Below are positions 1-31,778 of a DNA stretch of 31,778 nt, piece after piece. This stretch comes from a virus (Duplodnaviria > Heunggongvirae > Uroviricota > Caudoviricetes): the IMG/VR virus record IMGVR_UViG_2671181118_000006, one strand, 5' to 3'. The position numbers and the translations under genes were made by a program. How positions within the stretch are numbered: position 1 is the first letter of the stretch; every line of letters starts with the position of its first letter. The notes under the pieces were generated by a model that saw nothing but the letters and a program-made list of their open reading frames with translations, had not been told where the DNA came from and did no database searches.

Positions 1-219
1 TTACATCCACATAATTTGCTGCCCTGACGGCAACGGGTGCGGTCTTACGGCGTGGACTTCTCCCGGCTTCACGATGTATCGCTGTACCGACTCATAAGTG
101 ATAAACGTGGCGCTGCAATTCACGTTCTGACACTGGTGATAACGCTCTTTTGTCGTGTCAGTGATATAGCGGCTTGTACGCGCATGTGCGGCATGCTGGC
201 ATAAAGGACAATGAAACAT
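1..219 (-). CDS. ogr: Ogr late-gene transcription activator (zinc finger)
   Basis: 72 codons from the ATG at 217-219 (MFHCPLCQHAAHARTSRYITDTTKERYHQCQNVNCSATF...), with the Cys-x2-Cys...Cys-x4-Cys pattern of P2 Ogr. The 93-aa ORF in the track has an N-terminal extension. Sits at the end of the late region next to D, as in P2. Confidence 0.9.
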   Translation of the reverse strand: MFHCPLCQHAAHARTSRYITDTTKERYHQCQNVNCSATFITYESVQRYIVKPGEVHAVRPHPLPSGQQIMWM

Positions 220-300
220 CGCGAGCACCTCTTCCGATTTTGTTGATGGTGCCATTTTAGTTAATTTATCCTTACAAAACAAACAGATAAAATAAAAACA

Positions 301-1464
301 TCACTCATCATCTTCTGTTTCGTACTCCACATCAGAAAGCCTGACCTCAAGCTCCAGGGACGTCGTGAAGCCGCTATTATTCAGAAAATGTGTCACCTTA
401 GTGATTGTCCAGTCCTGCTCGTCTATGACGCGCTTAAAGCCTGACACTTTGACCGGCGTTTCCGTGTAAATATCTGCCCGACCAGTAGCCAGGCTGATGG
501 AGAACTCCGCAACGCCCCGTTGCAGTTTGTCCCACTTCGCCTGAGCGGCGCGCATAGCCTGCGCTTTTGTGGCATATACCGTGGTCAGGGCAAAAACGTT
601 GTCAGCTTCACCGGCCATGTATTCACCTTCGCGCGCTTCCGGTACTTTTGGCGCTTTCTTCTGCGTGACCGGTTTCGCTTTCGGGTGCTCCAGTGCGCGC
701 AGGTGTTTTTCTTTCTTTTTGCGTTTCAGTTTTACCTTCTGCTTTTGCGGCTTCGGGTCTTTGGTGTGTAACCACTTTGCCGTTACGCCGGTGTAAGCTC
801 CACGGTCAGCAATCGCAAAATGATGACGGTCACCGTCGCTGCGGGTGATGGTAATCTGCGGGATTTTTTTACCGCTGGCAGTCACCCCCTGCCCCGCTTT
901 GAGAAACAACAGTTTTCCCATTTTTACCGACACCTCACCGCCGTTGCGTTCAGCAAGGCGGGTCAGAAATTTCGCATCAGACTCCTGCGACTGGTCGATG
1001 TGCGGGATTTTAATTCCGTCCAGTGACGGCGCGACACTGGCTTCCAGCTTGTTACGGGAGGCTATCGCCTCAACAATCGCACCGAGCGTGGTGTCATGCC
1101 ATGAGCCTTCACGGCGGGAATTGAGCGTCCCGCGAAAATCTGCACTCCGGGCGCGGATGGTAACCACATCCGGCGCGCCCCGGTGTTCAACCTCATCAAC
1201 GGTGAATTTCCCTTTGCATACCAGGGCAAAACCTTTCCAGCCGATATACACCGTCAGGACAGCGCCACGAACCGGCAGCCCGACCTGCCCGTCGGCATCG
1301 TTCAGTTCAATATCAAGCTGGTCAGCCTCAAAGCCCCGGTTATCCGTCAGGGTCATGCTCATCAGACGGTCGCTGATATTGCCGGTAATATCCCTGCTGT
1401 CGAGCATCAGCATGTAATCCGGCGTCAGCGTACTGCCTGCATCAAATGTCAGCGCATCCAGCAT
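301..1464 (-). CDS. D: tail protein D
   Basis: 387 aa, same length as P2 gpD; ATG start; position between U and ogr. Confidence 0.9.
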   Translation of the reverse strand: MLDALTFDAGSTLTPDYMLMLDSRDITGNISDRLMSMTLTDNRGFEADQLDIELNDADGQVGLPVRGAVLTVYIGWKGFALVCKGKFTVDEVEHRGAPDVVTIRARSADFRGTLNSRREGSWHDTTLGAIVEAIASRNKLEASVAPSLDGIKIPHIDQSQESDAKFLTRLAERNGGEVSVKMGKLLFLKAGQGVTASGKKIPQITITRSDGDRHHFAIADRGAYTGVTAKWLHTKDPKPQKQKVKLKRKKKEKHLRALEHPKAKPVTQKKAPKVPEAREGEYMAGEADNVFALTTVYATKAQAMRAAQAKWDKLQRGVAEFSISLATGRADIYTETPVKVSGFKRVIDEQDWTITKVTHFLNNSGFTTSLELEVRLSDVEYETEDDE

Positions 1465-1943
1465 TATCCCGCCCCCGTCATACCCGTGAATTTAGTCGCC
1501 ATACTGCCAGCCTTACCGATGAGCGATTCCGCCTGTTTACCGATATCGCCATAAAGTGCGGCCAGTGATTCATCAACGCGGGTGAGCGACAGCGTAAAAT
1601 CAATTTTCCGGGGTGTGCCGTCTGCAAAGAAAATACTCCCTGTTTCATTCACCCTGCTGATGACATACATGCCGTAAATCATGCCGGTGCCATCCAGCAA
1701 CGGCCACGCCCGGCCTTCCTCTGCCATCAGTCTGAGCGTGGTCATCGTCAGCTTGCCGCCGGTCAGTTCGGGATAAAGCACGCCGGCAAGCGTAATGTTT
1801 TCCTCACCCACACCGAGAAACTGAAAGGCATCCCGTTTACCGATACGGGAATTTGACGGCCAGCGATAATCTGATTCACGCTGCATGGTCTGGTGTGGCA
1901 GCGTCTGGCGCATAAAAACAAACATACCTAACGCGAGCATCAT
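1464..1943 (-). CDS. U: tail protein U
   Basis: 159 aa, same length as P2 gpU; stop overlaps the D start (ATGA-type coupling). Confidence 0.9.
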   Translation of the reverse strand: MMLALGMFVFMRQTLPHQTMQRESDYRWPSNSRIGKRDAFQFLGVGEENITLAGVLYPELTGGKLTMTTLRLMAEEGRAWPLLDGTGMIYGMYVISRVNETGSIFFADGTPRKIDFTLSLTRVDESLAALYGDIGKQAESLIGKAGSMATKFTGMTGAG

Positions 1944-1957
1944 TTTTCGTCACCTCC

Positions 1958-4405
1958 TTAACCGTCATGCATCATGCTGGCACGGGCGCGCGCACGTTTA
2001 TCCCGCTCATATTTTTCGAGCGCATCCTGTAACTGGCGGTCGAGCTGAGTCCCCGGCGCAGTACCGCCCGTCAGACTGATGTGATATTCGTTTTTACTCT
2101 GGTCCACATAAGAGCGGCCAGCCGGTGCCGTAACCGGCTGATAAGCCTGATAGCCTGCATAAGAGCTGGTCGCCGGAATATAACCACCGGTGCCATACGT
2201 GGCGGCATGAGTTCTGGCGGCGGTCTGGTCAAGTGTGTCTGACTCTTTGTTGATAACACCGAGTTTTTCCAGTACCCAGTCAATACCACTGCGCAGTTTG
2301 TTGAACGCATTAAGCGGCAGCATCAACGCGTCAGCCAGTGCCTGCCCGAACATGACGCCCGTGTCACGGCAACGGTTCAGGGTGTCCTGGGTGGCTTTAA
2401 CCGGGGCAATCAGGTTTTTAAACCACTGCCACGCGGCCTGTAACTTTTCGCCCAGCCAGTCAAACACCGGCTTAAGTGGCGTGAACAGTTCCCCCACCGG
2501 CGCAAATGCCGCTTTCAGCCCTTCCACCACACCGCCAAAGAATGCGCTGACAGGCTCCCAGTATTTACGGATAAGCAACGCCCCGGCGACAATGGCGGCC
2601 ACCACGGCCACAACCGGCCAGCTAATCGCTCCGATGGCGGTCATAACAGCACTGCCAACCGTCGTGAAGATTGCCCCCATTGCGCCTGCTGCCGCGATGA
2701 TGGCATTGATGCCGGTGATAACCGGCCAGGCTACGAGGCCAATGGCACCGATGACACCAATCAGTGCCAGTGCACCACCGACAATAAGTCCGATGGTTGA
2801 CGCCAGTGATTTGTTTTTCTGGATCCAGCCGTCGAGTTTTAACACATACTTTGTGGCCGTCTGCGTGAGCTTACGCAGTGCGCCTTCCTGCTGGTCAAAC
2901 AGGTCAGTCCCCACCGCCTCATAAGCGGACTGAAACTCTTTAAAGTCACCGCCTAGGTTGTCCTGCATGATATTTACCAGCTCGGCAGTCTTCCCGTCTG
3001 AGGCTTTAAACGCAGCGGTCAGTTTGTCCAGCTTTCCGGTTGAGGCGGCAGTCATCAGCACGGCGGCGGCTGAGCTGGCCTCCTCCCCGAAAATAGTTTT
3101 CATGTATTCAGCCTGCTGGGCAGTACCGAGCCGGTTTTTCTCAAAACTGGCCTGCATTTCTTTCAGAATGGTAAATATTGGCCGGGTGTTTCCCTTGCTG
3201 TCTGAGGTTTTCACGCCAAGCTCTTTGAGTGCATCCCATGCTTTTCCCGTCGGTGCCTGCAGGCGGCTTAACACGGCACGGCTTCCCGTCCCCGCCATTG
3301 AGCCTGTGATTTTTGCATCATGCAGCGCCCCGACCATTGCGGCGGTTTCTTCAATGCTGACACCGGCATTTTTTGCCACAGGTGCGGCATAGGTCAGCGC
3401 ATCGCTCATACCGTCAAAATCGGCGGCGGTTTTGTTCATCGTCATGGAGAGAACATCCCCGATATGAGCGACCTTATCGTTTGAAAGCTGAAAGGCGGAT
3501 TTCATCCCCATCAGCAGGGCGGCGTTTTCTTCCATCGTGCGGCGGTTCGCCAGCGCCATATTCAGCGTGACCGGCGTTGCCGCCTGAATGGCATCAACAT
3601 CCCCACCCGCTTTCGCAATAATAATCTGCGCACCGGCCGCATCATCCGCCGAGGCGGCGGTGTTGTCGCCGAGCTGGCGCGCCTGTTTGCGGAGCGCGGC
3701 CATTTCGGCGGAGTCTTTTGCCACTCCGAGCACAGCCTGTAATTCTGAGTTTTTCTGCGCAAACTCATAACCGGGCATCAGCAGCTTAACTCCGGCCATC
3801 GTTCCCGCCGCCGCAATCCCCACACCGGCAGCGCCCACTGAGGCCATATTTCCGGCCAGTTCCTTGCCGGCCTGATAACGCTGTTTGACTGCGTTAAGTT
3901 TTGCCTGTTGTGCACTGACACGCGCCAGTGCGTCGCGCTGACGGTTAAGCTGTGCGGTGGTTTCACTGATACGGTTTTTCAGCCCCTGCTCATCATGTGC
4001 AAGATTGCGGGTATTAATTCCCACAGCGGCCAGTTCCCGCTGCTGGCGCTTAACGGAATCCGTCAGGCGGTTATATTTCGCCTGTAAGTCCTCCGCCGCA
4101 CGCTTCGCGGATTCCAGCACTTTCGCCTGAGCACGTGTCGGACGTTCAGTGTTTTTAAACTGTGTGGCAAGGGCTTCGGCCTCCTGCCGTGCCTTTTCAA
4201 GTGCATGACCAGTCACGGCGAGCTGTGCGCTGGTCTTGCGAAATCCCTCAATACGGGATGCGTGACCGTTCAGCTCGCGCAGTGATTTTTGTGTTTCCCG
4301 GATATCCCCCGACAGCGACTTGCTCGCTGTGCGGATGGATTTAAACGGGCGGGATGCCTGGTCAACAGCCCTGAGCAATACCTGTAATTTTACATTGTTA
4401 CTCAT
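1958..4405 (-). CDS. T: tail tape measure protein
   Basis: 815 aa, Ala/Gly/Gln-rich coiled-coil composition with a central hydrophobic stretch, typical of tape measure proteins; position after E/E'. Confidence 0.9.
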   Translation of the reverse strand: MSNNVKLQVLLRAVDQASRPFKSIRTASKSLSGDIRETQKSLRELNGHASRIEGFRKTSAQLAVTGHALEKARQEAEALATQFKNTERPTRAQAKVLESAKRAAEDLQAKYNRLTDSVKRQQRELAAVGINTRNLAHDEQGLKNRISETTAQLNRQRDALARVSAQQAKLNAVKQRYQAGKELAGNMASVGAAGVGIAAAGTMAGVKLLMPGYEFAQKNSELQAVLGVAKDSAEMAALRKQARQLGDNTAASADDAAGAQIIIAKAGGDVDAIQAATPVTLNMALANRRTMEENAALLMGMKSAFQLSNDKVAHIGDVLSMTMNKTAADFDGMSDALTYAAPVAKNAGVSIEETAAMVGALHDAKITGSMAGTGSRAVLSRLQAPTGKAWDALKELGVKTSDSKGNTRPIFTILKEMQASFEKNRLGTAQQAEYMKTIFGEEASSAAAVLMTAASTGKLDKLTAAFKASDGKTAELVNIMQDNLGGDFKEFQSAYEAVGTDLFDQQEGALRKLTQTATKYVLKLDGWIQKNKSLASTIGLIVGGALALIGVIGAIGLVAWPVITGINAIIAAAGAMGAIFTTVGSAVMTAIGAISWPVVAVVAAIVAGALLIRKYWEPVSAFFGGVVEGLKAAFAPVGELFTPLKPVFDWLGEKLQAAWQWFKNLIAPVKATQDTLNRCRDTGVMFGQALADALMLPLNAFNKLRSGIDWVLEKLGVINKESDTLDQTAARTHAATYGTGGYIPATSSYAGYQAYQPVTAPAGRSYVDQSKNEYHISLTGGTAPGTQLDRQLQDALEKYERDKRARARASMMHDG

Positions 4406-4825
4406 TCGTGTTTCCGCTTCGCCGGAGCGCCTTTTCGCGCCATGTGATAAGTTCGGTCAGGCTCATGGGATACAGTTCTGATGGCGGCCAGTGAAATATC
4501 ACTGCCACATCCGCCATCAGGTCATCGACCGAGAGATTTTTCGGAAACGTTACTGCACCGAGTTCGGCGACAAAAAACCGACCACCTTACCGGCCAGCGC
4601 CACAAGGTCAGGCAGTTCCAGCGCGGCGACCTCCTGCTCGGTCAGCATCGGTGCCGTCATGCGCGGCAGCACTTTAATCAGTGCATCGACTTCGGAGTTT
4701 GCGACCGCAGCCAGACTGACACCGCGCAGCGTCCCGGCATTGGGTTTCATCAGCGTGACCTGTTCGATAACCTGCTCACCACGCTTGACCGGATTGTCCA
4801 GGGTAATCACATTTTCTTTGTTCAT
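4398..4825 (-). CDS. E+E': tail assembly chaperone E+E' (programmed -1 frameshift product)
   Basis: Slippery heptamer TTTTTTG on the minus strand at about 4571-4577. Reading in the -1 frame from there gives ...FFVAELGAVTFPKNLSVDDLMADVAVIFHWPPSELYPMSLTELITWREKALRRSGNTNE*, whose stop (4398-4400) overlaps the T start codon (AATGAGTAA). Total about 142 aa, as in P2 E+E'. Confidence 0.75.
4550..4825 (-). CDS. E: tail assembly chaperone E
   Basis: 91 aa, same length as P2 gpE; ends ...GFLSPNSVQ immediately after a TTTTTTG slippery run. Confidence 0.9.
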   Translation of the reverse strand: MNKENVITLDNPVKRGEQVIEQVTLMKPNAGTLRGVSLAAVANSEVDALIKVLPRMTAPMLTEQEVAALELPDLVALAGKVVGFLSPNSVQ

Positions 4826-4881
4826 GGTTTTCTCACTTCTGAATCAGGGTTAACCGGTCAGCCTGGCTGACCGGATGAAAA

Positions 4882-5400
4882 TCACAGGCCGATATTGCGG
4901 CGGTGTTGCTCCAGCCGGTCGGCGCCGTTCACCTTCTCAATCATGTTGATGGTGTCGATTTCGACCAGCTCCTTACCGTCCATCGTCAGCCGGAAATAGG
5001 TGCAGACCACGGAAATTTTCGACTCGGTGTCTTCTCCCTGTTTACCCTCGCCGGTGTCGATTTCTTTCTGACGTCCACGCATGACCACCTCGACGGCTAC
5101 CGTTTCGCCGGTATCGTCGCGCTGGTAAGAGCCTGCAAAACGAATCGGCACAGCATCCACACCGGTTGCGGCGTAAAGCTCCCAGATAACCGAATCCGGG
5201 AAGCCCCCGAGCGACCACTCCATTGACAGCGCATCGTCATCAAGGCCGAGGTCTACCGGTGCGCTTCCGTTCATCCCCGCACCGCGATAGTTTTCGAGTT
5301 TACGGGTCAGTTTTGGCAGCGTGACGGACTTTGCAACGCCCTGATAGCTGTAGCCGTTCAGAAAGACGTTCATTAACTTGAGTTTGCGCGGCATTGCCAT
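4882..5400 (-). CDS. FII: tail tube protein FII
   Basis: 172 aa, same length as P2 gpFII; follows FI. Confidence 0.9.
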   Translation of the reverse strand: MAMPRKLKLMNVFLNGYSYQGVAKSVTLPKLTRKLENYRGAGMNGSAPVDLGLDDDALSMEWSLGGFPDSVIWELYAATGVDAVPIRFAGSYQRDDTGETVAVEVVMRGRQKEIDTGEGKQGEDTESKISVVCTYFRLTMDGKELVEIDTINMIEKVNGADRLEQHRRNIGL

Positions 5401-5412
5401 CGGTCAGGCTCC

Positions 5413-6603
5413 TTAATTGCTGTTAACCGAGGTGACCAGATTTGCCAGGTATTTATCGGTAATACGCTGGCGCAGGGTCAGGTTTTCAAGAGGAGGAACC
5501 GGGGTATAGTCGTAGTCGATATACAGTTTTCCGGCCTTAAGGGTTTCCGCATCGTTGGATTCTTCGCTGAACCAGCAGGTCGCATCCACGATATAGCCGT
5601 TTGTTTTCAGCTCACGAAATTTGGCATTGATGCCGTCAACGATGTCGCGAATCAGCGTTGCGGTGATGGGCTTGTCCACCGCCCACATGTGCGCCTCAGC
5701 CATCGTGTCGGCCAGCACCTGCGCGGTGCGGGTGTAGTTTTCAAAGAGGAACAGCGGGTCATCAGAGCAGGTACGGTTACCCCAGAATCGGAAACCGTCG
5801 CGGCGAATCAGCGTAGTGACGCCTGACTCGTTTAGCAGGTCAGCATCGGTGCCGGACTCCTGCAAATCCCAGAATACAGATGCGCTGATGCCGGTAACAC
5901 CGTTTACCCCGACGTTGGACAGCGTTTTATGCCATCCCTGCTCCTGGTCGATTTTAGCGCGCAGACCCAGCGCACGGGCGGTGGCATACGCGGTGGCGGT
6001 GGTACTGGTGACCGTATCCCATGCGAGGAAATCCGGCCAGATGACCATCAGCTCACGCTGGCTGAAATTCTGGCGGTAGGCTTTCACCTCGGAAATGGTT
6101 TTACAGCCCCATGCGCTGATATACCCGAAAGCGCGCAGCTTCTGACAGACGGATGCCAGTGCAACAGCCACCTCTTTGGTATCCAGTCCCGGCACACCGA
6201 GAATACGCGGTTTAACACCGGTTACCGACTCCGCCGCCAGCAGGGCTTTCAGTCCGGTGTACTGACCGTTTTCGTCAGTGGTGCCGATGATATTGGAAAC
6301 GGTCTGCGCGAGTTTCGTTTCTTCGTCGTCGCCGGTTCCGTCTTCCACGCGCACGACAACGGTGACCGGTTTTGACTGGTCAGCGATGGCCTGCAACGAT
6401 GCCGCCAGCGTGCCTTTTTTACCGGCCTTTGCAATCGCGCTCTGCACATTGGTGATCAGCACCGGTTTATTGACGGGGAAGGTTTCCGCATCCGCATCGC
6501 TGGCCGTGCAGACCATGCCAACAATGGCGGTGGATACGGTGGAAATGACGCGGGTGCCGTCGTTAATCTCCAGCACCTGCACGCCGTGATGATAGTCACT
6601 CAT
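5413..6603 (-). CDS. FI: contractile tail sheath protein FI
   Basis: 396 aa, same length as P2 gpFI; synteny. Confidence 0.9.
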   Translation of the reverse strand: MSDYHHGVQVLEINDGTRVISTVSTAIVGMVCTASDADAETFPVNKPVLITNVQSAIAKAGKKGTLAASLQAIADQSKPVTVVVRVEDGTGDDEETKLAQTVSNIIGTTDENGQYTGLKALLAAESVTGVKPRILGVPGLDTKEVAVALASVCQKLRAFGYISAWGCKTISEVKAYRQNFSQRELMVIWPDFLAWDTVTSTTATAYATARALGLRAKIDQEQGWHKTLSNVGVNGVTGISASVFWDLQESGTDADLLNESGVTTLIRRDGFRFWGNRTCSDDPLFLFENYTRTAQVLADTMAEAHMWAVDKPITATLIRDIVDGINAKFRELKTNGYIVDATCWFSEESNDAETLKAGKLYIDYDYTPVPPLENLTLRQRITDKYLANLVTSVNSN

Positions 6604-6662
6604 CCGTTTAACTCCGTGGTTAATGGGTGAGTGTTATTTTCAGTTGTGCCGGAGATGTCAGG

Positions 6663-7256
6663 CTATTTGTCCCGGTTGGTTAAGGGATGACACAATTTAT
6701 TCTTTGTCGCTGATGAGGGGAATTTTTTATAGAGCGTGGACAGGCCAATATCAAAAATCAGCGCCACACGTTGACGAGATTCCCCCGCAGCCAGCAACCG
6801 TCCGACCTGCTCCCACTCACTCGCGGTGAGTTTCGGACGTCTGCCACCAATACGACCTTTGGCTCTGGCCGCTTCCAGTCCGGCGCGTGTCCGCTCGACA
6901 ATGAGTTCTCGTTCCATTTCAGCCAGGGCACCCATCACATGGAAGAAAAAACGCCCCATCGGCGTGCTGGTATCAATAGCATCCGTCAGGCTGCGAAAAT
7001 TAATGCCGCGTTCGCGCAGTTCCTCAACCAGAATGACCAGATGCCGCATACTACGCCCCAGCCTGTCCAGCTTCCAGACAACCAGAGTGTCACCTTCCGA
7101 TAATGTTCTGAGCAGTTTTTTCAACCCCGGTCGGTCGGACTTCGTGCCGCTGATTTTATCCTCAAAAATCAGCTCACATCCTGCACACTCCAGCGCATTA
7201 CGCTGCAATTCCGTATTCTGGTCATTTGTTGATACGCGGACATAGCCAATAAGCAT
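6663..7256 (-). CDS. site-specific DNA invertase (serine recombinase, Gin/Hin/Cin/Pin family)
   Basis: 197 aa starting MLIGYVRVSTNDQNTELQ, with the catalytic Ser region, GDTLVVWKLDRLGRS, and a C-terminal HTH (IFDIGLSTLYKKF). Sits beside inverted-repeat crossover sites and an inverted tail-fibre cassette. Confidence 0.9.
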   Translation of the reverse strand: MLIGYVRVSTNDQNTELQRNALECAGCELIFEDKISGTKSDRPGLKKLLRTLSEGDTLVVWKLDRLGRSMRHLVILVEELRERGINFRSLTDAIDTSTPMGRFFFHVMGALAEMERELIVERTRAGLEAARAKGRIGGRRPKLTASEWEQVGRLLAAGESRQRVALIFDIGLSTLYKKFPSSATKNKLCHPLTNRDK

Positions 7257-7311
7257 GATGGATCCCCTGAATAAAAACCGGGGATGATGCCAGTTAGCCG
7301 TAATCTCTGCA

Positions 7312-7337
7312 TTTTCTTAAACGTTGGTTTGGGAGAA
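7312..7337. other. invertase crossover site, hix/gix/cix-like (invertase-proximal)
   Basis: TTTTCTTAAACGTTGGTTTGGGAGAA. Its reverse complement, TTCTCCCAAACC-AA-CGTTTAAGAAAA, follows the 12-2-12 layout I remember for hixL (TTCTTGAAAACCAAGGTTTTTGATAA). Inverted copy of the site at 9617-9642. Confidence 0.7.
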
Positions 7338-7781
7338 GGTGCTCCAGCTATTGGCGTTCCGTTCTTCTGGCCGTCCGCTGCAATGCCAAATACTGTAATC
7401 GATAGCTGGTCCAGTATGGTGTTTTTGAAGTTCAACGGGGCGAAATTTTCTGCCTCTGATTACCCTGTGCTGGCAAAAGTGTTTCCTTCGCTGGTATTAC
7501 CTGAAGCCCGCGGTGATTTCATTCGTATCTGGGATGATGGGCGAGGGGCGGACAGTGGGCGAGCATTATTAAGCTGGCAGGCAGCAACATCTTTATCGCA
7601 ATTTGGCGGTAATTATCCAGAAGGGTCCGGCCATGCGATTGCTGATTACGATGGAATATCAGCACACCAGCCAGGTTTCTCTCGATTTCAGTACACCAGT
7701 AACTCAGTAGGAGATGGTGTTAATTTTATTGCCGTCAGACCACGTAACATTGCATTTAACTTTCTGGTGAGGGCTAAATAA
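7326..7781 (+). CDS. alternative tail-fibre C-terminal segment (silent cassette; would fuse to the H N-terminus after inversion)
   Basis: The open frame runs through the crossover site (..VGLGEGAPAIG..), in the same frame as the GLG codons at the H crossover. There is no independent RBS; the stop at 7779-7781 overlaps the ATG of the next gene. Confidence 0.65.
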   Translation, partial: GLGEGAPAIGVPFFWPSAAMPNTVIDSWSSMVFLKFNGAKFSASDYPVLAKVFPSLVLPEARGDFIRIWDDGRGADSGRALLSWQAATSLSQFGGNYPEGSGHAIADYDGISAHQPGFSRFQYTSNSVGDGVNFIAVRPRNIAFNFLVRAK

Positions 7782-8374
7782 TGAAACCTGTTTTTGATGA
7801 AAATGGACTGGCTACAGTGCCGGGTGATATGCGTTGTTTTTATTATGATGCAGTAACGTATGAATATACGGGCTGGTCTGATGAATATATTAATACTGGT
7901 GTAAGTATGCCCGCCTGTTCCACTGGTATTGACCCTGGCGAAAACATTCCGGGAAAAGTGGCTGTATTTACAGGTAAGGGATGGAGCCATGAAGAGGACC
8001 ATCGCAATGAGACTGTTTACTCAATCGAAAATGGCGCAGCTGTTACAGTGGATTATATCGGTGCCATCAAAAACGGTTATGTCACGCTTTCACCGTTAAC
8101 GCCATATGATAAATGGGATGGTGAGAAATGGGTGACAGATACTGAGGCACAACACGGTGCCGCAGTAGAAGCGGCAGAAGCACAGCGCCAGTCACTGATT
8201 GATGCAGCAATGGCTTCCATTAGTCTGATTCAGCTGAAATTACAGGCCGGGCGGAAACTGACGCAGGCAGAAACAACCCGGCTTAACGCTGTGCTGGATT
8301 ACATTGACGCGGTGACGGCAACAGATAGCAGCACCGCGCCGGATGTCATCTGGCCTGAACTGCCGGAGGCGTAG
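7781..8374 (+). CDS. alternative tail fibre assembly protein (U'-like)
   Basis: 197 aa; its C-terminus (NAVLDYIDAVTATDSSTAPDVIWPELPEA) is paralogous to the C-terminus of the expressed assembly protein (NAWLDYLDALEMVDTSGAPDIEWPTPP). Confidence 0.8.
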   Translation: MKPVFDENGLATVPGDMRCFYYDAVTYEYTGWSDEYINTGVSMPACSTGIDPGENIPGKVAVFTGKGWSHEEDHRNETVYSIENGAAVTVDYIGAIKNGYVTLSPLTPYDKWDGEKWVTDTEAQHGAAVEAAEAQRQSLIDAAMASISLIQLKLQAGRKLTQAETTRLNAVLDYIDAVTATDSSTAPDVIWPELPEA

Positions 8375-8789
8375 GCCATTCAATATCTGGCGCACCGGAA
8401 GTATCGACCATTTCCAGTGCGTCCAGGTAATCCAGCCACGCGTTATACTGTACCTTTTCGGCGTCTTTCAGCCGTCCCATTGCAGCTTTTCCCGGCCATT
8501 GCTTGCTGTTCATGTACTCGTTAGCCTGGTCGATTAGCAGTTGTTTTTGTGCTTCAGTTGCTGCAACAAGTTCATCGTGCGTTGGCGGCGGAATATCACC
8601 CCAGGCAGGAAAACCATCTTCACCAGCAATGCGGATTTTCCCTTTCGGTGGTTCGCCTGAATACTCAATAAACAGTTCTTCATCAACCTCCTTAGCATTG
8701 TCAAAATTCATTCCATTTGATTCATAAATTTCCTTCATAGCTATCGGATAGAAAGCATTTGTAGATACATCATAAAAATATTTATTCAT
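8346..8789 (-). CDS. G: tail fibre assembly protein
   Basis: Probable start is the ATG at 8787-8789 (MNKYFYD...), preceded by a GGGAGA RBS; the track ORF extends to 8816. Lies convergent with, and overlapping, the alternative assembly gene. Confidence 0.8.
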   Translation of the reverse strand: MNKYFYDVSTNAFYPIAMKEIYESNGMNFDNAKEVDEELFIEYSGEPPKGKIRIAGEDGFPAWGDIPPPTHDELVAATEAQKQLLIDQANEYMNSKQWPGKAAMGRLKDAEKVQYNAWLDYLDALEMVDTSGAPDIEWPTPPAVQAR

Positions 8790-8794
8790 TCTAA

Positions 8795-10456
8795 TTATCT
8801 CCCGATTGCAATCCATCGAGCGTAAATAACGGCTGGTGATGATGTTGAATTTAATAATTTGAACTGAGTATTACTGATAGGTTGAGCTGCAAAGCTATAA
8901 GGTGCACCTGAAGCGCCAGCGTTATCATATGAAGCAACAAGCTGAACTGTACTGTAATTTGTAAAAGGTATGTGGAAATTGATTGTCTGCGGATCGCCAA
9001 TTTGACCAGAGACTGCAATACCCCACTGGATAATAGTCCCACCCGGTAAAGATGCCCAGCCGGTACCACTCGTAAAACTAGACATATCCGGTATTTGTCC
9101 AGCACCTGTACCCACATTTTTTGTTGCTGCTGTACCCAGACTGAGGCTGGAAATAGATTGAGAAACAAACTGACGGGTGGCAAGCTGTATGATGTTATTC
9201 GATGCCGAATGCCTCATGTATGGGTCTTGTTGATTGTTGGAAATAAACCCAGCCACATCACACGCATCACGTTGGATAGCGTTTATATCAGCGGGAGTGG
9301 GTTTAAATCCTGTGTGGTACAACTTATACCAGTCAGAAAATGCAGTCTGACTCGTTTTTATCCTCACACTAAAGTCAGGAATGGAACCGAGAGACGCACC
9401 GCAGATTTGCCACCCGGTTGAACCTGAGTTAGCAAATGAAATACCACCAGCCCACTGCCCAGGATAAGGACCGATATTATCTGCAGGGGCAAAATAATCA
9501 AAGCGACTGACGTCCAACGCCGCCATAGTTCCGCTTACCTGGTCTGCCTTTATCCCAAGCCCCCACCCGCCATTTAATGCAATTTTACCCGTTTTATCTG
9601 TGAAGGATGATTGCAGTGTTCCCAAACCAAGGTATGCGAGAAGACCGGCAACATCCTTCCCACTCAAATGAGTCAGCGTCTCATCCAGTGGCTGCTTACC
9701 TGACAGCGCATTGTTAATGGTGGTACTGAATTTCGGGTCATTGTTAATGGCTGCGGCAATTTCTTTCAGTGTGTCCAGCGTGTCAGGGGCACCGTTAATC
9801 AGAGCGGTAATAGCGGCCTGTACAAACGCAGTGGTCGCAATCCGCGTGGTGTTATTTCCTGCGGCAGGCGTCGGCGCTTTTGGTTCTCCGGTAAATGTCG
9901 GATTATGTTTCTGTGCATACTGGGTATGAGGATCCTGTGCGGCAATGTGGTTTCTCATCTGGTCATCCACATACAGCTTTAATTCCAGGACTTTATCATC
10001 CACGTATTTACGGGTCGCCAGTACCACCGACGGGTCGATTTTCAGCGTGATGGCTTCGGTATTCGTGACAACCAGAATCATGCGGATAGTCTGGGTACGA
10101 CCACTGCCTTCCTGCAACTGCGGTTTGTACGTTTCCGGGCAGTTCGCCACCGCAATGAGTACGCCTTCATCATCATAAAGCCCAATCTCACGGATCCAGA
10201 ATCCGCCCTCGTTCTCAGGGATGATTTGCTCCGCAATAATCTGGCTCTGGTTGTTCGGGTCAACACTCAGAAGATTCAGCGGCGCGATGCGTTTCTGGTT
10301 AATCAGTTTTGTCTGTGCCGGGTCTGGTGTCGGCAAGACACCATTCGCATCACCAACGGCCATTTGCGTCAGATTCAGCTTACTGCCGAGCATCGTCGCG
10401 TTAGCCAGCCGTGCTGCGCCCTGATTAGTCAGAATGGCGTAGTATTTCACTGTCAT
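8795..10456 (-). CDS. H: tail fibre protein H (constant N-terminus plus currently expressed variable C-terminus)
   Basis: 553 aa; N-terminus MTVKYYAILTNQGAARLA...MAVGDANG resembles the P2 H / Mu S N-terminus; crossover site at about codon 275. Confidence 0.9.
   Translation of the reverse strand: MTVKYYAILTNQGAARLANATMLGSKLNLTQMAVGDANGVLPTPDPAQTKLINQKRIAPLNLLSVDPNNQSQIIAEQIIPENEGGFWIREIGLYDDEGVLIAVANCPETYKPQLQEGSGRTQTIRMILVVTNTEAITLKIDPSVVLATRKYVDDKVLELKLYVDDQMRNHIAAQDPHTQYAQKHNPTFTGEPKAPTPAAGNNTTRIATTAFVQAAITALINGAPDTLDTLKEIAAAINNDPKFSTTINNALSGKQPLDETLTHLSGKDVAGLLAYLGLGTLQSSFTDKTGKIALNGGWGLGIKADQVSGTMAALDVSRFDYFAPADNIGPYPGQWAGGISFANSGSTGWQICGASLGSIPDFSVRIKTSQTAFSDWYKLYHTGFKPTPADINAIQRDACDVAGFISNNQQDPYMRHSASNNIIQLATRQFVSQSISSLSLGTAATKNVGTGAGQIPDMSSFTSGTGWASLPGGTIIQWGIAVSGQIGDPQTINFHIPFTNYSTVQLVASYDNAGASGAPYSFAAQPISNTQFKLLNSTSSPAVIYARWIAIGR
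9617..9642. other. invertase crossover site, hix/gix/cix-like (inside tail fibre gene H)
   Basis: TGTTCCCAAACC-AA-GGTATGCGAGAA, inverted relative to the 7312-7337 site and sharing the (T)TCCCAAACC half-site. Lies in frame inside H at about codon 275, encoding ...LAYLGLGT... Confidence 0.7.
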
Positions 10457-11064
10457 GCGTTTACTCTCAGGTTATCAATTAAATGAATGGCCGAGGCCGG
10501 GAAATAATCCCCTCCGACAATAATGGCCTCCGGGGTGTAGGGATAAACCGTCAGGGCGTCACCGTGATAGCATCCCGCACCGGCAAAAATGTTGCCGGTT
10601 GTACTTAAACTGATAGCCAGTCCCGTCAGATGGCGGCTCGCCGGTTTTGCATCAGCAACGAGGCGCTCCAGCTCCTGATACATTTCTTCGGTAATACCCT
10701 GCTCAAGCACGCCAACAACGATACGGAACGTCCCCGGCTCCTCGTTGAGCTGCCACCACTCCCTTACCTCAATCAGATAGCCGAGCGGCTCCACCACACG
10801 CCGGATTGCGCCTATAGTGCCCTTATGGCAGTGAATGAAATACGCATCGCGGATAACAGCGCGTTTTGTCGCTTCCGGCCATTTATCATCCCAGCGGTCA
10901 ACCGAAAATGACCACGCCAGCCACGGCAGCAGATTTGCCGGGCAGGTGTCCGGGTTCCACAGCTCACGAATACTGACCGGCGTTTTTTCAATTTCCGCAC
11001 AGGCTTTTGCGGCGGCAACTTCAAGCGGTGATGAGCCGGTCGGCAGCAGTCGCGAATCACTCAT
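10453..11064 (-). CDS. I: baseplate assembly protein I
   Basis: 203 aa; synteny between H and J; stop/start overlap with H. Confidence 0.85.
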   Translation of the reverse strand: MSDSRLLPTGSSPLEVAAAKACAEIEKTPVSIRELWNPDTCPANLLPWLAWSFSVDRWDDKWPEATKRAVIRDAYFIHCHKGTIGAIRRVVEPLGYLIEVREWWQLNEEPGTFRIVVGVLEQGITEEMYQELERLVADAKPASRHLTGLAISLSTTGNIFAGAGCYHGDALTVYPYTPEAIIVGGDYFPASAIHLIDNLRVNA

Positions 11065-11965
11065 CCGAGCCTCCGGTCACGACGCTGTATTCGGTACAGA
11101 AAGACGCCTGCGTATTGTTGAGCACGATGTCGGCCAGTGGTGCAGCCAGTTCGACACGCTGCACGCCTTCAACATGCAAAGCGGCATAAATGGCAGACAG
11201 ACGGATGTCGCGCCCCAGCCGGTGCTGTGCCGTGATGTACGCTTCCAGTTTTTTCACGGCGGCAGCACGGATGGGTTCGCTTTCGGGGCCAGGGTAAAGG
11301 TAAAGCGTGGCGTTTATCTGGTATTCAACGATGGCGGCAGACTGCACGGTCACGCGGTCGGCCACTGGCCTGACGTCCTCGCCATTAAGGGCGTTACGCA
11401 CCACGGCCAGCAGGTCTTCGGATGCAACACCGTTATTTTCACGTGACAGCACAGAGATGGTGACGCAGGCCGGAGACGGACTGGTGACAGAGATATCTGC
11501 GACGCGCCCGTCGGCACTGCGACCATGATACTGATAGGCTCCCACCGACCCGGCGACGCTTAAACCTTCAAACGCCTGCTGAATACGCAGACGATAATCG
11601 GTGTCAGACTCCATCACTGCCGGTGTCGGCGGGATGGTCGAATCATCTGCCGGGGTGATAGTCAGGCGCGTGGTGTTGTAATTGGCACCAATCACATCAA
11701 GGTCATTACCGGCGGCACAGGCCAGCATCACCGCCCGTGCGGCCTCATTCACACGCTGACGCCAGATAAGCTCACGATAAGCATTTTCCTCCAGCAGCTT
11801 GACGAGAGGCTCGGATTCCAGCGTCAGGGTACGGGCGACCGCCTCCTGCTGGTCTTCCGGGTAAAGGGAAATCAGTGTCGCCTTGCGTTCGGCGAGAATG
11901 GTTTCAAAGTCCAGCTCCTCGACCACATCCGGTGCGGGTAGCTGGTTCAGGTCGATAATCGGCAT
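11057..11965 (-). CDS. J: baseplate protein J
   Basis: 302 aa, same length as P2 gpJ. Confidence 0.9.
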   Translation of the reverse strand: MPIIDLNQLPAPDVVEELDFETILAERKATLISLYPEDQQEAVARTLTLESEPLVKLLEENAYRELIWRQRVNEAARAVMLACAAGNDLDVIGANYNTTRLTITPADDSTIPPTPAVMESDTDYRLRIQQAFEGLSVAGSVGAYQYHGRSADGRVADISVTSPSPACVTISVLSRENNGVASEDLLAVVRNALNGEDVRPVADRVTVQSAAIVEYQINATLYLYPGPESEPIRAAAVKKLEAYITAQHRLGRDIRLSAIYAALHVEGVQRVELAAPLADIVLNNTQASFCTEYSVVTGGSDE

Positions 11966-11969
11966 GGTT

Positions 11970-12317
11970 TCAACTCACAGGGATGGTTAACGAAAGTGGC
12001 TGGCCGGTGTCGTTGTGCTGGCCGGTTAACGTGACCGTCATTCGCCCGTCAAAACTGCGCGCCGTAGTGACGGATGACAGGGTGACGCGGGGTTCCCATT
12101 TCAGCACCGCCATGTAACAGGCGACCTTAATCTGCAACTCAAGCGCCTGGGTCTGCGGCTGGTCAATCATTGATGCCAGCAACGAGCCGTAATCACGACG
12201 CATCACCCGTGAGCCGACCGGTGTGCGCAGGATATCGCCGATACTCTGGCTGATATGCTCAAGGTCAGTGACAGTCAGGCCATCACTGCGATTCATTCCG
12301 AGATAACGTGCTGTCAT
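11970..12317 (-). CDS. W: baseplate wedge protein W
   Basis: 115 aa, same length as P2 gpW. Confidence 0.9.
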   Translation of the reverse strand: MTARYLGMNRSDGLTVTDLEHISQSIGDILRTPVGSRVMRRDYGSLLASMIDQPQTQALELQIKVACYMAVLKWEPRVTLSSVTTARSFDGRMTVTLTGQHNDTGQPLSLTIPVS

Positions 12318-12949
12318 AGAGGACTCCCGGTTGTGCCGCCGCTGTCTCCTGGGTGTTTGTGGGTATGCAGTACCTTACCGTTTGATGAGAGTTCACCGCC
12401 GGTGTGTTCAATGTTGCCGCGCATCGTCCCGCCCTTCTGCACTTCCAGCGTGCCGGTAATCAGCCTGTTGGTGCAGACCACCTCCGGTGTGTCCAGGGTG
12501 ACGCGGGTTGATGCTTTCACCATGACCACCGGCACCGTGGCAGTAACAGAATCAGAAGCCGTCACGCTGACCGTTTTAATTCCGCTTACCGTGAGTGCAC
12601 TGGTTTCGGGTTCATATTCAATCACCGCCCCGTCAGGGAAACGGATATGCAGGGCATCCGCCGACGCAGACGGCGCGGGGTTATCGCCGGAATAAATCCC
12701 CGGCAGAACGAACGCCGTGTCGAGTTCACCGCCCACGGCCAGAATCAGCACCTGTTCACCCACGGAAGGTGCCCACCATGTGCGCGAACGTCCTGCGCGA
12801 TGGGTCAGCCACTGAAGCCAGTCGGTGCACATGCCGCCGGTCTGCACACGGCAGCGACCGGCGTTAAGGTCGGTTTCGACGATAATGCCGGTGCGGATCA
12901 TGTTGCGCAGTGCGCGCGCGAGTTCCTGAATATTTGCGAGAGTGTTCAT
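12314..12949 (-). CDS. V: baseplate spike protein V
   Basis: 211 aa, same length as P2 gpV. Confidence 0.9.
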   Translation of the reverse strand: MNTLANIQELARALRNMIRTGIIVETDLNAGRCRVQTGGMCTDWLQWLTHRAGRSRTWWAPSVGEQVLILAVGGELDTAFVLPGIYSGDNPAPSASADALHIRFPDGAVIEYEPETSALTVSGIKTVSVTASDSVTATVPVVMVKASTRVTLDTPEVVCTNRLITGTLEVQKGGTMRGNIEHTGGELSSNGKVLHTHKHPGDSGGTTGSPL

Positions 12950-13015
12950 AACGGGAAGGATGCCGCCGGGTCATACCGGCGGCAATGTGACGATGAGGTG
13001 TCGGGAATGGCACAA

Positions 13016-13468
13016 CTAACGGTCGAGGTGAGCCAGAATAATCTCTTCAATCATCTGCACATCCTCACTGGTAAAGCCGAGCAGGGGACGCGCCGGATAA
13101 TCAATTTTCTTACCGTCTTTCCGGTTTTCTTCCGACAGACCGAACTGATGCACGCTGGCGATTTTCGGTGACTTCCCGCCGTAAAACTCCATTGATGCCT
13201 GTTCCGGGCTGGCGCGGATATGCAAAAAACGACTGGTGATAAGTTTCGCAAACATTTTTCGCTTAACACGACCAGTCTTTTTTCTGGCGCTCTGCTGCTG
13301 GCGTGGCGCGTAGGGTGTGCCGTCCGGGGCTTTCTGAGCCATCACCCGACGCTGCTGACTCTGCCGCAGACGTTTCGCCAGTTCGGCGCTCAGTCGCCGA
13401 CGCCCTGACGGTGACAGCGATTCAATCAGTCCGGTCAGCCGGTCTTCAAAACGCTTAAACTCATTCAT
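13016..13468 (-). CDS. S: tail completion protein S
   Basis: 150 aa, same length as P2 gpS. Confidence 0.9.
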   Translation of the reverse strand: MNEFKRFEDRLTGLIESLSPSGRRRLSAELAKRLRQSQQRRVMAQKAPDGTPYAPRQQQSARKKTGRVKRKMFAKLITSRFLHIRASPEQASMEFYGGKSPKIASVHQFGLSEENRKDGKKIDYPARPLLGFTSEDVQMIEEIILAHLDR

Positions 13469-13928
13469 CCCACTTGCTCACCAGTTCGCCATTGATATAA
13501 AGCTCCACCGGGCGGGTGACCGGCTCCGGCGGCGTGGGTTCCGGGATATTCTTCACATGCAGTGCGCCGTCCACCTCACTGACCAGCGTGCGCTCGGTCA
13601 GCATCAGGCTGATGCTGATATCAAAGCTGCTGTCATTGTTGATGTCTGCATAAAACGTGAAGCCCTTTTTCTGGCCTGCGTCGGTGGTCATGATGTCGGG
13701 CTGATTCTCCCGCAGCCACGCCAGCACCGGCACAATGAGCAGGTCAAAATCACCGGTAAAGTCGGTCACAATCACATTGAGCGTGTAACGCTTTTCGAAT
13801 GACAGCGACGTCGCCAGTGTGGAGGCAATACTCCCGTTATCCACGAATATCCGCAGCATCTCGGGGTTAGTTTTCAGCACCGTGACGGCATCAGTCAGCG
13901 CCCTGCGCAGGCTGTCGGGTTTGAGCAT
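13461..13928 (-). CDS. R: tail completion protein R
   Basis: 155 aa, same length as P2 gpR. Confidence 0.9.
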   Translation of the reverse strand: MLKPDSLRRALTDAVTVLKTNPEMLRIFVDNGSIASTLATSLSFEKRYTLNVIVTDFTGDFDLLIVPVLAWLRENQPDIMTTDAGQKKGFTFYADINNDSSFDISISLMLTERTLVSEVDGALHVKNIPEPTPPEPVTRPVELYINGELVSKWDE

Positions 13929-14181
13929 CGTTTTCGTCCTGACAGTGTTTAATCATTTTTACCTGGCTGGCACAGCGTGCCAGCGCGTTCTCAAGCTGCC
14001 GGATATCGGCACTTAAATCGCCGTTCGTCTCCGGGTCACTGCCCGGCATCGGGCAAAGGCTCACTTTCGGGCAGGCGTTGGGGACAATCACTGGCGTCAG
14101 TGCAGGCGGGGCGCTGGTGCAACCGGCGCACAGCATCAGGCAGGTCAGCACCGTACCAGCGGCGAAAATCTTCGTTTTCAT
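13891..14181 (-). CDS. lysC: LysC, outer-membrane lipoprotein spanin (Rz1-like), embedded in lysB
   Basis: Start at the internal ATG 14179-14181: MKTKIFAAGTVLTCLMLCAGC..., a signal peptide with a lipobox (LCAGC). Reading frame is nested within and extends past lysB. Confidence 0.8.
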   Translation of the reverse strand: MKTKIFAAGTVLTCLMLCAGCTSAPPALTPVIVPNACPKVSLCPMPGSDPETNGDLSADIRQLENALARCASQVKMIKHCQDENDAQTRQPAQGAD

Positions 14182-14461
14182 TAAGTAACCTCGTGATGGT
14201 TTTCTCGCGCTGTGCTTCACGCTTCGCGGCGTTCTCCAGTTCCTGACGCAGTGCCACCTGCGCCAGCTCGTTTTTGTCTGCCCTGGTGATGGCAACATGA
14301 AGCTGATTTTGCAGCATGGTGATGGTCGTCTGCTGCCCGCTGGCGACGTTGTTCGCCCTGTCCAGCGAGGCGCGCAGGCTGGCGTTTTCATGCTTCACCA
14401 GAAACAGCCCCGCCACCGCCAGCGATAACAGCACAACCATCACAATCATCAGCTTTGACAT
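14036..14461 (-). CDS. lysB: LysB, inner-membrane spanin (Rz-like)
   Basis: 141 aa, same length as P2 LysB; N-terminal TM helix then a coiled-coil region. Confidence 0.9.
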   Translation of the reverse strand: MSKLMIVMVVLLSLAVAGLFLVKHENASLRASLDRANNVASGQQTTITMLQNQLHVAITRADKNELAQVALRQELENAAKREAQREKTITRLLNENEDFRRWYGADLPDAVRRLHQRPACTDASDCPQRLPESEPLPDAGQ

Positions 14462-14874
14462 GGTTCCCGCCCCTCAAAACGCTGACGGCAGGCCGTACGT
14501 ATCAGCCGGAAGAACACCGACGCCACGAGATAAATCAGCGCGGTAAAAATCCACCCGGCAGCGACCAGCGAGATAAACGTCGCCACCATCACCACCAGAG
14601 CCACCGCCCGTCTGCGCCACGGCACCGGCTGCAAAAACAGCGACGTGACAATCTTCACGGCCAGCGATTCCGGCGGAAGCTCCCGCCCGTAGCGTTCCAG
14701 CACATACTCCGTGGCATACACGCCGACACCACCGGCAACCACACAGATAACCGTCGCCAGAATCGCCCAGGTGGCGACAAAACTGACGGCCACGCTCTGC
14801 GGGTAAATCAGGGACAGTGCCAGCATCAGCGCCAGCGACACGTTCAGCATCAGTGAAAGGGATAATTTCTTCAT
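14449..14874 (-). CDS. lysA: LysA lysis-timing membrane protein
   Basis: 141 aa, same length as P2 LysA; several hydrophobic helices. Confidence 0.85.
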   Translation of the reverse strand: MKKLSLSLMLNVSLALMLALSLIYPQSVAVSFVATWAILATVICVVAGGVGVYATEYVLERYGRELPPESLAVKIVTSLFLQPVPWRRRAVALVVMVATFISLVAAGWIFTALIYLVASVFFRLIRTACRQRFEGREPCQS

Positions 14875-14888
14875 GGTGTTTACTCCGT

Positions 14889-15386
14889 TTAAGCCGGTAC
14901 GCCGCCAGCGGTACGCCAGACGGTGACCAGTTTTTCCAGTGAATGCTCACGCTGACCGTAACCGGCACCCGGCAGGGACGCCCAGATATTGCGACAGCGT
15001 GAAATGGCGCGCTCAATGCGTCCCGCCCGGATGTCATCCAGTGCACCGCGTTCGCGGATCAACTGAATGGCAAGTCTGTCCTGTGACAACGGACTGAAAT
15101 CCGGCAGGGCAAGCTGTTTGCGGTAATGCGGCCAGAACAGGTAAAGCTGCTGATAGCGACCGGAGGCCGTGGATTTTTCACCGCGACGGTTAAACACCTT
15201 CGCCGGTCGGCCATGTGCGAACGGGTGGTCACTGTAGTCGGTGAAAATTTCCGGCTTCCCGTCCAGTCCGGTGACTATCACGTCATAGCCCCGGTTTTTC
15301 GTCAGCGGATGGTTTGCCGTCCCTTCGGACACGGCCAGCATGTCGAGAAAGGCGGCGATATTCTGATGCGTGTTAATAACCGGCAT
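14889..15386 (-). CDS. K: endolysin (lysozyme)
   Basis: 165 aa, same length as P2 gpK; position between holin Y and lysA. Confidence 0.9.
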   Translation of the reverse strand: MPVINTHQNIAAFLDMLAVSEGTANHPLTKNRGYDVIVTGLDGKPEIFTDYSDHPFAHGRPAKVFNRRGEKSTASGRYQQLYLFWPHYRKQLALPDFSPLSQDRLAIQLIRERGALDDIRAGRIERAISRCRNIWASLPGAGYGQREHSLEKLVTVWRTAGGVPA

Positions 15387-15667
15387 TACGGTTTCCCCCT
15401 GTCCTTAAAGCGGCGCTGAATGGCAATCTCAATCACCTGATAACCGGCGATACCCAGCATGGAGCCGATGCCGCACACCGCAGGCAGTGACAGGTCAGGA
15501 AACTGCACCAGAACAACACCGGCAACCATCGAGACAAAACCACCGAGCAACATGCGCCCGATAAACAGACGCGGGGTGATGGGTTCACCACCGGCAAGCA
15601 CCTTGCCGACAACAATCAGCACTCCAATCATAAAAAGCGACAGGACGCTTTTTTCTTCTGCTGTCAT
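15386..15667 (-). CDS. Y: holin
   Basis: 93 aa, same length as P2 gpY; TM helices and a charged C-terminus. Confidence 0.9.
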   Translation of the reverse strand: MTAEEKSVLSLFMIGVLIVVGKVLAGGEPITPRLFIGRMLLGGFVSMVAGVVLVQFPDLSLPAVCGIGSMLGIAGYQVIEIAIQRRFKDRGKP

Positions 15668-15670
15668 GCG

Positions 15671-15874
15671 TTACTCCCACAGATTGACAGTTTCAGCCAC
15701 GGGCGCGGTCTGAACGTCGGGCAGTTCGACGGCGGTGCCGTGCGGCAGCACCGCGCCCAGTTCAGCCAGTCCCGGATTTGCGGCGAGCACGGTCTCAACC
15801 ACGCCCTCAATGCGCCCGTAATACCGGACACAAATGGCATCGAGCGTGTCGCCCTGTAGCGCAAAGGTCTTCAT
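15671..15874 (-). CDS. X: tail protein X
   Basis: 67 aa from the ATG at 15872-15874 (MKTFALQGDTLDAICVRYYGR...), same length as P2 gpX; start overlaps the L stop. Confidence 0.85.
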   Translation of the reverse strand: MKTFALQGDTLDAICVRYYGRIEGVVETVLAANPGLAELGAVLPHGTAVELPDVQTAPVAETVNLWE

Positions 15875-16383
15875 CAGATTTGACTCACGATGCAGCGCGG
15901 CTTGTCCTGGATACGCGCCACTGCCCAGCGCATATCCCGCCACAGCTCATCAATGGTGCTGTCAATGCTGTCGGCCTTCTTGTCGCCTTTCGCACTGGCA
16001 TCCACACCGCGATAACGTTCATAAAGCGACGCGGTCGCCATCGCACACACGGCGCGCTCGTAGTAAAAAACTTTGATGCTTTCACCGTCGATGTCGTCCG
16101 CCGGGACGTCCGCCAGACGCGTAAAACCGGCGGCAATTTTCTGTTCGCGGTACTCGTACAGCTCCGCATTCGTCTCCGCCATGCCTGACTTGATGGCCTC
16201 ACGCAGACGGGCGGGGGCGACGGTCTGCTCAAGGCGCATACGTTCCCGGACGCGCTTCGGGTCGATATCGGGAAAAAAGAACGTGTTTTTAATCACCGGC
16301 TCGTCGCCTGCCGGTTGCGGGATGACCACCGTACCCTCACCGGACACGGGAGCCTCCTTTCGCGGAATAATCAGCGTCATCAT
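15874..16383 (-). CDS. L: capsid completion protein L
   Basis: 169 aa from the ATG at 16381-16383 (MMTLIIPRKE...), same length as P2 gpL; the track ORF has a non-ATG extension. Confidence 0.85.
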   Translation of the reverse strand: MMTLIIPRKEAPVSGEGTVVIPQPAGDEPVIKNTFFFPDIDPKRVRERMRLEQTVAPARLREAIKSGMAETNAELYEYREQKIAAGFTRLADVPADDIDGESIKVFYYERAVCAMATASLYERYRGVDASAKGDKKADSIDSTIDELWRDMRWAVARIQDKPRCIVSQI

Positions 16384-16482
16384 GACTACCTCTGAAAAGT
16401 CGGGCGGTGGACGCCGGTGCAGTGTCAGGTGATTCACCCTCACTGACCGGCGTGCCGCCCTGGCGCGGGGCGCATTCGGTTG

Positions 16483-17226
16483 TTAACTGGCTTTCTTTTT
16501 CGGGCGTCCACGTTTTGCCGGTGTCACGCTCCGGATCTTACGCGGGGCGCGGGTGGCCGCTTTGGGCTGCGGCTCCGGCTTCGGTTTCAGCTCCCGCTCC
16601 AGTCGTTCAATCTCTTTTTTGACGCCTGCCTGACAGTCGAGCTGTGTCGCACGTTGCAGGTGAGCCAGCGCACCGGCGGCATCACCAGCGTCACGCAGAA
16701 ACAGACCGGTGATTTTGTGCAGCTTTGCGCGCACTTCATCAGGCATGTCAGCCGTGGCGGTCAGTTCAAGGGTCTCCGTCAGCAGGCGGGTATCCACAGA
16801 CTCACCGGCAGCGTGAGCGCGCATGGCCGCGAGCGCTACCTCCTCGGTGAACATGTACGGCGGGGTACGGCGGTGTTTACCCGGCATGGTCAGACCGTAT
16901 TTCAGGGCATAACGGGCAATCTCAAGCGCACCGGCAATATCGCCGGTATCCAGACGCCACAGCATGACCGTCATCAGAATGTCATCCTGTGCACCTTTGC
17001 CCTGCTCCAGCACGCCGTTCACCCACGGCAACCAGAACGGCAGCAGTTCGCGTTTTTTCGCGGCCTTCAGCTCTTTTGAATAAATCGCTTTCAGTGTGCG
17101 CTGGTCTGCGGCGAGCTTAACCAGCATCTGCTCATAGACAGTTGCATGTCGCAGCGGGGCGGCTTCCCGCTGCGCGGTCATCGCTGCCGAGACCCGCATC
17201 ATGTGGCGCTGTGCGGGACTCGTCAT
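16483..17226 (-). CDS. M: terminase small (endonuclease) subunit M
   Basis: 247 aa, same length as P2 gpM; basic C-terminal tail (KRGRPKKKAS). Confidence 0.9.
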   Translation of the reverse strand: MTSPAQRHMMRVSAAMTAQREAAPLRHATVYEQMLVKLAADQRTLKAIYSKELKAAKKRELLPFWLPWVNGVLEQGKGAQDDILMTVMLWRLDTGDIAGALEIARYALKYGLTMPGKHRRTPPYMFTEEVALAAMRAHAAGESVDTRLLTETLELTATADMPDEVRAKLHKITGLFLRDAGDAAGALAHLQRATQLDCQAGVKKEIERLERELKPKPEPQPKAATRAPRKIRSVTPAKRGRPKKKAS

Positions 17227-17229
17227 CGG

Positions 17230-18303
17230 TTACGCTCCCGGCTCTGCGGTCGCTTTAGCCAGTGTGGAGAAATCACCGACCTTAATTTTTTCCACCAGAC
17301 AACCGGCGGCGTAGTCTTCCACCACGTAATCAATGTTCATTGACTCGTAGTTCTCCACGCGGTCGAGTTTCGGGTTTTCCTCAATCACGCGGCGATGGCT
17401 GTCATCCATGTAGTAGATGGACAGGTTTTCCAGCTTTGTGATGAGCATCGCATCCGCCGGAAAGTACGGGACGCGTACCGCCGGCAGGTTACCGATGCGT
17501 TTCTGGCTGATGATGACGTCAGCGGCCAGCATTTCGCTGTTGTCCTGCTCCTTGTTGACGATGGGAAAATACTTGTCCGCCAGTAGCTGACGTCCCACAA
17601 CCACCACAAGGTCAGGGTCTTCCTGATACCACGGCTCAATCAGGTTGTTGGTCGCATCCATCACCAGTGCGTCAAGGCTGGCATAATCACCGCCCTTACC
17701 CACGCGGATAACCTCAGAGGTGGTGTGCCCTTCCTCGTCAGTGACCTTGCTCATCACGCGCGCCGGGGCTTCATTGCGGTATTTCTGCAGCCAGCCGACC
17801 GCCACATCCTGCAGCATCGGATTGCTGCTGCGGTCAGAGGTTTCGGCACGCCTCACGCCGTTAAAACCGGCCATGATTAAATCAAGGGACTGGCGTTTGA
17901 TAATGGCGTTACGGACACGGAGCTGGAAATCCTGATAACGCGCCCACAGGTCCAGCGTTTTGTAGCGGATATAAAAATCGAAGTTAATCTGGTCGCATTC
18001 GTACTTGTTTGACGCCAGCTTCGAGAAGTCCTTCGGCTGACGCTCGGTGCCACCGGCGGTGTCGGTGGTGCTGGCGATGGAGCCGGTGACACCGATGCCA
18101 ATTTTTTCCCCTTTCATTTCGCTGACCGGCACAATGTTGATGCGGGTCAGAAAGTCAGAGGACTCCTGCATGGTGTTCATCAGGGTCTGGGTGACCGACG
18201 GTTCAACGGTGAATTTTTTCGACACATCACCGGCGTCGATGCCGTTCAGTTCGGCAACACGGGACAGGTAGGCATTAAATTTAAAGCGGGTTTCCTGGCG
18301 CAT
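17230..18303 (-). CDS. N: major capsid protein N
   Basis: 357 aa, same length as P2 gpN. Confidence 0.9.
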   Translation of the reverse strand: MRQETRFKFNAYLSRVAELNGIDAGDVSKKFTVEPSVTQTLMNTMQESSDFLTRINIVPVSEMKGEKIGIGVTGSIASTTDTAGGTERQPKDFSKLASNKYECDQINFDFYIRYKTLDLWARYQDFQLRVRNAIIKRQSLDLIMAGFNGVRRAETSDRSSNPMLQDVAVGWLQKYRNEAPARVMSKVTDEEGHTTSEVIRVGKGGDYASLDALVMDATNNLIEPWYQEDPDLVVVVGRQLLADKYFPIVNKEQDNSEMLAADVIISQKRIGNLPAVRVPYFPADAMLITKLENLSIYYMDDSHRRVIEENPKLDRVENYESMNIDYVVEDYAAGCLVEKIKVGDFSTLAKATAEPGA

Positions 18304-18361
18304 AGTTTTTCCTGAAATTAAGGGTTAATCGTGAAGGTTTTCCCGGACTGACTGACGCCGG

Positions 18362-19216
18362 TCAGCAGTTCGTCATCAGGGCGTCACCGCCACCACCGGT
18401 GGCCTTGCTGCGGCGCTGCTGGGTCAGACTTTCGGTGTGGTCGAGACTGTTTTTCAGGCGGGTGAATGCCTGGCTGGTTTCATCCGCCCTGTCAGTCACA
18501 TCCTGCTTAAGTGCGGAAAAAGCGGTTTCCATCTCAGCGAGGCGCTGCTCAGTGGCGCTCAGTTTTTCCTGCACATGTTCAGCAACAGCGGTCACCGCTT
18601 CATGCACGTCATTCAGACGGGCGTCATCGCTGGCCTGTTTGCGGCCAAAAATGGACTTCACCTTTTCGGTCAGGGCGGTGAACACGGTTTCAGGCAGGTC
18701 TTCAAATTCCAGCTCAACGGGCGTTGCCACTGAAATCAGGTTTTCAGGGCTTAATTTGAAGCGGTTCAGGGGGTTGTGTTTTGCCGTGCGGCAGAATTCC
18801 AGGTATTCCGTGCCGAGGCTTGCCGGGTCATCGGTGACGGCCAGACCCACCAGATAACATTTGCCGGTATTGGCAAAGTTCGGCTGAATTTCCATTGAGG
18901 TATAGACCTTCTGCGCGGCCTTGTTCATCGCGATAAGGTCATCGGTCGGGGTGATTTTCGCAAACAGCGCCCATTTGCCTTTCAGCGCCGAATCATCGTC
19001 AATCTTTTCGGCCTTCAGTTCGGCCACATCGCCATAACGCTTAAAAATACCGTCAGGCAGGATGCCGCGCAGATGTTCCAGGTTAATGCGGCAACCATAG
19101 ACTCGCGGGTCAAAGGTTTCGGCCATTTCCTGAATATCCTGCGCACTGATGACACGCCCGTCACAGGTGTCACCCTCTACGCCGATACGAAAGAATTTTG
19201 AGACTTTTTTTGCCAT
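18362..19216 (-). CDS. O: capsid scaffolding protein O
   Basis: 284 aa from the ATG at 19214-19216 (MAKKVSKFFRIGVEGDT...), same length as P2 gpO. Confidence 0.9.
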   Translation of the reverse strand: MAKKVSKFFRIGVEGDTCDGRVISAQDIQEMAETFDPRVYGCRINLEHLRGILPDGIFKRYGDVAELKAEKIDDDSALKGKWALFAKITPTDDLIAMNKAAQKVYTSMEIQPNFANTGKCYLVGLAVTDDPASLGTEYLEFCRTAKHNPLNRFKLSPENLISVATPVELEFEDLPETVFTALTEKVKSIFGRKQASDDARLNDVHEAVTAVAEHVQEKLSATEQRLAEMETAFSALKQDVTDRADETSQAFTRLKNSLDHTESLTQQRRSKATGGGGDALMTNC

Positions 19217-19389
19217 TGTCAGGAGTCCTGAATAGTGATTAGAGGAGTCACATGTCGGCATCAGTTTCCCGACGATGCGCATCCTCCGCCATCAGTCCCG
19301 GATGGCTTATCACTGACACAACAGCACCTTAGCGAATCGCGGGGCGCGACTCAGTAGCCTTGCCGTGTATTCATCACGGCGAGGTATTC

Positions 19390-21162
19390 ATGACCATCAC
19401 CACAGACACCACTCTTTTACACGACCCGCGTCGTCAGGCGGCGCTGCTGTACTGGCAGGGGTTTTCCGTGCCGCAGATTGCCGCCATGTTGCAGATGAAA
19501 CGCCCGACGGTGCAGAGCTGGAAACAGCGCGACGGCTGGGACAGCGTTGCCCCCATCAGCCGTGTCGAAATGAGTCTGGAAGCGCGGCTGACCCAGCTCA
19601 TCATCAAACCGCAGAAAACCGGCGGTGACTTCAAGGAAATTGATCTGCTCGGACGCCAGATTGAACGACTGGCACGGGTCAACCGTTACAGTCAGACCGG
19701 CAACGAGGCAGACCTTAATCCGAACGTCGCTAACCGCAACAAAGGCGGGCGTCGCAAACCGAAAAAGAATTTTTTCAGTGACGAGGCCATCGAAAAGCTG
19801 GAGCAGATTTTCTTTGAGCAGTCTTTCGACTATCAGTTGCACTGGTATCGCGCCGGGCTTGAGCACCGCATCCGCGATATCCTGAAATCCCGCCAGATTG
19901 GCGCGACGTTTTATTTTTCCCGCGAGGCGCTGCTGCGCGCCCTGAAAACCGGCCATAACCAGATTTTTCTGTCGGCCAGTAAAACGCAGGCGTATGTGTT
20001 CCGCGAATACATCATCGCCTTTGCCCGTCTGGTTGACGTTGACCTGACCGGTGACCCGATTGTCCTGGGCAATAACGGCGCAAAACTGATTTTTCTCGGC
20101 ACCAACTCCAACACCGCACAGAGCCATAACGGTGACCTGTACGTCGACGAGATTTTCTGGATCCCGAATTTTCAGGTACTGCGTAAGGTGGCATCAGGTA
20201 TGGCCTCACAGAGTCACCTGCGCTCTACCTATTTCTCCACCCCGTCCACGCTGGCGCACGACGCCTACCCGTTCTGGTCGGGTGAACTGTTCAACCGGGG
20301 ACGCGCCAGCGCCGCCGAACGTGTGGAAATCGACGTCAGTCATAACGCCCTTGCCGGTGGGCTTCTCTGTGCGGACGGCCAGTGGCGGCAGATTGTCACC
20401 ATTGAGGACGCCCTGAAAGGTGGCTGCACGCTGTTCGACATTGAGCAGCTTAAACGCGAAAACAGCGCCGACGATTTTAAAAACCTGTTCATGTGTGAAT
20501 TTGTTGACGACAAGGCGTCGGTGTTCCCGTTCGAGGAGCTGCAACGCTGCATGGTCGACACGCTGGAAGAATGGGAAGACTATGCGCCGTTTGCCGCGAA
20601 TCCGTTCGGCTCCCGCCCGGTCTGGATTGGTTACGACCCGTCACACCGTGGCGACAGCGCCGGATGCGTGGTACTGGCACCGCCGGTAGTGGCCGGAGGC
20701 AAATTCAGAATACTTGAGCGTCACCAGTGGAAAGGCATGGACTTTGCCACCCAGGCTGAATCCATCCGCAAACTCACCGAAAAATATAACGTCGAATACA
20801 TCGGTATTGATGCCACCGGCCTCGGTGTCGGCGTGTTCCAGCTCGTGCGCTCGTTCTATCCCGCCGCGCGCGATATCCGCTACACACCGGAAATGAAAAC
20901 CGCAATGGTGCTCAAGGCAAAAGACGTTATCCGTCGTGGCTGTCTGGAATATGACGTCAGCGCCACCGACATCACCAGCTCGTTTATGGCTATCCGCAAG
21001 ACCATGACCAGCAGCGGACGCAGCGCCACCTATGAGGCCAGCCGCAGCGAGGAAGCCAGCCACGCCGACCTCGCCTGGGCGACCATGCACGCCCTGTTAA
21101 ATGAGCCACTCACCGCCGGTATCAGCACCCCGCTGACATCCACCATTCTGGAGTTTTACTGA
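19390..21162 (+). CDS. P: terminase large (ATPase) subunit P
   Basis: 590 aa from the ATG at 19390, which is preceded by GAGG; same length as P2 gpP; divergent from O. Confidence 0.9.
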   Translation: MTITTDTTLLHDPRRQAALLYWQGFSVPQIAAMLQMKRPTVQSWKQRDGWDSVAPISRVEMSLEARLTQLIIKPQKTGGDFKEIDLLGRQIERLARVNRYSQTGNEADLNPNVANRNKGGRRKPKKNFFSDEAIEKLEQIFFEQSFDYQLHWYRAGLEHRIRDILKSRQIGATFYFSREALLRALKTGHNQIFLSASKTQAYVFREYIIAFARLVDVDLTGDPIVLGNNGAKLIFLGTNSNTAQSHNGDLYVDEIFWIPNFQVLRKVASGMASQSHLRSTYFSTPSTLAHDAYPFWSGELFNRGRASAAERVEIDVSHNALAGGLLCADGQWRQIVTIEDALKGGCTLFDIEQLKRENSADDFKNLFMCEFVDDKASVFPFEELQRCMVDTLEEWEDYAPFAANPFGSRPVWIGYDPSHRGDSAGCVVLAPPVVAGGKFRILERHQWKGMDFATQAESIRKLTEKYNVEYIGIDATGLGVGVFQLVRSFYPAARDIRYTPEMKTAMVLKAKDVIRRGCLEYDVSATDITSSFMAIRKTMTSSGRSATYEASRSEEASHADLAWATMHALLNEPLTAGISTPLTSTILEFY

Positions 21163-22196
21163 TGAGCAAGAAAAAAGGGAAAACACCGCAACCTGCGGCA
21201 AAAAAAATGACTGCCAGCGCCCCGAAAATGGAGGCATTCACCTTTGGTGAGCCGGTGCCGGTACTCGACCGCCGTGACATTCTGGATTACGTCGAGTGCA
21301 TCAGTAACGACAGATGGTATGAGCCACCGGTCAGCTTTACCGGTCTGGCAAAAAGCCTGCGTGCTGCCGTACATCACAGCTCACCGATTTACGTCAAACG
21401 CAATATTCTGGCTTCAACGTTTATTCCGCACCCGTGGCTTTCCCAGCAGGATTTCAGCCGCTTTGTGCTGGATTTTCTGGTGTTCGGTAATGCGTTTCTG
21501 GAAAAGCGATACAGCACCACCGGTAAGGTCATCAGACTGGAAACCTCACCGGCAAAATATACCCGCCGTGGCGTGGAGGAGGATGTTTACTGGTGGGTGC
21601 CGTCCTTCAACGAGCCGACAGCCTTCGCGCCCGGCTCCGTGTTTCATCTGCTGGAGCCGGATATTAATCAGGAGCTGTACGGCCTGCCGGAATATCTCAG
21701 CGCCCTTAACTCTGCCTGGCTGAATGAGTCGGCCACGCTGTTTCGCCGCAAGTATTACGAAAACGGCGCACATGCCGGATACATCATGTACGTCACTGAT
21801 GCCGTACAGGATCGCAACGATATCGAAATGCTCCGCGAAAACATGGTGAAGTCGAAAGGCCGCAACAACTTTAAAAATCTGTTTCTCTATGCCCCACAGG
21901 GGAAAGCCGACGGCATTAAAATTATCCCGCTCAGTGAAGTCGCAACGAAGGACGATTTTTTTAATATCAAAAAAGCCAGCGCCACTGATCTGCTGGACGC
22001 GCACCGCATCCCCTTTCAGTTGATGGGCGGCAAGCCGGAGAACGTCGGGTCGCTGGGTGATATTGAGAAAGTGGCAAAAGTCTTTGTCCGCAATGAGCTT
22101 ATCCCGCTACAGGACAGGATCCGCGAGATAAACGGCTGGCTCGGTCAGGAGGTCATCCGCTTTAAAAACTACTCACTGGACACTGACAACGGCTGA
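21162..22196 (+). CDS. Q: portal protein Q
   Basis: 344 aa, same length as P2 gpQ; start overlaps the P stop (TGATG). Confidence 0.9.
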   Translation: MSKKKGKTPQPAAKKMTASAPKMEAFTFGEPVPVLDRRDILDYVECISNDRWYEPPVSFTGLAKSLRAAVHHSSPIYVKRNILASTFIPHPWLSQQDFSRFVLDFLVFGNAFLEKRYSTTGKVIRLETSPAKYTRRGVEEDVYWWVPSFNEPTAFAPGSVFHLLEPDINQELYGLPEYLSALNSAWLNESATLFRRKYYENGAHAGYIMYVTDAVQDRNDIEMLRENMVKSKGRNNFKNLFLYAPQGKADGIKIIPLSEVATKDDFFNIKKASATDLLDAHRIPFQLMGGKPENVGSLGDIEKVAKVFVRNELIPLQDRIREINGWLGQEVIRFKNYSLDTDNG

Positions 22197-22201
22197 ACAT
22201 C

Positions 22202-22223
22202 GCCGCCTGCGGGCGGCTTTTTT
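22202..22223 (+). terminator. rho-independent terminator of the P-Q operon
   Basis: GCCGCC-TGCG-GGCGGC hairpin followed by TTTTTT, immediately after the Q stop. Confidence 0.8.
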
Positions 22224-22358
22224 ACAACCCGTCATCACGGCCTCACACGCTCACCACCGCACAAAACACCCCGCAGACACACCAACGCCCCGGCAGGCCG
22301 ACTAAATGCCATCACGACGCGCTCAGACGCAAAAAAACTGTCACTACCACGCCGTTAC

Positions 22359-22383
22359 GTTGGCCACATAAAATGTGGCCAAC
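22359..22383. repeat. perfect 10-bp-stem inverted repeat at the cargo boundary (putative terminator or insertion scar)
   Basis: GTTGGCCACA-taaaa-TGTGGCCAAC, 6 nt downstream of the stop of the 22389-23375 ORF on the minus strand; no adjacent T-run. Confidence 0.5.
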
Positions 22384-22388
22384 TCCAG

Positions 22389-23375
22389 TTATAATAATTT
22401 GTCCAGCCTAGCTGAAACAATACCTAGAACAACTGTTGAAACTATATTTACCACCACTCTTAAAATACTCTTCTTTCGCTTCTTACTATATTCATCATAC
22501 AACCTCTCATCACCCTTATTTAATACAATGTACGATGCTGGAGTATAACCATCAATTAATCTCTCTAGGCCTTCACCTAAATGCTCCGCTAACAATGGGA
22601 TAATAGAAAACGCACCAAGAAAGAGCATTAAAAATTTTACTAACCTTTCTTTATCACCAATATCAATATATTCACCAACATTGTACAGTGCATAACTTAA
22701 AATCAATATAGAAAAAGAAAACCGCATAATCAGTGGGATTAAATACGATATCCTTTGAGCTTGCTGTATCAATGGTATTTTGTTTGTAACTCTTTGACAT
22801 CCTTCAACCCATTCTTTAAATGCTTCGATAAAACCTCTAGCCACTACATAATCAGCATATTCAACAACTATTTCTGCTGAACTGGTGAGCATGAATGCAA
22901 CAAAACGCCCCCTAATGAAAGGTGGTGCATCTTCTTCCATTTCTTTCTGCATAGCAATTCTTGATGCTAATTTAACAGTAACTTCATAGTGGTTAGGTAA
23001 TGATGCCCCTGTCGATAAAATTGCAAAGTTATATTTTAAAATTACACTAATTGTTGGACTACTTCCCGCACTACTCGACATTGCAAACTTATCAAAAGAG
23101 GTAAACTGTTCCTTTCTATCTTTTGAATGTAAAATAGTTACCGTTTCATTTTTCGATATAATATTATGAACATCACACAATTGATTTATTTTTTGATGAA
23201 CGCTTCTTATCTCATCGATATTTATAAGTAAATTCTCAGAGGTTCTCTGCCTTATTGTTTCTGTTGTTCCCGTTATATGTTGATAAATTTGCTGATAAAT
23301 ACGAATGCTAGTATTAATATCCCGAGAAGCAGGTAACCCACTATTAATCCCATTATTTTTTTTCATTTGACTCAT
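22389..23375 (-). CDS. hypothetical protein with a soluble N-terminal domain and three C-terminal transmembrane helices (cargo; candidate phage-defence or exclusion effector)
   Basis: Roughly 328-codon ORF in AT-rich DNA, where long ORFs are unlikely by chance. ATG candidates at 23373-23375 and 23364-23366; the track start at 23378 is a TTG. Hydrophobic segments ISYLIPLIMRFSFSILILSYALY, LVKFLMLFLGAFSIIPLLA and ILRVVVNIVSTVVLGIVSA. No family recognised. Confidence 0.7.
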   Translation of the reverse strand: MSQMKKNNGINSGLPASRDINTSIRIYQQIYQHITGTTETIRQRTSENLLINIDEIRSVHQKINQLCDVHNIISKNETVTILHSKDRKEQFTSFDKFAMSSSAGSSPTISVILKYNFAILSTGASLPNHYEVTVKLASRIAMQKEMEEDAPPFIRGRFVAFMLTSSAEIVVEYADYVVARGFIEAFKEWVEGCQRVTNKIPLIQQAQRISYLIPLIMRFSFSILILSYALYNVGEYIDIGDKERLVKFLMLFLGAFSIIPLLAEHLGEGLERLIDGYTPASYIVLNKGDERLYDEYSKKRKKSILRVVVNIVSTVVLGIVSARLDKLL

Positions 23376-23637
23376 CAATTATAACACTCATTTTATTTCC
23401 TATAAAAACTTAACCAGCAAATTAAACAAAAAGAACACAAGGTTATTATTTAGCGTGCAACAACACGATTGCACAACCAAATGCCACGTGTACGAATCTA
23501 ACCATTCTCTTATATTAAATCAAGTCAATACAACCTAATAGACACATTTTTTTATCGCAGTTATACACTTGGTTAACAATATGCGGATAGTTACTCAAAT
23601 CAAATTACATATATGACAAAATGAACAATTGCGCGCA

Positions 23638-23656
23638 GTGCTTTCCCCGCCTCGCC
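23638..23656. other. cos cohesive-end site (P2-type 19-nt)
   Basis: GTGCTTTCCCCGCCTCGCC is the reverse complement of GGCGAGGCGGGGAAAGCAC, which I recall as the P2 19-nt cohesive end. Position between Q and the A-side accessory region is as expected. Confidence 0.75.
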
Positions 23657-23862
23657 CGCCCGCTTCATGGGGCGGTTTTAATGCAGTTGCATGACCACTC
23701 AACTAGCGCGCCAGTCCTGATGTCGCCAGGCAGTTATTGTTCTCTGACTTGCGTGCGCTTCGATGCAGAGTAATGCACTTCCTGAATTGCTCGCATTCGC
23801 ATCGTTATCATGATAGAAAACAGGTAGTTATTTGTGCGCAACTTAAGAAGAAATCACTAATT

Positions 23863-25407
23863 ATGAAAAAGATTTATGAATTAACTACTGGTAGAGCGCT
23901 TAAGTATTTTCTGCAGCATGATTCATACACTACTCTGGAGCTACCCAGTTATGTCGATTTTTCTTCCTTGCTTGAAGAAATCAACTCCGCGATAGATGAA
24001 GGTAAAATCAACTTCCAACCTGACTCCAAGTCATTGATGGGGAAGAATATAAATTACGAGGTTTTAGTCAGCAAAGATGGCTTATATAGCTGGCGACGAA
24101 TAACACTAATTAATCCTCTGTACTACGTGTATTTTTGTAAACTTATTACATCCTCTTCCAACTGGAATGCTATAAGGAATAAATTTAGAGAGTTTGAGTC
24201 TAATGATCTTTTTTTATGCTCAAGTATCCCAGTGAGCAAAAAGAACACCTCAAACGTAGCTGCATCTGTTTTAAACTGGTGGGAAGATTTTGAACAAAAA
24301 AGTCTTTCATTGGCTCTTGAGTATGAGTTCATGTTCAGCACAGATATTTCAAACTTCTACCCTTCTATTTACACTCATAGCTTTGAATGGGTATTCATCT
24401 CAAAAGAAGAGGCCAAAAAGAAAGAAAATAACAATAACCCAGGACGATTGATTGACACTCATATCCAGATGATGATGAGTAATCAGACAAACGGAATACC
24501 ATTGGGTAGTACGTTGATGGATACATTTGCCGAATTAATTTTAGGCGAAATTGATTTACAGCTAAGAAAAAAAACCGAAGAGCAAAAAATAACGGATTAC
24601 AAAGTAGTTCGCTACAGAGATGATTATCGAATATTTTCAAGCAGTAAAGATGATTTGGACAAAATCTCAAAGTGTTTGGTTGAGGTCTTAGGTGAGTTTG
24701 GGCTTGATTTAAACTCAAGAAAAACAGAACTACATGACGACATCATTCTTCACTCCCTTAAATCAGCAAAAAAAGAATATATTATAGAAGGGTCGTTCAA
24801 CTCCCTACAGAAAATGTTGTATGCAATATATTTATTTTCTTTAAAACATCAAAACTCCAAAATTACAGTCAGATATTTAAATGATTTCTTGCGGAAATTA
24901 TTTAGGAAGAAAAAGATCACAAATAGTGGGCATCAACTAGATGCAATGCTTGGAATTATTTCAAGCATCATGGCTAAAAACCCAACCACCTACCCAGTGG
25001 GAATGGCTATTTTCGCAAAACTCTTGACCTTCCTTTATGACGACGATGAACTCAAATTTGGCAAGTTACAACAACTTCATTGTAAACTAGGTAAACAACC
25101 AAATACTGAAATGTTAGATATTTGGTTTCAACGAGTTCAAGGGAAGATACACACACAATGGGAAGGCGATTACAAAACAGCCCTATGTCAACGCATAAAT
25201 GATGAACTCAAGGAAAAAAAAACATTTACCATTGATGGCCTGTGGGATGTAGAGTGGATTCCGGGTTCAGCCAAAAATAAAAACAAACAGAAAATACTAT
25301 CAATTTTGAAAAAAACAAAAATTGTGGATTTAGATGCATTCGAAGAAATGGATACTGATATTACACCAGAAGAAGTGAACTTATTCGACAAGGAACACAG
25401 CGCTTAA
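23863..25407 (+). CDS. reverse transcriptase, Abi-P2-like (UG/Abi class) defence-associated RT
   Basis: 514 aa from the ATG at 23863 (the track ORF begins further upstream at 23737). RT motifs readable in the translation: FSTDISNFYPSIYTHSF (motif A-like), NGIPLGSTLMDTFAELILGEID (motif B-like), VVRYRDDYRIFSS (Y-x-DD catalytic motif C), GLDLNSRKTEL (motif D/E-like). The C-terminal 200 aa or so is helical and unassigned. AT-rich; occupies the tin/old slot between cos and A. Confidence 0.85.
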   Translation: MKKIYELTTGRALKYFLQHDSYTTLELPSYVDFSSLLEEINSAIDEGKINFQPDSKSLMGKNINYEVLVSKDGLYSWRRITLINPLYYVYFCKLITSSSNWNAIRNKFREFESNDLFLCSSIPVSKKNTSNVAASVLNWWEDFEQKSLSLALEYEFMFSTDISNFYPSIYTHSFEWVFISKEEAKKKENNNNPGRLIDTHIQMMMSNQTNGIPLGSTLMDTFAELILGEIDLQLRKKTEEQKITDYKVVRYRDDYRIFSSSKDDLDKISKCLVEVLGEFGLDLNSRKTELHDDIILHSLKSAKKEYIIEGSFNSLQKMLYAIYLFSLKHQNSKITVRYLNDFLRKLFRKKKITNSGHQLDAMLGIISSIMAKNPTTYPVGMAIFAKLLTFLYDDDELKFGKLQQLHCKLGKQPNTEMLDIWFQRVQGKIHTQWEGDYKTALCQRINDELKEKKTFTIDGLWDVEWIPGSAKNKNKQKILSILKKTKIVDLDAFEEMDTDITPEEVNLFDKEHSA

Positions 25408-25508
25408 CGAAACAATGTTATTAACTCAACATGACTTCGTTAAGCATTAAAGCGAACAGTCATATGAAATTTCGACATCCCTAACGCCTCGCAAGCTCGT
25501 TGTTCAAC

Positions 25509-25551
25509 CCCGCCAGCACTGAAAGCGAGTTTCAGCGTCGGCGGGATTTTC
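25509..25551 (+). terminator. putative intrinsic terminator downstream of the RT
   Basis: Imperfect hairpin CCCGCC..CTGAAA-gcgag-TTTCAG..GGCGGG followed by ATTTTCT. Confidence 0.45.
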
Positions 25552-25572
25552 TATGGTCAACGTGGTGACAGA

Positions 25573-25833
25573 TTATGGGCACGCGTGAAGGTAGAAATAT
25601 GGACGGTTGGGATTATTTATTTCTCCCATACGGCTGCAGTTATCACTGACGATCTCAGTCCCTCCGACCAACTCGTAGAGGGTCAGATTCTCTTTGACCA
25701 TAATTTGTAAACAATAGCCATCAGCCGGAGACTCTTGCACGAGTACAATGGCGGAACCGGACGCATAGCTAGTAATGTATGCATTAGTCATAATGACATG
25801 CTTCCAAAGCAAGATTGCCACGCAGTTCCGCAT
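25573..25833 (-). CDS. small hypothetical protein downstream of A (possibly orf91-like)
   Basis: 86-aa ORF (or 72 aa from the internal ATG at 25789-25791), co-directional with and just downstream of A; no strong RBS. Weak call. Confidence 0.35.
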   Translation of the reverse strand: MRNCVAILLWKHVIMTNAYITSYASGSAIVLVQESPADGYCLQIMVKENLTLYELVGGTEIVSDNCSRMGEINNPNRPYFYLHACP

Positions 25834-25894
25834 GATCCATCAGTTGCTGATACCAACCATCAAGTGGAAGCAAAATCAACCATTTCAATCATTT

Positions 25895-28171
25895 TTATAT
25901 GTTTGTTGAGAATCCCGGCCACTCATCAGCAGCCAGATACGTGAATTGTTTCCCGTCATAATTTACGGTTGCCCCACGCGCCAGCGCCTCAAGCTCCCAT
26001 CGCTGGGGCAAGATTCCATTCTGAGCAAGGTCAACGCGGATACGGGTGATTTGCAATCGTTCCGACCGGCTCAGTCTGGCCGATGGTGCAATTTCATGTG
26101 GTTTTAACGGGCTTCCGTTTCTTTGCTGACGGTTTGGCGTTCTCAGCCCGTGTTTTAATGCGCCCCTGAGTGCCTTCACGACCTCCGGCTCATTCCATTC
26201 GATAATACCGTCATCAACCAGATTAAGCACTGCTGCGGCGTGCTCAGAAGGTGTGGGAGCCGGTAACGAAGTATCACCACCGGTGAGCTTTCCACAGTTA
26301 TTGACAGGACTCCGAGGCGCGGCGATGCCGCTTTTTAAAGTTAAAGGCTCCACGACCGGAACTTTCGGAACAATGCGCCAGTCCGTCGTTCTGGTGATAT
26401 GAATATGACGCGCGCCGAGATGCGGCGCGTAAATGCCGACCACTCTCTCGACTTCTTCCTCGTACTCGTTAACTTCATCCGACGGGCTACGGGCGACTCT
26501 GACAGTCTGGCAATCGCGCGGAACATTTGCCCCACCCTGCGCACTGATATACAACGCAAAATCGCCACTGTCTGCGGCAGCGCGTGCAGCCTCGACGCGT
26601 TCGTCAAACTCATCAGCAATGCTGACGCCGCGAGGCAATTTGCGTAGTTCACGGTAAGCCCCCATTGTCGGCAGACCAACCGTTTTAAATTGCGGGATGC
26701 GCCACGTTGACGCCCATGCAGTAACAGCCGCGGCAGTATCTTTCAGAGGTCTGCCGGTATCGTTATCGAGCTGACCATCCAGTGCATAGCCGTCGATATT
26801 TTTTGAAATGTATTTCGCGATATATCCCGCAGCACCGCCCCGGTTAAGGTGCTTTGCCTGAAAACGGTTTCGCGCGGCTCCTCTTTCGTCACCATCCTCT
26901 TTGAGCGCATAGCGACGCATGATTTCGATAATCTGATTACGCTGGCGTGGATTACAAAAAAGCATCATATGCCAGTGCGGCGTTCCGTCGTGGTGTGGCT
27001 CGACGACACGCAAACCGTAGACCTGTAAATCATTATCCTTGAATGCCGTGCGCATCAGGCTCCAGATGCGGCAGAGATAACGCTGCGCATCCTTTGGATT
27101 AAATGCCTCATCGTTCCAGCCGTGATTTAGCTGGACGGTTTTACTTTCGCCTTTTCCGACCTGACGTGTCGGGTGATACTTTGACGGCGCGGTCAGCGTG
27201 ATAAACATCCCCACATCACCCTCTGCGGCGGCGTAACGCTCAATACCGGCAATGGTGTTCATCAGCTCCATCCGGCGAATTTCAGGATTAGAAATACTTC
27301 CCATCACCTTACTGATAAGGTCGATGCGCTCGCCGGTTTCCCTGTTTTCAAGGTCACACGATTTAAGAAATTCCAGATTTGCCTGGCGGCGCGCACGCAC
27401 ATCACGAATGGCATGTTTACTGGCATAAGGAGAACGGTCTTTATTGACCTCCCCGACAGCAATCAGTAACGCTTCATGCCAGCGCATACGTTGACCTTTA
27501 AGCTGATGAGTCCACCAGTCATCGTTAAACAGGCGGGCAATGGCAGAATATGCCTGCCTCGTGGTCATCTGTCCTTTACGGTATTTTTTCCAGTAAAGCG
27601 GGGAAATATTGAAAGCACGTGCAGCGCCAGCAACATGACCATACAGGTGAGCCTGCGCCTCATCCGTAAACAGCGATTCTTTTTCACCATGCGCATCAAC
27701 CCATGCATCGCAGAGTTCCTCATACATCATGAAAAGCTGCGATGAGATACGGGCGGCAAACTTTTTCAGCTCCTTGTCATTCATTCCAGGCAGGCGCGCA
27801 TAGTGGCCACGCTCTGCCAAAAACAGCAACGACGCGTCGGTGTTCATTTCATGGCGCTGATTCACGCGCTCAATGCGCGGCCATAAACGACGCTGAAAAG
27901 TGGATGTGAGGAAATAAAACCCGTGCACCGGGCTTTTATTGCGCCGGATGTAGTCATAGCGTGAAGTAAACAGCGAACGCAAAAAGTAAGGCAGGCGGTT
28001 AATCGTGGATAAAACACCTTGCACCTGACGCATCTCGTCACGTGTAAGGGGTCTTTCGCGCCCGACGGCCTCGCGTGGCGCGTTCCATGCATAAGCACCG
28101 GTAAACGTCTTACCGGTGCCTGCGGCAAATGCTGACGGAGGGACAAAACGCCCGGAGACTTTAACGGCCAT
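25895..28171 (-). CDS. A: replication initiation endonuclease A (rolling-circle Rep)
   Basis: About 758 aa from the ATG at 28169-28171 (MAVKVSGRFVPPSAFAAGTGK...); the track ORF has a TTG-initiated extension. Contains HxH (PHWHMM) and a conserved Tyr region (YIAKYISKN). Size and position match P2 gpA. Confidence 0.9.
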   Translation of the reverse strand: MAVKVSGRFVPPSAFAAGTGKTFTGAYAWNAPREAVGRERPLTRDEMRQVQGVLSTINRLPYFLRSLFTSRYDYIRRNKSPVHGFYFLTSTFQRRLWPRIERVNQRHEMNTDASLLFLAERGHYARLPGMNDKELKKFAARISSQLFMMYEELCDAWVDAHGEKESLFTDEAQAHLYGHVAGAARAFNISPLYWKKYRKGQMTTRQAYSAIARLFNDDWWTHQLKGQRMRWHEALLIAVGEVNKDRSPYASKHAIRDVRARRQANLEFLKSCDLENRETGERIDLISKVMGSISNPEIRRMELMNTIAGIERYAAAEGDVGMFITLTAPSKYHPTRQVGKGESKTVQLNHGWNDEAFNPKDAQRYLCRIWSLMRTAFKDNDLQVYGLRVVEPHHDGTPHWHMMLFCNPRQRNQIIEIMRRYALKEDGDERGAARNRFQAKHLNRGGAAGYIAKYISKNIDGYALDGQLDNDTGRPLKDTAAAVTAWASTWRIPQFKTVGLPTMGAYRELRKLPRGVSIADEFDERVEAARAAADSGDFALYISAQGGANVPRDCQTVRVARSPSDEVNEYEEEVERVVGIYAPHLGARHIHITRTTDWRIVPKVPVVEPLTLKSGIAAPRSPVNNCGKLTGGDTSLPAPTPSEHAAAVLNLVDDGIIEWNEPEVVKALRGALKHGLRTPNRQQRNGSPLKPHEIAPSARLSRSERLQITRIRVDLAQNGILPQRWELEALARGATVNYDGKQFTYLAADEWPGFSTNI

Positions 28172-28436
28172 GTGAGCCAAAAGCCTCTGAACAACGCTTG
28201 CTGAGTTGCTCAACCTGCGCGTTTAAATCAGCAAAAGATTTTGCGCTTCCGGTCATAATATCGTGATGCATCAGGCCGGAAACGAGCTGGCTTAATTTCG
28301 GGTAATAACCAACCACCGCCAGCCATTCCTGACCGGCGTTTTTACCGCTTTCAGCTCTCTTTTTCTCGTGGAGAATAAACTGAAAGCTGTCACTGGTAAC
28401 GACATAACGTTCGCCAATTTCAATACGAATACTCAT
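28161..28436 (-). CDS. early-operon hypothetical protein (orf83-like)
   Basis: 91 aa; tightly packed between the zinc-finger ORF and A, overlapping the A start. Confidence 0.7.
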   Translation of the reverse strand: MSIRIEIGERYVVTSDSFQFILHEKKRAESGKNAGQEWLAVVGYYPKLSQLVSGLMHHDIMTGSAKSFADLNAQVEQLSKRCSEAFGSHGR

Positions 28437-28663
28437 GCCGTTCTCCGGTAATGTTTGTTTTTTGCTTCAAAGACTGACTGGCAGGAAACACAACGCGTGG
28501 CTGACGGATAAGCCGCACGACGGGCAGCAGGTATTGGCGCGTCACACTCTTCGCAAACCAGCGCAGAAGCACCGCAATGTTTTACCCTTGCCGCGTTAAT
28601 CTGACGCTCCAGTAATTCAGCCTGTTGTTCCTGAATAAAATCTACGTTGTCCGGCATTACCAA
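28433..28663 (-). CDS. C4 zinc-finger protein (TraR/DksA-like; orf82-like)
   Basis: 76 aa with CGASALVCEEC...TRCVSCQ (Cys-x...-Cys-x2-Cys ... Cys-x2-Cys). Confidence 0.75.
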   Translation of the reverse strand: MVMPDNVDFIQEQQAELLERQINAARVKHCGASALVCEECDAPIPAARRAAYPSATRCVSCQSVFEAKNKHYRRTA

Positions 28664-28962
28664 CTCCTTTTGTCGTTAAGTTTTTTAAATTCATCAGCGC
28701 AATAGCTAGCAATTTCTGTCGTTAATTTCGTCAGTTCATCCACGGAGGAGATTTGCTTGTGAAATACAGCGCGTTTAACAAGTAAATTGACCACATCAGA
28801 CAGGAGATTTAATTCGTTCTGATAAATCGCGATAACAGACTCAGTTATTTCGCGTTTTTCTTTATCAAGACCAAGTTGAATAAGAGATAAATCGCCATTT
28901 TTCATAACGGTGATTTTTAAGGCGTTATTCAGTAATACAACTGAACGAGAACAGGACATCAA
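28657..28962 (-). CDS. early-operon hypothetical protein (orf81-like)
   Basis: 101 aa; overlapping-stop/start packing in the early operon. Confidence 0.65.
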
Positions 28963-29183
28963 AGCACCTCCCCGCGAGACAATCCGATATTGTGAAATTT
29001 TTCCGACTCCTGACTGAGCAGCTCGACTATCTCTACGCGGGATAACTCCGCCTTTGTGATGTGGCGAATCATGGCGTCAAGATGAGAAGAAAAGCGCGTC
29101 GCTGCGTCGGCCTGTGCTTCGGTTCTGGCCTGTTGCAGCAGTAATGCGTATTTACCGCACTGATTTTCAGAAACTGTATGCAT
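28959..29183 (-). CDS. early-operon hypothetical protein (orf80-like)
   Basis: 74 aa from the ATG at 29181-29183 (MHTVSENQ...), preceded by a GGAGAAAG RBS. Confidence 0.65.
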
Positions 29184-29246
29184 GACTTTCTCCAGGCAAA
29201 AAGAAGCCCCGCACAATTAAGTGCGTTAAAAACTCTGGTTAATTAC

Positions 29247-29747
29247 TTAATGCAGATATTGCTCTGGTTTTACCGACGTCAGAATTGTCGGTGCATACTC
29301 AAACAGGCTGAATAATTCACGTAATGCACGGAATAAGGCATCACGCCAGTAACATGATTCTTCATTAATTCGCCAGTATGGCTGGTTGAATTCTTTTTCA
29401 GTCAATCCGGCATGCATAAATAAAGTACGGCGCTGACTGACAGTTAAAAAGCTAATATATGCATACTCACTTGCACCGACCTGACGGCGTTTTGAGAATG
29501 CCCCACGCAGTTCATCAATTGCACATACCAGTCGTTCACGTTCGACGTCGTTCATTTCTTCAAAACGCATCGTTGCGTGACGCTGTTTTAACTGCGCATG
29601 AAAGCAAACCGTTAGCCGTTCGCGTTCCATCATCTGATTATAATAATCGCATGTCTCCTGCCAGCGAGGGACGGCCAGATGCTTACCAATTATCCGGCGC
29701 ATGGCTGCTGGCTGTTTTTCGACGAGATTAAGCGTCATCACTGTCAT
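29247..29747 (-). CDS. B: replication protein B (helicase loader)
   Basis: 166 aa, same length as P2 gpB; position between the cox-side small ORF and orf80. Confidence 0.85.
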   Translation of the reverse strand: MTVMTLNLVEKQPAAMRRIIGKHLAVPRWQETCDYYNQMMERERLTVCFHAQLKQRHATMRFEEMNDVERERLVCAIDELRGAFSKRRQVGASEYAYISFLTVSQRRTLFMHAGLTEKEFNQPYWRINEESCYWRDALFRALRELFSLFEYAPTILTSVKPEQYLH

Positions 29748-29914
29748 TTCCAGACCCTCCGGCTTTTCAGAAAGGTCAGAGCCTTTTTTAACGGACTCTG
29801 TTTTTTGGTACGGATAATGATTCCCTTGCGTCCCTTCCCGTGGGTGATGGTGAAGTCAATCGCCCTGGGGCTTTCGTTACGCAATAACTGAGCAATACAA
29901 CGAGGCTCGTTCAT
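29744..29914 (-). CDS. small early protein (orf78-like)
   Basis: 56 aa from the ATG at 29912-29914 (MNEPRCIAQ...), preceded by AAGGTGGA overlapping the cox stop; its stop overlaps the B start. Confidence 0.55.
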   Translation of the reverse strand: MNEPRCIAQLLRNESPRAIDFTITHGKGRKGIIIRTKKQSPLKKALTFLKSRRVWK

Positions 29915-29924
29915 CCTTTCCACC

Positions 29925-30296
29925 TTAAGCCGCACGGCCATGTCTTGATTTGCTGTAACTAATGCGATTTTTCCATTCATGCCATTCTGTCGGAGCTTCA
30001 TCAACCAGTTGGGCTGCGTACTTGTCCCACTCACGGCGATTAATCCATAATTCAGCTTTCCCTCTTGGTTTTAATGGGTCTGTCATGTAGAAGGCTGGCA
30101 GCTTGCCTGCTTTAGCCATTTCAGCCACCGCGCGTGGTGTCTTACCGATGTAAAGAGCAAAACCTTCTTTCGACAGCAAATCAGATGGGCGCTCTGAAAT
30201 CTGAATGCTTTTACGTTTGGCTTCATTTTCGAAACTTGCCTCATCGCTAGTTGGACAAGAAATTTCTACATTTGTCGTCACTTTGCTATCCTCCAT
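29925..30296 (-). CDS. cox: Cox-like excisionase / early-promoter regulator
   Basis: First gene leftward from the immunity switch; the core EGFALYIGKTPRAVAEMAKAGKLPAFYMTDP resembles the P2 Cox HTH as I remember it. Start is ambiguous: the ATG at 30296 has no RBS, while the in-frame GTG at 30279-30281 is preceded by GGAGGA. Confidence 0.7.
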   Translation of the reverse strand: MEDSKVTTNVEISCPTSDEASFENEAKRKSIQISERPSDLLSKEGFALYIGKTPRAVAEMAKAGKLPAFYMTDPLKPRGKAELWINRREWDKYAAQLVDEAPTEWHEWKNRISYSKSRHGRAA

Positions 30297-30389
30297 AAGA
30301 TTTGCGATTCACCAACTGGAGCCATCTAGAGCCTTTTTGAGTGAATCACAAATTGCCAAGTAACAATATAATTGGAGATTAGCAAAATT
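30297..30389. promoter_or_regulatory. immunity switch region (divergent Pe/Pc promoters and operators expected)
   Basis: 93-bp divergent intergenic region between cox and C; contains imperfect direct repeats (ATTCACCAACTGGAG / AATCACAAATTGCCA). Assigned by position only. Confidence 0.5.
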
Positions 30390-30689
30390 ATGTCAAGTGA
30401 ACAAAGTGAGAAACTAAAGCTCATCCGTGAATCCGAACGCCTTAAAACTAAGGAACTTGCTGAATTAATTGGAATTAATTACTACACATATCATGGATAT
30501 GAATCAGGAAAATCAAAAATGCCTATGGAAGCAGGTATGAAGCTGTTTAAGCATCCACGCTTTCGCAAGTATCGTGACTGGTTCATGTTTGATGAAACAG
30601 ATCCAGCAGCTGGACAAATAGCCCCGGCTCTCGCACACATTGGGCAAGACTCAACAACCTTGCACCACTCAGACCAGAAGACTGGCTGA
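30390..30689 (+). CDS. C: immunity repressor C
   Basis: 99 aa from the ATG at 30390 (the track ORF starts at a TTG), same length as P2 C. The C-terminus GQIAPALAHIGQD...QKTG matches my recollection of P2 C; the N-terminus differs. Confidence 0.85.
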   Translation: MSSEQSEKLKLIRESERLKTKELAELIGINYYTYHGYESGKSKMPMEAGMKLFKHPRFRKYRDWFMFDETDPAAGQIAPALAHIGQDSTTLHHSDQKTG

Positions 30690-30782
30690 CGATTTATTCA
30701 GCATATGTGTGTAGTAAATGTACGAAAGAAAATTGCATTAATTTTCAAGTAGTAGAAGTAAACAGCGTCATCGGAGGGCTTT

Positions 30783-31778
30783 ATGTCTATTAAAAAGCTC
30801 GATGATGGTCGTTATGAAGTGGACGTCAGACCGCAGGGTGCAGATGGAAAACGTATCAGGCGGAAATTTAAAACTAAAGGTGAAGCTCAAGCATTCGAAC
30901 GTCATGTACTGGTTAACTACCACAACAAAGAGTGGTTGGAGAAACCAGCCGACCGCCGAACTCTTACAGAGTTGTTAGGCAGATGGTGGATATATCACGG
31001 AAAATCACATGAGCGTGGAGATATTGAACGGGGGCGTTTAACGACAATAATCGCCAAATTTGCAGAAATGGGAGTGTCCAGAGCTGACCAGCTAACAAAG
31101 AAAACGATAACTGATTATCGCGTTGTAATGATGAACGATGGTCTAAAACCAGCCAGCGTAAATCGACATCTGGCAATAATGAGTGGGATGTTCACCAAGT
31201 TAATTGACGCCGGTGAATACCACTCTCACAACCCGTTCCGTGAGATTAAACGGTTACGTGAAGCTGTTACGGAAATGGCTTTTTTGTCCAGTGAAGAGAT
31301 TACGCGGCTGTTATCCATGCTTGATGGTGATGAATTAAATGCAACTCTGGTCTGCCTTTCTACTGGTGGACGCTGGAGTGAAGTGTCTAATTTAAAAGCT
31401 GAACACATCATTAACCAGATGGTTACGTTTATGAAAACTAAAAACGGAAAACGCAGGACAATTCCCGTTTCGCAGGACCTGATTAAACGGATCAAGACCA
31501 AAAATTCAGGCAGGCTTTTTAATGCCAGTTACTACAAAGTGCGTAACGCTCTCAGGGAAGTAAAACCCGATTTACCTGACGGACAAGCAGTACATGTTTT
31601 GAGGCATACATTTGCCACACATTTTATAATGAATGGAGGTAACATAATCACATTGCAGCGCATCCTGGGTCATTCTAACATTCAGCAAACTATGACCTAC
31701 GCACACTTTGCACCGGATTTCTTACAAGATGCTGTGACTCTTAACCCGGTGTCAGGAATGTCCATAATGCGTCCATAA
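30783..31778 (+). CDS. int: tyrosine integrase
   Basis: 331 aa, GGAGGG RBS; C-terminal catalytic region HVLRHTFATH...LGHSNIQQTMTYAHF (Arg/His/Tyr of tyrosine recombinases). The stop is the last codon of the window. Confidence 0.9.
   Translation: MSIKKLDDGRYEVDVRPQGADGKRIRRKFKTKGEAQAFERHVLVNYHNKEWLEKPADRRTLTELLGRWWIYHGKSHERGDIERGRLTTIIAKFAEMGVSRADQLTKKTITDYRVVMMNDGLKPASVNRHLAIMSGMFTKLIDAGEYHSHNPFREIKRLREAVTEMAFLSSEEITRLLSMLDGDELNATLVCLSTGGRWSEVSNLKAEHIINQMVTFMKTKNGKRRTIPVSQDLIKRIKTKNSGRLFNASYYKVRNALREVKPDLPDGQAVHVLRHTFATHFIMNGGNIITLQRILGHSNIQQTMTYAHFAPDFLQDAVTLNPVSGMSIMRP

Follow-up and report, generated by a model that had tools for sequence, protein, structure and literature searches.

The stretch of DNA analysed here (the window, 31,778 nucleotides) carries a complete-looking P2-like (Peduovirus) prophage, which extends from the integrase to tail gene D and has intact late genes. 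Phage_GPA, Phage_GPD and the integrase were detected with Pfam, and the gene order, together with GPA, GPD, FI/FII, J/I/H and pF, places the prophage among the P2-like phages; the nearest phage record is that of Peduovirus pro483. An inversion block sits between the G-equivalent gene and FI, the place of fun(Z) in P2 itself and the Z/fun position to which a preliminary description of the sequence had assigned it. The features of the locus are listed in Table 1. The G+C content of the invertible segment is 38-49%, versus 53-59% for the backbone.

Table 1. Features of the tail-fibre locus, in window coordinates
Feature	Position	Strand	Remarks
P2-type late promoter pF and activator (Ogr) site	6604..6700	minus	Alignment with the annotated P2 pF region
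DNA invertase gene	6663..7256	minus	197 aa, small serine recombinase, Pin/Gin/Cin/Hin group
Predicted recombinational enhancer	7167..7238	minus	Nt 19-90 of the invertase gene, predicted at sequence level
Invertase-proximal crossover site	7312..7337	plus	TTTTCTTAAACG TT GGTTTGGGAGAA, core 7324-7325
Invertible segment	7325..9629		2305 bp between the two cores
Silent alternative fibre C-terminal cassette Sv'	7326..7781	plus	151 codons; mechanical ORF 7284-7781
Silent second assembly protein gene, cognate to Sv'	7781..8374	plus	197 aa
Currently expressed assembly protein gene, G-equivalent	8346..8789	minus	147 aa from ATG at 8789; ORF reaches 8816
Currently expressed H variable C-terminal part	8795..9628	minus	277 aa; Gp53-like_C tip, Pfam PF21882, E=1.7e-11
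H-internal crossover site	9617..9642	minus	TTCTCGCATACC TT GGTTTGGGAACA, core 9629-9630
H constant N-terminal part	9629..10456	minus	Codons 1-276; Pfam Phage_tail_fib, E=1.2e-62

The invertase and its predicted enhancer

The invertase contains the Pfam domains Resolvase (E=2.9e-52) and HTH_7 (E=5e-13), and its amino acid sequence is 81% identical to PinE of e14; identity with Cin is 75% and with Gin 74%. Its residues 1-182 align with two structures of Gin, 3UJ3 and 4M6F (E=4e-94). The ORF is intact, with Ser9 present within a VST motif, and the protein thus has the catalytic domain with nucleophilic Ser9/10 and the C-terminal helix-turn-helix that define the Gin/Hin/Cin/Pin recombinases. The distance between its ATG and the nearest core is 68 bp, compared with 67 bp in Mu and e14. 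At its other end, the last ~13 codons overlap the P2-type late promoter pF, at which the inserted block has its other boundary, and the ORF crosses the Ogr-activator site of this promoter; relative to PinE, the protein has an extra 13-aa C-terminal extension that is encoded by this P2 pF promoter DNA. The ORF ends 59 bp from the start of FI, and no terminator was found between the two.

The 5' end of the gene is predicted to contain a recombinational enhancer. Fis-consensus matches were found at 7220-7234 and 7172-7186, with 48 bp between their centres, and the matches to KNNYRNNWNNYRNNM begin at gene nt 23 and 71 alike in the window invertase, cin, gin and pinE. They fall inside the interval that is annotated as the enhancer in P1 cin, where the codons are highly conserved. 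Because this region also encodes conserved residues, conservation of the Fis matches is not independent proof of enhancer function.

Two inverted crossover sites

Crossover sites were sought with a half-site matrix built solely from the annotated cix, gix and e14 half-sites, with 300 shuffles as the control. The invertase-proximal site ranked first in the window (24.1 bits) and the H-internal site second (21.7 bits); the third-best score was 7.0 bits and the maximum over the 300 shuffles was 18.2. These ranks, the Pfam domains and the 74-81% identity of the recombinase bear out the preliminary proposal of a Gin/Hin/Cin-family invertase beside two inverted crossover sites. Both sites can be aligned base for base with cixL/cixR, gix and those of e14; they follow the same 12-2-12 scheme, the core being TT, and a proposed comparison with known sites thus came out in favour of the pair. 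The invertase-proximal site is identical to the e14 site at 25 of 26 positions and to the invertase-proximal site of the EPEC E2348/69 P2-like locus at all 26.

The two 26-bp sites had been described as an inverted pair, and they are present where proposed, but as imperfect rather than perfect repeats: they agree at 19 positions and differ at 7 of 26. The 2-bp core (TT) and 10 of the 12 inner half-site bases are identical between them, and the 12-bp half-sites of each are imperfect. Collinearity with relatives stops exactly at both sites, the break at the H-side site being at 9620/9621. No third crossover site was found by the matrix scan in the 31.8-kb window, where only these two exceed 7.0 bits. 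Systems with at least three sites include Min of p15B and the EPEC P2-like shufflon; with its two sites, the window does not belong to this multiple-inversion class.

Fibre cassettes in the two orientations

The constant part of H is 98.6% identical in amino acid sequence to H of phage pro483, and homology to P2 H runs up to the crossover site and ends there. The H-side core corresponds to nt 827-828 of H and lies in codon 276, with GLG as residues 277-279; the preliminary description was right that the site is in frame but had put it at about codon 275. H is now 553 aa long. Inversion in silico joined Sv' to H codons 1-276 in frame and gave an intact fibre protein, H', of 427 aa; the frame is kept through L276-GLG in both orientations, as had been proposed for the GLG codons. 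The predicted swap of C-termini also holds, with lengths of 277 and 151 aa in place of the 280 and 152 aa first given.

Each orientation provides its own assembly protein, as had been anticipated: both small ORFs, which lie in opposite orientation, encode Caudo_TAP proteins. The 147-aa protein (Pfam E ~1.2e-30 to 1e-31) is 54% identical to e14 TfaP and is annotated with the same length in two other records (L017 and L018), and the 197-aa protein (E ~1.5e-26 to 1e-27) is 62% identical to e14 TfaE. Sv' is 40% identical to e14 StfE. The crossover therefore lies in frame in a fibre gene that has a tip and an assembly protein of its own for either orientation. The Gp53-like H module was present in 4 of 5426 complete E. 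coli genomes and absent from the phage records searched. No similarity of the variable cassettes to Sv or U of Mu or P1 was detectable.

Both arrangements in public genomes

H' is 100% identical over its full length to two proteins (P0003 and P0005) from public E. coli genomes. These 427-aa proteins are encoded in P2-like prophages and are followed by the 197-aa assembly gene, directly adjoining in L012. Among complete E. coli genomes, 53 contain the predicted recombinant junction as a contiguous stretch, with a best match of 99.3%, and 230 contain the arrangement of the window itself. The recombinant form of the site, TTCTCGCATACC TT GGTTTGGGAGAA, occurs in L012 to L014. Furthermore, the prophages of UPEC132 and N50 are isomers of each other: they differ only by the flip, are otherwise 99.8-99.96% identical, and have their half-sites swapped at the TT core. 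Their H-side site (TTCTCACATACC) is nearly the same as that of the window.

Both orientations, with exchange at the core, thus occur at the same sites and for the same cassettes in other genomes; recovery of a single orientation only, which would have spoken against the preliminary proposal, was not what we observed. The flipped isomer of the exact cassette pair of the window was not found among public genomes, each cassette being seen in both positions in other prophages, and no complete E. coli genome or phage record covered at least 80% of positions 6500-10500.

Proposed mechanism and alternatives

These results indicate that the locus is very probably a two-site Pin/Gin-type programmed DNA-inversion switch of the tail fibre in a P2-like prophage. 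Sequence and comparison establish the pair of sites, the reading frame and what the invertase is, and also that public genomes contain both isomers at precisely these sites. Following the Gin/Hin/Cin paradigm, dimers of the serine invertase would bind the two inverted 26-bp sites, and Fis, bound to an enhancer at the start of the invertase gene, would aid assembly of the synapse. The invertase would then cut both sites at the central TT, and rotation of the subunits followed by religation would flip the 2305-bp segment. In the present orientation, the late V-operon transcript is predicted to encode H(1-276) with the 277-aa Gp53-like tip, followed by the 147-aa assembly protein; after inversion, this transcript would instead encode H(1-276) with the 151-aa StfE-like tip (H'), followed by the 197-aa TfaE-like assembly protein. 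A lysogen population would presumably release virions with two receptor specificities. By analogy with the known systems, we infer that the switch depends on Fis and that its two forms differ in host range, and likewise the rate of flipping in this host.

It is conceivable, but unlikely, that the switch is a fossil or is locked, with its architecture intact and no meaningful flipping, owing to a diverged H-side half-site or to poor invertase expression, such that effectively one fibre is made. The sites share just 19 of 26 positions, and the mismatches of the H-side site might lower the flipping rate; its outer half fits known half-sites less well, as the bit scores of the two sites indicate. 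The four contigs with this exact H are all, necessarily, in one orientation, and EPEC provides a precedent in P2-like loci that are 90-93% forward. However, the invertase ORF is intact with Ser9, and the cores are identical. In L012 to L014, the outer half-site TTCTCGCATACC is combined with the other inner half-site, and has therefore recombined in nature, and UPEC132 and N50, with their near-identical H-side site, differ by the flip at an identity of at least 99.8%. The mosaic relationships of the cassettes could alternatively suggest that both public arrangements arose from homologous recombination or cassette exchange between prophages, without inversion by the invertase. Counterparts of the right-hand cassette (8093-9633), 98-99% identical, occur in a P2-like lineage with only 65-69% backbone identity as well as in an e14/Mu-like element; matches to the left-hand cassette occur in other prophages, and the block 8093-8698 is common to both cassettes. 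Such exchange accounts for the mosaic but does not account for the flip: the breakpoints lie at the 2-bp core with a reciprocal swap of half-sites, the flanks of UPEC132 and N50 are 99.96% identical without sign of imported DNA, and published work has measured flipping at such sites inside clonal cultures. We consider exchange without inversion extremely improbable as the origin of the two arrangements.

A different possibility concerns function. The main selected role of the locus might be for the host, either because the chimeric fibre blocks adsorption of other phages or because the invertase acts in trans on host segments. There is a precedent in e14, the closest relative of the cassette, in which PinQ acts on the P segment to yield StfE2 against T2 (published); in addition, invertases of this family cross-react, and the sites are near-identical between elements (25/26 with e14, 26/26 with EPEC). 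Nothing in the sequence bears on such a role, however, and the prophage looks complete, with its late genes intact. H is not expected in a resting lysogen because it is transcribed from the late operon. As the main selected function, a host role thus seems very unlikely, though it could exist alongside host-range switching. We regard as similarly far-fetched the idea that the overlap of the invertase gene with pF could couple invertase expression or pF occupancy to the late tail genes, linking the choice of orientation to tail synthesis, and, separately, that the flipped fibre could block adsorption on behalf of the lysogen in the manner of PinQ/StfE2; both ideas derive from the layout and one precedent only.

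As a programmed inversion switch, the locus matters little beyond correct annotation. It explains an annotation artefact, the frequent labelling of the silent cassette as a pseudogene or 'hypothetical protein', and it explains why otherwise identical prophages can differ in the length of the tail-fibre gene (553 versus 427 aa). Assemblies may break or disagree at such loci. The predicted particles of two specificities would be relevant to host-range typing and to the use of such phages or tailocins. The pairing of a rare Gp53-like tip with a common StfE-like tip also illustrates a long-known phenomenon, the exchange of cassettes by way of the conserved central block, here between elements of the P2-like and e14/Mu-like kinds.

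Comparison with known inversion systems

The switch had been described as Mu-G-like, which holds for the class of mechanism; as judged from sequence comparison, however, it is most closely related to the e14 P segment with Pin and not to Mu G, and the variable parts lack detectable similarity to Mu S and U. The e14 P segment of E. coli K-12 (stfP/ycfK-tfaP / tfaE-stfE / pinE) has the gene order and orientation seen in the window, and in both the invertase reads away from the segment and the assembly genes overlap convergently by 29 bp. In contrast to the complete-looking P2-like prophage, e14 is defective, and its baseplate set is a different one. In the window, the constant part is a P2-type H (Phage_tail_fib), and the current tip is a longer, 277-aa Gp53-like module.

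Mu G/Gin and P1 C/Cin share with the window the mechanism class, the architecture of the 26-bp sites and the 5' location, within the invertase gene, of the enhancer, which in the window is a predicted one; they likewise exchange one S C-terminus and U-type assembly protein for another. The Mu layout matches that of the window in that the invertase is directed outwards from the segment at a distance of 67 bp from the core, whereas the gix core is TC and the window cores are TT. In P1, unlike in the window, cin reads towards the segment and cixL overlaps the 3' end of cin; the repeats in the constant region of P1 S resemble only residues 184-266 of the H constant part.

Phage P2 shares the gene order J-I-H-G-[slot]-FI-FII-E-T-U-D and a near-identical pF region, but it has fun(Z) in the slot, without an invertase or a second cassette, and its H retains only a lone gix-like relic site. 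Placement of such a switch in a P2 backbone had been rated as moderately novel, which overstates the case. Invertases at the P2 Z/fun hotspot have already been described in a hotspot survey, and the fin system of Fels-2 (Salmonella LT2, LT7) is a documented P2-like invertible tail-fibre segment. At the EPEC P2-like locus whose site is identical to that of the window, flipping has been measured in culture and the experimentally mapped inversion endpoints are the cores of such sites; some EPEC P2-like loci are strongly biased, and one is a shufflon with three sites (in L020) as against the two of the window. Pro483 is 94-99% identical to the window in nucleotide sequence over the invertase, the H constant part and some of the segment; a 'DNA invertase' and two pairs of tail-fibre and assembly genes are already annotated in the pro483 record. 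Fels-2 fin, the EPEC E2348/69 P2-like prophages and pro483 all have an invertase and a second cassette between G and FI, as in the window, but the pair of cassettes differs in each from that found here. The locus is thus an ordinary, already documented Pin/Gin-type switch with nothing new in its design, and only its pairing of cassettes is particular to this prophage.

Crossover sites and reading frame

The preliminary description proposed an invertible tail-fibre switch, with inverted crossover sites of the hix/gix/cix type and one site in frame inside the tail-fibre gene H. One site lies on the plus strand at 7312-7337 (TTTTCTTAAACG TT GGTTTGGGAGAA) and the other on the minus strand at 9642-9617 (TTCTCGCATACC TT GGTTTGGGAACA). 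They are identical to each other at 19 of 26 positions, with a common TT core and a near-identical inner half-site. As references we used the annotated cixL and cixR crossover points (P1 record), the G-segment boundaries (Mu record) and the e14 site. A 12-2-12 layout was common to cix (...TAAACC TT GGTTTAAGAGAA), gix (...AAAACC TC GGTTTACAGGAA), the e14 site (CTCTCGAAAACC TT GGTTTGGGAGAA) and both window sites. A half-site matrix was then built from the known cix, gix and e14 sites alone and used to score the approximately 32,000 window positions and 300 shuffled windows. The window sites scored 24.1 and 21.7 bits, as against 7.0 bits for the position ranked next and a maximum of 18.2 bits over the 300 shuffles. 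This ranking indicates that the sites are real and that there are exactly two, and their assignment to the known site type was thus confirmed. A shufflon, which would call for a third crossover site, was rejected because no other window position scores above 7.0 bits.

The core of the H site falls at nt 827-828 of the gene, within codon 276, and GLG follows as residues 277-279. Inversion in silico of the 2305 bp between the cores (7325-9629) yielded an uninterrupted 427-aa product, H', in which H residues 1-276 continue into GLGEGAPAIGVPFFWPS...VRAK, the latter encoded by the silent alternative C-terminal cassette (Sv'). The variable part is 277 aa at present, as compared to 151 aa in the alternative form.

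Occurrence of both orientations in public genomes

Whether more than one orientation exists, a point on which the proposed switch could have failed, was examined in part by comparison with public genomes, and both were found there at the level of these sites and cassettes. Collinearity with related prophages stops exactly at the sites (7338-7340 and 9620-9621), and in E. coli EC1, MB22 and CP058063 the region from 7321 to ~8700 is inverted relative to both flanks. We searched complete E. coli genomes for a synthetic 600-bp flipped-state junction, in which the constant part of H is joined to Sv'. This junction was contiguous in 53 genomes (best match, 99.3%), versus 230 that contained the window's own junction of the invertase side with Sv'. 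The synthetic 427-aa H' matched two public proteins (P0003 and P0005) with 100% identity along its entire length, and dozens more with 95-99% identity. On the contigs of the exact H' proteins, the H' gene lies in a P2-like tail operon and is followed by the gene for the 197-aa assembly protein and, in the prophage L012, also by the invertase gene.

The half-sites were also compared among closely related prophages. In UPEC132, the current tip module is joined to H; N50 and CUPF06 carry a UPEC132-type prophage, 99.6-99.96% identical over the segment and its flanks, in which the tip module is in the silent position adjoining the invertase. The sites are TTTTCATAAACG TT GGTTTAGGAGAA and TTCTCACATACC TT GGTTTGGGAACA in UPEC132, and TTCTCACATACC TT GGTTTAGGAGAA and TTTTCATAAACG TT GGTTTGGGAACA in N50, which, judged from these half-sites, is the reciprocal exchange that would be expected from cleavage at the core. 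Similarly, three public loci (L012 to L014) carry TTCTCGCATACC TT GGTTTGGGAGAA, the exact recombinant predicted from the window's two sites. Among the public contigs with exact H or H', the flipped isomer of the window's exact cassette pair was not found: exact H' occurs either in the L012 prophage, whose silent cassette is unlike that of the window, or on the L014 contig, which ends inside the segment, and exact H occurs on four contigs, all necessarily in the window's orientation. Assemblies GCA_001284565.1 and GCA_001283785.1 are among those with exact H.

Gene layout around the switch

Genes of the P2 late tail region and the invertible segment, in window coordinates
Feature	Coordinates	Strand	Basis or remark
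T	1958-4405	minus	P2 late tail region, ORF map
E	4550-4825	minus	ORF map
FII	4882-5400	minus	ORF map
FI (sheath)	5413-6603	minus	ORF map
197-aa ORF (invertase)	6663-7256	minus	Pfam Resolvase and HTH_7
ORF without N-terminal domain of its own	7284-7781	plus	Between 197-aa ORF and H
Tail-fibre assembly gene	7781-8374	plus	Pfam Caudo_TAP
Tail-fibre assembly gene	8346-8789 (ORF extends to 8816)	minus	Pfam Caudo_TAP
H (553 aa)	8795-10456	minus	Pfam Phage_tail_fib with Gp53-like_C tip
I	10453-11064	minus	ORF map
J	11057-11965	minus	ORF map

The 3' part of H forms a fourth piece between the 197-aa ORF and the rest of H. In P2 itself, fun(Z) lies between G and pF, the late promoter, and therefore the invertase and the second cassette occupy the Z/fun slot, the position to which the block had been assigned. 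Outside this block, the window has the appearance of a complete P2-like prophage and encodes gpD, gpA and an integrase. The two assembly genes are convergent, with a 29-bp overlap on opposite strands (8346-8374), like tfaP and tfaE of e14. An inverted repeat (8284-8310 / 8419-8445) mirrors the homologous C-termini of their products.

A terminator-like hairpin followed by a T-run, with only a weak match to the consensus, lies at 7276-7295 (minus), with the invertase-proximal site on one side and the start of the invertase gene on the other; it may mark the end of the late V-operon transcript after exit from the invertible segment. The P2 old/tin hotspot, flanked by portal gene Q and replication gene A, contains a gene for a 556-aa reverse transcriptase (23737-25407, plus) that matches the AbiP2 defence RT (PADLOC E=9e-160; Pfam RVT_1). 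A neighbouring 329-aa ORF (22389-23378, minus) had no Pfam or PADLOC match.

Invertase, predicted enhancer and promoter boundary

The invertase is 81% identical in amino acid sequence to PinE of e14, 75% to Cin and 74% to Gin. Its residues 1-182 align with Gin crystal structures (E=4e-94), and the nucleophile Ser9 is kept. NCBIfam yielded no specific equivalog for the invertase or fibre proteins, all matches being below the cutoff. The distance from the start codon to the nearest core is 68 bp, as compared to 67 bp in Mu and e14. A promoter scan for the invertase revealed no convincing sigma-70 promoter (4 matches versus 6.2 expected by chance).

Matches to the Hübner-Arber Fis consensus, KNNYRNNWNNYRNNM, are present at gene nt 23-37 and 71-85, 48 bp apart, in the window's invertase gene (7220-7234 and 7172-7186) as well as in cin, gin and pinE; the cin enhancer is annotated at gene nt 19-90 in the P1 record. 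These matches are suggestive of a Fis enhancer in the 5' end of the invertase gene, a prediction rated no higher because the codons there are also highly conserved.

At the other end of the gene, P2 homology resumes inside the last invertase codons, at the Ogr-activator site of pF. Over 6663-6700 (minus), the invertase ORF crosses this conserved site; its stop codon is the TAG in ...GGGACAAATAGCCTGAC..., and FI starts 59 bp further on. Thus, P2 promoter DNA encodes the 13-aa C-terminal tail that distinguishes the protein from PinE. From the end of the invertase gene to FI, no terminator was detected.

Mosaic structure of the invertible segment

On comparison with public sequences, the invertible segment is a mosaic of two cassettes. 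That on the left (7321 to ~8700) is 91-95% identical to common pro483-like and EC1-like prophages. The right cassette (8093-9633) is 98-99% identical to its counterpart in a P2-like lineage that has only 65-69% identity to this prophage in the backbone; this cassette also matches an e14/Mu-like element (L008). A central block of ~600 bp (8093-8698), in which the 3' ends of the converging assembly genes lie, is common to both cassette types and is apparently the joint where otherwise unrelated cassettes are exchanged. The G+C content is 38-49% inside the segment (7200-9600) versus 53-59% in the tail genes on either side, as would fit horizontal exchange of a cassette.

The current tip module (8690-9625) is rare, being present in 4 of the 5426 complete E. 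coli genomes, those of UPEC132, N50 and CUPF06 among them, and a low-stringency search of the phage collection gave no match to it. The Gp53-like tip module is 98-100% identical in the divergent P2-like lineage and in the e14/Mu-like element, in an stfP context (L005-L008), and this identity across unrelated prophages indicates recent cassette transfer.

Relation to known inversion systems

It is textbook knowledge that Gin, Cin and Pin carry out programmed inversion of tail-fibre cassettes. The switch as observed here is supported by its sites, reading frame, invertase family and the two isomers in public genomes, and very probably represents a functional two-state system of the Pin type. Mu G, to which the preliminary description had likened it, was rejected as the closest relative, since invertase identity (PinE, 81%, versus Gin, 74%), site identity and cassette homology favour e14 P/Pin. 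In its proteins, the entire segment is homologous to the e14 P segment. Sv' is 40% identical to StfE and its assembly protein 62% to TfaE, and the current assembly protein and tip are 54% and 35% identical to TfaP and StfP, respectively. No similarity of the variable parts to the Mu and P1 cassettes was detectable at the protein level, and the closest system is therefore the e14 P segment.

Phage P2 carries a lone gix-like site within H (1358-1383 of locus L016, ~codon 378; TTATCGAATATC TC GGTTTACAGGAA; 21.7 bits). P2 is without an invertase, and the inner half and core of this site are identical to those of Mu gix. The site appears to be a remnant of a former invertible cassette.

In the records of pro483 and of numerous RefSeq prophages, a 'DNA invertase' or 'recombinase family protein' is already annotated, together with two fibre/assembly gene pairs. 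In RefSeq annotation, silent cassettes appear as pseudogenes ('incomplete, missing N-terminus'), and the fused H' of two genomes is even divided into a pair of pseudogene fragments. These calls, at 2321-2782 in L002 and at 4344-5627 in L003 and L004, are artefacts that arise systematically in the annotation of invertible fibre genes.

Such switches have been documented previously for P2-like prophages in particular, by three sources. The LT7 announcement reported fin adjoining an invertible fibre gene in Fels-2, and a 2024 survey states that a DNA invertase is often encoded at the Z/fun hotspot, with inversion of adjacent genes. Clonal EPEC E2348/69 cultures contained coexisting orientations of e14 and of two loci in P2-like prophages, as measured by Goldberg et al. 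(2014). The endpoints given for one P2-like locus, 2977580-2979467 (Goldberg et al. 2014, Table S1), coincide with the cores of two sites that our matrix identified in the genome record, and the invertase-proximal site of the EPEC P2-like locus is identical to the window site 7312-7337 at 26 of 26 positions. This kind of system is thus already known, and only the cassette combination is specific to this element.

What the first reader, a model, noticed from the sequence alone, without database searches (positions are those of the whole stretch)
22338..23630. Roughly 1.3-kb AT-rich cargo insertion between the Q terminator and cos, encoding an unassigned 328-aa membrane protein
From memory, the P2 left end has only about 130 bp between cos and the Q stop. 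Here the sequence on both sides matches that remembered P2 sequence, and about 1.29 kb of AT-rich DNA sits in between, ending roughly 26 bp from the cohesive end. It carries one gene (22389-23375, minus) with an N-terminal soluble domain of about 200 aa and three C-terminal TM helices, its own upstream AT-rich region, and a perfect hairpin just after its stop. A single membrane-anchored protein in a prophage accessory slot is the typical architecture of abortive-infection or superinfection-exclusion effectors, but I recognise no motif. This is the most likely undescribed system in the window. The nearness to cos also raises the question of whether packaging still works.
Basis: partly seen in the sequence, partly recalled or inferred. 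Interest (0 to 1): 0.8.

Follow-up and report, generated by a model that had tools for sequence, protein, structure and literature searches.

The report
Orphan membrane-protein cassette beside P2 cos
A P2-like prophage carries, on the unusual (portal) side of its DNA-packaging site, a foreign AT-rich single-gene cassette. It encodes an inner-membrane protein from a large, completely unannotated family. This is a reasonable but untested candidate for a new phage-exclusion protein, and the copy in this window is frameshifted at its 5' end.

Summary
About 1.27-1.29 kb of 33% GC DNA (22338/22358-23630) replaces a 21-bp spacer between the Q terminator and the conserved cos core. It ends 7 bp before the 19-nt cohesive-end sequence. 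It holds one gene, an upstream AT-rich region and a perfect 11-bp hairpin.

The gene is a member of a widespread ~331-aa family (about 1000 clusters at 50% identity). It has a cytoplasmic alpha+beta domain followed by three TM helices. Pfam, NCBIfam, PADLOC, PHROGs and PDB sequences give no match.

Its native form is 333 aa. The window allele has an A8 run where all intact copies have A7, so the true start yields only 12 codons and the "328-aa ORF" is the out-of-frame remainder.

The cassette sits in the known gpA-gpQ cos hotspot of P2-like phages, but on the rarely used Q side: 10 E. coli genomes carry it against 1531 with an empty junction. Homologues at 42-60% identity occupy the same slot in Klebsiella, Serratia, Yersinia, Pantoea and two unassigned P2-like elements (L037, L051). 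It assorts independently of the AbiP2 reverse transcriptase across cos.

A defence or exclusion role is plausible from context and untested. Packaging is probably unaffected.

The parts
22202..22225 (+). Intrinsic terminator of the portal gene Q (GC stem plus T-run). This is the left flank, conserved with P2-like phages; it is context, not cargo.
   Evidence: Terminator scan. Homology to phages 9W and KC618326 runs through 22337.
22338..22358 (.). Left junction zone. BLAST homology to P2-like phages ends at 22337. A degenerate remnant of the 21-bp P2 spacer is recognisable to about 22357.
   Evidence: direct sequence comparison.
22359..22383 (-). Perfect 11-bp hairpin with a 3-nt loop, starting 5 nt after the stop codon. 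It is probably a transcript-end or stabilising structure between the convergent cargo gene and Q. It is not a canonical terminator, because the U-run lies about 22 nt downstream.
   Evidence: the repeat finder I4. RNA fold: centroid -18.2 kcal/mol, z = -3.0. Not flagged by the terminator scan.
22389..23375 (-). The 328-aa ORF as it stands in this window. It has a cytoplasmic alpha+beta domain (about aa 19-200) and three TM helices (209-231, 246-266, 303-325). A conserved cytoplasmic loop (family consensus SYLxLNKGDE; ASYIVLNKGDE in this window) lies between TM2 and TM3.
   Evidence: AF2: pLDDT 78, pTM 0.67. Family alignment with 32 invariant columns.
23353..23391 (-). Native start region: ATG 23391-23389 followed by a 12-codon stub ending at TAA 23355-23353. 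The stub arises from an A8 homopolymer (23356-23363) where intact alleles have A7. With A7 the frame continues into the 333-aa protein (MSVIIDESNEKNNG...).
   Evidence: The family N-terminal consensus MSxIIE..D matches the A7 frame only.
23392..23630 (-). AT-rich (30% GC) upstream region of the cassette, holding the AGGA Shine-Dalgarno-like motif (23398-23401) and presumably the promoter. It is identical in strain CFSAN061761.
   Evidence: The only sigma-70-like match on this strand (23406-23378) overlaps the native start codon, so the real promoter is not identified.
23631..23694 (.). Conserved cos core, including the 19-nt cohesive-end sequence at 23638-23656. This is the right flank and recombination anchor, not cargo.
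   Evidence: 100% identical to phage 9W. Overhang located. The same core is the only part matched in cos-only (presumed P4-like) places (query 259/260-323).

Best explanation
Shown:
- The region is a horizontally acquired, self-contained single-gene cassette: upstream region, gene and hairpin.
- It lies in the cos-proximal accessory hotspot of a P2-like prophage, on the rarely used portal (Q) side of cos.
- It was exchanged by recombination that uses the conserved cos core as one anchor.
- Its product belongs to a large unannotated proteobacterial family.
- The allele in this window carries a +1 A frameshift at codon 12. This copy makes either nothing, an N-terminally altered 325-328-aa protein, or small amounts of near-native protein by slippage on the A8 run.

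Inferred from sequence and model:
- The N-terminal 200-aa alpha+beta domain and the conserved TM2-TM3 loop face the cytoplasm.
- Three long helices cross the inner membrane.

Inferred from context only:
- The protein is expressed from the prophage and acts alone as a phage-exclusion protein.
- The cytoplasmic domain senses an infection cue and the helical bundle then compromises the membrane (abortive infection). Less likely, it blocks incoming DNA at the membrane.
For: Cassette and slot:
- Exact junctions against P2-like phages; 33% against 56% GC.
- 1531 genomes have the empty junction, 10 have this insert.

Independence from the neighbour. The same gene (>=99% identical) is paired across cos with seven different arrangements:
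- AbiP2 RT (window and HKUOPY1)
- a DUF7380 protein
- an AAA ATPase
- a HEPN protein
- two different sets of hypothetical proteins
- nothing annotated
.

Recurrence in the same slot:
- Homologues at 42-60% identity lie on the Q side of cos in P2-like elements of Klebsiella, Serratia, Yersinia, Pantoea, a metagenome and IMG/VR proviruses.
- Six of seven lineages are transcribed away from cos and convergent with Q.

Other accessory contexts:
- A lambdoid element of Shewanella has a 29%-identical homologue between the early-left genes and cI/cro, next to CHAT, HNH and DUF2326 genes.
- Acidovorax: next to an integrase.
- Limnohabitans: an island with Fic, NERD, an HsdM fragment and BrnT/A.

Stands alone. 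No neighbour family recurs across 16 non-P2 loci, and the architecture is uniform (~330 aa) over 999 cluster representatives.

Prior. [quoted passage not shown] Six of 8 unknown P4 hotspot loci protected (bioRxiv 10.64898/2026.02.27.708500).

Frameshift.
Against: - No experiment addresses function.
- No similarity to any PADLOC v2 model, and no PHROG.
- Outside prophages many copies sit alone between housekeeping genes: fatty-acid oxidation, nitrate reductase, xseA.
- Among 123 neighbours in non-P2 loci, defence-type hits were few: UvrD-like x2, SoFic x2, NERD x2, mad2 x3.
- The 40% identity across orders is higher than usual for fast-evolving immunity genes.
- No sequenced phage genome in 50,697 records carries a homologue.
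- The window allele is frameshifted, and another copy is IS1-disrupted.
Confidence: 0.45

Rival explanations
1. Superinfection-exclusion protein. It would be made constitutively in the lysogen and sit in the inner membrane, where it blocks genome entry of incoming phages (as P22 SieA or T4 Imm do) rather than killing the cell.
For: It is a prophage-borne inner-membrane protein with its own upstream region, transcribed independently of the late operon. It recurs at the same position in several P2-like lineages.
Against: Most family members lie outside prophages as lone chromosomal genes in Beta- and Gammaproteobacteria. The large, strongly conserved cytoplasmic domain (32 invariant columns) is not what known small, phage-specific Sie proteins look like (own knowledge).
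Confidence: 0.15
2. A non-defence 'moron' or selfish orphan gene. It would be a membrane protein with a host-physiology role (stress, transport regulation, envelope homeostasis) or a mildly toxic addiction-type gene that merely hitch-hikes in permissive slots such as Q-cos.
For: Lone insertions between housekeeping genes. Weak defence enrichment among neighbours. High sequence conservation. Absent from sequenced phage genomes.
Against: It recurs in accessory or immunity slots of two unrelated temperate-phage types (P2-like, and lambdoid next to CHAT/HNH/DUF2326). The distribution is patchy and strain-variable (10 of 5426 E. coli genomes). The composition is foreign.
Confidence: 0.3
3. In this particular window the gene is simply a decaying pseudogene. 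The A7-to-A8 frameshift inactivated it, and nothing functional is made from 22389-23391.
For: Every intact copy examined, and the IS1-disrupted H9 copy, has A7 and the 333-aa frame. Only the window lineage has A8: L034-L036 and L048, whose protein is 100% identical over all 328 residues. The conserved N-terminal motif MSxIIE is lost. ATG 23375 has no Shine-Dalgarno motif. Another copy is disrupted by IS1.
Against: The frameshift is at codon 12, and in-frame ATGs at 23375 and 23366 leave 98% of the protein intact, including every invariant residue. The rest of the ORF shows no further damage (99% identity to intact alleles). Slippage on an A8 run, by RNA polymerase or a +1 ribosomal shift at AAA-AAA-TAA, could restore the frame at a low level (own knowledge, untested).
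Confidence: 0.5
4. The membrane protein is the effector partner of the adjacent AbiP2 reverse transcriptase, forming a two-gene system that straddles cos.
For: They are adjacent: the RT is at 23863-25407, 470 bp from the gene start. Some DRT systems use TM effectors (PMC9122126).
Against: The gene occurs with six other arrangements across cos and without any RT. AbiP2 is described as a stand-alone multi-domain protein (PMC9226505). The two genes are divergent and separated by cos.
Confidence: 0.03

Closest known systems
Cargo of the gpA-gpQ cos-proximal hotspot of P2-like phages (old, tin, AbiP2, and the systems of Rousset et al. 2022, PMC9122126)
   Same: It lies in the same inter-core-gene interval next to cos, has foreign AT-rich composition and varies between strains. 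It swaps as a module with cos as a conserved anchor. The protein accession WP_083583072 already appears in that paper's Table S5 as 'hypothetical'.
   Different: It lies on the Q side of cos. The classical cargo (old, tin; AbiP2 in this window) lies on the A side, and the Q-cos junction is empty in 1531 E. coli genomes. It has no homology to any validated system, and its peptide was not found in the tables of tested systems.
Single-protein or TM-effector abortive-infection systems (for example lambda RexB, or the TM effectors of CBASS, Thoeris and retron systems as summarised in PMC9122126)
   Same: It is prophage-encoded and anchored in the inner membrane by a few helices. A cytoplasmic domain is available for sensing.
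   Different: It has no sequence or profile similarity. No partner sensor or signal-generating enzyme is present. The phenotype is unknown.
Superinfection-exclusion membrane proteins (P22 SieA, PMC10883804; T4 Imm)
   Same: It is an inner-membrane protein encoded by a temperate phage outside the core operons.
   Different: The family is mostly chromosomal and widespread, and much more conserved. It has a 200-aa structured cytoplasmic domain.
CorA-type membrane proteins (Mg2+ channel; CRISPR-associated CorA effectors)
   Same: The overall layout is an N-terminal cytoplasmic alpha/beta domain followed by long helices entering the membrane. CorA is the weak top Foldseek hit (E = 1e-3), and one member gave a PADLOC CorA hit at E = 0.08.
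   Different: TM-scores are 0.12. This protein has three TM helices rather than two.

Membership tests
P2-like cos-proximal (gpA-gpQ) accessory hotspot cargo | Located between replication gene A and portal gene Q, adjacent to cos | tested here: met
   Q 21162-22196, cassette 22338-23630, cos 23638-23656, gpA 25895-28213. Hotspot definition from PMC9122126.
P2-like cos-proximal (gpA-gpQ) accessory hotspot cargo | Variable presence among otherwise collinear P2-like phages | tested here: met
   The insert is absent from all 99 matching phage records and present in 10 of 5426 E. coli genomes. The empty junction is found in 1531 genomes.
P2-like cos-proximal (gpA-gpQ) accessory hotspot cargo | Confers anti-phage activity | not testable with these tools
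   Needs cloning and phage challenge. Not found in the tables of tested systems of PMC9122126.
Known anti-phage defence protein families (PADLOC-DB v2.0.0) | Significant HMM match to a defence-system model | tested here: not met
   0 families for the window protein. Among 40 family members only isolated hits at E >= 0.013. The library dates from 2023, so newer systems are not covered.
Membrane-acting abortive-infection or exclusion effector | Integral inner-membrane protein with a cytoplasmic domain | tested here: met
   Three hydrophobic segments. A KKRKK stretch precedes TM3, and an acidic short loop lies between TM1 and TM2. The AF2 model has three long helices.
Membrane-acting abortive-infection or exclusion effector | Genomic association with defence islands or prophage accessory slots | tested here: inconclusive
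   Strong for P2-like slots (seven lineages) and one lambdoid immunity-region cluster. Weak for 16 non-prophage loci.
Membrane-acting abortive-infection or exclusion effector | Infection-dependent growth arrest, membrane depolarisation, or a block of DNA entry | not testable with these tools
   Experimental.
AbiP2 / DRT multi-gene system | Conserved co-occurrence with the reverse transcriptase | tested here: not met
   Of the nine E. coli arrangements inspected (window plus 8 complete genomes), only the window and HKUOPY1 have the RT. The others have different or no cargo.
CorA-like channel | Profile or fold similarity to CorA | tested here: not met
   Foldseek TM-score 0.12. hhalign probability 0.7%.
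Transposon or IS insertion | Terminal inverted repeats, target-site duplication, transposase | tested here: not met
   No flanking direct or inverted repeats at the junctions. The gene under study is the only long ORF; four short ORFs of 41-57 aa overlap it.

The most novel reading that the evidence does not exclude
The ~331-aa family is a new, widespread single-protein membrane immunity system of Proteobacteria. Enterobacterial P2-like phages keep it in a dedicated second cargo slot on the portal side of cos. Its KA1/TBP-like cytoplasmic domain would directly sense a phage cue and gate a three-helix membrane module. The A7/A8 tract at codon 12 would act as an on/off switch for a costly gene.
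Probability: 0.3. Interest if true: 0.65.

Novelty: new member of a known kind. Interest (0 to 1): 0.48.

Why it matters
If the family protects against phages, it would add a compact one-gene membrane system with no resemblance to known ones. It is present in about 1000 sequence clusters, including Klebsiella, Yersinia, Serratia, Vibrio and Shewanella, and current defence annotation tools would miss it.

It would also show that the P2 cos hotspot has two independently exchanging halves, one on each side of a 64-bp cos core. That refines how cargo is swapped in these phages.

If it is not defensive, it is still a well-delimited, highly conserved orphan family worth a Pfam entry.

Tried and rejected
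- **Sequence libraries.** Pfam, NCBIfam, PADLOC and PHROGs were searched with the single protein and with 40 members. Nothing reached significance; a PF13033 DUF3894 hit scored 18.6 bits against a cut-off of 25 and was ignored.
- **Solved structures by sequence.** A profile against PDB sequences gave 0 hits at E <= 10.
- **AFDB search.** Foldseek against afdb50 was not available.
- **Partner of AbiP2.** Rejected by independent assortment.
- **Conserved neighbouring gene or antitoxin.** None recurs. The 40-aa ORF scan lists no other ORF on the gene's strand in the upstream region.
- **Transposon origin.** No terminal repeats or target duplication.
- **Non-coding RNA.** No Rfam family anywhere in the window.
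- **Fusion architectures.** One 548-aa relative (P0230) has an N-terminal extension with no Pfam domain.
- **Literature.** Searches by accession found nothing.

Full report
**1. What is in the sequence**

The window is a P2-like prophage. Terminase P (19360-21162) and portal Q (21162-22196) read rightwards and end in a GC-stem/T-run terminator at 22202-22225.

From about 22340 to 23630 the GC content drops to 0.33. P+Q are at 0.556 and the following 64 bp at 0.64.

BLAST against two P2-like phage records (9W, L002; KC618326, L003) shows collinearity up to 22337 and again from 23631. Those phages have only 21 bp in between. Direct comparison suggests that a degraded remnant of this spacer persists to about 22357.

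The 19-nt P2 cohesive-end sequence lies at 23638-23656.

No direct or inverted repeats flank the insert and there is no transposase. This argues for cassette exchange by recombination rather than transposition.

**2. The gene, and a correction to it**

ORF 22389-23375(-) encodes 328 aa. It is not a chance ORF:
- 197 database proteins match it end to end, typically 331 aa long and 40-60% identical.
- A profile search of 1.84 billion cluster representatives finds 999 relatives (665 at E <= 1e-10). Almost all are 320-345 aa with the same layout.
- A second subfamily occurs in marine Gammaproteobacteria such as Vibrio, Shewanella and Alteromonas.

Every named member is called 'hypothetical'.

The closest E. 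coli proteins are 333 aa and start MSVIIDESNEKNNG. This fits the family N-terminal consensus MSxIIE..D.

Aligning the window with strain CFSAN061761 shows a single difference in the 300 bp around the start. The window has an A8 run (23356-23363) where the other strain has A7. Every intact complete-genome copy examined, and the IS1-disrupted copy in strain H9, has A7. The A8 allele is seen in the window and in loci L034-L036. The IMG/VR provirus L048 encodes a protein 100% identical to the window's over all 328 residues.

In the window, the native ATG (23391-23389, preceded by AGGA at 23398-23401) therefore runs into TAA after 12 codons.

Whether this copy is dead, makes an N-terminally altered protein, or is rescued at low level by slippage on the A run cannot be decided here.

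**3. Protein anatomy**

Hydropathy gives three segments, 209-231, 246-266 and 303-325. The loop after TM1 is short and acidic, and a KKRKK stretch precedes TM3. This fits an N-in topology, with the first ~200 residues and the conserved TM2-TM3 loop (family consensus SYLxLNKGDE) in the cytoplasm.

AlphaFold2 with a 40-sequence alignment gives pLDDT 78 and pTM 0.67: an alpha+beta domain followed by three 34-41-residue helices. The N-domain modelled alone gives pLDDT 81.

Thirty-two columns are invariant across 40 diverse members. Many are charged or aromatic residues of the soluble domain: Y27, Q28, E39, H60, K62, R87, K88, D175, R180, W189.

The searches gave no functional lead:
- There is no hit in Pfam, NCBIfam, PADLOC, PHROGs or PDB sequences.
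- Full-length searches return non-specific helical bundles or a spurious CorA match. hhalign rejects CorA at 0.7% probability.

**4. Context in E. coli**

The cassette (>=99% identical) is in 10 of 5426 complete E. coli genomes, always at this position. By contrast, 1531 genomes have the contiguous, empty Q-cos junction, and none of 99 matching phage records has an insert there.

Across cos, the same gene is paired with seven different arrangements:
- the AbiP2 reverse transcriptase (window and HKUOPY1)
- a DUF7380 protein
- a 783-aa AAA ATPase
- a HEPN protein
- two different sets of hypothetical proteins
- nothing annotated

The gene is therefore an independent module, not a partner of the RT. 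AbiP2 is in any case described as a stand-alone protein (PMC9226505). One copy is disrupted by IS1.

**5. Context elsewhere**

Homologues at 42-60% identity sit in P2-like elements of:
- Klebsiella pneumoniae
- Serratia marcescens
- Yersinia enterocolitica
- Pantoea dispersa, beside a remnant of Q in a decayed prophage
- a metagenomic contig
- IMG/VR proviruses

Locating the cos overhang in each shows that the gene is on the Q side of cos in all of them. In six of seven lineages it is transcribed away from cos and convergent with Q, starting 85-445 bp from cos. The Yersinia copy is inverted and shares the slot with an AAA_15/AAA_21 ATPase.

A 29%-identical homologue lies in a lambdoid element of Shewanella putrefaciens. 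It sits between the early-left genes and cI/cro, next to CHAT, HNH and DUF2326 genes. That is a classic immunity-region accessory cluster.

Other copies are:
- next to an integrase in Acidovorax
- in a Limnohabitans island with Fic, NERD, an HsdM fragment and BrnT/A
- flanked by HerA-like (DUF87/HerA_C) and UvrD-type genes in Shewanella baltica
- alone between housekeeping genes

Across 16 non-P2 loci no neighbouring family recurs. Defence-type hits among 123 neighbours are sparse.

**6. Relation to what is known**

The interval between gpA and gpQ around cos is the published defence hotspot of P2-like phages. [quoted passage not shown]

A 2026 preprint reports that 19% of P2 elements carry only unknown genes at their main defence loci. 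It also reports that 6 of 8 randomly chosen unknown P4 loci protected against phages.

This very protein (WP_083583072) is listed in Table S5 of the 2022 paper as 'hypothetical + hypothetical' together with the DUF7380 protein. Its peptide was not found in the tables of tested systems that are held.

The slot is therefore known and the protein is catalogued, but it is unnamed and untested. What my analysis adds:
- The cargo lies on the normally empty Q side.
- The two sides of cos exchange independently.
- The family is large, uniform and repeatedly tied to this sub-slot.
- The window allele is frameshifted.

**7. Packaging**

The 64 bp at 23631-23694 are 100% identical to phage 9W. The Yersinia and Serratia elements resume similarity at 23629-23632.

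The many cos-only matches in E. coli cover only query positions 259/260-323, which equal window 23630-23694. I infer these to be P4-like satellites, which share a core cos signal with P2 (PMC9122126).

The cargo therefore begins at the outer edge of the shared cos core, and packaging is probably intact. This is an inference, because no sequenced virion genome carries the gene.

**8. Most likely function**

The following together make a stand-alone phage-exclusion role the best single hypothesis (about 0.45 for any anti-phage role):
- a strain-variable, foreign, self-contained gene in accessory slots of two temperate-phage types
- a membrane anchor plus a conserved cytoplasmic domain
- no partner gene
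- the high prior for unknown cargo in this hotspot

A sensor-coupled membrane-damaging (abortive infection) mechanism is favoured over entry exclusion. The reason is that the family is widespread outside phages and has a large conserved cytoplasmic domain.

The main rival is a non-defensive orphan membrane protein that merely tolerates these slots (about 0.3). Separately, this window's copy may be non-functional whatever the family does (about 0.5).

**9. Verdict**

This is a new, unannotated family in a known kind of locus, and a good but unexceptional candidate for experimental testing.

Limits of this analysis:
- PADLOC dates from 2023.
- The AFDB fold library was unavailable.
- Table S5 of PMC9122126 is held truncated.
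- Context sampling outside Enterobacterales is modest.

Noticed in passing
window 23863-25407 (+): The cargo on the other (gpA) side of cos is a full-length AbiP2-type abortive-infection reverse transcriptase (PADLOC AbiP2 E = 1e-160; YRDD motif; PHROG 12132). The A-Q hotspot of this prophage therefore carries two independent cassettes, one on each side of cos.
   Followed up: partly
window 23356-23363 (A8 run on the minus strand): A homopolymer length difference (A8 here, A7 in every intact copy examined) frameshifts the cargo gene at codon 12. The A8 allele is found in L034-L036, and L048 encodes the identical 328-aa protein. It could be a simple inactivating mutation or a slippage-dependent expression switch.
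   Followed up: partly
window 23455-23474: A palindrome GTGCAA-N8-TTGCAC lies in the AT-rich upstream region of the cargo gene. It looks like an operator but is short enough to be chance. The true promoter was not identified: the only sigma-70-like match (23406-23378) overlaps the native start codon.
   Followed up: no
L039 (E. coli H9, NZ_CP195976.1) 4791-6330: An IS1A element interrupts the same gene in this strain, leaving a 263-aa annotated fragment. This is a second independent inactivation of the cassette among few carriers.
   Followed up: no
L005/L052 (Yersinia enterocolitica P2-like prophage) 5728-7548: A 606-aa AAA_15/AAA_21 (OLD/PARIS-type) ATPase also lies on the Q side of cos, next to the family homologue. 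The homologue is inverted relative to all other lineages. The Q-side slot can therefore hold more than one cargo gene.
   Followed up: no
L042 (Shewanella putrefaciens CP080634.1) 8983-13830: A record deposited as a 43-kb 'plasmid' carries a lambdoid-like region with integrase, cI/cro and replication protein P genes. Its immunity-region cluster holds a 29%-identical homologue followed by CHAT-domain, HNH-endonuclease and DUF2326 genes, which looks like a small defence island.
   Followed up: partly
L008 (Limnohabitans) 7106-7903: A DUF6602 protein sits 98 bp upstream of the homologue in the same orientation, in an island with Fic, NERD, an HsdM_N fragment and BrnT/BrnA. DUF6602 did not recur next to other family members.
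   Followed up: partly
window 23631-23694 versus cos-only matches: The left edge of the cos sequence found in cos-only places of E. coli genomes (presumed P4-like satellites, not checked) coincides to within 1-2 bp with the right junction of the cargo. The same holds for the resumption of similarity in the Yersinia and Serratia elements. This suggests a sharply defined functional cos boundary that doubles as a recombination anchor.
   Followed up: partly

Follow-up and report, generated by a model that had tools for sequence, protein, structure and literature searches.

Abi-P2 and Related Reverse Transcriptases

Phage P2 carries two exclusion genes next to cos, old and tin, of which Old is an ATPase/nuclease whereas Tin blocks T-even phages. 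The interval between gpA and the portal gene in which these genes lie is also reported as a defence hotspot of P2 phages, and AbiP2 as a P2-specific cargo (bioRxiv 10.64898/2026.02.27.708500). The closest described relative with a solved structure is the Abi-P2 of prophage P2-EC30 (orf570; PDB 7R08; Figiel et al. 2022, PMC9508834), which combines an RT-like fingers/palm lobe with a C-terminal α-solenoid lobe in the position of the thumb, a channel being formed by both lobes together (PMC9508834). DNA synthesis by this protein requires no template, the products measuring about 40 nt or exceeding 100 nt, and its Y61F variant makes no DNA, a result indicating protein priming (PMC9508834). According to Odegrip et al. 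(2006), as cited in later work (PMC9508834; PMC8632793), orf570 confers resistance to T5 that is lost without the YRDD region; it is, in the account of PMC9508834, the only Abi-P2 allele reported to have been tested against this phage. A second allele, orf544 of P2-EC58, comes from the same study (Odegrip et al. 2006, J Bacteriol 188:1643, as cited in PMC9508834).

AbiK of Lactococcus and the systems DRT4 and DRT6 (UG15 and UG12, respectively) resemble Abi-P2 in joining an RT-like domain to an α-helical repeat domain, in their protein-primed and template-independent synthesis of ssDNA and in their assembly into oligomeric rings (PMC9508834; PMC12783706). DRT4 and DRT6 additionally act on T5, as Abi-P2 does (PMC12783706). 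The priming residue, however, lies elsewhere (Tyr44 in AbiK, Tyr125 in DRT4), and AbiK is typically plasmid-borne (PMC9226505), whereas the gene considered here is prophage cargo.

We have compared with these systems a gene at positions 23863-25407 (+ strand) of the window, by which we mean the whole stretch of 31,778 nucleotides in IMG/VR record IMGVR_UViG_2671181118_000006. It almost certainly encodes a stand-alone Abi-P2, that is a class 1 UG/Abi RT-like DNA polymerase carried as anti-phage cargo in the cos-to-A slot of a P2-like Escherichia coli prophage. Both the gene and its family are already known: the allele was published in 2006, a close homologue has been studied by crystallography and biochemistry, and the family is present in defence-system databases. 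For the RT itself, the value of the analysis lies in confirmation and clean annotation, to which it adds a corrected start with the corresponding residue numbering, an account of the 200 bp upstream and the description of a neighbouring cargo gene.

The Gene Occupies the old/tin Slot Beside cos

The left edge of the cargo slot is formed by a 19-mer at 23638-23656, the exact reverse complement (0 mismatches) of the P2 cohesive-end sequence GGCGAGGCGGGGAAAGCAC, which aligns to cosR of the P2 reference. Since cos ends at 23656, the beginning of the region highlighted in the first-pass annotation, 23657, is the first base past it. The portal gene Q lies at 21162-22196 on the + strand and gene A at 25895-28213 on the - strand, and two AT-rich genes flank cos between them. 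The order in the P2 reference is A, orf91, tin, old, cosR and the window gene thus occupies the old/tin slot; the cos 19-mer, the coordinates of A and the P2 map all agree with the earlier placement of the RT in this slot, between cos and the 3' end of A. The likeness to old and tin extends to orientation (transcription runs away from cos, toward A), to a promoter lying equally distant from cos and to a role in the exclusion of other phages by the prophage, even if the Old and Tin proteins are unrelated to Abi-P2.

The open frame runs from 23737 to 25407 on the + strand and encodes, from the ATG at 23863, 514 amino acids followed by a TAA stop ending at 25407; none of 2000 shuffles of the same base composition yielded an open frame of at least 514 codons. 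At 35.1%, the GC content of the gene is well below that of Q (52.8%), of A (53.0%) and of the window as a whole (51.7%).

Between 23631 and 25900 the DNA identity of the window is 99.2% with GenBank AM157368, the Bacteriophage P2-EC58 record annotated "putative reverse transcriptase, ORF544", and 99.1% with phage pro147, while the protein shares 99.0% identity with the P2-EC58 product and 74.7% with the P2-EC30 product. P2-EC58 essentially carries the same gene within the same flanks, cos on one side and ORF85 with the end of A on the other. The two differ in that the deposited CDS of P2-EC58 begins 30 codons earlier, at the counterpart of ATG 23773, whereas the comparative evidence discussed below points to 23863, and in that the window, unlike P2-EC58, also has a 329-aa gene on the Q side of cos. 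P2-EC30 has a gene of the same family and architecture in the same slot beside cos, with the priming tyrosine and YRDD retained, but its RT part shares 79% identity and its helical domain 69% with the window allele, and loci of the EC30 type do not have the segment of about 477 bp that carries ORF85. Of 5426 complete E. coli genomes, 64 carry the cassette (23700-25894) with an identity of at least 99%; the copies of strains HKUOPY1 and TW10573 match it at 100%, and in the former strain PGAP annotates the identical 514-aa CDS.

Family Assignment and Domain Architecture

The best family model for the protein is PADLOC AbiP2 (E 9.8e-160, 530.6 bits), which aligns residues 1-512 with positions 4-487 of its 489, and the best solved structure is chain A of PDB 7R08 (E 1.8e-256), in which residues 32-540 are matched by residues 1-508 of the query; the match to phrog_12132 spans all 514 residues. 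These results, together with the identity to P2-EC58, substantiate the proposal of an Abi-P2-like defence RT, for which a profile search had been advised: AbiP2 comes out best, and over the full length.

The RT-like fingers and palm correspond approximately to residues 1-300 (23863-24762), followed by the α-solenoid helical domain in residues 301-514 or thereabouts (24763-25404). Pfam RVT_1 covers residues 144-291 with 40.9 bits against a cut-off of 29.6. In the translation, motif A reads FSTDISNFY (FSTDISNFYPSIYTH), with the codon of Asp161 at 24343-24345, motif B reads QTNGIPLG (QTNGIPLGSTLMD), and the catalytic motif C, YRDD, occupies residues 251-254 (24613-24624). The predicted priming tyrosine of the fingers loop, Tyr30 (codon at 23950-23952), is the counterpart of Tyr61 in 7R08, whose residues are numbered as in the P2-EC30 construct. 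Tyr30, Asp161, QTNGIPLG and YRDD are invariant in an alignment of 10 alleles with 75-100% identity. The earlier recognition of an AT-rich RT frame of 514 aa is therefore upheld by the base composition, motifs A, B and C and RVT_1, but the accompanying view that the C-terminal part of about 200 aa has no assignable function is outdated, because this part can be matched residue by residue to the helical domain of 7R08 (residues 301-508, without large gaps). The gene combines the profile, the YRDD motifs, the priming tyrosine, the helical domain, the location between cos and A and the single-gene organization of Abi-P2.

Start Codon and Residue Numbering

Comparison of alleles establishes ATG 23863 as the start, a codon that the first-pass annotation had weighed against in-frame starts upstream. 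A 14-nt indel that breaks the frame separates the P2-EC30 and window allele types upstream of this position, and the N-terminal "extensions" of the two types are unrelated in sequence. In eight diverged alleles (L017-L023 and L028) the conserved MKK start is preceded, at a distance of 4-12 codons, by an in-frame stop; six of these have no start codon between the stop and MKK, the other two (L017 and L023) having only an ATG 3 or 5 codons upstream of MKK. In the crystal, residues 1-31 are invisible and the chain begins at residue 32 (PMC9508834), a methionine that aligns to Met1 of the window protein. A Shine-Dalgarno-like AAGAAG lies at 23845-23850, 12 nt before the ATG, and aligns to GGAGGA in L022 and GGAAGA in L018. 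Moreover, the mapped starts of the P2 old-tin transcript align downstream of both TTG 23737 and ATG 23773. A longer reading frame from either of these codons is thus rejected in view of the indel, the upstream stops, the invisible residues and the P2 transcript starts.

The deposited records of P2-EC58 and P2-EC30 start 30-31 codons upstream, and the crystallized construct includes those residues. With the start at 23863, published residue numbers shift by 31, so that Tyr61 becomes Tyr30 and Tyr282 of 7R08 becomes Tyr251, the tyrosine of YRDD. The ORF544 and ORF570 records and the 7R08 construct would hence contain about 30 surplus N-terminal residues, and the annotation is cleaned accordingly.

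Flanking Regions: Promoter and Terminator

The first part of the region between cos and the gene, 23656-23694, is a flank of cos that belongs to the conserved phage backbone rather than to the RT cassette, as it is present in P2 and in many P2-like phages with other cargo. It contains a GC hairpin (23656-23675, detected in the terminator scan), a run of T and the palindrome ATGCAGTTGCAT at 23681-23692. The following segment, 23695-23785, is not conserved between allele types. Next comes the probable promoter of the RT gene (23790-23829, + strand), with a -35-like CTCGCA at 23790-23795 and an extended -10, TGaTAGAAA, at 23811-23819. The whole block, CTCGCA-N14-ATGATA(A/G)AAA (23790-23819), is conserved among Abi-P2 cassettes whose upstream sequences cannot be aligned elsewhere. 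P2 shows TTGAAT-N17-TAAAAA at the same position, and the old-tin mRNA starts of the P2 record (33424/33426) align to window positions 23827/23829, just past TGaTAGAAA. A generic sigma-70 scan found no + strand promoter before the RT gene, having missed this site because its -10 does not have the final T. We infer from the alignment that the RT promoter sits where P2 has its old promoter, transcripts starting at 23827/23829 with a leader that measures some 35 nt; the transcript of the gene would then leave out most of the 200 bp. The 200 bp upstream can thus be read as cos flank plus an old-type promoter, which agrees with Abi-P2 needing no template RNA.

Beyond the stop codon, a hairpin (stem at 25509-25545) followed by AUUUUCU (the element ending at 25552) probably ends the RT transcript as an intrinsic terminator and, read from the opposite strand, the A operon as well. 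Its energy is -23.6 kcal/mol on the + strand; on the - strand it reaches -29.8 kcal/mol, with a z-score of -3.27. An 85-nt block that includes it (25481-25567) recurs in other P2-like prophages directly past the last gene downstream of A, and the hairpin is probably a two-way terminator that parts the cargo from the A operon. Past the hairpin, toward A, lies ORF85 (25573-25833, - strand; phrog_13272, unknown function).

Alternative Explanations

Several other models recognize the protein at a distance, with 158.5 bits for Drt6, 152.3 for UG14, 143.8 for Drt4, 105.7 for AbiK and 42.3 for AbiA, to which NCBIfam Drt4 adds a match of 122.5 bits. We regard it as extremely improbable that the gene belongs to one of these class 1 UG/Abi groups (DRT4/UG15, DRT6/UG12, UG14 or AbiK) instead of Abi-P2, given that AbiP2 scores 530.6 bits over the full length, that the NCBIfam Drt4 match is far below its cut-off of 450 and that the solved DRT4/UG15 chains match residues 136-290 only (E 3.5e-09 to 5.4e-07), whereas 7R08 covers the whole protein. 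Equally negligible is the chance that it represents a group II intron maturase/RT or a decayed, inactive relic. A weak match to group_II_RT_mat (TIGR04416) does exist, and alleles truncated to 462 aa (L015 and L016) or 288 aa (L028) occur in some related prophages; yet the 41.9 bits of that match fall well short of the cut-off of 300, group II intron RNA is absent from the Rfam results, and the window copy is full length, retains all catalytic and priming residues and agrees base for base over 2195 bp with copies in other genomes. For Drt4, Drt3b, group II intron maturase and retron St85 RT, the NCBIfam scores all remain far under the respective cut-offs.

The non-coding gap of 206 bp upstream of the RT could also suggest a retron-type or class 2 DRT-type enzyme working with a structured ncRNA between cos and the start, considering that some UG/Abi groups (UG2, UG28 and UG3+UG8) require an adjacent ncRNA (PMC9226505). 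Such an arrangement is hardly conceivable here. The retron_St85_RT model gives 35.1 bits against a cut-off of 235, and a search of Rfam at E ≤ 10 over 22150-26000 returned only two chance matches elsewhere and no intron family. The minimum free energy of 23652-23880 has a z-score of +0.40, 126 of 200 shuffles folding at least as well, while RNAalifold on six cos-adjacent alleles returns a covariation term of +1.23, that is a penalty, with short helices that are mostly invariant. Outside the cos flank, the promoter block and the Shine-Dalgarno sequence the region is unalignable between allele types, and the P2 transcript starts leave a leader of just about 35 nt. Purified Abi-P2 of P2-EC30, moreover, was free of nucleic acid and polymerized without template (PMC9508834). 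A structured RNA in 23657-23862, raised as a possibility in the first-pass annotation together with fold and covariation checks, accordingly finds no support in Rfam, the fold z-score, covariation or the unalignable sequence. That annotation would have yielded to a failure of RT profiles or to a retron or group II intron RT with its RNA; we find instead that RT profiles match, that retron and group II scores lie below their cut-offs and that no associated RNA appears. Very unlikely too, if slightly less so, is that the RT and the divergent 329-aa membrane protein encoded across cos, as its effector, make up a two-gene system after the fashion of retron Ec48. Retron Ec48 pairs its RT with an effector having two transmembrane segments. 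The comparison draws on the AT-rich composition of both neighbours (33.0% GC for the 329-aa gene and 35.1% for the RT), on the long hydrophobic C-terminal helices of the 329-aa protein and on phage pro147, which has the same Abi-P2 but, in the Q-cos gap, retron Ec48 with its RT and membrane effector. However, cos separates the two genes and their distributions are independent: among the 64 genomes with the RT cassette, HKUOPY1 alone also has the 329-aa ORF. Nine other genomes carry the 329-aa ORF; in the three of them that were examined, it faces across cos a DUF7380 protein in one case, a HEPN protein in another and no annotated gene in the third. The P2-EC30 Abi-P2, furthermore, polymerizes DNA alone in vitro (PMC9508834). 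Functional coupling of the RT with the 329-aa ORF is consequently rejected on distribution, and the independent assortment of Q-cos and cos-A contents favours a stand-alone Abi-P2.

Proposed Mechanism of Abi-P2 Defence

The biochemistry and the exclusion of T5 belong to P2-EC30, and their extension to the window allele is based on homology. With 75% identity and all key residues conserved, the window allele would be expected to act as the P2-EC30 protein does, namely as a protein-primed, template-independent polymerase that blocks T5. The RT gene would be transcribed away from cos from the promoter at the old position, with termination at the 25509-25545 hairpin. Its product may form trimers and possibly hexamers, as the P2-EC30 homologue does, and by the same homology would use the hydroxyl group of its Tyr30 as the primer for DNA synthesis, extending ssDNA independently of any template, while the α-solenoid in the place of the thumb would form the channel for the nascent strand.

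How ssDNA synthesis is linked to defence is considered unresolved for Abi RTs (PMC12783706). The route proposed for DRT4 and DRT6 involves constitutive ssDNA that is restrained by a host exonuclease and stabilized by a DNA-binding protein of T5, leading to abortive infection (PMC12783706). Both systems are activated by ORF55, a T5 protein that binds ssDNA (PMC12783706). By analogy, a comparable accumulation of ssDNA is the most likely route for Abi-P2, an analogy drawn solely from class membership and the shared T5 phenotype. The enzyme would then make ssDNA constitutively, a host 3'-5' exonuclease would hold it low, and the ssDNA-binding protein of an infecting phage would let it build up to levels that are toxic or that sequester SSB, so that the infection aborts. 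Since the two allele types share only 69% identity in the helical domain, they could differ in the range of phages affected.

A Second Cargo Gene on the Q Side of cos

The 329-aa ORF (22389-23378, - strand) lies between Q and cos within an insert of about 1.3 kb (22338-23630) that is missing from most P2-like genomes. The insert is present in 10 of the 5426 E. coli genomes and was located in the Q-cos gap in all four that were examined for its position. Cargo thus appears to be exchanged independently on both sides of cos, with Abi-P2 on the A side and either the 329-aa protein or retron Ec48 on the Q side. The predicted membrane-anchored protein has no match in PADLOC, NCBIfam or PHROGs and only one sub-threshold match in Pfam. 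Its homologues, about 331 aa long and with sharply conserved motifs, form at least 197 clusters in Enterobacterales, Burkholderiales, Shewanella and others.

As independently exchanged cargo beside cos, the 329-aa family is a reasonable candidate for defence screening, and its member in the window could be a single-gene, membrane-anchored exclusion factor. The combined proposal that the EC58-type allele senses a different phage trigger and that the 329-aa protein constitutes a new single-gene anti-phage or exclusion system is tentative, and we consider it rather doubtful as a whole. Homologues with 42-45% identity are found in the A-portal hotspot of P2-like prophages of Yersinia and Klebsiella, and a 55%-identical homologue in Pantoea adjoins a remnant of a portal gene; elsewhere, the family member is a lone gene.

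Cargo Genes on the Two Sides of cos

Comparison of the window with phage pro147 shows that cargo is exchanged independently to the left and right of cos. In the window, the gap separating cos from the portal gene Q holds an insert of approximately 1.3 kb (22338-23630) that is absent from most P2-like genomes and houses an AT-rich ORF of 329 aa on the minus strand (22389-23378, 33% GC). In the matching gap of pro147 (L003 288-2182) lies instead retron Ec48, consisting of its reverse transcriptase (RT) and a membrane effector, with the same Abi-P2 as the window across cos.

The 329-aa ORF gave no usable match in PADLOC, Pfam, NCBIfam or PHROGs, and belongs to a conserved family of about 331 aa represented in at least 197 clusters. 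Homologues with 42-45% identity are found in P2-like prophages of Yersinia and Klebsiella, where they occupy the hotspot between the replication gene A and the portal gene, and a Pantoea homologue with 55% identity adjoins a portal-gene remnant. The predicted fold of the protein combines an N-terminal α/β domain with three long C-terminal helices. We consider this ORF a candidate for new single-gene defence or exclusion cargo.

Borders of the Cargo Slot

On the other side of cos, the interval extending to A, namely the place of old and tin in P2, includes a block of 85 nt (25481-25567) with a strong hairpin (25509-25545) and a U-tract. Copies with 81-92% identity are present in other P2-like prophages directly past the last gene downstream of A, and the block recurs regardless of which cargo is present; it is probably a two-way terminator that delimits the cargo slot on its inner side. 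ORF85/86 (25573-25833, 46% GC) shares the minus strand with A, follows it downstream and matches phrog_13272 (unknown function); it is found in loci of the P2-EC58 type but is missing from those of the P2-EC30 type. Its place is taken in P2 by orf91 (DUF3850) and in other prophages by DinI-like genes.

Towards cos, the RT promoter is preceded by two motifs: the palindrome ATGCAGTTGCAT (23681-23692) and the repeat ATGCA-N5-ATGCAC (23763-23778), the latter being kept also upstream of P2 old despite the different genes located there. These motifs may be part of cos recognition or constitute a common operator.

Variation and Numbering of Abi-P2

Compared with window 23773-23862, both the GenBank AM157368 and AM157365 annotations (ORF544 and ORF570, respectively) and the crystallised construct of PDB 7R08 carry 30-31 added N-terminal residues, which are invisible in the 7R08 structure. 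Because these residues are probably not translated in vivo, published Abi-P2 residue numbers run 31 ahead of those in the native protein. Shortened alleles of 462 aa and 288 aa, present in three IMG/VR P2-like contigs (L015, L016 and L028), suggest that Abi-P2 cargo occasionally decays.
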